A stretch of DNA of 64,000 nucleotides. Source: Mytilus trossulus. Its lineage: Eukaryota. The translations under genes were made by a program, and so were the position numbers. The stretch is from contig NC_086378.1 of assembly GCF_036588685.1 (NCBI RefSeq), positions 43,152,001 to 43,216,000 of the forward strand, given 5' to 3'. Positions 1 to 64,000 of the stretch are shown here, piece after piece. Below the pieces are notes generated by a model. The model worked only from the letters and a program-made list of their open reading frames with translations, did no database searches and was not told the DNA's origin. Positions within the stretch are counted from its first letter, which is position 1; each line of letters starts with the position of its first letter.

Positions 1-189
1 TCCTCAGTCTGTTGTTGTTGGGCAATGGATTTAATTAATAACTAAGATAAAAACCATTGATTAAAAAATAATATCCATATATCATTAATCGTGTACATTA
101 TGTATCAATTATGGTTACTAAACTGCCTAAAAAATATGTTAAAAAAAGTAATAAAAACATGTCAACTATATGTATGTTCTTCTTTAAAG

Positions 190-289
190 GACAGTTTGTT
201 GTCTTCCAAGACATCTTTTTTACTCTGACAGTATAACAGATCTGATGATTAATGAAGATTTAATTCTTTCAACAATAAATGGTGAAATG
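190..289 (+). CDS. FANCA: FANCA-like exon (TVCCLPRHLF...INGEM)
   Basis: ttctttaaag acceptor, ATG|gtgagt donor, open frame, phase 2 in / 0 out. Confidence 0.7.
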
Positions 290-3200
290 GTGAGTTTACT
301 GTGGTGTCTTAGCTACATTATGCAGATTATGAAATCATAGTGAAATCATAGCAATAGATGAGTATTATTTTTATTTCCACTATGTGCTTTGTAGTGGCAG
401 AAACCAATTTTACCTAATTCCATCACAAAGTAACTTATTTGCACTTGAATAAGACAAATGGGCTCCTCCATGTAAGTCACTAAACATATTTTTATGCCCC
501 ACCTACAATAGTAGAGGGGCATTATGTTTTCTGGTCTGTGCCTTCATTCGTTCGTTCGTCCGTTCCTTCGTCCCGCTCCAGGTTAAAGTTTTTGGTCAAG
601 GTAGTTTTTGATGAAGTTGAAGACCTAACAACTTGAAACTTAGTACACATGTTCCATATGGTATGATCTTTTTAATTTTAATGCCAATTTAGATTTTCTA
701 CCCAATTTCACGGTCCATTGAACATGGAAAATGATAGTGCGAGTGGGGCATCCGTGTACTTAGGACACATTCTTGTTTGCACTCAAATATAAATTTATGC
801 AAATTTTTTTTTAAATCTGTGACATAACCCATTTTCTGTACAGTGACCTTTAGCTATTGACAACACATTATATCAAGTTCTATACAACTCTGGGTTTACA
901 AGGACAACTAAATATCTTGACAACAACATTTATTTTTTTAGAGAGAAGGTCTAGAAGATGGCTGTGTTTTTCCTAGTAATGTGTTTTCATATCTTGTGCA
1001 GGTATAAATTTTGTCTATGTTTTAGTTTACATAATTTACATGGATAAGAACACCATTATGAGTTATTACAAGCAACTCTGCGCCCATTATTGTCTGATCA
1101 TGAGTTTAAAAAAGACTGGAAAATTCTAACCATTTCATATTTTCATTTTCTCATTGTAAAATATTGAAATAAACTATAATGAATGTTTTAAAGAACTGAG
1201 ACCTTTACAATTTAAGATAGTTTGTCTAAATTTAGTATTAAACAACATTGTTTAAGTTGGTAAACTAAAAATGTAAGAAGAATATGGCAAGGAAAGTTGG
1301 GAATGATCTTTCTTAACACAATTTACCATTATATTTATGTATATAGTAGCAAAACTGACATTTATGTACTCCCGTTCCAATATGCATTTAAGTTAATAAA
1401 AAGCTGACAGACTAAATTTTATAGTTTGATTGTGTAATGTCTTTTTCAGGGCATGATCCAGGTTAAGCAGGCTATTGATATTGATAAAATATTTACTGCT
1501 TGTCCCATTATGTTGACATCTTTGTTGGTAAGTAATGCCAAACTAGAAACTATTTGTAAGCTTTCGTCATGTCTTAAAGAAAACGTGATAATGATTTTCG
1601 TGTATAAGATTGTCATCTTATGAACATTCAATAAGGGTTTCATAGCATTTATCACTAATTATAGAAAAAAACAAGAAAAATAGTTGAAATATATAGTTGA
1701 GGATATATGATGGTATGATAGCCAATGAGACAAGCAGGGGCGTAGCTAGGTATTCAGCCAACTGTAGGCACCGATCGGCAGGGGGTCTGGGGGCCGCTCA
1801 AGGCCCCCAGTAGGTCCAGGGCAAAGCCCTGTTAGGGGGTTCAGGGGGGCGAATTCCGCGAAGCCCCCCGACGGAAAACGGTTTTCAGCATTTTAGCTGC
1901 ATAATTTTATGTACAAAATATTAAATTTACTGGTTATTTATTCATGATAATTATAATATAGATGGTGAAAATTTCGAAGAATTATGAATAAGTCACCATA
2001 ACATCTGACTAGTGAATTAGATAATGCAGTACAATCGGAAATATGAAAGAAAAAAAATACAATATGCACTGCCCAGCGTATATCAGCGTATCATTTTACA
2101 GTGAGTACAACCTGTTTGGTATTTTCATATCTATTCCGTTCTGATTGATATATACGTATAACTTAATTAATAGTAAATATTGTGACGATCCTTCATTAAA
2201 AAAAAATAGGCACCCACGAAAACATTGCTATATAATAGAACTATCCTTATGGCTAGACAAAAAAACATCAATCTTTTTTTTATTTTTAAATCTTCAACCT
2301 GGCCACACAAACACATACACACAGTTCTGTTATGTTCATACTATCGTAACAAAATTCACTAAGAAATTCGTATTTCTTTATATCCTAAACTGTAAAATCC
2401 CTAATTGCTTAGGAACTTGGACAAACAAAAACATATTTACCGTTTAACTACTTACAATAAATACAACAGGGAACTAGGTCCTGTGATAGGTGTCGTACAG
2501 GACGAAGGTCTGGAAATTTGAAAATGCCATGCATTGTAAAATGAGGGATTATTAGATAGGAGCAGAAATTTTTCCTTTCAGTAGACCAACTAGGAACTAC
2601 CCAAAGAGTGGCATTCTCTCTACAACTAGGCATCGGATGTAATGTCCCCATTCTGACCTGACGTGACTGCGTATTTATACATCCTGCACAGCCAAACGGG
2701 ACAACCAACATTGGCAAGTCGGGGAAGGCAAAGTTGAAAGCTGGTTGAAAACTAACAACAACTAATTAAAATAAAAATAAAAAACTCATTTGTCACTAAG
2801 TTGAGGTTCATTCAAATTTTTGTTGATAGAAGTGAAATGATCTAAATCAACTAAAGTTCTAGTTTATAGATTCTATATAAGGTAAAATCATAATAACATT
2901 CATTTCTATCCAATATTTCATTCACTAAGAACGAGAGACTAGTGTGCACATGACATTCGATAACCAAAGTTTTGACAACTCACTGGAGTTCATTTACAGA
3001 TAACGCTATTCATTATTTTTTCAAATAAAAAAAAAATATTTGTAAAAAATTATGTGTAGGCACGTGCCTATAGTGCCTAACGGCAGCTACGCCCCTGACA
3101 AGTATCCAAAAGAGTTCAAATGAAGTGGTTGTATGTATTTAGAGGCCTCTGTAGTCTTCAACTATGCAAAAAAAAAGCCATACCATTTAAAAGGCATAAC

Positions 3201-6200
3201 ATGAATAATGTGAAACAAGAAAACAAGAAAACAAACAGCCAGAAGAAAAGATGCATCTTTGTTGTTAAGAAAGTGATATATAATTTTGAAACAAATTATT
3301 GTGTTTTATTTCAATTTATAAAGCAATATTCAAGGACAGAAATGTATAAAAAAAAGTCCAGTTGGCATGATATCAATGTTTTTTTCTCTAAAATCCTTAA
3401 AGTTGATTGCTTTCTTTTTATACAATGGTGTATTTTGTAATAAAATGCTGGCATCTTTCTCCATTAATTAATTATACAGTAACACCTGTTCTTCCAGATT
3501 GTAAATAAATGAATGCACTAGATATCAAACAATTTGATTGTGTCTTTAAAACTTCTCATTTAGAGCCAACTTCAGTTTTCTATATATTGTCAGGTTTATC
3601 TTCTAAGTATCAAAAAGAAATCTTAGAAAAAATGTTCACAATGTTGTTTTATTTATAATTACACCTTATGTAAGAATCCGGGGTTATGATTGGTTGATAG
3701 CCAGTATATTTTTCACCAATTTACTGTTATCAAATGAATATCGTTCATTTTTAACGCCGCTGGGGTATTTGCTAAAAGGATATGCCTTTTTTACCCTCTC
3801 TGCTGTGGTATTTGCCAAAAAATACTCTATCCGACTGGACGCTTGTAAAATCACGATCATCAATGCGTTTAAGTACATTAACAGATATATCATGTTCTTG
3901 AGGGGTATTTGTGAAAAATACCAGTCTTGAGAATGAATTTCCTTTGCGAAATTTAACATTCTCTCGACTGGTATTTTTCGCAAATACCCCTCCTTAACAT
4001 GATATATCTGTTCACGAAAACTGCACTAGATCCGAACAAATTAATAAATCTGTATTTCAGGTTTATCTTCCAACAACTAAATATCTGATAGCACAAGTAA
4101 CTTTCAAGAACAGCAATCTGGTGTCTGTAATTGGCTGGTTAAAAAGGTAATTTTTGCTATATTTCCTCCTCATCTCTAATGTATTTCTTTTCATATTACC
4201 AACTTTTGACTGACTTTATGTTAATTTTTGCCAGGTTACCTACAACATCATGGTACTCTGTCAATCAGGAGCAGTCATATTGGTGTAATTTGAGGGGACA
4301 TTTTACTATTTTCCAATGAGTTTGTCGTGTAAAGAAAACTTGACGCAGTATATTTTCCCAAAGAATTTTACAGATTAAAAGCTTGATTTTACTTCTTTAT
4401 GTTGCTCTAACCTAACTTGGTACCAGGAGTTCGTAGGTAACCTGTTGAAAGAATAAAAACTTCGGATTCAACAGTTTATTGTTATATATTTAAAGGCCAT
4501 TTCTCCACTTTTGATGATTGTATCAAGTTATTCTTATCCTTAATTATTTGCTTTATTGCAGAGCATTAGAAGGCCATTTCCCTAATTTTGATGACTGCCC
4601 TCCATGGATGTATGCAGCAGCTCTATTGTCACTTTGTATCAACAGGTATCTAATTGCTACACAGATTTTCTGTTAGCTGGTTATGTTCTTTTCTTGTGTT
4701 CATTATTTGGAATTGTTCCGACTATTAGGATTTAAAAGCTTTTAAAAATTAGAATCATTAACACTTTTTTCTTTTCATATTTTCTTTAAGACATCTTAAA
4801 TTACAATCCATCAAAATTTGTAGTTTTCTTTGTTATTATTATACCTTCTCATTTACATTGCTTCATAAAACAATGCTATTGGGTAATACTGTATACATAA
4901 TGGCTTTACAGGGGATTCCATTGAGTGTGTAGCCAAAGGTTATATCTTTGGTTAGCTTGCTTGTTAGCTTAACCGTGAAGTCATTGCTAGGTTAGATTAA
5001 CTACCCTATTTAAGAATAGACTTGTCCGACAGAAAACCAATCAATATGTCTGTTGGACTATGCTACTTCAAAAGGAGGCTAGTGTACCTGACCTAATAAT
5101 GACTTCACGGTTCAGCTAACAAGCAAGCTAACCAAAGATATCACCTTTTGGCTACACACTCAATGGAATCCGCTGTAAGTGATATAATAAGTTTGATTTT
5201 TTTCAAATGCAAGGAATGACAAATAACTCTAAAAATTACAATGTGCAAAAAAAGAATCACACTTTTCCTCACCTATAAATTACTGATTGAGTCTCGATTT
5301 CATTTGACCATGATATTTTGGATAGTTTGTAAGTTGTGAAAGTTTGTGATTAACATTTAAGAAGAATCAGTAATGTTAAGTCAATGATATTTGGTATGCT
5401 GTTGTATTAGCATCTGCCTGTCTTATTTCTGTTGATATTATTTGGTCCAAGTCCCTCACTCAGAGCTCAGTCATTGTTTTTTGACTACATGTATCAACTT
5501 TTTCATTAGTTTAAACATATTTATTTATAGTGGATTGGGAAACAAGTTTTGCAACTTATATTAATCCCTTTCCACTTTGCGGGTGCGAGTGCTGCCTTGT
5601 AGCAGCATTAGCCTACTCTTTTTCGAAATCTACAAGGGTGTCTTTAACGTGCAAGAGATATGGCTCTCTCTTTTAACACGGGTCAGCCATTTATCGTCCC
5701 CGTCCGAGGGACTATCATCGTTTCCTCGAGACCATACTGGCAAATGGTGTCAAGGGAGAGCCGATAATTGAGTTCCTGAAATTTTCATCCCAAACGGGAA
5801 TCGAACCAGGAACCTTTGTGTTAGTAGTCTGATGCACTAACCACTACACCACGGCTCTCTAACTTTTTCATTGATTACATGTTAAAGGTATAAAGTATAA
5901 AGATAAGAAGATGTGGAATGATTGCTAATGAGAAAACTATCCACCTGATTCCAAAGCACATGGATGTAATCAACTATAGGTCACTAGACACAAAAATGTA
6001 AAACATGTGGTCAGTTAAAGGGAAATGGTAATGATAGGTCAATGATATTCGGTATGCAATTGTATTAGCATTACCTCATCTCATTTTATTCAAGTTTATT
6101 TTTCACATATTTTCAGGCATTTCTATTCAATTTTGAATAAAAGATATTATTAATTTCAATTGTGAATGTAAATTTTCTGATGAATTTTTCACTTAGGGAC

Positions 6201-9200
6201 CAAGTAGAAGATAAGATTTCACAATTCTTGTCACAGAAAACAAACAAAAACAGCTTGGTAAGTATTTATTTCACAAAGGCAAAACATTGGAATGGTATTC
6301 CTGTGGAAACAATGTCATAGAGAAGTTGTACAATCCTATATGTTTGTCAGGACCTCAAAATTTGACAGACCAAATTGTTAAATACTGATTTTTTGGGTGT
6401 AATATCAATTCTCACTGACCTTTATTTTCACAACTTGTAAGTGTATATTAAAATTTCATGATTAAGTGATTGGAGTATTCTGTTCTGAACGAATTTTTTG
6501 ATACAATTAACTGCAGCAGAAAACATGATATGGAATAATCTATCTTTATACAAATAGTATTTGCAGTGCAAGAGTTGCCACTGGTAGATATGGTTCCTAT
6601 GGCAAACATTCCTTGCAGTAAGAGAAAATTTTATAAACAAAACAAATGACATGTATTGGATGAATAATTAAGTCAAACTAACAATGATTGTCAGAGTCTG
6701 GGTTTCCGCTGGCGGTCGCCATTTTCGCAATTTGCGAAAAAATAATAATTGTGGCTATTAAAATTCGTCATTGGCGAAAGAAATATATATGACGATTTAT
6801 TTTCAGCCATCTTGTTTATTTACTTTTTTCGGGTTTCTCTGACTTTACCATGTTTACCGATCAGACAATACTCGGATTTCACCTTGAACTCATTAAGATT
6901 TTGACAGAAAATCAATAATCAGCTGATTGCATTTATAGCTATCGACATCAAAGGACTAACTAATAAAGGTGTTGATTGTATGATATGACAAAATGATATG
7001 GTTAAATGGCTTCTTTTGCATGTCATAAAAGGGATTTATTTACCGCTTTGCGACGCACGTGTTTGAAGCAAAGTTTACGCTTCCTCTACTTCTTTCGAAA
7101 AGAAAATTGTTGTTATGACGAAAAATGTTCAAAAGCTAGAAAGGTCGCTGATTTAAAACTTTATCATTTAACTTTCATATAGATCATTGAGTGGGTACTT
7201 CAAAGTCGTTTCAGTTACACACGTGTTTCAAGCATATAGTTTTACTTATTTACGATGGTCTAGAAAAGAAAACTGTCATTATGAAGAAATATATTCAAGT
7301 GGTTGTCATGAGAGTTACCCTTCAATGTAATGACTACACCTTACACGAGGGATCAATTCCAAGTGATAAGATTCTTCGTTTTGCTGTAAAAATCACTTCT
7401 TGTTTAGCGGAAAAGGGGGGGGGGGGAATAAAATTTTATTAGAAAAATATATTTGGCGAAAAAAATAATAAAGTGGCGAAAAATATATTGTTTTGGCTAA
7501 AGAGGTGGCGAAAAAAATAATTGACCCAGGGGAAACCCTGGTCAGAGTGTGTGTGTATACAGATGTCTTATGGTCTGAAATTTTCTGTCTCACATATATG
7601 TCCATTGTTCTTGACAACTTGATTTTACTTCAGTGTCACTGCATGACAAAACTTAAATAGCAAATTTATTGTGTTTTTTGTCACATGATGTTGTGAGTAA
7701 TAGGATAACCATATAAGTTCAATTTATACATTTCCACCATTTGATTAAATTTTCATGATGTAATGATTTCTTTGTAAGAAGGACAAATTTGAAATTTACT
7801 GAAAAGTTGAAAGGTTTGCACCTTTACACAAATAAATTTAAAACAGCCCTGCTATAATCTATTTCAGATTTTGAAGGAATTAGTTGTGATATTGATTGCA
7901 CATACAGCATATCAGCACTTGGTAAGTATTGTATTAGACAATTATCTTACTTTTTATCTGACAGTAATTTGACATTAGGCTTCATGTATATTAACATTAG
8001 GAAATATAAAGGTTGAGCAGCAGCATACAATTTTATAAGAACTGTTTTGATTTCAATTAATGATCACTTGTTATTAATTTGTCTCAAGGTATCTCAAGAC
8101 CAGCAGTAAATATTGGTAGATGATATTTAGGAGGTGAACAAAGATATGTTGTATAAATCAAACTATCAAAGATGTGCCATCAACACCATATTCTCTTAAA
8201 GTTATTACAACATTAGATCAGTGATGATGTTCCTGACTTGTCACATAGATATGCAGTTTTTCACTAAACTAGAACACATTTTTATTTAGGGGCCAGCTGA
8301 GGCCCACCTTTGGTTGTTGGATTTTGTCACTGCATTGAAGACCCATGGGTGGCCTTCGGCTGTTATCTGCTCTTTGGTCAGGTTGTTGTCTCTTTGATAT
8401 ATACCTCATTGCCATTCTAAATTTTATTTCAAAGATACTTTTTTTTCTAAATGTTTGTGAGTATTCAAAATTGCTACAAAATTGTTGGCATTAAAGTAAC
8501 ACTTACATTGATAGTTTACTGTCTTAAAACATTTGGTTTTGACAACTCTTTTTAGAAGGAGAATGTGGGACTTGAAAATATTATTCTTGTACCAGAATAA
8601 TGCTTTAGTTTCTCATCCAATTTCCTTCAGTTTATGTTGCAAATTTTAAGTTATGAAAACCTTGGGTGAGTTCAGTGATTATTAGTATATACTGGTTACC
8701 AATTTTTTAAACTTCTTATGAACGTTTTATGAATTCTTAAACAGGCTTTTTAGGTTGCTATTTTGTAACAACAGAACTAAAATAATGGTATTTTTCAGGA
8801 TGTACCAAGATTCCACAAAGTTTTAGATGTTATTCAAAAGTCTTCTCCAGATATAATACTCACTCTTCCTAACGAGAGTATAATAAAACAGATGTGCTCA
8901 TCTTCAACACAGTCAATAATTCCATATAGGTTGCTCATGTAAGCTTTTATTTTTAAACATAGAAATTTCACAAATAACAAATTCATACTATAGGTCAATA
9001 TTGTAGGTTCATGTGTTATCTGCAGAATATTAACCATTTGGTTTATATTTTTAGATAGTTTTTCATTCATTTAGGAATAAGTTACTGTATTTTGACTGTC
9101 ATGCTCAAATTGGAGAACATTTAACATATAACTATGAATGATCTTTTCTCATTTCTTGTGTATAGGAATAGACAGTGTACATGAAAAAAAAAAGAAACGA

Positions 9201-11703
9201 TATTCTGTGATCTAACTGATATACTGTGATTATGGCACTAAACATCTGCTGAACTGAATCTTCCCCAAAATAGACAATTTCAATTAAAAGATATTAATTT
9301 TCTTATTCTAAGCAACACTGGTATATTTTGAAGACATATTGACCTGTAAAGTACTGAAACAATACAGAAAAATTGTGTCTATTTCAATTTTCCTGGAACA
9401 GTAATTATTTGACAAATGATGAGTTCTTTCAAGGTAAAAAAATAAGAATTGAGACACCATATTAAACAGTTGTAAATAATATGAATTTTCAGATACATTT
9501 TAAAAGACTTTATATTAATTTCAGACTTTTTAGGTGGTTTTAAGGAATATAAAATGTCTTTAGGCAGTCTTGTGAGAATTGAGGCATCGTTTGAAACCAG
9601 TGGATATATTTGTTGTTATATTTTCAGGTACATTTCTAAAGGACATCTTTATAATCACTACAAATCAATTCCTGACTTCTTAAGAAAAGTTCTAAGTCTA
9701 TATAGCATGGTTGTTAATTTGTGTGATGAGGAAAACAGTGGGTCTGTAAGTATAAGATAGATTTTTTATTATCTTAAATATCATTTTTGAAAATCCTGAT
9801 AAACAAAATATTTGTATATGATATATATATATATCTCAAAATTATCAGGTTGTGTTCATCAGGATGACCTTAATAAAATTTGGCATGGACAGGGGTAGAG
9901 TTAATTATTCAAAAATTGTTTTATGGCACTCCTATTCCTAAAATAAATCCTGAACCAGTGCAAGATACTGTAAAGGCAGACATTTTTGTGGAGGATTTTA
10001 TTTTGTTTATTTCGTGGTAAGAATATATCCATGAATTTGAAATCCCCACAAAAATTTTACCTACATTTAAAAAGTAAAATCAAAAAAAATACTGAACTCA
10101 GAGGAAAATCAATTTGGAAAGTCCATAATCACATGGCAAAATCAAATATCAAAACGCATAAAAAACATGTAAACCACGAAATTAAATCCCAATGAAATCT
10201 TATAAATACAAAACCATGAAAGTTTAACCCAACGAAAATTAATGTTTCTACAGAAAGTTAATTTGAGTGTTCAGAACCTATAATATATTGCTTATTTTTT
10301 CATAAAGCTAAATTTAAAAAGTCTTTTGAATGTCTCTGTCTCAGAAGATTCTTGACTACTAGACAAGTTGTTTATCTAGTTTTGTTCCCTACTTATCTGG
10401 TTATTTACGATCGCACTGACACTTTCAAGAAGATGTGTAAGAACAAGTAAACATTAAGAATTTTTTTTTTAATAGGCTATCTGAAAGCCTGTTATATATT
10501 TTGAAATTATACATTGTTAGTTTAATATTTGTTATTTATGTACGTTTATTTTTTTTATTTTTTAGTGTCCACATCTTCAGTCAGAGTTAGAAGTATCCAG
10601 ATTTGTACAGAAATGTATTGCTAGATCACCAGATTTTGTTCTTAAAGATATAGACAAGGTATTTTTTTCCATTAAAACATAACTATAGTTGTTGAAATAA
10701 AGCTGCAAGAAAAAGATCACTTTTAAGATGTTTTCCTCAAAATGGACACAGTACAAGTACTTCTTTTTAGCAGAGTTCTTTAATATAAGTTCCAAAAACG
10801 AAAACACCTGAAAATTGTTTTAACTGATAGAAGGGATAAATTATTTGATTAAAGGATATGGAGGAACTTCTTGAAGAAGTAACTGAAACATATTGACAGT
10901 TTTATAATGAACAAAAAGTAAATGAAAGGAATTTACTGGTTCAATAATTATAAAGTTTAAATTAAAATCATTGAAAGTCCTGCAGGAAAAGCTCCTCTTT
11001 TAACATTTTTCTGATATATCTGTCAGAAGTTTTCATGTGCGAAAACATCCTAACAAATTTAGAATATGTAGGTGTGACAAAAAGGTCCCTTCACATATAT
11101 GAATTATCTCCCATTTCATATTTTTTTAATAACAAACTCATCCTTGATTTAAATTTACACAAACTTAATCTTCAAACATACAGATGATCATTAAGAAACA
11201 TTGTCCAAATGCAACTACAAGTTTTTGTAAGAAAATGTGTTCCCGTATATGCACATTTGTTTCATTCCATAAAAAGCTTGATTTAAAAGTTTTGTTTTTT
11301 TGTACTGTGCATTAGCACCCATAAGATTTACATGGTAGAACATTTTGAAAATTGTAAAACAATTTCAGTAATAAAAGACTTTTAAAGCGAAAAAAAATAT
11401 TTGTGTGAAAATATAAGCAAGAAACTGCTTGAATTATCATTAGTTGGAACAAAATGGTATCTTCCATGAGTTGTACATCTCTTGCTATTGCATTTTCAAA
11501 CTTACGCATTCCTGAATAGTTCAGAAGTGTGTTATGCATTTCTGTGAGAAAAAATTATTCTGTATTTAGATTTCACTTTACCTATTTTTAGAAGTGGCAA
11601 TATTTAACAAAGAATGCTAATATGTTATCTTTTGTTGTTTTAGGACTTATTGAAGAAATGCGGAATGGAAATAACATTAGCTGTTCAAGAAAGATACAAA
11701 TAA
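190..11703 (+). CDS. FANCA: Fanconi anemia group A protein homolog, 3' part (11 coding exons, ~310 aa; 5' part lies outside the window)
   Basis: Phase-consistent GT-AG exon chain: 190-289, 942-1001, 1450-1527, 4061-4146, 4562-4645, 6197-6257, 7868-7921, 8799-8938, 9628-9745, 10566-10658, 11644-11703 (TAA). The translation has motifs colinear with human FANCA C-terminus as recalled: INGEM|REG ~ VNSEM|RNF; CPIMLTSLLVYLP ~ CPLILTSALVWWP; PPWMYAAALL ~ PDWLSAAALH; FLRKVLSLYSMVVNL ~ FLHVAVDMYLKLVQL; RFVQKCIARSP ~ LFLLQLIPRCP; CGMEITLAVQER ~ CDPEVSAALQSR. Confidence 0.78.
489..778 (+). mobile_element. Helentron-associated non-autonomous element (HINE/DINE-like)
   Basis: 5' sub-terminal IR atgcccc...ggggcat, a (TTCG/GTCC)n microsatellite, 3' ggggcat followed by a short gtgtac/ggacac hairpin, T-rich ends. 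This layout is typical of bivalve HINEs. Confidence 0.6.
942..1001 (+). CDS. FANCA: FANCA-like exon (REGLEDGCVFPSNVFSYLVQ)
   Basis: tttttttag acceptor, CAG|gtataa donor, 60 nt, phase 0/0. Confidence 0.65.
1450..1527 (+). CDS. FANCA: FANCA-like exon (GMIQVKQ...CPIMLTSLL)
   Basis: ctttttcag acceptor, TTG|gtaagt donor, 78 nt; CPIMLTSLL motif. Confidence 0.8.
1735..3097. mobile_element. Non-autonomous DNA transposon (hAT-like TIR, 5-bp TSD)
   Basis: Perfect 13-bp TIR CAGGGGCGTAGCT / AGCTACGCCCCTG; direct repeat ACAAG at 1730-1734 and 3098-3102. Confidence 0.85.
3683..4012. mobile_element. Non-autonomous element ending in a ~133-bp hairpin (3880-4012)
   Basis: 3880-3935 is the near-perfect reverse complement of 3957-4012; preceded by a GATTGG-containing arm. 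Same layout as 39400-39770. Confidence 0.55.
4061..4146 (+). CDS. FANCA: FANCA-like exon (VYLPTTKY...IGWLK)
   Basis: tatttcag acceptor, AG|gtaatt donor, phase 0/2. Confidence 0.75.
4562..4645 (+). CDS. FANCA: FANCA-like exon (ALEGHFPNFDDCPPWMYAAALLSLCIN)
   Basis: ttattgcag acceptor, AG|gtatct donor, phase 2/2. Confidence 0.8.
4909..5175. mobile_element. MITE with ~90-bp TIRs, TA-flanked (Tc1/mariner-like)
   Basis: cag(g/c)ggattccattgagtgtgtagccaaa...gttagcttgcttgttagct is mirrored at 5090-5175; TA on both sides. Confidence 0.85.
5508..5860 (-). mobile_element. tRNA-derived SINE with 12-bp TSD
   Basis: Minus-strand head with A box (TGGTGTAGTGG) and B box (GGTTCGATTCC); TSD AACTTTTTCATT at 5496-5507 and 5861-5872; second degraded copy at ~13895-14168. 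Confidence 0.85.
6197..6257 (+). CDS. FANCA: FANCA-like exon (DQVEDKISQFLSQKTNKNSL)
   Basis: ttttcacttag acceptor, TTG|gtaagt donor, phase 2/0. Confidence 0.75.
6698..7540. mobile_element. hAT-type MITE with 8-bp TSD
   Basis: TIR CTGGGTTTCCGCTGG vs CAGGGTTTCCCCTGG (reverse complement of the right end); TSD GTCAGAGT at 6690-6697 and 7541-7548; subterminal TGGCGAAA repeats. Confidence 0.88.
7868..7921 (+). CDS. FANCA: FANCA-like exon (ILKELVVILIAHTAYQHL)
   Basis: atttcag acceptor, TTG|gtaagt donor, phase 0/0. Confidence 0.75.
8268..8428 (+). repeat. 3' fragment of the interspersed repeat family seen at 29187-29514
   Basis: Shares ttaggggccagctga...ttgaagacc...ggttgttgtctctttga...aattttatt; another fragment at 31718-31808. 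Confidence 0.75.
8799..8938 (+). CDS. FANCA: FANCA-like exon (DVPRFHKVLDVIQK...IIPYRLL)
   Basis: tttttcag acceptor, AT|gtaagc donor, phase 0/2. Confidence 0.75.
9628..9745 (+). CDS. FANCA: FANCA-like exon (YISKGHLY...DEENSGS)
   Basis: ttttcag acceptor, TCT|gtaagt donor; lies in the frame of ORF 9554..9760. Confidence 0.8.
10566..10658 (+). CDS. FANCA: FANCA-like exon (CPHLQSELEVSRF...KDIDK)
   Basis: long poly-T + tag acceptor, AAG|gtattt donor, 93 nt, phase 0/0. Confidence 0.8.
11644..11703 (+). CDS. FANCA: FANCA-like terminal coding exon (DLLKKCGMEITLAVQERYK*)
   Basis: tgttttag acceptor, TAA at 11701-11703, AATAAA at 11725-11730. Confidence 0.75.
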   Translation, partial: DLLKKCGMEITLAVQERYK

Positions 11704-13894
11704 GATCATCAGATCTTATAAATTAATAAAGAAACAAGAAAAAAATTGAGATATGAAAACTTATTTAGATTTGTTGCTCTTCTAGAAAAATTCAAAGATA
11801 TAGCATGGCATATGAATAAGATGGTGTGGGGTATATGTTAAAGAGTTATTAACACAATGATACAAATATCTGAAATACATTTGAGGTCAAAATAAAGTTT
11901 TCAACAAAGAAAGGTTTAATAATAAATACAATATGTCAATGTTTACATTGTTCATTGTCTAAATAAGGCCATGAATGAATCCAACAGACAGGAGTTGCCT
12001 CCCATTCATCAACTAGATATGCTCAGAAATGAAATGGTATGAATTAAAATCTGTTCTTTATTATGAATGGATTGATTACCAATCCACAATCATCATATTT
12101 ATTCCCTACAAAACAAAGTTCTTTAGGATTAACTGTTTTTGACCCGCAACCACAAAACAGAATTTCATGAAACTTTTTCATTTACTTAGGACATCTTATG
12201 TAGATGTGCATATCGACAAGATATTATGATTACTTTTTTTTTTTCAAGGAGTTAAACCTCTTTGAACATTGAATTCTAACCTTAACATAAAAATGTAATA
12301 GTTTGTCATTACAACTCCCCTGAAACCACACTATAGAATTAAATGAAACTATGTATATAATAAGGACATACTATGTAGATGGTAATATCCACAAAATTTT
12401 TTTATCAGTTCACTTTTGAAGGAACTGTGAAATTTTGTTTCAAAAGTGTGATAATTTATGACTTAGGACATATGAGCATGCTCTCAAAGGTTCTTTATAG
12501 TCAATAGTCAATAAAAAAAACCCTCATATTATGTAGCCCTGATCAGGGTATCATAATTATGTCTATATCTGGCAGCATACTTACTACTATCAGATCCACA
12601 ATCCGGCTTTCTCCCTTTTACAGGATCTTACAGGGCAAAAATATAATTTATCAGTAATTTGAAATTAGATATATTTTTGGGGGTATTTTATTGTACAGTA
12701 GTGTCTTTAATGTTTTACAATACATTTGAAATTAAAATTTGCTTTTACAAACTATTAGAAATTATTATAGATTAAGGAATGTATCTCCCTCATGCAAAGC
12801 TCTGATTCCTTTCAACTATTTGGCTATACTTTTTGGACCTTTTGGTTTCCTCGAATAATGTTAGTTGGTTTGGTCAGTGCAAACAAAAGAAGCTTAAAGA
12901 ATTGTGAATGCACATTGTAATTTTGTCCATTTAGTACATTTTTTCTGATATGTGAGATTACTTGTCATGATGAACAAAAATTGGTTGTTAGTTCACAATT
13001 GAAATCCATGAGTAAACAACAATTATCTACTTTCCTTTTCATTCAGTAATGTACTTTTTTTTCTTCTCAAAAACAGCATTTCTATAATAATATTAGTTGA
13101 GCTTACTAAAAGTGGGTGTGAAAATATGAACAGAAAATGTTTGTAAAAAACCTTCTTACATTCATATACAGATCTGAGTATACATTTAAAAGCTTGAATT
13201 CTAAATTGTCTGGTGCTATTCCAATGTGTCTTCCATTACTCTTTCTTGTGAAGATTTTGTTAAACCTGTTCAGTCACTCTGAAGTGTTGCAATTTAAATT
13301 TAGACACAACATATAAAGAGTAACTAAAGAGGTGCCGCCATTACACGAGAGAAGCTAAATACAAGAAAACAAATACACATTAAACAGATAAAAATAGATG
13401 GAGATGTGGTTTGAATGTCAGTAGATGGACAGTTATTCATAGACAAAGAGCAAATATGTTAACAAATTACAGGTTACTATTTTGCTTCAATATTTCATAT
13501 ATCGGTCAAGATTGAAAAATAATTGACATCACATGATTGCAAAAGTCATGAATAGCAAAAGTTGAGTTACATCCATTAAAATGTTTGAAATAAATTAGAT
13601 GTTTACAAGCAATGTGCTTTCTGATAAACTACAAAACAGTTATCAATCTGCTGTTACAGATCAATGTGATGTTTACAACATTGTGACGAAATTTTAAATG
13701 ACATAATGCAGCCTGTGATGTCAAGTTTGAGCTGCCGTGAATCAGGGTGTATCGGTACTACTAACAGCTTTGCCATTTTAAGGTTTTCTCCATCTACTAT
13801 AGTTACTGCAAAAAAATAAAACAATTGGTACGAATTGACTTTCGAGGGCTACTTCTAATAAGAGGTCAATTGACAATTTCGGTCATGATGACTT

Positions 13895-14168
13895 AGTTTA
13901 AACATATATTTATAGTGGAATGAGACACAAATTATTGGGACTTATATTAATCCCTTTGCACTTTACTGGTGCGAGTTCTGCCTTGTAGCGGCATTATCCT
14001 GCTCTTTTTCGAAATCTACAAGGGCGTCTTTTTTTTGTGAAAGAGATTTGACTCTTAAAACAGATCAGCCACAATCACCGTTCTAATCAGACGGGACTAT
14101 CTCAAGATCATACTCGTAAATGGTTTCAAGAGAGCCGACAATTCAGTTCCGAAACGGGGATCGAATCT
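13895..14168 (-). mobile_element. Degraded copy of the SINE at 5508-5860
   Basis: Colinear similarity (agtttaaacat...gtgcgagt..tgccttgtagc..cattatcc...gaaatctacaaggg...). Confidence 0.75.
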
Positions 14169-14947
14169 TTGACTTATTTGTAAGTCTTTGCAAAACATGA
14201 ACTTTCTAATGTTGATATGCTTCAATCATAAGTTCTGTTAAAAATTTTCAAGGGCAATAACTTCCTTTATCTTCCTGGTCGTGATAACTTATATCACTGC
14301 TGAAAATTTTGCAACATAGTGTATATCACAGTGTATGCAAAACAAAAACTAAAAACTAAAAAAAAACTGAACTCCGAGGAAAGTCCCAAATCGAATAGCA
14401 AAATCAAAAGCTCAAACACTTTTAACGAACGGACAACAACTTTCATATTCCTGATTGGTACAGACATTTTTTTATGTAGTAAGTGGTGGACAGTTTGCAT
14501 AAAATTCCATTATATTGACAACGATGTGTGAACATAACAAATAGACGTACTAGGTACAAATTTCAAACGTATGTATACAGCAGCCAACATTGTGTTATAA
14601 CACAAAAAAGTACAGATACACGCCAAATGGATATCACCCAAAACTGACTAAACAGGAAAAGTGATATTCATAAAGACAAATTAAAGAATACTATAACACG
14701 TTAATAAGATGATAAACAGCATCTCTCAAGGACTGATTCTTTTTAAATTCAACAATTCAATTATTGATTTTGGTCAGTTTGACTTATTTGGTGATTTTAA
14801 CGTGCTGAACATGTAGACAGTTTAACATTTTCTTTTTATCTATGTATTATATTTACTTCAACATAACATTGGCACATTGAGTGCCACGATATCTGAGTAG
14901 GAGTTCGAATCCCGGCAAGGGAAGACAGACCTAACATTGTTAGGCTA

Positions 14948-15146
14948 AACAAGTTTAAATTGAAAACAACGTTTTAACATATGATAGCGTTGGATAAAAT
15001 CGCAATTTTTATGTGCATGCAAAACAAATTTCATGGTAGAGGGGTCTAAATACATCACAAACAAAATTTTCCAAAAGACCTAAAAAAGTGAAATGTATAT
15101 TTTAACAAAACGCTTTTGACTAGCAGGTCGAACACCCGATGTTTTT
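14948..15146. repeat. Diverged fragment of the hammerhead-bearing tandem family at 38046-39306
   Basis: aaattgaaaac.acgtt...gcgttggataaaa...ggggtctaaa...ttttccaaaagacc...ggtcgaaca is shared. Confidence 0.75.
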
Positions 15147-15326
15147 GAAAAATCTTAGTAGCACTTGTAAGCCTATTATTTTACGAAGAAAATTATCATC
15201 AAATGACTTCATACAAGAGTTGTAAACTTTGTATAAAAGTGACACCTAACATCCACGTATTCCAACATCAATCCGAATTCCGATAGCAAACAATCTTATT
15301 CGGAAGACTCCGTATACATACTATAA

Positions 15327-16101
15327 CTGCGAGTACTCTCAAATCGTATTTTCTTGTTAATTCGACCTGTTGACACTGTTTATAAGGCTTTTTTGTTATT
15401 TTTTATTTATATGGATCTTGTCTGTACACCAGCTTTGATTATCTGTAATATCTTCAATTTTTCACTTATTCTTACAACATTTGTATAAACTTCAAGATTA
15501 TAAAAAAACGTTTTTTTTCTAAAGTGAACATTGATTGGTTAAATATTTCTCAGTGATGTCCTGTGTTCGAATTTGTTTGTTAGCTTTTTGGTCATAAATG
15601 TTTGTCTCTAATATTTAATTAACTGTGCATTTGTATTCAGATATCGCAGATCAAATTTATTCGTTCATTGTGTAATCATACGTTTTATTGATTGAGTTAA
15701 GTCTGCCAATTGATATTTTATCGTATGTTTTTCTATGTTGTGATGTTATGCTATTGTTTCAGAAAAAGGGAGAGGGTTTGGATCCACTAAAAGGTTTAAT
15801 CCCGCTGCAAATGTTTGCACCTGTCCTAAGTCAGGAATCTGATGTACAGTAGTTGTCGTTTGTTTATGTAATATATACGTGTTTCTCGTTTCTCGTTTTG
15901 TTTATATAGATTAGACCGTTGGTTTTCCCGTTTGAATGGTTTTACACTAGTAATTTTGGGGCCCTTTATAGCTTGTTGTTCGGTGTGAGCCAAGGCTCCG
16001 TGTTGAAGGCCGTACTTTAACCTATAATGGTTTACTTTTTAAATTGTTATTTGGATGGAGAGTTGTCTCATTGGCACTCACACCACATCTTCCTATATCT
16101 A
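15327..16101 (+). mobile_element. Interspersed non-coding retro-like repeat carrying a twister-like motif
   Basis: Boundaries defined by the interrupted MITE (tataa on both sides); its 3' ~350 bp is nearly identical to 24605-24953. Confidence 0.75.
15759..15842 (+). ncRNA. Twister-like ribozyme motif, type P5 (family B)
   Basis: TCAGA..GGGA GAGGG..T^AA TCCC GC TGCAAA/TTTGCA CCTG TCCTAAGT CAGG..TCTGA; stems P2-P5 and both pseudoknots can form. Confidence 0.65.
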
Positions 16102-17905
16102 TATAAGTATTTTATTGTAATTATATTACAAAATAATGATCACATGATGCTAATATTACTAGACTTGCAATTGCTTTAAATCAATCCATTGGGATTGATT
16201 TAAAGCAATTGCAAGTAATGGATTGATTTAAAGCAATTACAAGTCTAGTTATACTAGCATCATGTGATTAATATTTTGTAATATAATTTCAATAAAATAC
16301 TTATAGTATGTATACGGAGTCTTCCGAATAAGATTGATTGCTATCGGAATTCGGATAGATGTTGGAATACGTGGATGTTAGGTGTCACTTTTATATAAAA
16401 TAAATGTTGTAGTTTTGGAAAGCTAACAGATTACTCTTTCAAATTAATGCAATGTTAGTATTATGCAACAATTATGTAAATATAATGTTAACTGTGTCAA
16501 AAATATTTTTCACCAAATTTCCACTTTTATATGAAATTAGCTTCTGCATAGTTATCTCTTGATGGTTGATTTTATTATATGTTGTTCCTATGGCCATTTT
16601 CTACAAAAGGGTGTCTCAGATTTCAGATAGAATGTATAGAACAAATTTGACACCTATTTAAACATTATCTTTATATGTTGTTAGGATGTTTACACTAATT
16701 AGAGATTTATGAGAGAATGGAATACCATAGAGACAATCAATAATGATTGCATAATAAAAATATTGCATTCATTAAAAAGATTAATCTTTTATCTATCTAT
16801 ATATACCTCTTTTATTATTTTCTATGCATTCATAATACAGTTAAAGCATTTCAAAGGTTAGTGATTGGAAGTAAAATAATCTTTGTATTGTGCTACCTTA
16901 TCTTAAAACGACGATTTTAAACAATTTTAGATGATTGTATATTAACTTACAAACTGGACTTGATTCATCTCCGTTATAAGCGTTTGCAAGTCATTCTGAG
17001 TATTATAAGGCGAAAGTCATACTTATTCAAACAAAACTTGACATGTATGAGTTAGTGTGTATTAATTTCTGTTTGTAAATTATGACTATCAACCAAGTTG
17101 AGCGACATAATTGTAAAAAAAAGAAATAATGGGTAACATGAAATGCACGGGGCAAAAATAATTTAAAAATCAAGATCTACTTAAATTGAAATCAAAGTTG
17201 CAACACTATTCCTTTTTGAAGTGTTAAAGATTAAAAATTTCAAGGTTGATTTATGTTTTTAAACTGAGCATGACATACCTTTCTATTTATATACGAAATT
17301 GTACACTGCACACTCCAGTTCCCTTGTTTGGATAGAGTTATGTAATTAGATATATTTTTGGGGGTATTTTATTGTACTGGAGTGTCGTTAATATTTGACA
17401 ATACATTTGAACATACATTAAGCCAGATTTGTCCTCATTTATCTTTTCAATACGTACAGATATCTAGAATTTCCTCGAATGATGTTAGTTGGTTTGGTCA
17501 GTGCAAACAAAAGAAGCTTAAAGAATTGTGATCGCACATTGTACTTTTGTCCCTGTTTAACTAAGATTTTATCGCATATAGAACTTTAGCTCCCGTTCTT
17601 TAGTTTAACATCACATTGAAGATTTAATCCATATAATCATACTCACATTCACTAGGTCGTTTATTTTGTTTGCTGTAAATGTTACAAAAAAATTCTCACA
17701 CCAACAAAAACAAACCTTGTATAAAAGGTTTTTGTTAACTGTTCCCAGTCTTTTCTAGAGAAAAATTTGAATTTCAATCTCAACTGTAACTTAGCTATTT
17801 TCAAAATAAATTACGAATAGCCGATATGGTCCCTCTATATGGTAATTGAATCAATAAGTGAGAATGTGATAAGTTCATTTTGTTATGGTTCGTAATTCAA
17901 TTTAT

Positions 17906-18261
17906 TGTACATGCCATATTATGTCAACCTTCAGATGTTCACGTTGAATTCATGTGTACGTAACCACTACAGGTTCTCAGTGAGTTCCAGAGAGTACTAG
18001 TAACCCAGTAGCCAGTCCTTCGGAACTGGTACAATTGATGCAATACAATAAAATTAACGGTATCAATTTTCTTGCACCAGATGCGCATTTCGACAATACA
18101 TGTCTCTTCAGTGATGCTCGTGGCCAAAATATTGGAAATCCAAAGCTTACATAAAGATGAAGAGCTATAATCCAAAAGCTCCAAAAAGTATAGCCAAATC
18201 CGTGAAAGGAATCAGAGCTTTGCATGAGGGAGATACATTCCTTAATTTATAATACTTTCTA
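17906..18261 (-). repeat. 356-bp copy forming a long inverted repeat with 21773-22128; contains a hammerhead motif
   Basis: Reverse-complement near identity, also visible as near-identical spurious ORFs 17939..18184(-) and 21796..22095(+). Confidence 0.9.
18074..18117 (-). ncRNA. Minimal type I hammerhead ribozyme motif (intact core)
   Basis: Minus strand GCATCA CTGAAGA GACA tgtat TGTC GAA ATGCGCAT C^TGGTGC: CUGANGA/GAAA core, stems I and II, palindromic stem III, AUC triplet. Confidence 0.8.
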
Positions 18262-20247
18262 GATGGCATAGGAAATTATGTCGGTTTTATTTTGACATCT
18301 TCCGAACCATTAAAGATTTGCCCAGAAATAAATGATATTGCACACTGAATAATTATCATTGTTTTACATCTCATTAATTACATGTTTTTTATGTAAATTA
18401 TTATGGGTCGTTGTAGACGTTTTGAAAACACTTAAATTGTAGTTGACAAGTTTGAAGTTCGTTGTTTCAATCAACTTTGAGTAGCAGCTTTTTTCCCCCG
18501 GGTATATGACTCTTTAAAATTTGGAAACTTGCTTTTTTCATTTCGTTTCCACACTTTATTTTATTCTTTTTCTCATTCAAATTTTATGAAACTCATTCAC
18601 AATGCTGAGAACTAAACATAATGAATAGAGTTTGAATTTGGGCAGCTTGATGGGAGGCATTCGTGTCCTCGGGCATGTATTTATTTTATTTTTGAAAAAG
18701 AACTTAACTTGAGTATGTTAAATCTGTGTTACAACATTTATATCAGTTTAATGTAAGTAGATGATCAAAATATCACTGCCGGTTCATCAGTCCGAACAAA
18801 TTGAAGCCCTTTTAGTTCGAATTTTCCGATAATTTTTTCCAATTATTGTATATATATGAATTTAAAAGTACTGCTGACTTAACAAGGTCAGTTTACTGCA
18901 TAAATCATAGCCATTGAGTATGGAAAACATTGTGGTAAATGATTTATTCAATATAAAATGCATTTTATACATAAGTTATCCTTCGGCAAAAATAAGTCTT
19001 AAATAATCTGAATTGTTGGTATAATTGTTGAACGTTGAATACTTGGGATCTTGTGAGTGCATTGTCATTAAAATATGATGTATAAATCTGTCAACTCAAC
19101 TATTCATTTTCTGTCACATGTATTTATGTTTTGAAAGAAGAAAGAAATGAAAAGGCGTCATAGAAGTACACACATAGGAAAACCAAACACTGGCGGATGA
19201 TAATGTCTCGTAGAGAAAATCTAAAAAAATGTACCTTTCTATTATGGAATTTATTTTTTAAATACATAATTCTAAAGATTAAGAAAAAAAGACTGAATAA
19301 GAAGTTGATATAAGCGCACTGTTTTCTCTCGATCGAAATTTTGGGTTCTCAGGGAACCTCAATTTCGTCCTTTATTATTTTTATTCGAGCGTACAAAGTT
19401 TTAAGCCTAATATCTATGATGCGTTTATTAACACCACTGTGTCGACGTTAATGCTAGTGGAGCTTTCCTCCCCGAGGATTTAACCAACCCTACATTTTGC
19501 CCTTCTGTGTTGACATGAGTTATCATTTACATGGTAACAATCACTATTTACAAAACTTTAACTTTTGCGAAATACTTCGGATTTTGTACCACAATAATAT
19601 ATCACCTTAGACATATTTGGCAATAATTTTCGTAATTTTAGTCCTAAATGCTTTTCAACTTCGAACTTTATTTGTCCATATATTTTTAGTTCATCACTGT
19701 GCTATGTTTTTTTTTGTAGACGAAACGACACTCGTCTGGCTTTCAAATTTAAAGCCTGGTATTTATGATGAGTTTACTAATACGTTTTTCCACCCACCAT
19801 GCAAGTTTGCATCTCTCTATCAATCTGTGTGGAAACAAATCTTTGAAACCAGGACAGTATTTAGATTAATCATATCTACAAAATATCTCTCGAACATATG
19901 GGAAAGTGCTTTAAAATTGATTATTTTCATACCTTATATTGATAATGGGTGGTCTTGTATGAAATATTTTATTGTTATATCCAAGACGAAATAAAAATAT
20001 AGCCAGCATTGCGAGGTAGTTATTCTTATTTTCATTTCTCTCTTTTTTTTTCTTCAAGTTTTTCAACATTTCAAGTTTTAATCTTTGATTTTTTTAAAAT
20101 CTAAACTTCAACAAAGTGACGATTTATAAACCCTCTAAAGACTTTATAGGTGCATGCTGATTGATTGTTTTTTTCAAGAATTCCGTAATATTCATGAGAA
20201 TATTACGGAATTCTTGCAAGATCCGGGGATATTTGTACACATAACAC

Positions 20248-20840
20248 ATAAAAGAGGGACGAAAGATACCAAAGGGACAGTCAAACTCATAAATCTAAAT
20301 AAACTGACAACACCATGGCTAAAAATGAAAAAAGACAAACAGACAAACAATATTACACATGACACGACATAGAAAACTCAAGAATAAACAACACGAACCC
20401 AACCAAAAACTAGGGGTGATCTCGGGTGCTCCGGAAGGGTAAGCAGATCCTGCTCCACATGTGGCACCCGTCTTGTTGCTTATGTGATTACAAATCCAGT
20501 AAATAGTCTAATTCGGTAGGTCACATTCATGAAAGGGAAGGGGACTGTAGTTACGACGTAAGGAACATATCCGATATCATTTGTGAAACGGTTATTCCAT
20601 AAAGGTCAACCAACTCGTGATGGCGTCCGTAAAATTTACGAAGGGATGATTTCAACTTCACCATTTGGAACTCTTGGTTTAATAGCTTCCTTGTGAGCAG
20701 CAACCCTCTATCAAGAAAATCATGATGGGAAATGCAAGCACGGGAATATCGTATCAATTGGGAGATATATACCCCGTATGCAGGTGCTGCTGGAATGTTG
20801 CTACTTAGAAATGGAAAGTTCACAATTGGAAAGCTGAAAA
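20248..20840 (-). mobile_element. Penelope-like retroelement 3' fragment (RT C-terminal region + 3' UTR)
   Basis: ORF 20551..20823 NFPFLSSNIPAAPAYGVYISQLIRYSRAC...KLLNQ...LRKFYGRHHELV; similar 3' ends at 34175-34215, 36448-36655 and 39850-40190. Confidence 0.75.
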
Positions 20841-21615
20841 TCTGCGAGTAAACGTTCTTAAGTTTGTATTGAAAGCATCATATCTCCAATTGCAAGTCCT
20901 TTCCTAAAAAATATATGTTGGTGAAACATATATTGTCGTTCTTTTGAACTAGGTTGTATTCAGCGTAGAAAATATCATTGATTTTTTTCAATATGCACTT
21001 TGGCAAATACATACACAAAATCTTTTTTTTTATCAGTATATTGAACAAATAATAAATGTGGTCCTGTGAAATTCGGAGCATGATTTTATTTAAAATCAGG
21101 TAAATATCGAAAGAAATTCAGATGATTTGGGTGTATGAAGCTGTGAAAAAGCACCACTTCATTCCAAAAGGGGAAAATGCGAAATTGCAATCTTAGACAT
21201 TTTGACTTTATGCAAGTTTGAGGGTATTCTTGTTCATTTGTATAATTTAATTCTTGTAATATTTGCAATCAGTCGAAGATTTTAAAGCATGAAATTCAAC
21301 ACTTCAGAGGTTTATTATTTATCCATCGTTTCACTATGCAGTTAAAAGTAGCAATAATAATAATAATAAAAAAAGATGAAAATTTTAGACCTGCTTTTTA
21401 TAGTTGTAATCTCTGTCCTGTCTATTTATATTTTACTCTATTCGGACCTGTCTTAGTTTTTCCTGACTTTTGTTTACACAAAATGAAAACCTATTATTAT
21501 GCCTGTATTCTATGCTCTGTACAAGGCTTTTCGAGAAACACGATATTAAATTTGTTGAAAATTAATTATTTTGAATGCAATTTCTTAGTTAATCTGGGTT
21601 TCGGTAAATTAAATT

Positions 21616-21990
21616 TCTAGTGCAGAAAAATTGGTACCGTTAATGTTATTACTACCACAGGGTCGATGCCTCTGCTGGTGGACTGTTAGTCCCCGAGGGT
21701 ATCACCAGCCCAGTAGCCAGTACTTCGGTACTGGCATGAAAATACGGATTGTTTGTTGCTGTTACAAATTGTTAGAAATTATTATAAATTAAGGAATGTA
21801 TCTCCTCATGCAAAGCTCTGATTCCTTTTACGGATTTGGCTATACTTTTTGGACCTTTTGGATTATAGCTCTTCATCTTTTATATAAACTTTGGATTTCA
21901 AATATTTTGGCCACGAGCATCACAGAAGAGACTTGTTTTGTCGAAATGCGCATCTGGTGCAGAAAAATTGGTACCGTTAATTTTATTGTA
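21616..21990 (+). mobile_element. Terminally redundant ~337-nt hammerhead-bearing monomer (retrozyme/Penelope LTR-like); core mutated
   Basis: tct(a/g)gtgcagaaaaattggtaccgttaat occurs at 21616 and 21953; hammerhead at 21917-21960 has CAGAAGA instead of CTGAAGA. Confidence 0.7.
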
Positions 21991-23091
21991 TTGCATCAAT
22001 TGTACCAGTTCCGAAGGACTGGCTACTGGGTTACTAGTACTCTCTGGAACTCACTGAGAACCTGTAGTGGTTACGTACACATGAATTCAACGTGAACATC
22101 TGAAGGTTGACATAATATGGCATGTACATTTCAAACATGCAGACACGTCTGCTTAAACAAGAAGCTACAGAAATTTTATTGAAAAAAAAAATGTCATTCA
22201 CACACACACAATCGAGTGCTTCTGAGAAAACAAATCAGTTACGATTTTTGTGAATAAAAGAAAAAAGTAGATCCTTGCTTGACGAATTTCGTACCGTGAT
22301 TCCAATTGTGAAATGAACAGACAATTCGTTTTATCATCACCAGTCATAAGATACTGACATAATCAGTTAGTACTTACAGATCGAAGGAAAATATGTACAA
22401 ACTATGTACAATCATATATGTCATCTAATAGAGGTAATAAGATGAATTATATTGTTAATACGATATTAATACTTTGAAAGATACCTTAAAGAAAAGGCCT
22501 AAAATATATCCCCCTTTACCCTATCTCCCGATTAAACATCTACCCATACTCTTCTTAAATGATCATCTATCCCCTATATTGTTCGATATTTTTTATATCC
22601 GGTAGATCAAACATCGGAATTCTCAGAAAATCTGATAGCTAATTTTAAACAATTTATGATTATATAATATAAAAGTTTATCACAAATTATGTGTATCACA
22701 AATTATGTGCATATGATTTAAATTTCAAGGATATTTCAAATTTTTTAACACAGACACAGAAATGAAAAGTAAGTAGAGATTTAAGAATCATTTAACACAA
22801 TTATGTGTTTGTGTTAACAAAAGAACATAGAACTCTTTAATTGTGAACATTTTGGATAAATTTAACCGAATATATTGAGTGCATTCGATCTTCCTCGTCG
22901 TTTACTAATATTGTTTTCTATCAAATTTGTGTTCGTTTTTTGGTAAAAATGTGAAAATTAATTTAAATGTTTAAATCAAAGTAACACAATGAAATTACAT
23001 GCTATTTGAAAGAAAACAAATTGGCCTTTCCTTTTTCATAAAGGTTTTCGATGAAATTATCAAAATAAGTGTGCCCTGTAAAGAATATCAG

Positions 23092-23226
23092 GGTTGAGTT
23101 CAATATCGTAGCAGCAACGTGGTACGTAGCTGCCATCAAAATCTATGTAGCAACTAGTCTATAGCTACAGTTCAATAGTCAAAATCTACTTAGTACCACG
23201 TAGCTGCTACGCTATTGAACTCAACC
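23092..23226. mobile_element. Small MITE, 34-bp TIR, CAG TSD (PIF/Harbinger-like)
   Basis: ggttgagttcaata(t/g)cgtagcagc(a/t)acgtggtac is mirrored; CAG at 23089-23091 and 23227-23229. Confidence 0.8.
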
Positions 23227-24511
23227 CAGGTGTTTGTATGGTGCTATTGGGGTCAGAAAAATTCGATGATCGTCAACGCCAAAAGGGATGTTTAACTGAT
23301 ATAGTTTCTCTCGGTATGTATATATTACACACAGTATTTATAGTTATTCAACTGCAAAATAAAAATAAAAACTACATACGATATCTAGTGCAGTTTATAA
23401 GATATCTGTAAAAGTACATAATATATCGTATTTACTTTATACGTGCTTATATAACTTTTATAAATTTCATACAAGCTGATATGATTGATTTCTCTATAAT
23501 TTGCATATTTTTGCTTCGATGATTATTCGCTGATAATGCCAATACCACTGGACTAGTGGTTTAAGAATAATCGCATCAGTTCGCAATTATCATGCGCGAA
23601 ATCCATCACGAAAGGTTCCACTTTTCCCTTTCATTTGCCTGATTGGTTTTTTGCAGAAGCACACGAATGTGTTTGTGAATGAAATATTTGTCACAGTTTC
23701 AATAATAATTCTGTAGGTTTTTGTTTATGCAGACTTGCATGCATGCATGGTATGAGAAGTAAAACAGAACTAAAATTGACTGAAAATCAGATCAAGTAGG
23801 GAATTGCATTCAAAATAATTGACTTTCTTCGATTCAAATATCACGTCCGTCATAAAAAAAAAACCTGTACGAAACATATTCATTATGGTTACACTAAAAA
23901 TAAAATTAGCAAATTAAGAGCGCCACCCGTTCGATAATAATTTGTAGAACTACCATATCATTATAACGTGGCGTTGGATAAACGCCAATGGTACATATAT
24001 CACTAGAGATAAGAAAAACAACTGCTTAGATCGACCTTTGTCTTTCAATATTTAATATCCCTGGTCCGGGTTGAAAATTACTGACATGATCTTACAAAAT
24101 CATGATAAGCGATAGAAAACAAACAGGAAGGTAACATCTATTAAATCATTTGAAAAAGTGAAATGATTTCTGATAACCTACAGACTCGATGCCCAAATCA
24201 GAATAAATTACAGTGTCTGCTTACTCGGGGCTTTCCTAAAATAAACGTGATCGTTAAATATAAGTGTGATATTGAAACAGATTATCCATCCGATTACAAG
24301 CAAGTAAGTTAAAGATTTTAAAGCTGCTGGTTTGTTTTCTTCTCATAAACAGACAAATCATGAAAAGTGGTTTTTTAAACAATGTAAGCTGATTCAGATC
24401 GAGCATACAAGATGCAGATCCGGGATTTTGAAAAAGGGGGAAACAACTGGACTAGGCAACTTATGTGTGAGACATATATACTTGTTTGGCTTTATAACTA
24501 TTTTGATTTGA

Positions 24512-24555
24512 GCGTCACTGATGAGTTTTATGTAGACGAAACGCGCGTCTGGCGT
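24512..24555 (+). ncRNA. Minimal type I hammerhead ribozyme motif (intact core)
   Basis: GCGTCA CTGATGA GTTT tatgt AGAC GAA ACGCGCGT C^TGGCGT; GUC triplet, palindromic stem III. Confidence 0.8.
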
Positions 24556-24604
24556 ATTTAATTATAAGCCTGGTACATTTGATAACTAATTATAAAGCCT
24601 ATGC

Positions 24605-24953
24605 ATTGTTTCAGAAAAAGGGAGAAGGTTTGGGCCCATTAAAACGTTTAATCCCGCTGCAAATGTTTGCACCTGTCCTGAGTCAGGAATCTGATGTACA
24701 GTAGTTGTCGTTTGTTTATGTAATATATACGTGTTTCTCGTTTCTCGTTTGGTTATATAGATTAGACCGTTGGTTTTCCCGTTTGAATGGTTTTACACTA
24801 GTTATTTTGGGGCCCTTTATAGCTTGTTGTTCGGTGTGAGCCAAGGCTCCGTGTTGAAGGCCGTACTTTAACCTATAATGGTTTAATTTTTGAATTGTTG
24901 TTTGGATGGAGAGTTGTCTCATTGGCACTCACACCACATCTTCCTATATCTAT
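24605..24953 (+). mobile_element. Second copy of twister-bearing repeat family B
   Basis: Near identity to 15753-16101. Confidence 0.85.
24611..24694 (+). ncRNA. Twister-like ribozyme motif, type P5 (family B; L4 A->G variant)
   Basis: TCAGA..GGGA GAAGG..T^AA TCCC GC TGCA..TGCA CCTG TCCTGAGT CAGG..TCTGA. Confidence 0.6.
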
Positions 24954-27900
24954 TTACCATATATGTTGCTCCATACGGTTAAAAGATATAATTTATCATA
25001 ACCTAACTAAGATTTTTAGAAACGGTTAAATGAAACATTATACATCTTATTTTATTGAAAAGATATCTCAATAAGTTTCTAAGTTAATTTATTCAAATTA
25101 TGATAAATCTCAATTAGTTGATAACATAGAAAAGTACCGTGACACGTCTTATAGTAATCCTTGCATTTATATATCACCAGCAATCTATTTTTGTTGCAGA
25201 GAAATTGATATAAAATACAATAAAATGTAATAGAAAACAAATATGAAAAACAGTTCATTTTCACAAAAGAGACAGTATATTTAATTGTGAAATTTGACAC
25301 TATTTAAACTAACTAGGCGAGACGACATTCGATAATACATGTTTAATAAATTTTGCTATTATTTTCTTATTTTTGATTTCTTTTACAGTGATATATTTTT
25401 TTCCTTTTTTTTTTCTTTTAAAGTTTTGCGGTAATAGTTTTCTACTTCCTTAATTAGAAAGTTACAAACTAGAATATTATAGTATTCATTACCTATAGCT
25501 TCACAACGAGCAGCAAGAATTATTTAAAATGAGCGTAATAATGTGACATCGTCAAACATACTTTTTGGAGAGTTACTACTAGTATTGATGCCCATTTCAG
25601 ATTAATTTACATTTCACTAAATGATTCCACATTATCTCAATGCATTATGTTATGTGCATCAAGTTAGTTCTAGAACACCAACAGAAAGTTATTGCAGTAT
25701 GCTTATTATTCCAAAAAACTCAAACTGAATACTACTATAAACGCTCTATGTTGGTATCTGGAAGTATTTTATGAATCCAATTTGTCTACAAATTGAAAAT
25801 AATGTATCACAATTGAATCGCTATCAAATATTATATAATATTTTGTCTTATTAGTTTAATTCTAATAACAGTTTAATAGTTTAATATTGAATGAGTATTT
25901 TGTTATTGAGTTTATGCTATATTTGATGTGTTTTTTTTCAGTTTAGGACATCATAACTTTTAAGACTATCCTAAGACACCTATGCATATATCCAAACTTT
26001 AGGACCAAATTTAGAATATGTTTTGTTTTAGGAGACTATCGTTAACCTGACTAAGGACTAAGAGATGTCCGAAGACCATCCTAAGACATGTCCTAGTCCT
26101 AGGATAGCTTCGTTGACACGGCCCAGTCTGGTATCATTCGCATTTTAACTGTAAGTTAAATTGTAAATTGTAAATAGTCCGAGTTCACCATAAAAAAAAA
26201 CTATTTGATATTGTCTGCTTCAAACTCAATAAGATCGTGCAAAAGCGCAAGTCTACTTTTTTCTAAATTATCCAAATTTGAAAAAAACCTCTGAACTGTA
26301 AAGTAATACTGGATAAATGACTTTAGAAGACATTTCTATTCGACATTCAATAGATACGCTATTTCTTCGAAATTTCTGTAACAAACTGTATATTTTTTTT
26401 GTTCCCTTATATTTAATCTAGAATATATAAGATTTTATTTAATAACAGCCGCATCATTGCTTAAGCGGCACACTTGCTTGCATCGTTGTATCCTGCGTGA
26501 ATAATCTTCTTGTTATCGCACCATACAGTTTGATGAATCCTTTTATTTTATTGTGTTGAGATTTTTACTTGTATACTGTTAATGCATGTAGAAAAGTCCT
26601 TTATGAGGAAAGCTAAAGACGTGATGTATAAAAGTTCAATATCCGATGGTAAAAGAGTTACAAGAAACTGATATTTTATTTGATTATAGTCTTTTTCGTA
26701 TTCATGTATTACATAAATGAATGCAGAATATTAAAAAATCAAGGATATGTGATGCATAAATCTTTATTTATTTTTGAATATGAGACTTTTAACATTAATG
26801 TAATAAATCAAAGATAAGATAAAAGTAACGTTTGAATAGAATACGTATGCTCTAACCTCAATTGTACTAGTAGATAAATCAAACTTTCCCCGTCCTTCGC
26901 ATTGACAGTATGACAAAGATTATGTTAGTAAAAATTTATAAAAAGATAAATAATAATGATTTTACATAAAGGCAAAACAATTTAAGAACATACTGACGTG
27001 ACATTATTATGTCTTCTGAGTCGTCCTTTTTCTGTTATAAAACTTTTTGTTTGCGATGAGATGGGCCGGTTAAATGTTGTCTTAAACAGAATGATAGAGT
27101 ACTTTCACGACAGAAACAAAACTTGTATGCATGTATACTGATAAAGCTTTCGTAAGTATATTCAGTGGCCTGGAGAAATAACTTTTTCAGAGCAAACTAG
27201 TGATTATCTGAAAATACACACTCGGTATCATGTAATATCCCACATAATTGACAATCATAACGAAAGGATAATGACAATCACATGTCACGTTCAAATTCAT
27301 AGAAAACCAAATATGCAATCGTTATACTTGGAATTGTGCAACTTAAGAGCAAAATAATACACAAACGCTCTATTTGTTCAACTTCTTAGCAAGAAAAACA
27401 AAGCTCTCATACTCGGCAATTGGACGCTAAACTTTGGGGAAGTTTTGATATCCGATCATTTCGGGTTGGAATTTGAATCATGTGACGAAGTTAGAGTACT
27501 TTTTTTTTTAATTTTGTCATTGATACATTGATTTCGAACGAAGCTAAATTCTAAATTTCCCTTCGTTTGCAAAATCTTTTCTGCTATTTCACATTTTCTT
27601 CCACAGATATATATATAAATATATAAATGATCTACAATGTCATGTCAATTATTGACACATAGACATTGACACACCAAGAGGTGTAGTGATTGAATACTAG
27701 TAACTGTATAGCACATTGACAATTAAAGACTTTTGGACGATGTAACAGGACTAATTCCATTGCATAGTAGATACTTAGCCAGTCGTAAGCAGCAGTTGAG
27801 TAAGAGGAGTACTCATTTTGCTCATTCGCCTTATTTGTAACACAGAGGTCCCGGGTGGTTCGAGTCCCTGAAGAGACCTTTTGATAAGAGGTATAATTTC

Positions 27901-29186
27901 CGGATTCGGATTCGAGACGATCTACCAGTTTAGATTCAAAACGAATACTAAAAGAATTAAATCTAAAATATTTAAAGATGATAGATTTGAAAATACCTCA
28001 ATAAGAATAAATATAAACTGCCCCATGATTCTGACTGTTTTATTTCGCCCCGTCGTATTGACATGAAAAATATTGTGATCTCAATGCTCTTAACTTTGTA
28101 CTTATATTTTGTCTATTAAACATTTTGATTCTAGCGTCACCGATAGACGAAACGTGTGTCTGGTGTAAAAAACGTGAAAGACAGTTATCTATTAGGAGTT
28201 TATTGATATCTTGTAAGATAATGTGTATTTCAATAAGTATATGGACCAAGACAAAAACAACACTTCTTTCCCAAAGGTTCGAGAGACTTGTTCAAATGTA
28301 TATGAATAATCTTAATATTGTTCTGGTTTTCTCAAACAGAATGATAGAAAGATTCAAATGTGGACGGAGGTTAAAACAGGCTAACAGGACAGTTCGCTTA
28401 GTATTCAACGTTTTTATTTTGTTTACATGAATCATAAGTATCGCAATTTTGTGTATTTAAAAAAAATTAAAAAAAATAATGTAGAAATTATTGTTATTCT
28501 CTAAGATACATTATCATCCTTCAGGATTTTACTTTCTCGGGCGTAATACTTATATTACTTCATTTCATTTCGTCTTTTCAAACGTTAGAAAATATATAAT
28601 TAAGTTGACAGAATTATAAAATGCATTTTTCATAACAATGCACTTATTAGATCTTGAAAATTGTAAACATTCTTATACAAACAATTCAGAGTATTTAGGA
28701 ATTATTTTTGCCAAAGGACAACTAATGTACAAAATACACTTTATATTGAATAAATCATTTATCCACGATGTTTTTCATGCTTAATGGCTACGAATTATGC
28801 AGTAAACTGACCTTGTAAAGTCAACAGTACTTTAGAATTCACATATACTACATTGGAAAAAAATATCCAACAGTTGGAACTAAATGACAAATCTTTTTTA
28901 GAATGGTTGAACCGGTTGTTATATTAGTGATATTTTGATAATCAACTTACATTTGACTAAAATAAATGTTGCATTGGTGATATGCTGACGAACACAAGTT
29001 AGGTCATTTCCCGAAAAAAACCACTAACGTAACAAAATAGTTGTAGAAAGTGTTAAGGTGCTTGTATACTCATAGAGGAAGCTTTTACCTAAAACAAGAG
29101 ACTTCAGCCTATTAACTACTGTTTATATCTTTCGAAAATATACATAACGACCAATAATAATTCAGTAAAACAAATTATTCTACATT

Positions 29187-29277
29187 GGCTGGAGGTATAG
29201 GGGGAGGGTTGAGATCTCACAAACATGTTTAACCCCGCCGCATTTTTGCGCCTGTCCCAAGTCAGGAGCCTCTGGCC
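29187..29277 (+). ncRNA. Twister-like ribozyme motif, type P5 (family A)
   Basis: GGCTGGAGGT ata GGGG GAGGG...T^AA CCCC GC CGCA tttt TGCG CCTG TCCCAAGT CAGG a GCCTCTGGCC; 10-bp P5, P2, P3, P4 and the UCCCAAG loop. Confidence 0.72.
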
Positions 29278-29514
29278 TTTGTTAGTCTTGTATTATTTTA
29301 ATTTTAGTTTCTTGTGTACAATTTGGAAATTAGTATGGCGTTCATTATCACTGAACTAGTATATATTTGTTTAGGGGCCAGCTGAAGGACGCCTCCGTGT
29401 GCGGGAATTTCTCGCTACATTGAAGACCTGTTGGTGACCTTCTGCTGTTGTTTTTTTCTATGGTCGGGTTGTTGTCTCTTTGACACATTCCCCATTTCCA
29501 TTCTCAATTTTATT
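29187..29514 (+). mobile_element. Interspersed repeat family A that begins with a twister-like motif
   Basis: GC-richer island in AT-rich DNA; partial copies at 8268-8428 and 31718-31808. Confidence 0.75.
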
Positions 29515-29699
29515 GAATGAGCATTTGAGATGTAAACGAATGATACAGATTCAGTTTACCCCATTATGTATTACTGCATCCCACCAGCAGTTCAAATAAA
29601 ACCATATCAATTTCAATGCCATCTTTTAATTGCTTGAAGGGGTTGTAACCTAAGTGTCAGTACAATAACATTATTCAATAAATAGAAATTTGCATCGAA

Positions 29700-30593
29700 G
29701 TTACGCGCGATGTTCGTACATGTAAGCGTAACACAACGTCGCGAATATTTCTTAACGTTCTAACAAAAACTTCGACTGAAGCGTTGTTTTTAAGCCAGTG
29801 CGACATTCTTGTAAGACTCCGCAAAATCGATGGTGCTTTTTAACTACTTATTGAAAATTTATGTATTTTAGATTTTTTTTAAATTAAGAAAAATAACATT
29901 TTAAAAAATCATAAAATTCTACCATTATAGGAGCTGTGATAAGCGAACAATTGGCGTAAATTTGAGCTGAGTTCGTTTTTACGTCAAAAACTGGCGGTGC
30001 GACAACCTTGTAAGCCTTTGAAAAATCGCTCATAAATTACCGTATATCATTTTTCAGGATATTTGTCTTTAAATTCATAAAATTAAGCAAATTAACATTG
30101 AAGTAGTAAATACAAATACTAACCTTTTTCATTTTAGATAAAGGGTTTTTTGATTCTCAAATCTGGAATCCCATTTTTTTTCCCGTGGGACAGATTTGCC
30201 CTTGTAGTATGGAACACATTTTTTTTCCTATGACGTCATCATAACGTCATAAAAAATGCATAAAAGACAGAAGGAACCTTTCTGTTTAAGAAGAAAAAAA
30301 AACGTTTTTCAAAATATCAAATAGTTTAGACGAAAATCATAGTTTAGTGGTTACAATTAATGAAATACGTTACGCGGGACAGCCTAAACATAGCCGGTTT
30401 TTAAAATCGAAGCCTGTCGCAGGCAGCATAAAACATAGTTTCAATAATTTTTTTTTTCCGTTTTTATTTTAAAAACATTATTTTTTAAAATACGTACAAA
30501 GCTATGAATATGACATCACAAAATTATATATTTTGGACTTGTATCTTGCCAACTAAGCCGATTTTCCAATGAGGTACGAACATCGCGCGTAAC
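29700..30593. mobile_element. Non-autonomous DNA transposon with 20-bp TIR
   Basis: GTTACGCGCGATGTTCGTAC at 29700-29719 and its reverse complement at 30574-30593; TSD not resolved. Confidence 0.7.
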
Positions 30594-31097
30594 GTCATAA
30601 TTATACTAGTTCTGAGGCACTGACTACTAAGTTCCTACTACTCTGCGGGACTGATTGTCAATCAGCAGCATAATCATTCGATTTCAACGTGAACAGCTGA
30701 AAGGTTAAATTACAATAGTTTTATATTCCTAACCATACTTGAAATTGGTATTCTCGCATTATCCTTTTCATATAAAAGTACCCTTATGTTTGGTTGAAGA
30801 TAGAGAAACCGTGTCTGCAATTCATAATTAATATCGAAGTAGATAACTTACAGTCGCATTGACATTAAAATTTCAGTACATCAGAAGGGTGGTTTTCATC
30901 CTTCCACACACTTTTCTGGTACCTGCGCCTAGAATGGTTACTTTGGGGGCCGCCTCGGTTGGTCAGAGTTGTCCCCTTCTTTGATCTGGACAACTGCTGA
31001 AATCTCTTCGGTGTGTCTGTTCCCGATGAATCTGCCGGTGGTTCTCTTGGAGTAATTCGGCGATTCCTTTGTTTTGGGATGGGGATTGTCCTTGTTA

Positions 31098-31140
31098 ACC
31101 TACCTACCTACCTACCTACCTACATACATACATACATACA
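31098..31140 (+). repeat. Compound microsatellite (ACCT)n(ACAT)n
   Basis: Read directly; ends a GC-richer ~190-bp segment that may be a retroelement 3' end. Confidence 0.9.
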
Positions 31141-32289
31141 CGCATAAATAGCTTGAAGCTTCATTTCAATATTGAAATAAGCAGCAGACGTAAAGTACAA
31201 TATGATATTACAGTATGTGACCATTGAGTCAATGAGCAAACCAACAAAGTTGGATATACGTTATGACATTATTGAGAACGAAGACTGTTGAATCTGTGTA
31301 CAAATCTGTGTAAAATATAAATGGTACTACAGTACAAAAAAGTTAATATGATCAAATGACCATACACTATCAAAACCTGGGAACTGAAGTGTGTAGTATA
31401 CAATTTCTAATTATAAAAAGCTATTTCATGTTCAGTTAAAAAATTACGACATAATTCAAGCGTGAAAATGTCATCATAATTCAATCATATCGCATAAAAA
31501 TCTACTCAAAAGGATGTTTTAAGAAGGTAAAAAGGTGATAGATTTTTACAAGAACGTTCATTTTGTCTTGCAAGAAGTGGGTTATTTTTTTTCAAGTCTA
31601 ACACTCTGTTCCAAATGATAAACATGGAGAATCTGCAGATTATAAATTGAACTGAAATTAGCATGGGCATGATTTATGCATAGCTTTAATTGATTTTTCA
31701 CATCAAACTAAAATATTCAAAGATTCATTGGTGGCCTTCGGCTGTTGTCTGCTCTGTGGTCGGGTTGTTGTCGCTTTGACACATTCACCATTTCCTTTCT
31801 CAATTTTAAAGATACCTTACATTTGACTTTCATGTTATGCCTCTTTCAGTATTTTAGCTCAACGTGTATTTATCATCCGTCAGCTGTCTTCAATTTTGAT
31901 TTTTGGTTGTAAATAACAATTTAGAAATTTGATTCAAAATACAACCAGTAGTAGTTTACCATAGTTATGATTTCAAACATTTATTTAGAAGAAATCAAAC
32001 CAAGAAAAATAAAAAAAAATAAAAAATAAAAAGACAGCCTGAGTTTATCAAACAAACTGCATACGAGGTAGACGGATGCGTTGACGGAATAGACATCTCC
32101 TGCTATGCATAACATGCCACACGGACACACCGTATTGGTCAATAAATTTGTTATAGTGACCGGAAAAACTCATGAAGTGTCAATTCCAGTCCTTTTTCCT
32201 CATAACACTGTTTAGGCTTTCAATGAAGTTCATCTAGGGTGAGCCTGCACGAGCGTAACGTATTAATTGGGATATGTAAACGACGAACA

Positions 32290-32818
32290 TATAAGCAGAA
32301 GATCAAAGAAGCCAGTTCATTTAATTTCACTTTCAGATACATGTATATTGATGATGTTCTTTCCATAAACAATCCAAACTTTTTCTGATTGGGTTCCATT
32401 GATATATTCCCCAGAACTTGAAACTAAAGAAACAACAGACACGTCTTCCTCTGCCTCATATTTTAGACCTATATCTCGAATTTGACATACACGGTCATCT
32501 CAGTACCAGAATCTGAGACAAATGAGACGATTTTGATTTTGAAATTATCAATTTCCTCACCTTAGTAGCAATATACCAACTTCACCTGCATATGGGATAT
32601 ACATTTCCCAACTTATTCGGTATTCAAGAGCTTGCAGCTCCTACTCAAGACTTTGTAAAACGTCACCAGTGTCTGAACAGAAAGTTGATAAACCAGGGGT
32701 ATGTCAAAGAAAGTCTCGTTATTTTTCTTTAAAAAAGTTCATCGGAAGGTAGCAAGACCTTGTTGATAAATATTCCGTATCAGCTTCACAAATTATACAC
32801 GATGGTCTCGAACTATAG
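32290..32818 (+). pseudogene. Degraded Penelope-like reverse transcriptase
   Basis: Frameshifted translation FNFTFRY..IDDVLSINNP...ELETKETTDT...FLDL...DDFDFEIINF.HLSSNIPTSPAYGIYISQLIRYSRACS (YIDD-type RT motif). Confidence 0.8.
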
Positions 32819-32932
32819 ATTCTACGTACTGACGTAGTTTGTCATTTTAATAACGTGTTATACTATTCTTTTATTTGTCTTTATTAATTTAACTTTTACT
32901 GTTTAGTCTGTTTTTATTGATATCTTTTTGGC

Positions 32933-33445
32933 GTGGCTCGGTATTTGTACATCCCGTCAATATGTTATTGTTCTATGGTAATTCTCGTATTCTTGTCTTT
33001 CATTTTTGCCAATGTGCTTTGTCCATATGCCTTTTGGTGTTTCTTTGATGTATCTGACGTGGCTCTGTACTTATACATCCCGTTATTGTGCTATTGTAAA
33101 ACATTTTTGTATTCTTTTCTTTCATTTTTGATAATGTGCTTTGTCTATTTGCCTTTTAATGTTTCTTTGATACATTTAAGATGTGGTACTGCTGTACTTA
33201 TACATTCCGTCATTGTGTTATTGTATTTTAGTACCTTTGTGTAGTCTTCTCTTTAATGTTTGCTAATATGCTTGGTCTATGTGCCATTTTGTCTATATGC
33301 CTTTCTATGTTTTTTTGATACATTTCAGATGTTGTAACTGCTGTACTTATACATTCCGTCATTGTGTTATTGTATTATAGTATATTTGTGTATTCTTGTC
33401 TTTAATGATTGCTTATATGCTTGGTCTATGTGCCATTTTGTGCTT
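32933..33445 (+). repeat. Four diverged ~125-bp tandem repeats downstream of the RT relic
   Basis: gtgg..ctgtacttatacat.ccgtc units at 32933, 33059, 33183, 33331. Confidence 0.75.
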
Positions 33446-33605
33446 TTACTTTGTACTGCTGAGAAATTTCAATTTGAAGTCATACCTTTTTTCAAAGATT
33501 ACCATGTGTGTTAATATTATGAAAAAGATCATGAATTAAAGCAGGCCTTTAACTTTCGATATTATATATAGTATCAAAGAACGCCAGCCCTCGCAGAAAT
33601 ATGAG

Positions 33606-34060
33606 TTATTGATAGACAAGAAAGTCATCTATACATCTGAAAGTGAAATTAAAGATCTTTGAAGGTAGCTTTTCCATTTTGTTTTTTAGTGTGAATTCTG
33701 CTTCATATGATATATACACAGTTAACGCCGTAACAATTCGTTCCCTTAGAATAAAGACGTATATGTTGATACTACTTTTGTTTGAATGTAATATCATCAA
33801 CCCAGTTGCCTTGTCTATGGTATATAGCTTATTTATAAATTTCCCAGCTTAAACACTTTGTACATTTGACCAAAAGTAAGGTTGTATCTCCCTTGAGAAA
33901 AGCTGACTGTTCTCTTTCTTTTCAGACCAAGTGTGCTTATGCAGCTCCTAATGCATCCATGTCTTAAGTATCCTAATTGGTTTTTTTTTCTGTGATGGAA
34001 AAAGAAGAGTGTCCGACGCAACAAACGCAGTGCACTATACTCCATTTTTAAGTCGTTCAA
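33606..34060 (-). pseudogene. Second, more degraded Penelope-like RT fragment (opposite strand)
   Basis: ORF remnant ...SYEAEF...IFNFTFRCIDDFL. Confidence 0.6.
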
Positions 34061-37000
34061 TTCAACTGTGAGTATTTTGTTAATAAGTTATAAGTACATA
34101 TTATTGAACTAAAAATATTATAAGGTAATAATTTAATTTAAGCAACACTGGTTTTTGCCGGTTTCTGAATATTTATGAGTTTGACTGTCCTTCTGGTATC
34201 TTTCGTCCCTCTTTTCCAAACGTAAAAAACACTCCTGTTTGGCTTTTAACACTTAAGCGTATTTATTGATGTTAATATCAGAAATATATCCTGAATAGTT
34301 CGTTTTTTTTAATTTTACGTCAGTATTGATAAATTTCGATAAATTTTTCACTGACTATATATTTTTAATATTTTATTACTTATATGATTTCAATTCGTCT
34401 AAATAATTATGCAGAATTTGCCCTATAGAATGTCTTCCTTTAAAAGTTATATACACCAACCGAAGCTTTATAGTAAAATGTAATGACGCTAAAAAAAAAA
34501 TCTTGCATAGGGTCCGGGAACACAGTTATCGTAAGTAAAGTCCCTAGTTAGGACAGTGTATTACTTGCAATTTCTTTTTCTTACCCCTTTCAAATTTATT
34601 TCTTCATATGTTATGCCTCTAGTAGCAAGAAGGGGATATAATTATCCATACTTTAAGTTAGACCTGATGAAGTTTTCTATGATTTTGATAATAATATTTA
34701 TCCCTAAAGTAGTATATCACACTGTAAAAAGATAATTGAGAAAGCGCCATAGCGATTTTTCGCATTTTCGTTTATTGTCAAAAAGAAATATACTACAAAA
34801 TAACTGTGTTCTCATAGTGTGAAAAGAAATCGCTTATCCTGTCCATGCACCTGGTCTAATTTTTGTAGGAGTTCATTCGATTCCTATTGTTTAAATCCCA
34901 TTTATATTTCACATACCTGAACCTATGAACTATTAACTGAACATTAACTTAGCTTGATTTTTTTTATGACCATGCGTATAAAGTTTTTTTATTTTGGTTC
35001 ACTCAACCCAATTGTACATAAAAACTTAATAAAAGAAATCGTCACAAAAACCACACCGTAAAATAGACCACGTCAACCACCCACACCTGACTCCTCTAAA
35101 AAATGGGACATTAATTTGAAAAGTAAGGTCAAAACGTGTTCACTACTACAGAAAGCTACAGCTAAGCGGCAGCATTTATTAGATCATCAGGATACTGCTG
35201 TTTAGTGGGGAAAAGAAATAAGACTCCTCACATCTTCCATAGAGTCTCATCAAACATTTGATTAAATCTTCTGTATTTTTGTGAGGCCATATAATTTTTA
35301 TAATCATCAGACCATTTGAAAAAAGGAATCCTGATTACTGAACAAGAGAGTCCATCACACTTTTAGCAATTCCAACGCTGTTCGACTTACGACATAGAAA
35401 GGAAAAAACAACTGATCTTAATGTTTTCTGAAAGAATTAATGTTAGGACATATCAACCCAACTGCTTTGACTTCAGAGTACACTAAAAATACATACACAA
35501 ATCAAGAAGAAAGCTGAGCCATTGACAAAGAAAATTGCAGTTTCGGACAATCGGTATCACCAGAATCCGAAGTCATCGTTTGTTTTAAACGTCATCCTTG
35601 GACAATTAAACCACTCTAAAAAGTACCTTCCTGTTATCCTAATAATCGAATAAATCTTTAAAAACTGAAAATAAATCAAGTCCGAAAAAGAGCACAGAAC
35701 AAAAAACAGTTAAGAGAGAAGTAAGTTTGATACATTTTATATTAGTCAAGGGTAATTTGATGTGTGCATGCACTTATTAAGATGGTTGAAGTTTTACCGA
35801 AATATTAGAAAATTCCATGAAGTGTGGGAATTTTTAAAAGCCATAATCATCATTGCATAACTCATTACATATACTTAAAAAAATATCTTTAGACTAATCT
35901 CTATATGATGTGTTTATGCAACAAAGATGACATCAACAACGCACGGTGCATAGCGATGAATGTAACCTTGTTCAAATGCGTGGTTGTACTTTAAATGTTT
36001 AAACAACGCAATTCAATTCTTTGGTATGACTAAATTTGCTATACACAAGAAACCGTTTATAAATTTCATTTTTAAATTCAATCTTTGGTTGTTCACAACA
36101 AAGATAACTTTATAAGTTGATTTTTTTTTATAAATTAAATTACTTTTACTCGAACAGTCTGTGAAACGTGAATTATCTCATTGTTTATGTTTGCGTCATT
36201 TGTTTTGAGTATTGGATTTTAAAACATTCATTGTATTTTATATCATTCATTCATTTATAGTTGTAAACGTTTGTGAACTTGCGTCGGATAACTGTTTTTA
36301 TTAACACAAATGAATAAATCAGATGAGATATTTTGAAGCCAAGGGACAACTACAGCGGAACATTATAAATCAGGACGAAAAAAATTAGTTGGTATTGTCC
36401 AGAGAGATCAAGTCCTATTATATTAATGAAAAATTTCTTGATTGAAATGAGAGGCGAATTATACCAAAGGAATATTTAAACTAAGAAGTCGAAGTAAAGC
36501 TTCAAAGTGCCATTGCATTGACCAAAACGGAAAAAAACGACCAAAAGACATTCAACAGTCAGCAAAGCACAACATAGAAAACTAAAAACTGAGCAACACA
36601 AACACTACCAAAATAACCGGGGTGATGTCATGTGCTGTGGAAGGGTAAGCGGATTCAAAATGTGACATCCGTAGTGTTGCGCATGTTAATACAAATCAGG
36701 CGAAAGTTTAATTCGGTAATGTCATATTCGAGGAATAGAGAACAAGTATGATGATTTATACATAAATGGTAAGGTGGGTATCTGATCATCTGAATCATCG
36801 TCTTCAAAACCCTCCAATAAAGGAGTTCAAAGAAAGATATTTCAAGATATGAAGGCATAAATTAATTGTGACCACCATTATGTATCATTACAAAATAACA
36901 ACCAATGCTAACAGTTCTCAACGGATTTAATATTGAAACAGGACACCCTTCGATTACTGAAAGGGGTATCTTCAACTAATGCCAACACTTGAAAATTATA

Positions 37001-38404
37001 TATTCAACCTTTGCCAACAAATGCAATAGATGTTGTTAAAACAAGTAAATATTTAATTATAGGGGTAAAATACAACTTCATTATTTTTAAGCAGTAAAAG
37101 AAAGAACAATAAAATACTTGCCAACTTAATATGTGGTGGTAAATATGAAATTTGAAAAAAGGCAAAAATTTTAAAATGAAATGCTTAAAACTTGGCAAAT
37201 TTTGCGTTTCGAATCAAAAACAATCCATCAAACATACTCAAAAATGAAAATAATTAAGTAAAAAACAAATCAATTAATTTTTGAATTTACAAGATTTGTT
37301 CACTTATGTCATGTGTTGATGATTCAATACCGGCAGTGCATGAACTCTAAGTCATTTAAATTCTGTTTTTAAAAGTTGCTTTATCTTTTTTTTGTTAATA
37401 TATTTAGTTTAAACTAGTTTTGAATCAGCTGAAGGATTTATGTTCAATATAAAGTAAACTACCGAACTCCAAAGAAAGTTAAATCGGAAAGTCCCTTATC
37501 AAGTGGCAAAATCAAAAGCTCAAACACAACAAACGAATGGAAACAACTGTCATATTCTTGAATTATGTAGAAATTGTGCAGTAAACATTAGATTTTTACA
37601 TATAAGTTGCATAATTCCTTGCTGAATTTGACAATAATTTTTGAAAAATTAGTATAACTACACACATATGTTTTTTAAAAGTGATCCAGAAGACAATTTT
37701 AATATACAGAGAATTGCTCAGAACGTATGAGTCGTGGTATACTATTATCATATTATACTGGAGTGAAATGTCCCACTCAATTCTGCATTTGTATTACTAG
37801 TAGTTGCCTTACTAAACGTGGGATATGAGCCAAAATCTCTTCTAAAGGAAATCAAAGCTAATCAAAGTACTGAAAGACTAGAGATCGGATGACCCCATGT
37901 TCTGGTCAATGGTCACAAACACTTGTCTCAGAACAAAGAAAAATCCTATCTCTATACCTGAAAGTTAGGTTCCGATATATCAAATCTACTCTAACATCGC
38001 TAGGTTGATTTTCCAGGCACTTTATATATATATATATATATGTATACGAGTCTAAATTGAAAACTACGTTCAAACCTATGATTGCGTTGGATAAAAACCG
38101 CAATTTTTATACGTGTGCATGTAAAACAAATTTCGTTGTAGAAGGGTCTAAAAACAGCACAAACAAAATTTTCCAAAAGACCAAAAAAGTGAAAAAGTAT
38201 ACTTAAACAAAACGCATTTGACTAACAGGTCGAACAACTGATGTTCTTTAACCCTGCTGACTGCCATTGGCGATTGCCAAATAAAATTGATCACAAGATG
38301 TAACAAAATGGATCTTAATATAAATTTAATACTAAACAGAATTTTTTTTTAACTTGTGGCCACGATGTTATGCCACAAACATACGGTGTCAATATTTTTT
38401 TAGT

Positions 38405-38448
38405 ACACCAGATCCGGATTTCGACAATAAATGTCTCTTCAGTGTTGT
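38405..38448 (-). ncRNA. Minimal type I hammerhead ribozyme motif
   Basis: ACAACA CTGAAGA GACA tttat TGTC GAA ATCCGGAT C^TGGTGT. Confidence 0.75.
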
Positions 38449-38976
38449 TAGGGATCGAAACGGTATTTGGAAGGCCATATAAAAAGTACCCTCATTTTTA
38501 GAAAAAGTAACCTCATTTTTTTTAGATAGACTCTTGAATTTTGATAGTCAATATAGGATGAACGGATCATACAAACCGGAGGGAAAATATGATACAAGCC
38601 CAAACGAAAAAATATAAACGAGTCTAAATTGAAAACTACGTTCAAACCTATGATTGCGTTGGATAAAACCCGCAATTTTTATACATATGCATGTAAAACA
38701 AATTTCATTGTAGAAGGGTCTAAAAACAGCACAAACAAAATTTTCCAAAAGACCAAAAAAGTGAAAAAGTATATTTAAACAAAACGCATTTGACTAACAG
38801 GTCGAACAACTGATGTTCTCTAACCCTGCTGACTGCCATTGGCGATTGCCAAATAAAATTGATCACAATATGTAACAAAATGGATCTTAATATAAATTTA
38901 ATACTAAACAGAATTTTTTTTTAACTTGTGGCCACGATGTTATGCCACAAACATACGGTGTCAATATTTTTTTAGT

Positions 38977-39020
38977 ACCCCAGATCCGGATTTCGACAAT
39001 AAATGTCTCTTCAGTGATGT
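38977..39020 (-). ncRNA. Minimal type I hammerhead ribozyme motif
   Basis: ACATCA CTGAAGA GACA tttat TGTC GAA ATCCGGAT C^TGGGGT. Confidence 0.75.
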
Positions 39021-39399
39021 TAGGGATCGAAACGGTATTTGGAAGGCCATATAAAAAGTACCCTCATTTTTAGATAGACTCTTGAATTTTAAGAGTCAAT
39101 ATAGGATGAACGGATCATACAAACCGGAGGGAAAATATGATACAAGCCCAAACGAAAAAATATAAACGAGTCTAAATTGAAAACTACGTTCAAACCTATG
39201 ATTGCGTTGGATAAAAACCGCTATTTTTATACGTATGCATGTAAAAATGTAAAACAAATTTCGTTGTAGAAGGGTCTAAATACAGCACAAACAACATTTT
39301 CCAAAAGTATATATATATATTTCTCTGATTCAAGTTCCTGAGTGGATGATGAATAAATGACAGGGAAGTCAATCTCACCGTAATAATTATCATATTGTT

Positions 39400-39770
39400 T
39401 AAGAATTGAATGCTTCTTTTTGTAACTTCATCGGGGTGTAAAAGCGTTGACCGAAGTACATTTTGTATGAAGCGCGGAAGCGCTTCATTCTAAAAATGTG
39501 CCCACGGTCAACGTTTTTACAACCCTATGAAATTACAAAAAGAAGCATTCAATACTTATAATTACATTTTTTTAGCAAGGATCATGAAAACATGATTTTT
39601 TTCATTTTTTTTATTTAATTCACCTGTACACTTTATTGTGGGACCTCGTGTTATCATGAATGAAAGTTTTATTGAGTAATGCAATTGCTTAAGGAATAAC
39701 ACGTGATGTGTAGTTAGCCAATCAGAATAACGTATTATAGTGAAACATACATGTAATGTAATTATAGTCA
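39400..39770. mobile_element. Non-autonomous element with ~160-bp hairpin (39400-39558) plus CCAATCAG arm
   Basis: Arms ttgaatgcttcttt...gcgttgaccg...gaagcgc GGAA gcgcttc...cggtcaacg...aagaagcattcaa. Confidence 0.65.
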
Positions 39771-39849
39771 TATAATCATTTGTTATCATTATACTCTGGT
39801 TTGTTGTTGATATATTGATATTTGTATAACAGTTAGAATATAGCAGATG

Positions 39850-40190
39850 ATCTTATGATGAATCAATCAAATAAGGGTCATCACTCAAGAAATTTAACGG
39901 CCACCACCATGAGCTGATTTGCCATTATGACAAAAGTGTGTCAGAAATCATATCTGATATTCTTCCTCAGTCATAATAACCTTCCATCATTACCGAACTG
40001 AACTAAGAAATAACACGACGGTGCCGTAAACGGTGCAGGAAATGCTTACCTTTCCGAAGCACCTGATTTCACTCCCGGTTTTTAGTGGAGTTCGTGTTGT
40101 ATCTTATTTATTATTTATAAGTGTTGATGTAAATGTCCATTGGTTTTGTGAGTCTTTGTTTAATCCTTGGTTTTGATTGGCATTGTCTTA
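39850..40190 (+). mobile_element. Penelope-like RT C-terminal remnant and 3' UTR
   Basis: SSLKKFNGHHHELICHYDKSVSEIISDIL* followed by tgcttacctttccgaagcacc...gttcgtgttg, as in 20248-20840. Confidence 0.65.
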
Positions 40191-40688
40191 ATAAATTTAC
40201 GGGCAAATTTTCATCCATTTATACATCATTCTATTCTACTTTCTAATGATATTGCAAAGCAAGTGCTCGGCTCTTCTGTAATAAATCGTTTTTCTAACAG
40301 ATTGGATTTGAAAAAAGACTTTCATTTTTCCTGCTTTTTGTTTCAAAACGTTCTCGAGATATTCTTCAGCATGCATTACCACAAATTTTCGGTATTCATG
40401 ATTTGTTATGATATATGTATATATTTCTCAAGACAAAACATTTTCTTATCATTTATCTATGCTTTTAAGAATAATTTTTATGAATATATATTGATAAAAT
40501 TAATGTATAACAAGCGATAAGGAAAGTTATTTTGCACTCGATAATATCCGCGTAATCATACGAAATACGTTCGGTAATCAGTCAAAAACGCCAGGAAATT
40601 TCTGCGACTTCATAACACCGGTATGACCCCTAAAGGTCACATCCAATGTAAAAGTGATGATTAGGGTTGAAATCAGGATACTCCAATA

Positions 40689-43590
40689 CTTCTTCTTAGC
40701 GTTCGCCTTTACACTTGAATACCAGTCTCCTCAACCAATTTGGTGGTCTTCTGTAGGGCATCCACTGGTCCGTATAGCTTCTCTTCGAGTGGTGTTTCTG
40801 AGCGCCATATCTTATCTCTCCTGATGGATCTTGCATGACTGTAAGAGGTGTGCCGTATCCTGCTCTGCTTCTCCAATAGGACACATTGGAGATGGAACAA
40901 CTTTCATGACTTTGTGTAGATGTTAGTTGAGTCTGTTATGTCCTGTCTTCAGTCTAAATATGGTGATTTGTTCAGATCTTGTTACCTGATGCTAACTGTC
41001 TTGTTGCTGTGGAGTATTGAACAGAGATTTGATGTAAGCCTTCATCTCTAAGAAGCAGACTGGATTTTCTTCCTGGTGTTGTTCAACACCATACTTTGCT
41101 TATTTATCGGCTTGTTCATTACCCCAAACTCCACAGTGTGAAGGGATCCTCTGAATTACTGTTGTCAGACTTTTGATGTTGTATAAAGCTTGTTGGAGTT
41201 GAGGTTGCTGTACGTTCTTCAAAACTTGTAGCACAGAGAAGGCATCAGTCAGAAGTACTACTTGAATTGTGTTATCGATTTTGATTTTGATTGAGTGTGC
41301 ATCATGAGTTAGGGCTTCTTCTTCTCCAGCTTTGTAGTTCGAACAATGTAGGCCTGTTGGTATTGCCTCTGATTGTTGATCTCCATTGGGGTACTTAATG
41401 TATATACCAGCCCTTCCTTTTGTTGTGGGATTTGTGGCTGACCAATCTGTATATACTCTTACCCAGGTTGCTAAAGGATACTCTTCTTCAAGCATACTCA
41501 TTGTTGTGGTTTTCTTAATATTGCTAGTCTCATCATCTTTGGTGGTAATGAGCGGAACTGATGTCTGGATGGTGACATTTCCAAGGTTATCTTCACACGG
41601 GTTGTTATTCATTGTGAAAGCTATGGGTTCGATATATTTAGGTAGAGCTTACTGGTGTTTTCTTTGTAATGCTCTTATCTCTAATGTAAAGCTGGATCTT
41701 TTGAGTCTGCCAGATGAGAGTTATTTCAGTCTGGTATTTATTGTGTGGTCTTGTGAACATTGATATTTAGTGGCTTGTATCATGGCTTTGCACTCCCTTC
41801 TCTTACCTAATGGTGGTATGTTTGTTATATCCTCCATACTTTTTATTGGTGTTGATTTTAAAGCACCTGTGGTTATACGTAGTGCCTGAATCTGAACTTT
41901 GTCTGAAGTATAACGGTGAGACTTGGATGCAGTCATGAGCTAGATCCATATTCAAGGTGGGGTCGTGCATTTTCTTGGTAGACAGTTTTCAAGATTTTTT
42001 TCATTTGCACCCAATTTTGTTCCTGCACGTTTCCTCATGATGTTCTGTTTTCTCCTAGCCTTAGCTTCAGCTGATGTTATATGTTGCTTCTATGTCATTC
42101 TTTTCTCGAAAGGTACCCCAATGTATGTTTGTTGGTCTTACATTTTAAGTGGAGTATCGTCCAAAATCAATTTGACAGATTTGGTTTTTGGAGAGTGTGA
42201 AGAGTGTTCCGGTTGTTTTTTTCTCTGTTGATGGTAACACACCACTGCTAAGTCAAAGTGACTATCATATCTAAAGCTGTTTGAATTCTGTATTTAGCTG
42301 TAAACGCATACTCTATTGAGCACCAAAGAACAAAATCGTCTGCATAAAGTTCTGGTTGTATCCCTTTTGGAAGCTCTGGTACTAGGTTATTCATAAAGAG
42401 TATGAATAGAGTTGGTGATAATACTCTTGCTTGTTTTAAGAGTACTTTCTGTCCACATTACCCATCTACCAGCACTCTGGCTCATCTATTGTATAAGTAA
42501 GATTTGGTTCATTTGTACATTTTTCCACTTATGTCATATCTTACATTTTTGCAAGATGTTAATCTTTTCATACCTTATCAAATACTCTTTGGAGATCTAC
42601 AAAGACAGCCAATGCTCCTTTTTTTTATTGGAAGGCATCTTCTACTACCTGCGATAGATGTGTAGTCTGGTCTTCTGTGCTTTTGTATTGTCTAAAACCA
42701 GTTTATTCATGTTCAATGATGTTCTCTGACTCTAAGTACATGTACATGCACTTGTTTATTATGTGCTCCAACAATTTACACCACCTGTTGTTAGGCTTAT
42801 AGGGCGATAACTTGAGGCTTTTTATTTGTTCTTTCCTTTTTTAAGTATTTGCATCATTATTGCTTCCTTCCAGCACTGTGGGACTTGACCTTGTCTCCAG
42901 CTAAGATAAAATATGTCCAGCAAAGTATTTAGTGATGAGTTCCCTAGGTGTTGTAACATCTCATTTGTTATGTTATCTGGACCTGGTGACTTTCTTCTTT
43001 GGCTTTCTTATAGATTGTTTCCTCTCAGAAATTGTGATGTCAGTCTGCATGATCTCATGTTTTCTGTCTTTTCCTAATTTCTGTTCTTATCACTTTTTTT
43101 ACGTAAGGTTTGGATGCTGGTATTGTCGCGCTTACTATGACTGGGTCGAATATCTTGACCACATTGTTGATGTTCTTTCCTTCAGTAACTATGTCCTTTG
43201 TAAGTTCATTTGGTCTTGTTTCAAATTTTCCCCAGTTTGCCTACTTGTAATTCCATCTTGGTAATTTAGCAATAATAGTTGTTTTTTTCCTCTGATGGAT
43301 AGTATAATTGGGCGATGGTCACTCCCCCTAGCTGGTCACTTACTTTTCTATTGATATTCTGGTGTATATCGTCAGTACAAAAAGCTAGGTCTGGTGTAGT
43401 TGTTGTGTGTCAGCGGCGAAATAAGAAGGTTGGTGTATCAGTTGGATCATTGACAAGAATAAGATGGTGTTCATCTTGCCAATTTTCCCTGGTTTCTTCT
43501 CTTTTATCTATTGTGTTGTATCCCCAGCTATGAGATTAGCTGTTAATATCTCCTGCCATGAGAAAGTTACTGTCTGATATCTGTATGGAG
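40689..43590 (-). mobile_element. Degraded non-LTR retrotransposon (APE-RT-RNase H-zinc knuckle; I/Nimb/Ingi-type)
   Basis: RNase H remnant YTD.S...SNYKA.EEAL...LTDAFSVLQ...IPSHCGVWGNEQADK (41100..41612); APE remnants AGDIN and GGSDHRPI near 43300-43560; RT remnants (IQALRITTGALKSTPI); (GAA)n tail. Confidence 0.85.
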
Positions 43591-46500
43591 TATTTTCAAT
43601 TTTGGATTTTTCTGGGGATATAGGTTCATATATTCTCTATAGGTGCCCTATATCCCTTCCGTTAGGCGAGTCAGGACATGTATAATGCTGACAGGGAATA
43701 TATGAGCCCGTCTCTCGTGTGAAGATCCCAAATGACATATGATATTAATGTTTGTAACATGTTTATGCTATGTATGCCATACCACTTCTAAAACTTTCAG
43801 ATCTGGAAAGGGCAGATAATTAATAACCAGAATGTTATATTCGCAACCTTATAACATTAGTTACAATTGCTTTTCAACTTCGTATAGTGTTTGGCTTTTT
43901 ATCATTTTTGCATTCACGCGTCTATTGAAGACGAAACGCGCTTCTTGCGCAAATACACAATTTTAATACTTGTATCTTTGATGATTTTATTTATTACATC
44001 ATTTGAGCTACATGAATACATGTATCCAGTACTTGCTAGCTATATACAAATCGCTATAAGTACATTCAACTATAGAAGAAACTTCATTTACATTTGTTCA
44101 TTCATTTATTTGACGAAAATGAAATCGGACATTAACGCAATTATAATTTGAAATTGGATTAGATCTGACGTAAGAGTGAAAGGTTTCACGCTCCGAAATA
44201 AGATGAAAAAAAAAAAACTTGCTTCAATCCACCAAAATTCACTTGAATATACGAACATCGATTTTTTAAAACATATACCTTAAAGTTAATACATTGACTA
44301 ATCCCTATTATGTATGCTAACGCCGAAGCAAAAGATGTCCGCTGCATTGCGTTGAATCATCAAATTTTATTCAAATACATTTTTTCACTTATATTTTTTT
44401 TTGCCTCTCTAGAATCAAAACACTTTTTGGTCATTTCTTTGTTTTCACAATGCAAACTGGGGCTATTGTGTCGATGCCGTTAAAATTGTCCCGTGGCAAA
44501 ATAGCACATTAGCCCATGTATGACATAAATTCTTGTTATTTTAATTGACTGAGATTTTTATCTGAAATGTTTGTTTTGTAATTACATGTTTATCCCAGTT
44601 CAGAGAGGAAGATTACGAAAAATATTTCTGTAAACATGTATATTGTGCAACTGTAAAAAGCGATATTTTTCTAATTAAGAAGCTGAAACAACTCTCTATA
44701 TGAATTATTATTTGACAGTCATACAGAAGAACTGAACATTTGGGCTGAAATTGCTGAAGACAACTTAAGAATCTATATGGTTTTAATAGATGGTATAAAT
44801 GTTCTTGTTTTACTGTTAAGGTCGATAGTTGCTGAATATATGTGATGAGCTTATGTGAACGGATAACTGCGCTGCATAGGTGTTCAAATATACAGATTCG
44901 GGTTCAGATTCAATTTGTTGTACGGAGGTGCGAATTTGCAAGCGTAGATTTCCAATAACATAGTAAAAGACAATGAAAATTAACATACCGACCATAGAAT
45001 AATAAAAGAATAAATCATTTAAATGGTCTTTGAGAAAAAAAAGAACCAAGAGGTATTTTTTTCATTACGTACAAAATAGCCCATGCATATCTATCATAGA
45101 TGTTTATGCAATGTGTTTTGCAAAAGCTATTGCCAAAATATCTTACATAAATAAATCACGTAATTGTGACTTCATTCAATATGGTTGGTTTTTAATTTTT
45201 TTAGTACAAAAGGTCGTGTCTATAGTTGGGTTTAAATGTTTCAGTACAAAAGGTCGTGTCCAATTACGGTGACTGTCGGGTGTATAGTGGAGACTCGCCG
45301 CTACGGATCACTAAAGCACCTCTACCTTGTAATACATTGTTATACCGCTGTGGATCAGGATTAAATTTTTTTGTACACAAGGAAATGATATACTTATTGT
45401 TTTATTGGATTTTTTCTTTTTAATACATATGGAGTATAACAATGTTTAAAAAAAATGAAGATCAGGTAAGATTTTTACTATATAAATTAAGATAAATGAT
45501 TAAAGATGAAAATTAAATTAAAAGGAATGAAAAATGAAATGAAAGAAAGAAAAAAAATGAAATGAGAGGGGGAAAACGAAAAAAATGTGTGCCAAGGGTT
45601 TCAAAGTATAAAAAAATCAACGTTGTTGTAATTTTACGATAATGTTCTTGTAAAGTACCTATACCGCTTTTTTTTTGTTACGATGCATGTTAATAAAAAA
45701 ATAAGAATTTAATTCAAAAAAATTATAGGTAAAAATAAATAAAAAATAAATATATGACCACTGATCTTTAATATTTACGAGATTCACATGACAGGTTAAC
45801 ATTGTTTAATTGACATCTGATGCACTTTTCCTACCAAATGATTTAATTAACTAATCTTATATTAATGTTAAAAAATATGTTTCTTAATAATTAAATTATG
45901 ATTTATCAAGTCCAAGGCGTCATTCAATTAACTTTAAAGAAATTAAAACCGATGACATAACAGTTGACACCTCCAGAGCAAACAATGACAATTCCTAGCA
46001 TGCTATATAAAAGTTTAAATCGTTATTTTATTTTAATTATGTGGACATAGTCTGAAAATCTTGACCTATTTTAAAAACACGCCAATCAGACAAAATCCAG
46101 ACAAAGGTTAGTTTTAAAATTATATATCTTAAAATATTTTTTCATCATTTTTCTAATAACAAATTTCAAATTCTAGTGATATTTTCCGATATATTTTTTG
46201 ATAAATAGTTTTTCACTTCTGAAAAAAAATGGCAATGCTATCAAGTTGCAGCGTAGACATTTTTGTGTCCACCAATGAAAACGGAGGAACAAGTATGGTA
46301 GCCATTATTTGAGGAAATCAAAGGTTTGGAAACATGTTTATTAAGAAAGCTTTATCTTTTAAAATATACGTTTTACAATATTTAAAAAAAATCATGTTCA
46401 ACGTTGTCTTTAGAAATGGTATATTTATACAAAAACTAATCAGGACGAAAGAAAACTTCTTATGTTTTCATCTGCATATACCTTGCAAGAGAAGAATGCC

Positions 46501-48490
46501 TTAAGTGCTGCTTATGTTAACGGTTAGAAGTAATGCGGCAAAATATTATCCAAACGAAAGAATTACCTATAGTTTGTAAATAATAAGCGTAAACTTGTTT
46601 TAATTGTTAAAGTAAAAACCAAAAACTCATGATTAGAAAATTTTCATATTTTGTTCAATCGTAGTAAATATGCCGCTCGAGAAAACAATTTCAATTTGTG
46701 AGGAAAAAGTAACACTTACACATATTCTCCGTTTATGCATTTAGAAATGATTAAAACGAGAGTAAGGTTGTAACTCCCCCTGGAAAGGTTGACGTTAGCT
46801 GGACCTTAGTGGTAGTTTTCGGTCATAACTAAGGCGATCTCCAAAACTTAGTATTCAATTATTTATCCTTCCTTTGCTCTAAATATGTGTTGCTTTTGAA
46901 TAAACGTTCCTGATGAAGTCAAATTCAGGAACCATTTTGAACTTACAAAATTTATAAAGTGTATATTCACTTTTCATTATGTTCTCAATAGATTTTTTTC
47001 TTACTAAAAGTTTGTCTTAATCCCCCCCTTTTTTCTCATACGCATATTGTTTACCCTTCCTCTTGTTTCTCATACTTATATCGTTGAAGTGAGTTACCAA
47101 TGGTTGACTTTTTTTAATTTAAGTTTTTTTTTCAAAATGCATAATGACAACATCTTGCACATGGTATGACTTTTGTAATAACAAGGGGATTACACTAACA
47201 ACAAAGAAACATATTAAATATCGAGTAAATGGCGAAATAAATATATCCCAGACCATTTGAATAAGTAGTCTTTTACTTGAAAGGGCTTTCACCTTTTATA
47301 ACAATAAGATATTTAGCAATAACATTGTTTACATTACATAACCATTTCAGACATGTTATGTGGCAAACGGACTAGAAAATCCTTTCCTAATTGCTTTATA
47401 AAGTAGCAATGATATTTCGATCAAACTTGTATTGCTCCGTGCATTTATTACAATTTTACCATGAATGATTTTTTTATCATGCTTCAAATCTAAATTTGTT
47501 AGTTGAACATGTTGTTTTACTGATTGGGACTGATATCTTTGAGCAAATCAATTTGATCTTGGTCAAGTTGGAGGCCACCATGTCCTACGTGCGAATGGTC
47601 AGTAATTTTACGCTGTTTGGTTTTAACGACCTTGTGAATACAAACGATACAAAAGAGATATTGATCTTATAGGCTATTCAAAGTGTTATTTAAGTATGTA
47701 AATAAATTAGTTACAAACATTCGAAGGTCATTTGGCAAATAAGCATTGTATTAATTTTAAAATTTTGAAAACGTATTTACAACTGTATCATTTAGTTCAT
47801 CATTCGAAAAAATGTTATGAAATTAATCCCTAATTCGAGTTTAAATGTCAATATTATCTGAGACTACTATGTGTTATAGTAGTCTCAGATATTAACAATA
47901 TAAATAAAAGCTATAAAGGGATCAATTTAAATCACAAATGACATTATATGACATATAAAGACCTATAACAAAATAACAGAGAGACACAGTGAACTTGCAA
48001 TTATCTCTTTTAAGAAAACTCATATAAGCATACGAGCGAATGCATATACGTTTTCGTTTTTCTTCTTCACACATGAGAAACAAACTAATTATCAAGTTGA
48101 AAAGAAAAATTAGTCATCACCTTCAAAGAATATTCAATTCAGTATTTTATTGGAAAGAGCAGAATAGAGGCGTGATCCAAATACAAGCAATAATAATATT
48201 AAAACAACATATAAATAAGATATAGATGCATATATATTGATATCATTTGTATCTTTTTTAAGTGATAAAAGAAATTCGAAAAAGTCCTGAATGCGGCAGT
48301 TTATTTATCGAAATTATAAACTAATTGGATAGAAATCGTCGGTAGTTTATAAGATGATTTTATATGTGTAGACCTCTAGACCTCTTTTTTGTTGTGTTGT
48401 TTGGTTGGTTGGTGCCTTTTTGAAACATATTACACATCTTTCTTATATTCATACTCAGAAGTCATAAAGTGTTGAAAGTTGGTCTTACAA

Positions 48491-49168
48491 TGGTCACAAC
48501 TAAATGTGGTAGTGCACACACATGTGTTTTTGTGGTCACAACTAAATGTGACTGTCGTATAGTAGTGCACACACATGTGTTTCTGTGGTCACAACTAAAT
48601 GTGACTGTCGTATAGTAGTGCACACACATGTGTTTCTGTGGTCACAACTAAATGTGACTGTCGTATAGTAGTGCACATACATGTGTTTCTGTGGTCACAA
48701 CTAAATGGGACTGTCGTATAGTAGTGCACACACATGTGTTTCTGTGGTCACAACTAAATGTGACTGTCGTATAGTAGTGCACACACATGTGTTTCTCTGG
48801 TCACAACTAAATGTGACTGTCGTATAGTAGTGCACACACATGTGTTTCTGTGGTCACAACTAAATGTGACTGTCGTATAGTAGTGCACATACATGTGTTT
48901 CTGTGGTCACAACTAAATGGGACTGTCGTATAGTAGTGCACACACATGTGTTTCTGTGGTCACAACTAAATGTGACTGTCGTATAGTAGTGCACACACAT
49001 GTGTATCTGTGGTCACAACTAAGTGTGACTGTCGTATAGTAGTGCACACACATGTGTTTCTCTGGTCACAACTAAATGTGACTGTCGTATAGTAGTGCAC
49101 ACACATGTGTTTCTGTGGTCACAACTAAATGTGACTGTCGTATAGTAGTGCACACACATGTGTTTCTG
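48491..49168. repeat. 53-bp minisatellite, 12 full units plus one deleted unit
   Basis: Unit tggtcacaactaaatgtgactgtcgtatagtagtgcacacacatgtgtttctg, starting at 48533 with period 53. Confidence 0.97.
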
Positions 49169-49257
49169 TCTGTGTTTAAAAAAAAACAACTATTTTATTC
49201 AAATCTGAATCCGTTAGTTCAACACGTTGTTTTACTGATTGGGACTGATCTTTGAAC

Positions 49258-50151
49258 GGGCGTATTGCATTTCCGCTAATTTTTCAAAGTCCCAATACTA
49301 CGTTTCCGCAAATTCAAAATATACGTTTCCGCAATTTGTATTTATTACTTTTCCGCAAATTTACCTGGTAAATTATAAAGATTTGAATGAACATATATGA
49401 TAAATTATATTTTTTTTCTTTTTAATAAGAAAATGTTCTGATTTCAGTATAGCTACAATTTACTAGATAAAACTACTGACTCGGGTAAGGATGAGTTAAA
49501 CTTCATTGAGAAATCTTTGGTTTCGCTTACTTGCCAACTGACATGATTGATGAATGCTTTGTTGAATTAATTGCCGATGCTCCATCTGACGATAAATGCA
49601 TGCGGTCTGCCGATTACATATTGGAATTTTATATAGATGGCAATTGAGATTTCCACCAACCATTTGGGCATCACCCCTGACCCCGAGGAAAAAAGATGAG
49701 AACTCTAACTGTTAAAGCACCCGTTCGGAAATATGAAAAGGAGAAGATGGACTTCCTTCCTGAACAAAATACAAAATTTGTAAACGATGAATGTGCTACT
49801 ATGGACTCTGTACGACGTGTTGGCTACAAATATTCTGCCAGAACTGACTTATGAACTCATATCAAGATATTTTTGAACATACGTTTTCATAAATTTTAAT
49901 GATGTATTTTACTTACATGTTATGATGACCTTTAACTTAATACATATTTATTTTGTATTATAGCTTTGCTTTCGATCAATAGGTATTCCTTAAATATTCG
50001 TGGGAAAGTAATAATTTATTTTTTCCGAAATAGTTACATTTTTGGCGGAAAAGTAAGATATTTATTTGCGGAAACGTAAACTTTTTTTTTCGGAAACGTC
50101 ATCTTTTTTTCGCGGAAAAGTAATGCCAATTTGCGGAAACGTAAAACGCCG
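49258..50151 (+). mobile_element. Mutator-like (MULE) deletion derivative with 8-bp TSD
   Basis: Imperfect TIR (G/C)GGCGT.TT.C.TTTCCGC; subterminal TTTCCGC repeats; TSD CTTTGAAC at 49250-49257 and 50152-50159; internal remnant FGFAYLPTDMIDECFVELIADAPSDDKCMRSADYILEFYID...FPPTIWA resembles a MULE transposase C-terminus. Confidence 0.75.
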
Positions 50152-53100
50152 CTTTGAACACATTCATTTGACCTTGGAGGCTACCATGTTCTACGTGCGA
50201 ATGGTCAGTGTGATTTTACGCTGTTTAGTTTTAAATGACCTTTTGAATACAAACGACACAAAAGATTATCCCTTTTAAGAAAACTCAAGTAAGCAAACGA
50301 GTTAATGCTTATACGATTTGCCTTCTTCACACACGACAAAAAAAATGATCAAATTAAAGTAAAAAAGATAAATTACAGCTGTGTCATCAAGTACATCATC
50401 CGAAAAAAATGGGAAAAAAACCAGGATTAACTTTTTTAAAATGTTTTTTTGTTTCTATCTTCGATAAAGTTACGAGCTGCAAAGGAAGTGATGCCTTTTA
50501 ACTGGTCATTTGAACTTAAACTGAAATAGAAACTCCAAAATCCAAATTCACAGAAAGAATCATGTTGGTTAAAATCTCCTTTTCAAATACGTAGTTAGTC
50601 AAATTAGTTTTTGTTTCCAAAGAAAAGGTGGTATTACGGTTTAATCACTATATTCAATAGCCTAACTCGTTATTAAAAAGTTATTTATATTTTGAAATAT
50701 TGCATGCTCATATTAATAGTTATCAAAGGTACCAGGATTAACATTGTAATGTAATATACCGGAATTCGGAGTGGATTTCATAAGTCTGGTTTACTTTGAG
50801 TCGTAAAAATCACATTCGTTAGAGGGGCGTAATTGATATCATTGTAAAATTTAAACTTTATTTGTATTAAGATTTACAAAAGATTTAAGAAATCAGCCAA
50901 GTTCACTGAAATTTCGTATCTTTATTTTTGATATAGTACTTTTTATACTCAAACTACATCAGTAATAACCAAATGAGACAGTAACACCAATTTTCCAGTT
51001 TTTACTTGTTGCGTAGTTCATTCTATCATATTATTATGTCGTATTTATTTCACTTTGTCATTCAAGGTTTTTTTAATTATAAACTTGTTCAACTTTCCTA
51101 TTTCAAATGCATTAGGTTTATTTTTCATTTTGCGCTTGGTAAACTCCTGTATATTAAAACATTTACCAGGTATTTTTAGATTATGGTGTTACATAAATTA
51201 TGCACTTTTTTTCCAACATAATACCATATCGCCTACACTCTTGGTCGTTGTTATCCTTCTATCTACAAAAAGGAAATTTATACGCAAAGAAAAAAAAATA
51301 ATTAGTTATTGATGATCATAAGTATTACATTTTATTTCTCATACATATCTAAATTACAACTTGTAATCCTTGGTAAATGGTTTAAAATTAGATTCAAAAC
51401 ACATTTAAAATTGCATGAAAGTTTTTGATCAAATGTCTTAAATATTTAGCTGCACTTTTTCATGCGGAAACCCACTGATTTATTAGGTTTTCTCAGCAGG
51501 ATTTTCATAACTAGATGCATGCATATCACGTAGAGAATAAATACAAGATGATTGAATGAAATTGACAACCACTTGAATTATGAAAAAAGTAACCCAACAC
51601 TTCAAAGAAAAGTATCAAAATATCATTTTAACCCCCTCTTAAATTTGAAACCACTTCTACAAGGCCTTTTATATTTGATTTTCAAAACATTTAATTTAAT
51701 TTTCAACAACAAAATGTTTGCAGAAAATGTGTCATTTCAGAGGTAATTATATGTGTGCTTTTAACATGTATCAACTGAAAAGATTCACACAATTTCAGTT
51801 ATTCAGATATTCAGTAAAAAGAATTTGCTGCAAGCGCCCCAGTCTGTTTTCTGCTACAATTTTTCAATTAACATAGAGTGTTTGTCGGTGTACGAAAAAA
51901 ACCAATTGTTATGTATTAAACGAATATACACTAAAGAATACAGAAATACCCAATATGAAAGTAAGAAGATGTAGTATGATTGCCAAAATGAGACAACTCT
52001 CCACCAGATACCAAGTGCCGTAGAAGCTCAAGTTTTATGTCTTATTTTGAAATTATCCGAAGACATGTGCTTGTCCATTTTTCATTGCAGGCAACTTAAT
52101 TATCATAAACGGTACCAATTTTAATGCACCAGATGGGCTTTACAACAATTAATGTCTCTTAAGTGATGCTCGAGGCAAAACAAATTAAATATTCAAAATT
52201 TAATACAAATGTATAAAAGAGAGGATCAAACCAAAAAAGGACATAAATTATAGCCAAATCCATGAGGAAGATATGTTCCTAAATTTAAAATACTCTAAAA
52301 AAAAATTATCACGGCAAATTTAGATAAAAAAAATATCTGTATTTTCACCTTGTGTCACATGTATATCGTGGTTATTTTTAGTTACACCATAATTGCCACC
52401 TATTTTAGACATTGCCACCTATTTCAGACAGCGGTAACATTTTGATATACAAGAACCGAATGCCGAAATGCAAGATTAGAGTTCTTTTTTGGTCATATAG
52501 TTCTTTAACTGTTATGGTTCTTTCACATTTTTGGCCATCAAATGTTCTGCTTTGAGCAAACCCGTTAAAGATGAATCAAGAAAAGCGTTTCTGAAGCATT
52601 GAAATTATAAAGTGTTGTTTTGATTTTTTAAACGATTTTTTCTAAATGATAGGCTATGTTTATATGTAAGGTAAACCCATTGTATGATTTTCATATTTGT
52701 AATAAAAGGCTTTTGTGTCCACAATCATAGCATACTTGGTTTCATATTTCAGATGAAGTCACGAATAGCTAATTCATGCTTCATTGTGTGAAATAAACTA
52801 GACTGATAACACAAAGAAGGTGTTAAAGGCCGTATACGTTCATTGACCTGTAGATGAGAACAGCTGTACTTAAAAAATGTCAGACTGCCAATATTTTTCA
52901 CTTTTGGTGGAGATTTTTCAATCACAACCAGGGATAGATATGTACACTCTTGGAGGAGACATTTTCTGCTACTTAGAGCTATAGATTTCTCAGATTATGA
53001 ACGGCCGATACCATAGACTCAAATGGCCGTTTCTTAAACATTGAATCATTATCTATACGAAACATTTGAATATAGGAATAAACAAATTCTCAAAAGTTCT

Positions 53101-54194
53101 TGAGAATATTTCATAAAATCAGGTGCACAATTATAAATATGCAATCTTCCTGTGAAGTTTCGGGGACCTGTGGGAAGAGTTAATTAACCAAAAATTGTAC
53201 CCTGTTTCATAAATGTTGCGAAAATGACTTAGTTTTTAAGTTTGTTATAATAATAAAAATTCCTGAAGCAATTCTGTAATACAAGTTGCACATGTTTTGA
53301 TATGTGCAATATTCCTGTGAAGTTTCAAGGATCTAGGATACAAAAAGTAAGAGTTGAAGAAAAAAACTGGTACCCATTTTATCCACAAGTCCTGTTGTCC
53401 GCCTACCCAACATTTCCACGGTTTTGTCTAATACCAGGATTTTCTAATTAACAATGTAACATAAATTTTTTTTTTTTTTTCTAGCACTAAGAAATCAACG
53501 ACAATCATCCCATTGTATTTTATTATTAATACACCATATCTTCTTAATTAGCAAACTTGCGCATCTGTTTTTTTGGGGCTATACTGCCACTTCTAAAACT
53601 CATTTTTTGACACTATAATAATAATTATTACAAAATCAAAATGCAAAAAAAAGAGGCTCACATCGGCCATAGATTTCAAGACTTCTCAAATAATGTGAGT
53701 TGTGTGTTTTATGAAACATAAGTTTAATATTATGTTATCTTGTAGAGGTGAATTCTGTTTTGTTGCTTAATGCTTTCATTTTGTTTAAATAGTGCCACGG
53801 TATTGATTTTTCTCGTTGTTGAAGGTCATAGGTTTATAATTGCTTACATCGACTTCATTTGAACTGTGGTGGATAGTTGTCTGCAATCATACTACATCTC
53901 CTTGATTATGTTTATAATACGTAACAAACAAAAGTGGCGTATCTTTAATGCCAACTTACATGCAGTGTGTAACGGTACATCAGATGACGTTTCATTTTCA
54001 GATGTAACTACTTCCAATAATAAAAGTGTCTTATAATTCACACACAAAAAAATCAAACAAACAGGAAACCGTGAACTTTTAAAAAATATCCTTTAAATTC
54101 AAACTGAAAATTACAATTTCCTTTTCAGGACGATTTAATATTTTAATGTGTTGGTAGCCAAACCAAAAGACTTGACAATCAAAAAGACTAGACA

Positions 54195-55147
54195 ATGGCA
54201 AAATTTCAATTATACACCATTGTTGCGCCTTGCTTTATTATCCTAGTGTGTTTAAGTGGAATGGAAGCTGGAGGAAAGTTTACTTGGCTTCAGAGGGATA
54301 GATTTGATGAAGTTGTAGGAAAATACATCAATGCTATAAAGGGACACAACTGTGCACCAAGATCGAAAGCTGATATGATGATGAGGGATGATATTGTTAC
54401 ACAAATTCCGAAGGCAAACGAGCTTCTCAGTAAAGTTTTCTATTCAAATAGATCTGTGCTAGTACATATGCATAATATGGCTCTTAATAGGGCATTCTTC
54501 ATGAGTTATATATTACAACGAATGAATAGTACCGAAGACTACTCTATACAACCTAATCTTCATTATCTCTATATGTCAGTAACGGCAGATATCAATGCTA
54601 ATCCATATGCCATAAACGGATCATCCATCATTTTTGACCAAGATGTCTATTATCCGAATTGGTTGACAAATTTGGATTTTAATAAAACTATTCCATTGTT
54701 CGGTGTAAAAGGCTGGCGGAAAGACAATACTTTTGCACAAGGAAACTTTATTCGAGAACCTAACAGACGAGTTGTTCAATGCCAAGATATAGGAGCAGGA
54801 AACAATAAAAATTATACCCATGACGGATATAAGATGAACCCTTGGTATGACTTTTGGTTACCGGATCTAGATGGACAGGAAGACAAATCTAATAAATTTA
54901 CATATAGCGTAGGAATTCGATATTCAAACGTAACGGGAAAATTCATCAAAGAAGATTTTGATGTTTTCAATTTTTTTGGTCCAAATCTACCTAGTCAGAG
55001 CGAAAAAGACATTGGGAAAATGCCAGTCAGATTTACAGTACCATATTTTGATTGTGGAAAATCTGACACATGGAAAGTAAGCGCCGTAGCTCCAATCGTT
55101 GATTTCTTTCCAAGATATTCAAATTATACACACATGAGACGACAGAG
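54195..55147 (+). CDS. Exon 1 (signal peptide + Cache-like module 1)
   Basis: ORF 54195..55151; AG|gtaagt donor. Confidence 0.92.
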
Positions 55148-58100
55148 GTAAGTACACGTCATCCATCAAAATACTCAGCGTTTAAAAATACCATTTAAAC
55201 TTCAATATCTATTATAACTGAAAGTGCGTACGGGTTTTATATGTGTTGGTTTATTGTTCTTCTGCTAAATTTTGATTGACACATGATGGAGCACAGCTCA
55301 ATTTCTTACTTCATGCATGATAAGATTCTAAAGTTAGAAATGTCAATTTTTAAACATACTGTAGATGGTATTTTTAAACGCATCTTAGCAAAGGTCAAAT
55401 TCATTTTGTTTGTAGTTAAGGTTATCAATATTTGAATATCATAATGATTTCTGATTAACATTCACAATATACATGTTGTCCAATGATTAAAAGAAGAAAG
55501 GTAGGAATCGTTTTGATTTTGTACCACCGATATAAGCGCTAGTAAGACCTCCCTTAAAAAAAAAAATTTTGACTGAGCTGTGTTTATTCAAGATTCAATT
55601 AAACATTTAGAGTTAATTTCTCATATTTATATCAAGGGCTCATGAATATTTTTCTTTCACTGAATATTACAATTGACACAATTACTTTATCCGTTCTAAG
55701 AAAGTATTTGCTTTTTTTAGGTTTGTTGGAGTGATAACGATGGATACGGATTTTTTGAAAATTGACTTTAACCCATGTGGAGTCAGCGCTGGAAATCCGG
55801 GACCAAGCTACCTTGCAGGAGTAGCAAGGTGTAAAGATCACACTGGAGTAAGTTATTTCTTAATTGGGACAGATAGAAAAAGTTTATGTAATACAAAACA
55901 CAAAAGTGTCGCTGACCATGTCATGACTTAGAACCATAACGACCCTTTTTTAAACGTTATTCGATTTTCGTTTCATTGTTAATGTCTTTGTAGTTGTTGA
56001 TATGAATAAATGCTTGAAACGTATTGAGAATAGTCAAGAAAAATATGGTGTTAGATGCGTATGTAATGTAGCCAATAAATTGATTTCAAATCAGAACTTA
56101 TTATTGATCTTAACACATGTTTCATATCTACGAAATTCGACATGGATAGAACTGAGGATGGAACAAATAAATACTAACGATTGTAGCCGTTGTTTAGAAC
56201 CACACCAAATGCACATGTACAAACGAAAGACATTTCTGGACCATTTGTCACATAAGTAAAACAAACCATAAAAGCATGCACTGTAACAGTAATAATACAT
56301 GATTTTATTCTCACATGGAGATTCCTGTTTATAATGATGGACTATACCGATCTTTTATTGTTTAATATTTACTTATTTCTTCTAAAATTTTTTTAGTGCA
56401 AAGCTAAAAGCGGTAAAGGATATGGGCGTGGAGGATACATCTGTCACTGTAAGGGTAAATACGTATATCCTATGGATATCCAAGGACCATACGATGGAAA
56501 ACTGATAGAAATGTCAACCAATGAGGAACGGGCAAACAGTTTTAATTGCATACGTGGCGACCGTAAGTTTAAAATTGTGTTTTATTGGAAATGCGTTAAT
56601 TGAACACTTAGATTTTATCATGTTCTATCAAGATTCTTTATTTCTCAAACACCATAAAGTTACAATGGTACAAAGAAGTTCATCAAAAGTTATATAACAT
56701 AACACAAACACACATGACAAGATGAGATGAAAATATGAAATAAAATAAAAGAAACAGTCTAGTAGCGAAGAGTGGTGATTAACCAAGAAGACTCACTTGA
56801 AAAGTTATAACCCTGATAAATTTGCACAGCTTTTTCACTTATTTTTAATTTTTAACTGTAATAGTTTTTCAAATTTTAGTATGTTACATCTGTGCAAGAA
56901 AAAAGAATCCAAATATTGTGCTCGAAAATTTGCCAAAGAACTACACTGCAAAGTATAATGAAATTCATCACCAATCTCGTTACAATGACATAAGTTACAA
57001 TATCTAAGGTTTCGCTCAATCTTATTCCATTTACCAGTTTCGATGGGTAACTTATGCTTACCCGTTCGAAATCTACAATATGTTATTCTATCTTTATCGC
57101 TTAAAATATTCAGATATTCCTCAAATTCAAAACTTTGTTTATACAATTTGTAGGCCAAACCTTTTGATGAACAGTCAATATCAGCCCTCCATTTCTGTTG
57201 AAACTGATCAAATAACTTTTGTTTTAAACTAATACACAACCACTTAGAATTAAAATTTCCTTGTGACCACCATATATTGCTATATCCACATTTATCTAAG
57301 GTATTTTTAAAACGTATTTCAACCAATCTGACCTAAATTGGTTGTCAGAGTTCTTCAAGAACATGTATTTGTATTATATTTTAGCAATTCTATCAGAACG
57401 GATTGCTCTGTGTTTTTAGTTCAAATGAGCATACGCGCTTCAGTAGAAATAAAGTCAAATTTATAATTAAAAAAGCAGCCATTCCAGTCACAGTACGAAA
57501 ACGATAGATGTTAACCCCCAAATGAATACACGACGCTATACTCCCTGTACGTGAATTATTTTCCTATTTAATATATTCAATTCACATAAATACATTTATA
57601 CTATATTTTTACGGTATGTCTTTGTCAAAACAATGAATTCCAAAATTAACAGAACTACAATTAATAATATAGTGTGTTTTACACTCGAGCCAATGAATTT
57701 TATGCTTTATTTTTTTTATTTTTTCATAGATTACCGCGTTCTTCCCATTGTTGACCAAAATGCTGACGTCACAGTTGAATTTGGAGTGGCTAATATCAAT
57801 ACTCGTAAGAAGAGGTCACTTCTGTCAATAAATGAAACGGATTTCATACACTATGGAAGTGAAAAACATGGAAAAGTTGAAAGAGAAACTGTAAAGGAAA
57901 CTACCAAGGTTGAGTTTGAACAGAATCAGAGGAAAAAGGAGAAGAAAAAGAGAAGAAAGAGAACCACGGATTACGGAGATAGATCAGAATTTGATCAAAT
58001 GCGCTTTGATAGAATGATCAGGATTTTCAGACAGAAAGTCAGTATAAACAAAGACAATTGCAAGAGTGTCCCTGCAAGTTCTCTCAATCTGCCAGGAGAC

Positions 58101-60937
58101 GCTGCTTTTGACGTTGAAAATCAATTTAAATACCAAGGAGCAACGGCCCTGAGACTATCGCATTTTCTATCAATTTTCCTAGAAACTGTTCAGATAACTG
58201 ATAACTTTGGTAATCTAAGAGGAGGTGGTAGACTTCATCAGGATCACTTATTTGGAGAAGTCTTAGCTAACGTAATGGGAGATCACAGAATTTTATCAAG
58301 TGGCATTTTCTTCGAACCATACATCTTTGAAAACCAGGATGGAACTCCTAAAGAACTTTTTGGTCCTTATGCCTTTAAAGACCGAGGCGTTGCTAAGGCT
58401 ATAGATATGGCAGGTTTACCAAGAAAATATATATTTGAAGACTGGTACCAGAATATCAAACAGAGCTGGGAAACTAATACAGCTAAACTCAAGAAACATA
58501 AAATGAATCAACTGGTTCGCTCAGACGCAAAAGGGACCAGCTCAATAAAATTTGAATATTACCCAATAGGATACTATGCTCCTAAATATGAAGATGGTCT
58601 TTGGTCTCATCCTAAGTTTAAGTGCGATGGAATGACAGATAAGTGGGTGATGACATACAGTATTCCTTTCTTCAGAAGAGACTATGTTGCAAAGAAAAAC
58701 AAATTCGCGTAAGTATAAAATACAATGGCATTGGTTTTTTTGCCAAGTTCTAGATAATGTTAGTTTCAAATGAACGACGAAATGTATGAAAAAACATATC
58801 TAAACAATTTGATATCATAATTTTTTACCACGATCAACAATTTATTTAAATAACATGTATATAACCATTTTATTTTAAATAGCTTGTACTTTTTTTGCAA
58901 TTTCATAAGTGCATATTTTTAAAAGTTCTCAAATAGTTATGAACACAGAAATAATTATATGTCTTCCTTAATTTTTTTTAGAGGAGTTGTAACTGTCGAT
59001 GTACCTCTTGATAATTTGGAAATAAACCAATGTCCAATGGCATTTAGTGTTGCTAATGCATTCAAAAATACAGCAAGATGTCATAAGTCTACTAAGGTAA
59101 GTTGTTAATCATCTACACACTCTAAGGTCCCGAGCATTACTGATAATCGATTGATTGATTGTTGGTTGCTTGACGTCCAGTGGGGCATCACTGATGAAGA
59201 TAATTCACGAAGCAAGACATAATTAGAAATATCACTATTTGCAAAGTAAATGGGAAATAGACAAGAAGTTTCATATACAGATTAGTAATACACATTCATT
59301 GATCGATCGGTAGATATACAGAGACACTGTCAGGATCAAAGCGTTATCATTACTTAGGTACCAAGTTTTCATCTTTTGTGGTGGTATAATTTTTCAGACT
59401 TTGAAATTTAGAAAATATTTCGATATCACAAGTGAAATAACATACAGGGATATGATATCTTAAAAAAAAATCCACATAGATGATACAATTTTGTATGCTT
59501 TTTACTCTAATTTTTCATTTGGAGCAAAACGTTTGAATTCCCTTCTGAAACAAATCATTTTGACAATGAGAATTTAATAATTCATATTTAAAAAAAAAAA
59601 CATGCCCATTGATTTGAAATACTCATGTTATTGAAGGACACAAAATCACCATCTTTCATATCATTCTCTACTCTTTTGTGTAACGTTTCAGCGGATGTCA
59701 CTATCGTTATTTTTAAGACTTTTAGTATCTTTTGTAACTATATGTCCCTTTAGTTCTACATTTGATTTGTGATTTCCACTTTGGTAATACAAATTGTATC
59801 TTTTCCATTCCGTATCTAACTCATTTCATCTCCTTCGTTTTGTATACGATATACAAAAATCTCCTCAAGTAGCACCACTTTTTATCTTCCTTTGAAGTAT
59901 CTTCATTAATATTTACTTTATTTCCAGTGTAAAATGATTCCTGGGTATAAATACTCACGAGGAGCATACCGATGTGATTGTAAACAAGGATACGAGTACC
60001 AGTTTGCTGATGGAAAGAACTTTATAGAAGGAAGTTTAGTCGAGCTGGAATATGAAAAGAAAGTCAAGGGACTGTTCAGTCGGTAAGTCATTTTAAAATA
60101 AATTGATAAATGAATTAAAGCATAGTCTTTTTATACAGTCTTGTCCTTATTATTTTTTTCATTTTTTTTTTCATTTGTAAAAGCTTGTTCAATGACTTTG
60201 TTAGATTTTCTTTGTCGGAATAGTAGTAACATTTGTTTACTTAAGTAGGCATCTATGTTCAATGTTGGTATTATTTGTTCTCGCGTCTTGTATTAAATAT
60301 TCAGTTAAGTTTGCATTAAGAAGAGTATTAAACAAAACTAAACTGTTGTTGAACTATATATGATGCATATCAAATGAATATGACATTTCTATTAAAGGTT
60401 TATGAATGGAAAAATACATTTCATACATTTTTATCCCTTTGTTTGATGTGTTTGAGCTTTTGAATTTGCAATTGCTGAGGGACTTTCGGTTTTTAATTTC
60501 ATCGGAGTTCTGAATTTCAGTGATTTTACTTTTAATTAGACTGAACAATTTCGATTTATTTGCTAGCAGTGGTCTTAGCTTGCAAAATGATCAATTTGAA
60601 ATAGACGCACTACCATCAGACACCAAAAACGATGTGACATGCCTTTGATGAAAAGCATTATTTCAAAAATTAACAATAAAATTAGTTGAAGAGAGGCGAA
60701 TGATCAGCTAAAAAAAAGGGGGGGATTGAACAATGCCATGGCAAAAACGAAAAACGATCAATAGACAAAAAACAGTGCATAGAAAACTTTTCATAAAAAA
60801 ACAAGTTCTAAACTTCTCTTACTCTTTGTAGGTTTGATTCCCTAGTATGTCGAGTACAAGGAGGCGCCAGTGCAGTTGCTGTGAATTACTTTTCAGTATT
60901 AATAGGGATGCTTGTGGCATTAATGATGTCAAGATAA
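54195..60937 (+). CDS. 866-aa secreted, probably GPI-anchored protein with two tandem GPR158/GPR179-like extracellular (Cache + EGF-like) modules
   Basis: Exons 54195-55147, 55721-55847, 56397-56562, 57730-58708, 58982-59096, 59928-60082, 60832-60937 (2601 nt, phases all consistent, GT-AG). N-terminal signal peptide; repeated motifs ALxxAxF(M/L)S, WY, PYFDC/PKFKC..W, idxNxC, ARC..T.C....G....G.Y.C.C..GY; hydrophobic C-terminal tail. A 5' UTR acceptor at 54128 implies upstream non-coding exon(s). Confidence 0.88.
55721..55847 (+). CDS. Exon 2 (FVGVITMDTDFLKIDFNPC...ARCKDHTG)
   Basis: ctttttttag acceptor, GGA|gtaagt donor, phase 2/0. Confidence 0.9.
56397..56562 (+). CDS. Exon 3 (EGF-like 1: CKAKSGKGYGRGGYICHC...FNC)
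   Basis: ttttag acceptor, C|gtaagt donor, phase 0/1. Confidence 0.9.
56625..57330 (-). mobile_element. 5'-truncated LINE 3' end (zinc-finger C-terminus, RTE-X/L2-like) in intron 3
   Basis: ORF 56835..57326 FRTGKHKLPIETGKW...CNLC...IGDEFH...C; AATAAA and tail near 56640. Confidence 0.8.
57730..58708 (+). CDS. Exon 4 (polybasic linker + Cache-like module 2)
   Basis: ttttcatag acceptor inside ORF 57633..58712; GC|gtaagt donor, phase 1/2. Confidence 0.92.
58982..59096 (+). CDS. Exon 5 (GVVTVDVPLDNLEINQC...ARCHKSTK)
   Basis: ttttttag acceptor, AAG|gtaagt donor, phase 2/0. Confidence 0.9.
59928..60082 (+). CDS. Exon 6 (EGF-like 2: CKMIPGYKYSRGAYRCDCKQGY...)
   Basis: tttccag acceptor, CG|gtaagt donor, phase 0/2. 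Confidence 0.9.
60832..60937 (+). CDS. Exon 7 (FDSLVCRVQGGASAVAVNYFSVLIGMLVALMMSR*; GPI-signal-like)
   Basis: ctctttgtag acceptor, phase 2, supplies the closing Cys of EGF-like 2, TAA at 60935-60937. Confidence 0.85.
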
Positions 60938-62349
60938 ACAGTAAAACTCATATATGTATCATCCGTTACAAAAGATATACACGAGAACATTTTTCATTTA
61001 TAATGTATATGAAGAGGAGATGCAAACTGTTGTATCTACTAATGTGCATTTATCATCTGATTCAAAATCAATTTTGACAATTTATGAAGATTGATTCAAG
61101 TTAGTTTTTTTGAAGTAATCAATGCATCATCATTCTTAATTTCTGCAATTGATATTGGATTGTGTACATTATAGAAGTATAATCACTTGTTCATCTACTT
61201 AGTAGAACAAAAAACGTTTTCAGTCATAGCGAATTCTTCGAACATAAAATTGATGAATTCATGCCTTTTTGGTTGATGAATCAACGATCATATACCTGTA
61301 ACTCAAATGGAGACTGATAGGGTCTTATAAAGACAACTCTGAATCAATTATGTTATCATAACACATTGAATATATGAAATCCATCCAAGTAGTATTATTA
61401 CAGCAAACTGTATTAATCAAGAGAGAACGTGACTGTAACAGTGCTATGTTGTTGTATTATTGAATTACTTATTTTTAAATTTTATATTTATATTTTTTAC
61501 ATTGACTTGAAATCCATTTTTATGAATCTCATTTTTGTAAATTTAATTTATTGGAATGAGAAAAAGTTGGGTGTTTTTGTTATCGTTTCCAGTTTTGACC
61601 AATATCTTCCTAATGGCAACTGGACTTTTCAAATGTCAACTTATCGCATGTTAAGATTTGTATTAATTGAATTATTATTGTCAGAAATCGAACATCATTC
61701 CAGGGTTTATTCCCGATGGTCCCATTTTTCGGATTTCTAATTGTCTCACATTGTTTTATTATGTTAAAATAAATCATTGCATGAACATATTAGCAGTTGA
61801 TATCAATTATAAATTCATATCAATTGATTAATTAAACATGAGAATGCACTTTTGGTTAAATAATATAACATACAAGTGATAATCGATGTCTATACTGTAA
61901 GGTATATAAACAAATATCGAGATGAGAGGAGAATTCCAATATTTGGAGAATATATATATATTTTTCTATTATCTTCAAGTTTTTATCTAAATGATTAAAC
62001 ACGTACACTCAATTTTGTTTCTTCTTATTTCATTTCTATGATCTGCAGATTAAAGGGTTTGGAGATTGATTTGAAGAAAAAAAATACATATTTCAAATTA
62101 CAACGTCACATAAGCATCAACTTCATTACCTTTTACCTGTAATCAAAAAAATTTGACAATTAAAAAACATCAATTAGAAAATTGAATACACTACCAGATT
62201 TGTTATCATTTATTCAAATTTTAACTCTGTTAAAATACAGCTTAATAAAAACAAGATTTGCAAACTCTGACATGCATCGACTTCTTTACTAATAATTGCT
62301 ATTATGTGGATAGTCCTAAATATAAAGCTTTACTACAACTATCATATGA

Positions 62350-63010
62350 TCCAAGAAAAGGAGATAAAGGTCAAGGTCATAAAAACCGAACAAGAAATAA
62401 AAACTAAATGAAAATTACCTTTTAATCATTCAATACACTAAATAAAGATTACCTATTGCTTATAGTTTCTAAGAAGCAGACTCAACCAAGAAAACTTAAA
62501 ATTGATCAATGGACCATGAAATGAGGTCAAGATCAGACGAACCATGCTAGGCCGACATGCACAGCTGACAAGCCCTCAATACAACACACATAGCTTATAG
62601 TTTTAGAAAAACAGACTAAAACACAAAACTTAACACTGAGCAATGAACTGTGAAAATGAGGTTATAGTGAAATAAAACCTGCGAGACTGACATATACATA
62701 TTAAAATATTTCCATACACCAAATATAGTTGACACATTGCATATAGTATTAGAAGAAAAGACTAAAATTCAAAAACTTTACTTTGACTATTGAATCATGA
62801 AAATGAGGTCAAGGTCAGATAACACCTGCCAGTTGGACATATACAGTCCTTCCGTATACCGAATATACAAGATCTGTTGCTTATAATATCTGGGATATGA
62901 AGTTGATCACAAAAACTTAACCTTGTTCACTGATCCATGAAATGCACTTAATGTCAAGTGTCTGACGGACAATGTACGCACATACCAAATACAGTTATTC
63001 TATAACTCAT
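62350..63010 (-). repeat. Diverged ~140-bp tandem core repeats (HINE-type satellite)
   Basis: catgaaaatgaggtcaag units near 62516, 62651, 62796, 62936. Confidence 0.6.
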
Positions 63011-63578
63011 AATATGAGAGAAATTAACATTACAAAAAATCTTTAAAAAACAGTCTGGTTGTTTAGAAATGTTGTTAAAATCCTTTAAACTTATTTTCAT
63101 TACATATTTATTTTTATTATAAAACATGATAGAAGACCTGTACCGATATCAGTACTGGTTGTTTTGTGTTCACTTCCATGTCCAACAACAACCAAGCCTT
63201 CATGTATTTTTTCCAACACTCATCACAATAGTTTGTATCAAAATATGCATTTACATGTGACTCATAAATAAAGGCAACAGTAGTATACCGCTGTTCAAAA
63301 CTCGTAAATCTAGTGACAAAAACAAAATTGGGGTAACAAACTAAAACTGAGGGAAACGCATTAAATATAAAAGGAGAACTACGACACAACATTAAAATGT
63401 AACACACACAGAAACGGACTAAGCGTTAGACAAAATCCGATGAAAATAACAAATATAACACCAAAACCAAATATATGAATTTGGGATAGAACAATACCGT
63501 GACACGTCTTATAGTAATGTGAATTCTTACTCAAATATAAGAGAAAACAAACGACACAACGGAAACACAACGTTGAAA

Positions 63579-63907
63579 GTGAAAGTACTTTAATTCGTGG
63601 GTATCAATTTTCGTGGTTTGAGCTATATTTACATGTTCGTGTGTTTTTAAATCCGTAGATAAAGCCTTTAGAAACGAAGGTTACAAATAGTATGGATTGA
63701 AGGAAATTGCAAAGTAAACATTGACCCGTGTAAATCGTAGTTATAACAATAATTAACCCATGATAAAGTGATCAACAGATTAAAGACCACCAAAGGTCTT
63801 AATTAGGCCATAAACATTTTATTTCGTTGGACACTTAAATTCGTGGATAAAGTCATCCTCGAAAACCACGAAAATTGGTACCCCACGAATAAAAGTACTT
63901 TCACAGT
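63579..63907. mobile_element. Tc1/pogo-like MITE
   Basis: gtgaaagtacttt.attcgtggg..ccaattttcgtggttt is mirrored at 63862-63904 and ends cagta. Confidence 0.7.
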
Positions 63908-64000
63908 ATGATATAACAATGGCCATTTTCATGACTTGGTACAGGCCAATTTTAAAGATAAAAATGGTGGGTTGAACCTGTGGCGATCAGATTGAAATAG

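Follow-up and report, generated by a model that had tools for sequence, protein, structure and literature searches.

Families A and B in the window, the whole stretch of 64,000 nucleotides of Mytilus trossulus DNA that we analysed, come from two Naiad Penelope-like retrotransposons that are autonomous, each having its own EN-RT gene, and are their 5′-truncated tails. The architecture leaves us very little doubt. Each tail carries a permuted twister motif, predicted to cleave the RNA of the element and probably to do so only when two copies pair.

Naiad families in the window

Family A is represented by a tail at 29174..29512 (+), whose 339 nt are the terminal part of a 3′UTR/pLTR of about 648 nt (97% to family A). 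Family B is represented, by similarity, by a tail at 24600..24952 (+), and by a longer one at 15324..16101 (+). An earlier sequence-only reading took these repeats for short non-coding families linked to a Penelope-like RT. The link holds, but the families are not short non-coding ones: genomic copies followed in the 5′ direction lead into GIY-YIG–RT genes of their own. The ends of these copies are graded and form a truncation ladder, in which 13/30 family A copies and 8/30 family B copies reach the ORF (about 1000 aa), and the regions upstream of the copies translate as Naiad RT. Family A has an EN-CxC-DKA-RT frame of 1002 aa that is open if UGA is read as Sec, and family B has overlapping frames of 852 and 737 aa in two tandem copies. 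GIY-YIG lies N-terminal to the RT within a single ORF in A, B and C, whose translations also contain the CxC and DKA motifs; the C frames read for this are 980–998 aa long. Pfam barely recognises the Naiad RTs here; for family C, PF01541 (E 0.035) and PF00078 (E 0.0004) are both below the cut-off. A tandem pseudo-LTR is found immediately upstream in 11/25 copies of A and 11/25 of B. Being neither short nor non-coding, and having no defined 5′ end, A and B are not retrozymes or SINEs. The 3′ flanks of Naiad copies, examined for a (TA)n target bias, are A/T-rich and are not microsatellites; target preference is not listed for the published mussel Naiad families. Rfam finds no hammerhead in L116 and L140, the pLTR loci examined for A and B, and the canonical hammerhead is reported absent from Naiads (Craig et al. 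2021, PMC8557442). Family F carries a worn retrozyme-like hammerhead.

By their sequence, A and B are selenoprotein Naiads: they have in-frame UGA at conserved cysteines and a SECIS after the stop, and Sec insertion is predicted. Four UGA sites are kept in 19–23 of 25 A and 24–25 of 25 B 5′ copies, and Rfam SECIS_1 scores E 0.0054 and 0.062 in A/B, below the gathering score. Selenoprotein Naiads such as Naiad_Scon and Naiad_Mmer were reported in clams and spiders, not in mussels (PMC8557442). Like the Naiads of that study, our families have an N-terminal GIY-YIG followed by CxC, DKA and RT, lose their 5′ parts, form pLTRs in partial tandem, and combine a SECIS with UGA at conserved cysteines; the host here is a mussel.

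Five of the six twister families (A, B, D, E1 and F) have their own RT upstream, of which only the C-terminal part was detected in D; in E2 the RT was not reached within 1.5-kb flanks. In a comparison by eye of the RT thumb and the twister, E1 reads as Naiad_Mgal. The element at 20248, family C, belongs to the non-selenoprotein families, with which the RTs of A and B are only 42–44% identical. Since A and B have their own RTs, the idea that the RT of family C mobilises them is not sustained. Its tail (20248..20856, −) consists of the last ~100 RT codons (20551–20856) and a 3′UTR without twister. Full copies elsewhere have open frames of 923–998 aa and no twister, and the family thrives without it.

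The scattered ends of the sequence-only reading are real 5′-truncated tails. Those near 1710, 5905, 51965 and 53870 are B/D-type, as judged by similarity (tips at 1711–1733, 5896..5984 and 51962–52014 on the reverse strand and at 53798–53903 on the forward strand). Those near 8385 and 31765 are A-type, namely an old tail without twister (8258..8426, +) and a tip (31728..31808, +). Similarity also revealed a C-type tip (34171..34213, +) and a family E-type (Naiad_Mgal-like) tail (14344..14715, −), with further E tips at 10069–10166 (−), 37456–37564 (−) and 60428–60533 (+). A family F-type tail at 63264..63980 (−) has a worn twister remnant at about 63900–63980.

A 13-letter motif at the 3′ ends had been proposed as the signal shared by the RT element and the twister-bearing repeats. 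The three ends quoted for it exist (20267–20279, −, in C; 24915–24927, +, in B; 29473–29485, +, in A, 27 nt before the fixed end) and fit the motif, but the 20248-type end at 34175 deviates. The motif also occurs at 16064–16076 in the longer B tail. Its distance to the end is 17–27 nt in families A to D, and it is missing from E1, E2 and F, three of the six twister families. The window has five exact and nine one-mismatch matches against 1.56 expected, an excess explained by repeat copies. The C end agrees with A, B and D at 10/13 letters, which shuffles reach in 128, 68 and 118 of 200 singly and in 24/400 jointly. C and F share a different, better stretch (12/13 letters). We rejected the motif as an RT recognition signal because the likeness of C to A, B and D is near chance. 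One Chlamys consensus ends with the same letters, which we treated as chance.

A permuted twister motif in Naiad 3′UTRs

The twister motif lies in the 3′UTR/pLTR of the Naiad families that have it and is P5-permuted, i.e. circularly permuted with its ends open in P5. In family A its core is intact at 29187..29277 (+), according to pattern parsing and covariation, and the cut is predicted from known twisters at 29230/29231. Family B has it at about 24606–24696 (+), in a copy altered in loop L4 at 24680 and with the predicted cut at 24649/24650, and at about 15756–15844 in the longer tail. The conserved nucleotides of L1 and L4, P2, P4 and the P5 ends are those of a type-P5 twister, and the same motif can be read by eye in five published Naiad consensi. 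Two exact core patterns have 12,314 and 6,575 matches in the genome, and reversed controls have 0. Together, the roughly 19,000 exact matches to the core in this one genome escape Rfam, whose twister model has no match in the window, the genome, four of our own loci or ten metagenome loci (E up to 1–5). A twister pattern search of viral contigs gave no match either.

MAFFT put the twister families out of register, so we parsed them with anchored patterns instead of a covariance model. Pseudoknots T1 and T2 are both paired in all 14 variants (six families of our own and eight metagenome Naiads, related to each other), with one compensatory pair in each: a pair of T2 has three forms (G-U in 3, A-U in 7, C-G in 4 of the 14) and a pair of T1 has two (C-G in 12, U-A in 2), the other T1 and T2 pairs and several invariant pairs having been fixed beforehand by the search pattern. 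The first pair of P2, whose length was set per family, is kept in 12/14 variants and has five forms. The P5 strands find their best pairing within their own family in 5/6 families. The earlier claim that the repeats bear a twister thus stands as a fold backed by covariation, but not as an Rfam match. We regard it as very likely that the A/B motif, as predicted from its sequence, self-cleaves as a twister does.

The motif shares with the type-P5 twisters (RF02684) and the type-P1 twisters of Schistosoma (Liu et al. 2021, PMC8501958) the U-AA at the cut, the L4 loop, the GAGGG strand, P2, P3 and P4, and with type P5 the open ends; its core strands equal those in the Schistosoma table. It differs in the 21–35 nt segment with two palindromes that stands in for P1, in the 3-bp bulged P2 of several families and in the lack of any Rfam score. 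The host also differs: the Schistosoma twisters lie with a non-LTR element (PMC8501958), those of Naiads in the 3′UTR/pLTR of a PLE. The word twister has 0 occurrences in the text and supplement of PMC8557442, and its consensus file lacks the A/B loop-L4 motifs. No paper on Naiad twisters came up in literature searches whose reach stopped short of the supplement of PMC11662667; that supplement may bear on novelty, since the study put candidate type-P1 twisters to the test and drew them from a survey including bivalves.

Palindromes in place of P1 and a predicted pairing of two copies

We found no hairpin at stem P1, where the monomer folds at only 0 to −4.1 kcal/mol. The P1 slot is a segment of 21–35 nt with two palindromes instead (29210–29219 and 29221–29230 in family A, where 29210..29230 is the predicted pairing site of two RNA copies; 24631–24638 and 24642–24649 in family B). 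The palindromes are 6–10 nt long, have at least 11 different sequences and are present in 14/14 variants, a second one being present in 13/14 and ending at the cut site. Shuffles equal the observed palindromes in 6–108 of 500. The homodimer energy is −12.5 to −21.5 kcal/mol, well below that of the monomer. Family B keeps a palindrome in 21/22 among the copies listed, with three different centres. The replacement of P1 by family-specific palindromes points to the pairing of two copies, and we lean, if only slightly, towards cutting being gated in this way.

Twister-less Naiads have a second conserved 3′UTR motif in the same slot (20390..20470, −, in the family C tail), which is bounded by a stem and contains a family-specific palindrome (20455–20464). 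It shows little covariation and its stem order is HDV-like. The usual J4/2 letters are missing and Rfam has no match, and we left the motif unassigned. From its sequence, the motif is possibly another ribozyme.

Twisters can dispense with P1 and tolerate flaws in P1 and P2 (PMC5408937; PMC11662667), so one copy might cut without pairing. The palindromes would then do other work, for instance deliver a pair of template RNAs to a dimeric RT; cutting would trim or destabilise the mRNA, and uncut multimers alone would be copied. The twister-less C-type motif has a palindrome as well, which fits this, since what is conserved may be the function of the palindrome itself. For the Poseidon protein a dimer is predicted, and it takes unprocessed RNA in vitro (PMC11167929), and 42 of 150 random copies read through the predicted cut site. 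However, the palindromes occupy exactly the P1 slot with the second ending at the cut, and free cutting in the 3′UTR would sever the template 160–390 nt from its end, where no copies stop. We consider this single-copy cutting rather unlikely. Alternatively, the motif could descend from a twister and have lost its cutting, or be a selfish passenger, and persist as a 3′UTR element with a structural role. The nil Rfam scores would agree with this, as would the lack of a cut-site signature among copies, the P2 of short-type families, which is bulged or mismatched, the two or more exchanges of the motif along the RT tree, and the suggestion that hammerheads may simply parasitise PLEs (PMC8557442). 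In family F, a C-C mismatch lies beside the core in 21/21 parsed copies. Yet RTs that are about 42–80% identical, in mussels and clams, all retain the post-cut adenines, the GA-R-G strand and the two pseudoknots, and this reading seems improbable to us.

Short non-coding RNAs with a twister-made 5′ end, moved by the 20248 RT through a shared 3′ motif, would account for the mostly short copies of the window and for the position of the 13-letter motif in A, B, C and D. This reading is largely refuted, and we give it hardly any credence. Besides the RTs upstream of most twister families and the patchy, near-chance 3′ motif, the 5′ ends are graded and lie away from the cut: none of the 150 random copies ends within 5 nt of it, and none of 22 upstream pLTRs starts there.

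Junction motif, retrozymes and a proposed element cycle

Naiads and hammerhead retrozymes have a conserved motif in common, 22–23 nt past the insertion end. The spacing from junction to motif is 22 nt in C and 23 nt in both A and B. In one retrozyme family, 15/18 rows end 19–25 nt before the motif, and in another 22/28 rows mostly do; a third retrozyme family is anchored by one row. In the alignment fold, the 5′ motif of A/B is not in register with that of C and the retrozymes. The retrozyme monomer at 21616..21987 (+) has a terminal redundancy of 35 nt and the Naiad 5′ motif at 21672–21698. It fits a non-LTR retrozyme, i.e. a non-coding monomer/tandem of about 350 nt with a type I hammerhead, whose core was identified by eye and has an Rfam match in a sister family. 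The 3′ part of another retrozyme (24480..24590, +) abuts the 5′ side of the family B tail, with RF00163 at 24512–24555 (E 0.00085, below gathering). These monomers are of the same kind as the published non-LTR hammerhead retrozymes of 350–390 bp, for which circular RNA was shown in mussel and a PLE origin proposed (Cervera & de la Pena 2020, PMC7229834; Li et al. 2026, bioRxiv 10.64898/2026.07.22.740005). The partner differs: hammerhead-bearing PLEs in those papers, Naiads here, on the grounds of the shared 5′ motif and equal end spacing. As to the hammerhead monomers, the sequence-only reading was right in that such an RT likely mobilises them, and they are likely the true non-coding passengers of Naiad RTs.

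We propose, as part of an explanation that we hold to be more likely than not, that a tandem or read-through Naiad transcript would hold two twisters, which would pair via their palindromes and cut out a unit-length RNA with the junction between 3′ end and 5′UTR kept inside. The RT would likely bind the conserved motif just past the junction and start 22–23 nt upstream of it, comparable to the internal initiation of the Poseidon element. As copying passes the twister site, the template would be either re-ligated, and thus circular, or still uncut; we put forward the circular template only tentatively. Retrozymes with the same motif and spacing would ride along as probable passengers. Joined together, these steps give a speculative picture: an RNA circle of about 4 kb would be cut and closed by a twister that acts only as a palindrome dimer, an RT rolling from a fixed internal start would make the partial-tandem pseudo-LTRs, twister-less Naiads would use a second, as yet undescribed palindrome-gated ribozyme, repeatedly swapped with the twister in the same slot, and retrozymes would hijack the Naiad RT via its start signal.

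Poseidon PAc of Anolis starts RT inside its RNA and needs sequence downstream of the start, and hammerhead cleavage is not required for its insertion in vitro (Frangieh et al. 2024, PMC11167929). Naiads resemble it in the internal start, which here follows from sequence comparison, and in a ribozyme in the pLTR region, but PAc has a C-terminal EN and a hammerhead. The minimal hammerheads of PLE pseudo-LTRs, which are reported to cleave as dimers (Cervera & de la Pena 2014; Lunse et al. 2017), share with the Naiad motif the slot in the element, a weakened helix and the predicted pairing of two copies. The Naiad motif, in contrast, belongs to a ribozyme class with no structural relation to them, and its clade is reported to lack hammerheads.

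To Craig et al. (2021), the lack of hammerheads in the hugely successful Naiads suggested that PLEs can do without pLTR ribozymes or that these are parasites (PMC8557442). That the same pLTR slot holds a second, predicted class of ribozyme, seemingly built for two copies in the same way, speaks for a function of the slot. What ribozymes do in PLEs, an open question, becomes testable with RNAs of 100 nt, and the Naiad motif is a natural candidate for a dimer-gated twister. The junction motif is a precise candidate for the RT start signal, and it names the likely motor of the mussel retrozymes.

Coding Naiad elements behind the twister repeats

The 3' ends quoted in the sequence-only reading are real and lie at 20267-20279 (minus strand), 24915-24927 (plus) and 29473-29485 (plus), and the ends scattered through the window mark tails left by truncation, from these families or their sisters. 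The observation was mostly real. The parasite system proposed for families A and B is not: the feature is a twister variant in the tandem pseudo-LTRs (pLTRs) of Naiads, a clade of Penelope-like elements (PLE). Families A and B had been taken for non-coding. Among the best 30 of 40 scored genomic matches per family, all copies have a fixed 3' end in common. On the 5' side they extend past the window copies by graded distances, from about 10 to at least 1,500 nt, and an ORF is reached by 13 of 30 A copies and 8 of 30 B copies (L058 and L059, a duplicated pair of loci with common flanks, were excluded from the extension counts). These ORFs are Penelope-like RTs, with the domain order GIY-YIG, CxC, DKA, RT in full copies. 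Families A and B are therefore the tails of coding, autonomous Naiad elements.

The full frame of family A has 1002 aa when UGA is read as selenocysteine, and full copies of family B have two long, overlapping frames. Four conserved cysteine positions are UGA codons, kept by 19-23 of 25 A and by 24-25 of 25 B 5' copies; in family B, the CxC motif contains a fifth. SECIS matches 3' of the stop have E-values of 0.0054 and 0.062, both under the gathering score. Copies with this selenoprotein-type layout lie at L321:6008-9016 (minus) and L322:985-3543 (plus). Craig et al. reported selenoprotein Naiads for clams and spiders (PMC8557442); A and B are of the same type, here in a mussel. The 3'UTR is repeated directly upstream of the 5'UTR in 11 of 25 copies of each family, and 13 of these 22 upstream pLTRs contain a complete twister. 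The RT element at 20248 (family C) also belongs to the Naiads, as a third family, and three of five genomic copies have open frames of 923-998 aa. RT identity is 66% between A and B and 42% between A and C. One further twister family, E1, matches by eye the published Naiad_Mgal consensus.

A metagenome Naiad (L347:267-4190, plus) has a 1307-aa EN-RT ORF with a C-terminal ubiquitin-specific protease domain (Pfam UCH, E 2e-35), and locus L351 is similar. The window also contains a tandem array of a 53-bp unit (48403-49285), two long exons of a host gene (54192-55151 and 57555-58712, plus; PDC/Cache-like sensor domain PF22673, E 4e-9), an RNase H fragment and a further LINE-like fragment (41100-41648 and 56835-57332, both minus), a long hairpin directly past the family B end (16102-16305), and two pairs of inverted repeats, of which one is partly retrozyme (17906-18261 with 21773-22128; 18732-19226 with 28488-28971).

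The twister motif, its palindromes and the family C slot

We read the motif as a twister whose ends lie in P5; its core strands agree with those of the Schistosoma twisters listed in PMC8501958 (stem and position names after PMC5408937). Two exact core patterns have 12,314 and 6,575 matches in the 1.3 Gb genome, against none for each reversed control. Six genomic families carry the twister (A, B, D, E1, E2 and F). An RT lies upstream in A, B, E1 and F, and in D as its C-terminal part only; for E2 none was reached within 1.5 kb. When metagenomes were scanned with an RT alignment, 80 of 279 loci were retained; in at least 11 of the 80 a twister loop lies downstream of the RT, and many others end too early to show one. 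Rfam models score none of the twister motifs in the window, the genome, four of its loci or ten metagenome loci. We parsed 14 variants, which are kin rather than independent, having dropped three metagenome loci as repeats of A, B or another locus. One T2 pair is G-U in three variants, A-U in seven and C-G in four, and one T1 pair is C-G in 12 and U-A in two, the T1/T2 partner pairs being imposed by the search pattern. The first P2 pair takes five forms across the 12 of 14 variants in which it is intact, P2 having been taken as 3 or 4 pairs long depending on the family. P5 strands pair best within their own family in five of six families. The same motif occurs in at least five of 54 published Naiad consensi (Mgal, Bpla, Mphi, Scon and Mmer), by eye and motif search in the supplement of Craig et al., where line breaks may mask more.

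Twisters have been described in association with non-LTR elements (PMC8501958; PMC7761336). We found no paper on twisters in Naiads in the literature on twisters, Naiads, retrozymes and PLE circular RNA, most subscription papers being outside its scope; this takes in passages of PMC10085705, PMC6765202, PMC11662667 and PMC13725137, and the supplement of PMC8501958 gave no match.

The segment expected to make stem P1 does not fold by itself (0 to -4.1 kcal/mol); paired with its own copy it reaches -12.5 to -21.5 kcal/mol. Each of the 14 variants carries a palindrome of 6-10 nt that starts 1-6 nt past the GA-R-G strand, with letters that differ in nearly every family; shuffles match such a palindrome in 6 to 108 of 500. 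A second palindrome, ending at the predicted cut site, is present in 13 of 14. In family B, the palindrome centre takes three symmetric states (in 12, 8 and 1 copies) and is broken in a single copy, among the 22 B rows of the 100 listed; these figures count subfamilies and not independent events. Since a symmetric centre is kept that a hairpin does not need, the simplest reading is that two RNA copies would pair through these palindromes. Such pairing would resemble that of PLE hammerheads, which are said in reviews to cleave as dimers (PMC7761336, PMC6765202). P1 is dispensable in known twisters (PMC5408937, PMC11662667), so pairing need not gate the predicted cut.

Family C lacks the twister. 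About 110 nt past its stop lies another conserved 3'UTR motif (20390-20470, minus), present in twister-less Naiads (also L342, L344, L345, L348, L358, L362 and L376). It occurs in oyster and ark-shell consensi and in eight of the 80 metagenome loci, has a family-specific 8-10 nt palindrome except in the commonest C variant, shows little covariation and has no Rfam match. In an RT tree of 21 rows (five unlabelled), the whole selenoprotein clade carries the twister (7/7), and the two motifs are interspersed in the other clade; the swaps need three changes, two forced by well-supported branches, on a tree whose root is not fixed. The twister and the C-type motif seem able to stand in for each other; this hints that the slot may hold a second ribozyme and makes the C-type motif a candidate undescribed ribozyme.

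Copy ends and the junction motif

The 13-letter 3' motif has five exact and nine one-mismatch matches in the window, against 1.56 expected. It is present in A, B, D and C, and absent from E1, E2 and F. Families A, B and D have it in common by descent; C matches them at 10 of 13 letters, a likeness that shuffles equal singly in 128, 68 and 118 of 200 and jointly in 24 of 400. The 5' ends proposed to be made by the twister were not recovered. In 800 kb of unselected DNA, with ends estimated by BLAST, none of 150 copies of the six families with an intact 3' end starts within 5 nt of the predicted cut site and 42 continue across it; none of the 22 upstream pLTRs starts within 5 nt of it either. 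The RNA copied by the RT is thus intact at the twister, either uncut or re-joined.

In tandem copies, a conserved motif starts 22 nt (C) or 23 nt (A, B) past the fixed 3' end, a spacing uncertain by a few bases owing to T runs. The A/B form is more diverged, and its alignment is out of register with the others. The supplement of Craig et al. has 11 occurrences of an exact 11-letter core, all of them at the 5' ends of Naiad consensi, from oysters to a fish. Hammerhead retrozymes also carry the motif, as at 21672-21698 (plus) in the window; further copies lie at L091:3777-3860, L107:1123-1214 and L134:1084-1175. In one retrozyme family, copies end 19-25 nt before the motif in 15 of 18 rows (two being the window's own copy), and in a second 22 of 28 rows end, mostly at this distance; the remaining rows of both continue in tandem. 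This spacing fits what was shown for a Poseidon element, where reverse transcription starts inside the RNA with a binding site further downstream (PMC11167929), and the junction motif is a better candidate for the RT start signal than the 3' motif.

A proposed cycle and its likely passengers

Autonomous Naiads have pLTR tandems, the twister fold, palindromes and the junction motif. From these we propose that two twisters on a tandem transcript would pair and then excise a unit-length RNA, inside which the RT would start, at the junction. Copying would cross the twister site because the RNA had been closed into a circle or was still uncut. A circular RNA would also account for upstream pLTRs of any length; read-through of tandem DNA, without a circle, explains them too.

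The hammerhead monomers of the window fit those described in PMC7229834. Retrozyme ends often adjoin inverted Naiad ends or Naiad tails (L077, L170, L185, L205 and L222; 24590/24600 in the window), which suggests common targets or machinery. By eye, the 3'UTR of family F also contains, 5' of the twister, a worn monomer that resembles a hammerhead retrozyme (L230, about 1540-1870, plus). Craig et al. stated that canonical hammerheads are absent from Naiads and considered that hammerheads may parasitise PLEs (PMC8557442). Li et al. 2026 (bioRxiv) proposed a PLE origin of retrozymes, with mussels and the twister unmentioned in the parts of the preprint covered here. The idea that the RT mobilises non-coding passengers does not hold for A and B. 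Because Naiads and retrozymes have the junction motif and its spacing in common, the passengers are likely to be the hammerhead monomers, mobilised through a signal other than the 3' motif.

Follow-up and report, generated by a model that had tools for sequence, protein, structure and literature searches.

Penelope-like elements (PLEs) are the retroelements closest to telomerase. To our knowledge, canonical PLEs always carry hammerhead ribozymes, and we know of no role assigned to them. Besides bivalve genomes, to which we return below, the Naiad clade of PLEs is dominant in crab genomes too, and the report that Naiads thrive without a ribozyme has reportedly been used to argue that the ribozyme may be dispensable or merely parasitic.

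The hammerheads of PLEs have helix III reduced to a palindrome and act as dimers (Cervera and de la Pena, 2014; PMC4209133), and minimal dimeric PLE hammerheads are also attributed to Lunse et al, 2016 (PMC5785218) in the passage of PMC6765202 that cites that work. Naiads are diagnosed by DKA in place of DKG together with a CxC motif; they are 3.4–4.4 kb long, form pseudo-LTR (pLTR) partial tandems and inverted copies, dominate bivalve genomes, carry a GIY-YIG endonuclease N-terminal to the reverse transcriptase (RT) and none C-terminal to it, have no canonical hammerhead, and in some cases encode selenoproteins (Craig et al, 2021; PMC8557442). Twister ribozymes, the second class of interest here, comprise a circularly permuted type P5 (RF02684, clan CL00120; Roth et al, 2014), and they have been described within a retrotransposon in the T-variant twisters of the RTE element Perere-3 of Schistosoma mansoni (Liu et al, 2021; PMC8501958). 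Type-P1 twisters are predicted in bivalves according to our literature search. We found no paper linking twister to Naiads or PLEs in the literature searched, and the Naiad paper (PMC8557442) does not mention twister.

Results

A type-P5 twister-like module in the window

The window analysed here is a 64,000-nt stretch of the Mytilus trossulus genome (contig NC_086378.1), and the module under study lies on its plus strand at 29187–29277. It is closed by P5, whose 5' strand GGCTGGAGGT (29187–29196) pairs with the 3' strand GCCTCTGGCC (29268–29277) through seven Watson–Crick and three G-U pairs. The L2 linker AUA (29197–29199), in which the A adjoining P2 is conserved (its alignment column is A in 32/34 sequences), leads to the P2 3' strand GGGG (29200–29203); this strand pairs, and covaries, with the P2 5' strand CCCC (29233–29236), variants elsewhere being GGGA/UCCC, GUGU/ACAC and GGGC/GCCC. 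Next comes GAGGG (29204–29208), whose G-A (29204–29205) is invariant (G 32/32 and A 32/32 in the aligned relatives) and whose GGG (29206–29208) pairs and covaries with CCC at 29256–29258, forming the T1 pseudoknot. G29204, the first G of GAGGG, is the equivalent of the catalytic guanine and, we assume, corresponds to O. sativa G45.

The P1 region follows, with palindrome 1, UGAGAUCUCA (29210–29219), standing where the 3' strand of P1 would be, and palindrome 2, AAACAUGUUU (29221–29230), whose last base is the predicted cleavage-site U. The predicted scissile bond (29230/29231) falls within U|AA (29230–29232), at the place that L1 of twister has relative to P2. The two columns after the predicted cut are A in 32/34 and 33/34 relatives, while the nucleotide before it (N-1) is U in 30/34 and C in 3/34. 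Downstream of the P2 5' strand, the GC junction (29237–29238) supplies one strand of the T2 pseudoknot (G29237–U29262 and C29238–G29261) and is followed by the P3 hairpin CGCA-UUUU-UGCG (29239–29250), all five modelled pairs of which covary, and by the P4 hairpin CCUG/CAGG with its L4 loop UCCCAAGU (DNA: TCCCAAGT; 29251–29266, conserved L4 residues at 29255–29262). P4 also covaries (GCUG/CAGC, ACCG/CGGU, GCAG/CUGC), and within L4 the residues U, C, A, A and G are kept in 31/33 sequences or more. A single A (29267; A in 29/34 sequences), the 5' part of L2, separates P4 from P5. These elements follow one another as in the published twister table (PMC8501958), in the P5 permutation.

A reading of the sequence alone, which preceded this analysis, had listed P5, P2, GAGGG, T|AA, GC, P3 and P4 within 29187–29277, and we found each of them at the stated place on the plus strand. 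The core residues G29204, A29205, A29231/A29232 and the L4 loop are present, among them the catalytic G (GAGGG) and A (UAA) that it had named. Compared with the type-P5 twister (RF02684; Roth et al, 2014), the module has the same order, from P5 through P2(3'), GAGGG and the P1 region to N|AA, P2(5'), GC, P3, P4 with the GUCCCAAG loop, and back to P5; both T1 and T2 are present, and the catalytic G and the post-scissile A are conserved. It differs in having no canonical P1, two zero-loop palindromes lying there instead, in having a P3, which the Rfam P5 model lacks, and in the great length of its P5 (10–21 bp). T2, G-C in the twister consensus, is often G-U, A-U or C-G in the module, and has a G-U pair in the window copy.

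The L4 word occurs four times in the window against 0.01 expected, so that the pattern in the window is far beyond chance. The minimum-free-energy fold offered an alternative pairing of GGGUUGAG with UUUAACCC, which we rejected because other families do not keep it.

The 91 bases belong to the truncated tail of a retroelement

The 91-mer has at least 40 genomic copies of 96–100% identity, and the core pattern GAGGG..TAA-NNNN-GC..GTCCCAAGY has 9,759 exact matches in the 1.3-Gb genome versus 0 for the reversed control. Alignment of the flanks of 30 near-identical copies revealed a common fixed 3' end, ~326 nt downstream of the P5 start (~29513 in the window), and 5' ends that vary from −2 to beyond −1500 nt; the combination indicates 5' truncation by target-primed reverse transcription. 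In the window copy, the homology begins 9–13 nt upstream of P5 (about 29174–29178), and in other copies it extends from 2 to more than 1,500 nt farther upstream. The "repeat boundary" is thus a truncation point and not a true element end. The sequence-only reading had put the module at the 5' end of the repeat and the start of P5 at the repeat boundary; both placements have to be revised, since the module lies in a 3' tail, ~280 nt from its fixed 3' end, in a copy that happens to be truncated just upstream.

We therefore annotate 29176–29513 (plus strand, ~338 bp, ends approximate to a few bases) as the 5'-truncated 3' tail of an element, family 1a, that we assign below to the Naiad-type PLEs. 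The module of this copy is essentially identical to the family consensus. The copy itself, which lacks an RT and any evident promoter, is a dead and truncated insertion, of interest as a representative of its family and not as a functional locus.

Besides this single family-1a copy, the window holds two copies of a second family, with modules at 15767–15836 and 24619–24688 (both plus strand; P2 GGGA/UCCC, P3 UGCAAA/UUUGCA, P5 UUCAGA/UCUGA) and with UGGAUCCA or UGGGCCCA as palindrome 1. The family-2 consensus has GAAGG with the loop CCU, a compensatory T1 change, and a reversion to GAGGG in the copy at 15767 leaves a G-U pair in T1. A weak fourth module match lies at 63929–63979 (minus strand). 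PLE remnants are found at 20590–20982 (minus), 32320–32884 (plus), 8258–8427 (plus) and 31728–31808 (plus), consisting of RT pieces 28–40% identical to the family-1 RT and of fragments of the family-1 tail. When the family-1 tail (29370–29500) is compared with that of family 2 (15940–16070), the blocks GGGGCC, TTGAAGRCC and TTGTCTCWTTGRCAC are common to both; judged by their sequence, these conserved blocks downstream of the module might be another functional 3'-end element.

The host is assigned to the Naiad-type Penelope-like elements

Longer copies have at least 3.6 kb in common, with an RT open reading frame (ORF) upstream of the tail, in an element of ~4 kb present with at least 9,759 modules in the genome. 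The RT ORF contains the motifs LPKLHK, FDFSTLY, GIPMGT and YLDD, preceded by PADKA and CxC (PADKAAN and SCNCS in loci L035 and L168), and it ends once the RT thumb is complete, so that no C-terminal domain or endonuclease follows. The atlas clusters that resemble it are HTH_animal/RVT_1. Pfam returned no RVT or GIY-YIG match in the RT pieces, the longer homologues or the upstream pieces of decayed copies; as the GIY-YIG domain was not detected by Pfam, the Naiad assignment rests on the remaining features.

Two loci illustrate the arrangement of the element. L168 (G000:C1:167500-176500, minus strand) is a pLTR-like partial tandem with a 4,035-nt unit, in which an 888-bp tail is followed by 400 bp and then by the ~3.6-kb body and tail; the module is present in each tail, and the tails are 96.8% identical. 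In L169 (G000:C1:1700500-1708500), the module region occurs twice in inverted orientation, as 298-bp copies that are 100% identical and ~2.7 kb apart. In the L168 genomic copy, the stop 8 codons past DKA is TGA, and the stretch from the RT stop to the module holds SECIS-like hairpins that score just below the Rfam threshold (RF00031, 28.8–32.3 bits; cut-off 35) at L088:3562-3626, L116:3720-3786, L110:3207-3269 and L103:3505-3567. Together, the TGA and these hairpins suggest, from sequence, a selenoprotein-encoding Naiad as described for clams and spiders. No hammerhead was matched at E ≤ 5 in 14 element loci, nor anywhere in the window in the Rfam scan at gathering threshold, including 21616–21990 and 38046–39306. 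On these sequence features we assign the host of the module to the Naiad-type PLEs.

Rfam twister models do not reach threshold

The sequence-only reading had named the Rfam twister models as a covariance-model check, and this check gave no match over threshold in the window or in the relatives (RF02684, RF03160 and RF03154; cut-offs 37.6–67.2 bits). At gathering threshold no family matched the window, and a scan by E-value returned there only a partial twister-P1 alignment covering P3 and P4 (13.3 bits). Over the whole genome, RF02684 scored at most 24.9 bits against its cut-off of 37.6, at places other than 29187–29277, and on 14 element loci the Rfam twister models scored at most 24.1 bits, none at threshold.

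The printed Rfam P5 consensus is without P3 and expects a P1 hairpin, while the module has P3 and no canonical P1, which accounts for the miss; the absent match reflects the models, not a missing fold. The module thus lacks two formal marks of twister, the canonical P1 and a score above the Rfam threshold, and by its fold belongs with the type-P5 twisters.

A decayed type-P1 twister unrelated to the Naiad module was observed at L002:1512-1596 (G000:C2, near 74857349), with a canonical CCGGUCCCAAGCCCGG hairpin and 30.5 bits for RF03160 against a cut-off of 67.2.

Covariation across element lineages

The fold was examined in relatives retrieved through the RT, independently of the RNA. The RT ORF has 3,853 homologues, an alignment of 16 of which was used to retrieve contigs, and the sample consisted of 80 marine-metagenome contigs encoding RT relatives of 37–97% identity. 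A covariance model (R1) built from 8 sequences and restricted to the P2–P4 core, with the pseudoknots left out, gave 32 matches with E ≤ 0.013 in 31 loci. All 32 are on the RT strand, and 31 of them (30 loci) lie 92–1016 nt downstream of the RT match; in the one remaining locus, L138, the module is upstream of the RT, in a pLTR-like position. Among loci with RT identity of at least 50% and at least 600 nt of downstream sequence, the module was found in 23/26; in the 37–50% identity band it was detectable in only 5/15. A second-round model (R2) added three further modules.

Over 30 distinct sequences, 95.9% of cells pair versus 71.5% in shuffles, pairing falls to 39–46% when the partners are slid by 1–3 columns, and compensatory changes occur in 17/22 pairs (among them 3/4 pairs of P2, 5/5 of P3 and 2/4 of P4). 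T1, although outside the search model, is paired in 92.4% of cells and has compensatory changes in 2/3 pairs, switching from GGG:CCC to AGG:CCU (family 2), AGA:UCU (L101) and GGA:UCC (L123). T2, likewise outside the search model, is paired in 100% of cells; its first pair is AU in 9 cases, GU in 9, CG in 6, GC in 1 and UG in 1, and is never unpaired. A closing P5 helix of 10–21 bp, made of unrelated sequences, is present in 29/29 readable flanks. The presence of G-U pairs identifies the RT sense strand as the one that folds.

The covariation of P2, P3, P4, P5, T1 and T2 across many element lineages bears out the type-P5 twister architecture that had been read from the window, and on this comparative evidence we regard the double-pseudoknotted type-P5 twister fold, with P3, as established. 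We also considered decayed genomic copies with an altered P2 (20 examined) as a source of covariation; most merely had a broken P2, being dead and uninformative, and the informative covariation came solely from the RT-linked relatives in metagenomes.

These data bear on the possibility that an ordinary repeat hairpin spells twister-like words by chance. The missing Rfam match would fit such a resemblance, as would the single-sequence fold, which is only modestly better than that of shuffles (z = −2.2). It would leave without explanation the compensatory changes in six helices, both pseudoknots included, in independently retrieved relatives, the 9,759 genome matches versus 0 for the reversed pattern, and the conserved position relative to the RT; nor are the metagenome matches one recent family, their RT identities ranging over 42–97%. 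We consider a chance resemblance hardly credible.

Two palindromes in place of P1

We did not find a canonical P1 joining the strand 5' of the cut to the strand 3' of GAGGG. The sequence-only reading had described a short P1 offset by a bulge; the region is instead made up of two perfect palindromes without a stable fold in cis. Every lineage has, between GAGGG-UU and the cleavage-site U, a pair of palindromes whose centres consist of one base or none. Palindrome 1 is present as 17 different sequences across lineages, with a central pair that is AU in 11, CG in 11, GC in 4, UA in 1 and other in 1, and is self-complementary in 27/28. Palindrome 2, palindromic in nearly all lineages, reads AAACUAGUUU, AAACGUUU, AACCGGUU, AAACCGGUUU and others elsewhere, and ends at the cleavage-site nucleotide in most lineages.

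Two Watson–Crick palindromes with at least 8 paired bases each are present in 21/29 distinct P1 regions versus 0.2% of shuffles. We used this Watson–Crick-only count because a looser one, allowing G-U pairs and short arms, was uninformative (26–52% of shuffles passed). The folding energy of the P1 region as a monomer is 0 to −3 kcal/mol, and the gain on homodimer formation is −12 to −19 kcal/mol in 28/29 P1 regions (−7.6 in the deletion variant L087), with a mean of −15.4 kcal/mol compared to −6.7 for shuffles. Since a zero-loop palindrome cannot form a hairpin, these features point to selection for pairing between two copies, and the two palindromes in place of P1 suggest that the module RNA would dimerise. 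P1 has been reported to be dispensable for twister cleavage (PMC11662667; PMC8501958), as the sequence-only reading had held in part, so that activity of a monomer remains conceivable.

The palindromes could also act as DNA, as sites for a dimeric protein or for the endonuclease of the element, with no relation to the RNA fold. They do resemble restriction-type sites of 6–10 bp, and their sequence varies freely provided that the symmetry is preserved. Yet 17 different words leave nothing conserved for a protein to recognise, the palindromes always occupy precisely the interval from GAGGG-UU to the cleavage-site U in the RNA module, and G-U wobbles are tolerated (GGUGCC, AAACUGGUUU), which is sensible only in RNA. 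A role at the DNA level thus appears very improbable to us.

The module and the PLE hammerheads can be compared directly. Both are folds of small self-cleaving ribozymes in the terminal repeat or 3' region of a PLE, both have the helix next to the cut reduced to a palindrome that can form only between copies, and both reach massive copy numbers, each genome holding many covarying families. The differences are that the module is of the twister class, has two palindromes instead of one, and resides in a Naiad, a host reported to be without canonical hammerheads.

No cleavage footprint in genomic copies

In Schistosoma, Perere-3 copies start at the cleavage site, and we looked for a corresponding excess of 5' ends at the predicted cut among the family-1 genomic copies. 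Only 7 copies start there (four non-consensus bases before AACCCC), 4 of which resemble small internal deletions; a control site 5 nt upstream gave 4 copies and one 4 nt downstream gave 1, with 4,454 read-through copies as the denominator. The genomic copies carry no footprint of cleavage-defined 5' ends and lend cleavage no support. This does not exclude cleavage, because the majority of insertions are truncated at random 5' positions and only a few copies are full-length.

Like the module, the Perere-3 twisters (Liu et al, 2021; PMC8501958) are carried by an abundant retrotransposon and have a P1 that is weak or absent. The Perere-3 twisters are of type P1 and lie at the 5' end of the element, whereas the module is of type P5 and belongs to a PLE 3' tail; in Perere-3, target-site duplications abut the cleavage site and form P1, and activity has been demonstrated, while the activity of the module is a prediction and its genomic copies show no cleavage-site footprint.

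The absent 5' ends would fit a module that is a structured RNA derived from twister and no longer catalytic, serving the RT as a recognition handle in target-primed reverse transcription or acting, by way of its palindromes, as a dimerisation or packaging element. Its place in the 3' UTR argues in the same direction, as cutting would split the ORF from the priming 3' end, and the palindromes on their own would suit a dimerisation signal. Against a loss of catalysis, the core G-A and the post-scissile AA vary hardly, if at all, among lineages whose RTs are up to ~58% different, a simple protein handle would need neither both pseudoknots nor these residues, and canonical PLEs have ribozymes at the same position (PMC4209133). 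We hold a non-catalytic module to be the less likely reading. To the catalytic reading we would give about two chances in three.

Discussion

The explanation that best accounts for the data overall, with a probability of roughly 0.65, is that the 3' tail of these Naiads carries a type-P5 twister that folds, probably self-cleaves, and probably does so as a dimer. In transcripts of active elements the module folds into the double-pseudoknotted twister core, as the covariation shows. Self-cleavage would most likely occur between U29230 and A29231, and would take the place held by the hammerheads near the 3' ends (pLTRs) of canonical PLEs. With two zero-loop palindromes replacing P1 and no fold in cis, the active form would probably be a dimer. 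By analogy with the dimeric PLE hammerheads, this dimer could be made of two RNAs or of two pLTR copies in one tandem transcript. In a symmetric dimer, two duplexes side by side might bridge the two cores, the palindrome-2 duplex standing in for P1. The stricter proposal, that Naiads carry an obligate-dimer twister ribozyme whose palindromes supply P1 in trans and bridge two cores, we put forward tentatively, at odds well below even.

If the ribozyme is an obligate dimer, cutting would require two modules to come together, either within a tandem pLTR transcript or where the RNA is highly concentrated. The module would then be among twisters what the dimeric ribozymes of PLEs are among hammerheads, and no natural twister regulated by dimerisation would have preceded it. 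The palindromes found in place of P1 would offer a directly testable example of a natural ribozyme turned on by dimerisation. A conserved twister fold at the hammerhead position in Naiads would overturn the inference that the ribozyme of PLEs may be dispensable or merely parasitic, and it would follow that two unrelated ribozyme classes have been recruited for one job.

Follow-up and report, generated by a model that had tools for sequence, protein, structure and literature searches.

A dispersed, transcribed family of ~570-base hammerhead repeats in Mytilus trossulus, likely a non-LTR retrozyme

Introduction

Retrozymes are an element kind already known and validated in Mytilus. In Mytilus galloprovincialis, retrozyme circles have been validated and the non-LTR retrozymes measure ~350-390 bp; that description gives a monomer of 150-450 bp, a size that is typical rather than defining (Cervera and de la Pena 2020, PMC7229834). 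Penelope-like elements have been put forward as the autonomous elements that mobilize animal retrozymes, on the grounds of co-occurrence and, for Xenopus, of sequence relatedness. Penelope-derived animal retrozymes, as presented in the accessible part of a recent survey, range from 51 to 972 bp and come from 31 vertebrates, 3 insects, and 1 coral, with no mollusc named there; of 9 predicted retrozyme dimers from Xenopus, 8 showed no cleavage (Li, Clavereau, Pollet 2026, 10.64898/2026.07.22.740005). Other sources describe the combination of a fixed 3' end with 5' truncation as a Penelope-like signature, the fixed 3' end marking the site where reverse transcription starts (PMC11167929), and report (TA)n targets in Hydra and Naiad together with a proposed microsatellite target bias in the Neptune clade (Craig et al. 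2021, PMC8557442). In the Hydra clade, (TA)n targeting goes together with a hammerhead situated ~90-430 nt from the 3' end (PMC8557442 supplement).

Here, we describe a tandem array in a 64,000-nucleotide stretch of Mytilus trossulus DNA (hereafter, the window). Like the mussel retrozymes of 2020 (PMC7229834), the array comes from Mytilus and is built of tandem units that are non-coding, low in GC, and equipped with a single type I hammerhead, but the unit of its family, at 548-573 bp, lies above the 150-450 bp range. Thus, the comparison with published mussel families proposed in the preliminary description holds for the ribozyme type and the tandem low-GC plan, but not for the length, which exceeds 350-390 nt. 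With two consecutive units that carry complete hammerheads, the array qualifies as an animal non-LTR retrozyme in the working sense of the 2026 survey, and its size is inside the range given there (10.64898/2026.07.22.740005). No parent Penelope-like element was found for this family. The Hydra-clade elements share with it the (TA)n targets, a canonical hammerhead in the non-coding 3' part, and a single end site but the Hydra ribozymes listed in PMC8557442 have a helix III of 3-4 bp, compared with 2 bp here, and the array lacks an open reading frame (ORF) for reverse transcriptase (RT) and GIY-YIG endonuclease.

The array is a copy of a dispersed, non-coding, ~570-base Mytilus family whose full units each contain a type I hammerhead, and we consider it likely that this family is a non-LTR retrozyme, with RNA predicted to cleave itself, circles that a host ligase would close, and probable re-insertion by a Penelope-like element. 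With this family, mussel retrozymes reach about 570 nt, and one expressed subfamily is identified.

Results and discussion

Array organization

Self-alignment resolves the insertion, at 93% identity, into 2.25 head-to-tail units of 572 + 548 + 141 bp, with unit starts at 38046, 38618, and 39166 and periods of 572 and 548.

38046..39306, minus strand: whole insertion (by self-alignment), with its 3' end in the ribozyme sense at 38046 and its truncated 5' end at 39306
38046..38617, minus strand: unit 1, 572 bp; a stretch of 21-24 bp is duplicated internally at 38481-38520
38618..39165, minus strand: unit 2, 548 bp, with 11 substitutions relative to unit 1 over 548 aligned sites
39166..39306, minus strand: partial unit 3, 141 bp, without a ribozyme and with an 8-bp insertion

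The self-alignment and the lack of any ORF of at least 100 aa within 38046-39306 confirm the head-to-tail, non-coding array of the preliminary description, and the full units, at 572 and 548 bp, agree with its monomer of ~550-570 nt. The array was missed by TRF because of the period limit of that program (500). The array's own frames of 58-99 aa gave no Pfam match, and no GIY-YIG domain was found in 173 scanned frames out of the 180 of at least 58 aa in the window. The GC content of the monomer, 33-34%, is under the 45-50% ceiling of animal non-LTR retrozymes.

Unit 3 has the common family letters at two sites, 38153 and 38167, at which units 1 and 2 agree on another letter; at site 38115, units 2 and 3 are alike. 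A single circular template accounts poorly for this pattern, and clean rolling copying of one circle explains it less well than local duplication, conversion, or a linear template that was mixed. The letters common to units 1 and 2 and missing in unit 3 also speak for an alternative that we regard as unlikely but worth weighing throughout, namely, that an autonomous Penelope-like element with (TA)n targets has this unit as its 3' UTR or pseudo-LTR, that the array is a locally duplicated, 5'-truncated insertion of that element, and that the RNA is precursor or read-through without a stable circle. The 2026 survey, in which the Xenopus retrozymes derive from pseudo-LTRs (10.64898/2026.07.22.740005), points the same way. 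However, no ORF is found among or next to the units, and the nearest RT and RNase H pieces lie 2-3 kb away, resemble a decayed LINE, and are unlinked to the array. Furthermore, a search with the 81-aa frame of the unit against longer proteins, which was a weak one, gave a single match among 9 candidates and no Pfam domain.

Hammerhead ribozymes and predicted cuts

A hammerhead scan of the 64-kb window returned 4 matches, compared with a mean of 0.08 in 100 shuffles. Complete type I hammerheads are present in both full units of the array (2/2), and their predicted cuts are 572 nt apart.

38977..39020, minus strand: upstream type I hammerhead, core from 39014 to C17 at 38983, predicted cut 38983/38982, 3'-strand stem I mismatch at 38979
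38405..38448, minus strand: downstream type I hammerhead, core from 38442 to C17 at 38411, predicted cut 38411/38410, 5'-strand stem I mismatch at 38445
38411..38982, minus strand: predicted cut-to-cut monomer, 572 nt, GC 33%

The scan therefore recovered, as predictions, the minus-strand hammerhead per full unit, both cuts, and the 572-nt spacing that had been read from the sequence before. The ribozymes had also been called minimal, a label that has to be replaced: with a helix I of 6 bp, a helix II of 4 bp, and a helix III of 2 bp plus a palindromic tetraloop, they are canonical type I hammerheads under the definition in PMC4209133, where the minimal form lacks helix III and has an enlarged helix II. 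The minimal hammerheads of Penelope pseudo-LTRs (Cervera and de la Pena 2014, PMC4209133) share the type I topology and the dimer-permitting palindromic centre but differ from the array ribozymes, whose helices are canonical (6, 4, 2 bp) and which have no extra base before stem II. That the ribozyme is not of the minimal type counts against an origin of the unit as part of an autonomous Penelope-like element.

The palindromic centre of the array ribozyme could support a dimer, with a computed duplex of -12.3 kcal/mol. Dimeric hammerheads have a strand-swap geometry. Comparison of 7 distinct hammerheads from three families showed 96% of cells paired and two-sided changes in 5 of 12 pairs, a level reached in 0 of 500 shuffles; the 7 are related, so that this covariation is support and not a probability. 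In neither array copy is the hammerhead fold the minimum-energy fold, and the Rfam scan gave no hammerhead at the gathering threshold and, with E up to 10, only 1 chance miRNA match.

Circular folding against 40 shuffles yielded z values of +0.27 for the array monomer, -1.04 for the tandem metagenome contig L001 described below, and -1.72 for a 350-nt sister family. The array monomer is thus no more self-paired than its shuffles, unlike the typical, highly self-paired retrozyme circle.

A viroid-like replicon was considered and rejected: the ribozyme is on one strand only, there is no rod fold, and the variant reads described below are one-directional.

Dispersed copies and related families

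Additional members of the family were found inside and outside the window. The diverged fragment that the preliminary description had placed at 14948-15146 was recovered with slightly wider boundaries, and the family is indeed dispersed.

14946..15149, minus strand: older, 5'-truncated copy, 85-87% identical to the array, without a ribozyme and with the same 3' point as the array

The 26-nt core pattern of the ribozyme occurs at 3 metagenome loci (L001, L002, and L003). The contig L001 belongs to the same family as the array: it is a pure, ORF-less tandem with a period of 573 that is 90-94% identical to the array and also contains the 38481-38520 duplication of unit 1. Its stem I is intact, and A replaces C at the cleavage position in both of its ribozymes (205-215 and 778-788). 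The two L001 copies are 99.7% alike, so the contig may be a collapsed assembly. Its purely tandem structure is not what would be expected if the units were appendages of a coding Penelope-like element. In the DNA run X7, 27,452 contigs align to one unit (a figure that is not a copy number), and the head-to-tail unit joint is present among the X7 contigs. Together with the strand-biased RNA reads reported below, the independent 573-bp tandem and the DNA contigs bear out the earlier characterization of a dispersed, retrozyme-like, non-coding family.

The full 35-nt ribozyme pattern had no match in viral or metagenome contigs, and the 26-nt core pattern had none in prokaryote genomes or viral contigs. 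Scans with 17-mers and 20-mers gave 22 viral loci and 1 bacterial locus; their alignments extended over at most 26 bases, and we discarded the 23 loci as fortuitous. Words of the unit were absent from the full texts searched, although the PMC7229834 supplement or GenBank MN642551-76 may already contain the ribozyme; the lengths "550" and "570" do not occur in the accessible part of the 2019 preprint (10.1101/721605). The unit words were also missing from the available Naiad, Chlamys, and Hydra consensus files of PMC8557442, Mytilus Naiads included.

The contigs L002 and L003 represent a sister family, with a period of 350 in L003 and a ribozyme that differs from that of the array at few positions; outside the ribozyme, the likeness between the two families is only weak (z 2.4). 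Judged by size only, the sister family is probably the published mussel retrozyme. Its pieces in the window are as follows.

18074-18117, minus strand: sister-family piece; ribozyme at 18111 intact, stem I perfect
21616-21987, plus strand: sister-family piece
52101-52347, minus strand: sister-family piece
12731-12848: sister-family piece

The copy at 21616, L002, and L003 all start near one cut site and stop ~35 nt beyond the next. Two sister insertions share a flank of ~140 bp (17906-18046 and 21988-22128) and are inverted, 3.5 kb apart, as in a duplication that included the insertion site; 17906-18261 is 96% identical to 22128-21773. In L003, positions 1-735 and 2000-3606 look protein-coding and are unrelated to the repeat, the contig being possibly a chimeric metagenome assembly. 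A third hammerhead family is represented by a single copy at 24512-24555 (plus strand), with compensatory changes in all three helices; it lies directly upstream of a repeat at 24600-24956 that is 96% identical to 15747-16105.

Transcription of the family

Reads of 4 of 24 runs were aligned to 37950-38617 at 85% likeness; the alignment skipped 37950-38053 and hence the unit junction. In X22, 2332 of 8,710,588 RNA records match, and in X24, 1271 of 7,335,232; the sister family contributes about 454 records to each total. Excluding sister reads, family RNA amounts to ~216 per million in X22 and ~111 per million in X24. The RNA runs X15-X18 (fish gut and mollusc metagenomes) contain 0.23-0.34 of the words and were left out of the read analysis.

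The variant comparison used 24 of the 40 listed rows; rows from a poly-T indel tract and from the sister family were set aside, as were five further rows. At 15 variant sites from 38123 to 38606, one letter accounts for 58-88% of the X22 forward reads (134-332 forward versus 1-8 reverse), whereas the same letters make up 0.1-15% of the X7 DNA depth and 1-30% of the X24 forward reads. Of these 15 letters, 14 are present in L001, which is gapped at the remaining site. Thus, one homogeneous, L001-type subfamily yields abundant, one-directional RNA in X22, at ~117 per million. Under the usual stranded-library convention, the direction of this RNA is likely that of the ribozyme strand. The DNA and RNA come from different samples, so the rarity of the subfamily in DNA may be an individual difference. 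As for minus-strand transcripts, whose absence the preliminary description had named as an objection, family RNA was found and the X22 subfamily is one-directional, its assignment to the ribozyme strand following from the library convention and applying at the level of the family.

The non-variant reads are diverse and 1-7 fold strand-biased, X24 being nearly symmetric, and they behave as expected from read-through. This is the pattern that would be seen if the family were a satellite-like repeat with an irrelevant ribozyme, its RNA arising passively by read-through of the many copies that lie in introns and UTRs; the damage to both array ribozymes and the lack of a fold signal in the monomer agree with such a fossil. 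We nevertheless hold this explanation to be improbable, because a homogeneous subfamily that is rare in DNA dominates X22 in one direction over the whole unit, stem I is intact in nearly all reads, and compensatory changes are seen across the hammerhead families. Nor do the RNA ends suggest that the units are the tail of a longer coding element: the X22 loose ends listed run on into unit or sister-family sequence, not into foreign sequence.

A circle and a tandem precursor look alike in short reads and contigs. The forward depth of the family in X22 continues past the predicted cut, with 393 at 38398 and 517 at 38445, and this continuity implies that much of the RNA is ligated or uncut. After subtraction of sister reads, the X22 forward depth steps from 387 at 38414 to 594 at 38417; a comparable step is absent from the X22 reverse reads (39 to 41) and from the X24 forward reads (95 to 99). 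The step hints at some 3' ends at the cut, other causes being possible, and the read ends listed do not pile up there. An intron inside the unit, suggested by a splice-like word, was considered; no RNA skip joint appears among the 15 rows listed.

The most far-reaching interpretation would make the L001 type a circular RNA of 573 nt that, in some mussels, multiplies at the RNA level, given that it makes up 0.1-1% of the DNA depth at the best markers, that one run owes most of its family RNA to it, and that no other copy of the family was found in the metagenome collection; the fixed 3' end and (TA)n targets would then identify a Hydra- or Neptune-type Penelope-like enzyme as the one that retrotransposes it. 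We consider this combination a long shot.

Stem I mismatches

Each array hammerhead has one stem I mismatch. The 5' half at 39014 pairs fully with the 3' half at 38442, with one U-G pair, and the reciprocal combination, that of the circle, has two mismatches. The pairing arithmetic of the preliminary description, with a different single mismatch in each copy, a clean cross-pair, and two mismatches in the circle, was therefore correct. Its further proposal was that these complementary mismatches form a lock, an adaptation that permits cutting only in the dimer and shields the circle from re-cleavage. Apart from the arithmetic, the proposal can draw on the clustering of changes: stem I, with its 12 positions, holds 2 of the 11 differences between units 1 and 2 (post hoc P about 0.02), a clustering that may also be due to chance or to lost cleavage at the array locus.

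The related copies tell against it. The intact letter at 38445 is found in 514 of 517 forward RNA reads in X22 and 92 of 92 in X24, and in 98.4% of the DNA depth, so the 38445 mismatch is private to the array copy. The 3' stem I change (38979, which is site 38407 in unit 1 numbering) is present only in unit 2 among units 1 and 2 and both L001 copies; judged by this comparison, it too appears to be private. Moreover, tandem copies of one template could not inherit two different mismatches. Finally, the upstream cut (38983) in the dimeric fold relies on the doubly mismatched core and is impaired in both folds; because monomer release needs both cuts, release of the 572-nt monomer is predicted to be harder, not easier, at the array locus. 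With stem I intact in 514 of 517 reads, the lock is largely refuted, and we give it almost no credence. Since both array ribozymes have stem I mismatches that are missing in related copies, the array is likely an ageing copy and not the main source of the RNA.

Insertion ends and the putative helper

(TA)n tracts adjoin the insertion on both sides.

38023..38040, no strand: (TA)n tract at the 3' junction, putative target site
39308..39319, no strand: (TA)n tract at the 5' junction, putative other half of the target site

These two are among the window's five (TA)n runs of at least 10 nt. The statement that the array begins next to a (TA)n tract was right about the adjacent tract, but the opposite side is flanked by one as well, and 38046, read in the ribozyme sense, is a 3' end lying 365 nt past the cut, not a start. 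As both flanks are (TA)n, a target-site duplication longer than 4 bp is not distinguishable there. The same ribozyme-sense 3' end is common to all three non-tandem copies (3/3), namely, the array, the fragment at 14946-15149, and the unrelated contig behind the spurious protein P0025, where the shared end is located to within a codon or two. Among the loose ends in the RNA runs, the three flank-like ones listed (38087, 38201, and 38597) all open with TA alternation, compared with a background of 0.8%. The 14946-15149 fragment has no TA tract.

The family thus has two Penelope-like traits, a fixed 3' end with 5' truncation and a (TA)n target. The first is the described Penelope-like signature (PMC11167929), and TA targets with a hammerhead ~90-430 nt from the 3' end are known in Hydra-clade elements (PMC8557442). 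Both traits also count for the alternative in which the unit is the end of an autonomous element. However, no ORF combining RT and GIY-YIG lies between or beside the array units, and L001 is tandem throughout. The lack of an RT/GIY-YIG ORF at the array counts against the possibility raised earlier that the units are LTRs of a coding Penelope element, and the fixed 3' end, the 5' truncation, and the (TA)n target are its Penelope-like features: the array fails as an autonomous Penelope-like element, yet works like cargo of one. From the shared 3' end, the (TA)n flanks, and the Hydra-clade precedent, we infer that the helper would be a TA-targeting Penelope-like element of the Hydra or Neptune type, itself not found. 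These insertion signatures, a single 3' end and TA targets, narrow the helper to TA-targeting clades.

Under the favored interpretation of the family as a non-LTR retrozyme, its cycle might run as follows. The family is transcribed, the L001-type subfamily almost wholly in one direction, and each unit is predicted to undergo one cut by its hammerhead, acting either singly or in a dimer joined by the palindromic helix III. By analogy with published mussel retrozymes, an RtcB-type host ligase would close the monomer. A Penelope-like RT with a (TA)n-preferring GIY-YIG endonuclease (Hydra or Neptune type) may then nick a TA tract, and cDNA synthesis would begin at a constant position, 365 nt 3' of the cut, and proceed for a variable length.

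Window surroundings

The DNA of the window is AT-rich and of animal type. Its exon at 57555-58709 shares 96% identity with a protein of Mytilus galloprovincialis, which places the host among the Mytilus mussels, and is part of a gene at 57555-59105 (plus strand) with Cache-like and GPR158/179 extracellular domains. A bacterial promoter scan, irrelevant to animal DNA, found 3 promoters compared with 2.2 expected. A broken non-LTR retrotransposon, which we take to be a decayed LINE, occupies 41103-43240 (minus strand), with RT (42251-42457) and RNase H (41103-41648) in separate frames and a strong AT skew. Four palindromic elements of 130-270 bp, presumably MITE-like, have arm identities of 82-88% (3880-4012, 4906-5178, 16102-16305, and 39400-39558), and one of them is 90 bp from the array. 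A tandem array at 48509-49169 has a 53-bp unit in 12.5 copies with 97% matches, and a diverged tandem of 122-149 bp units at 32929-33445 has a related inverted piece at 14608-14717. An unannotated ORF of 319 aa is present at 54192-55151.
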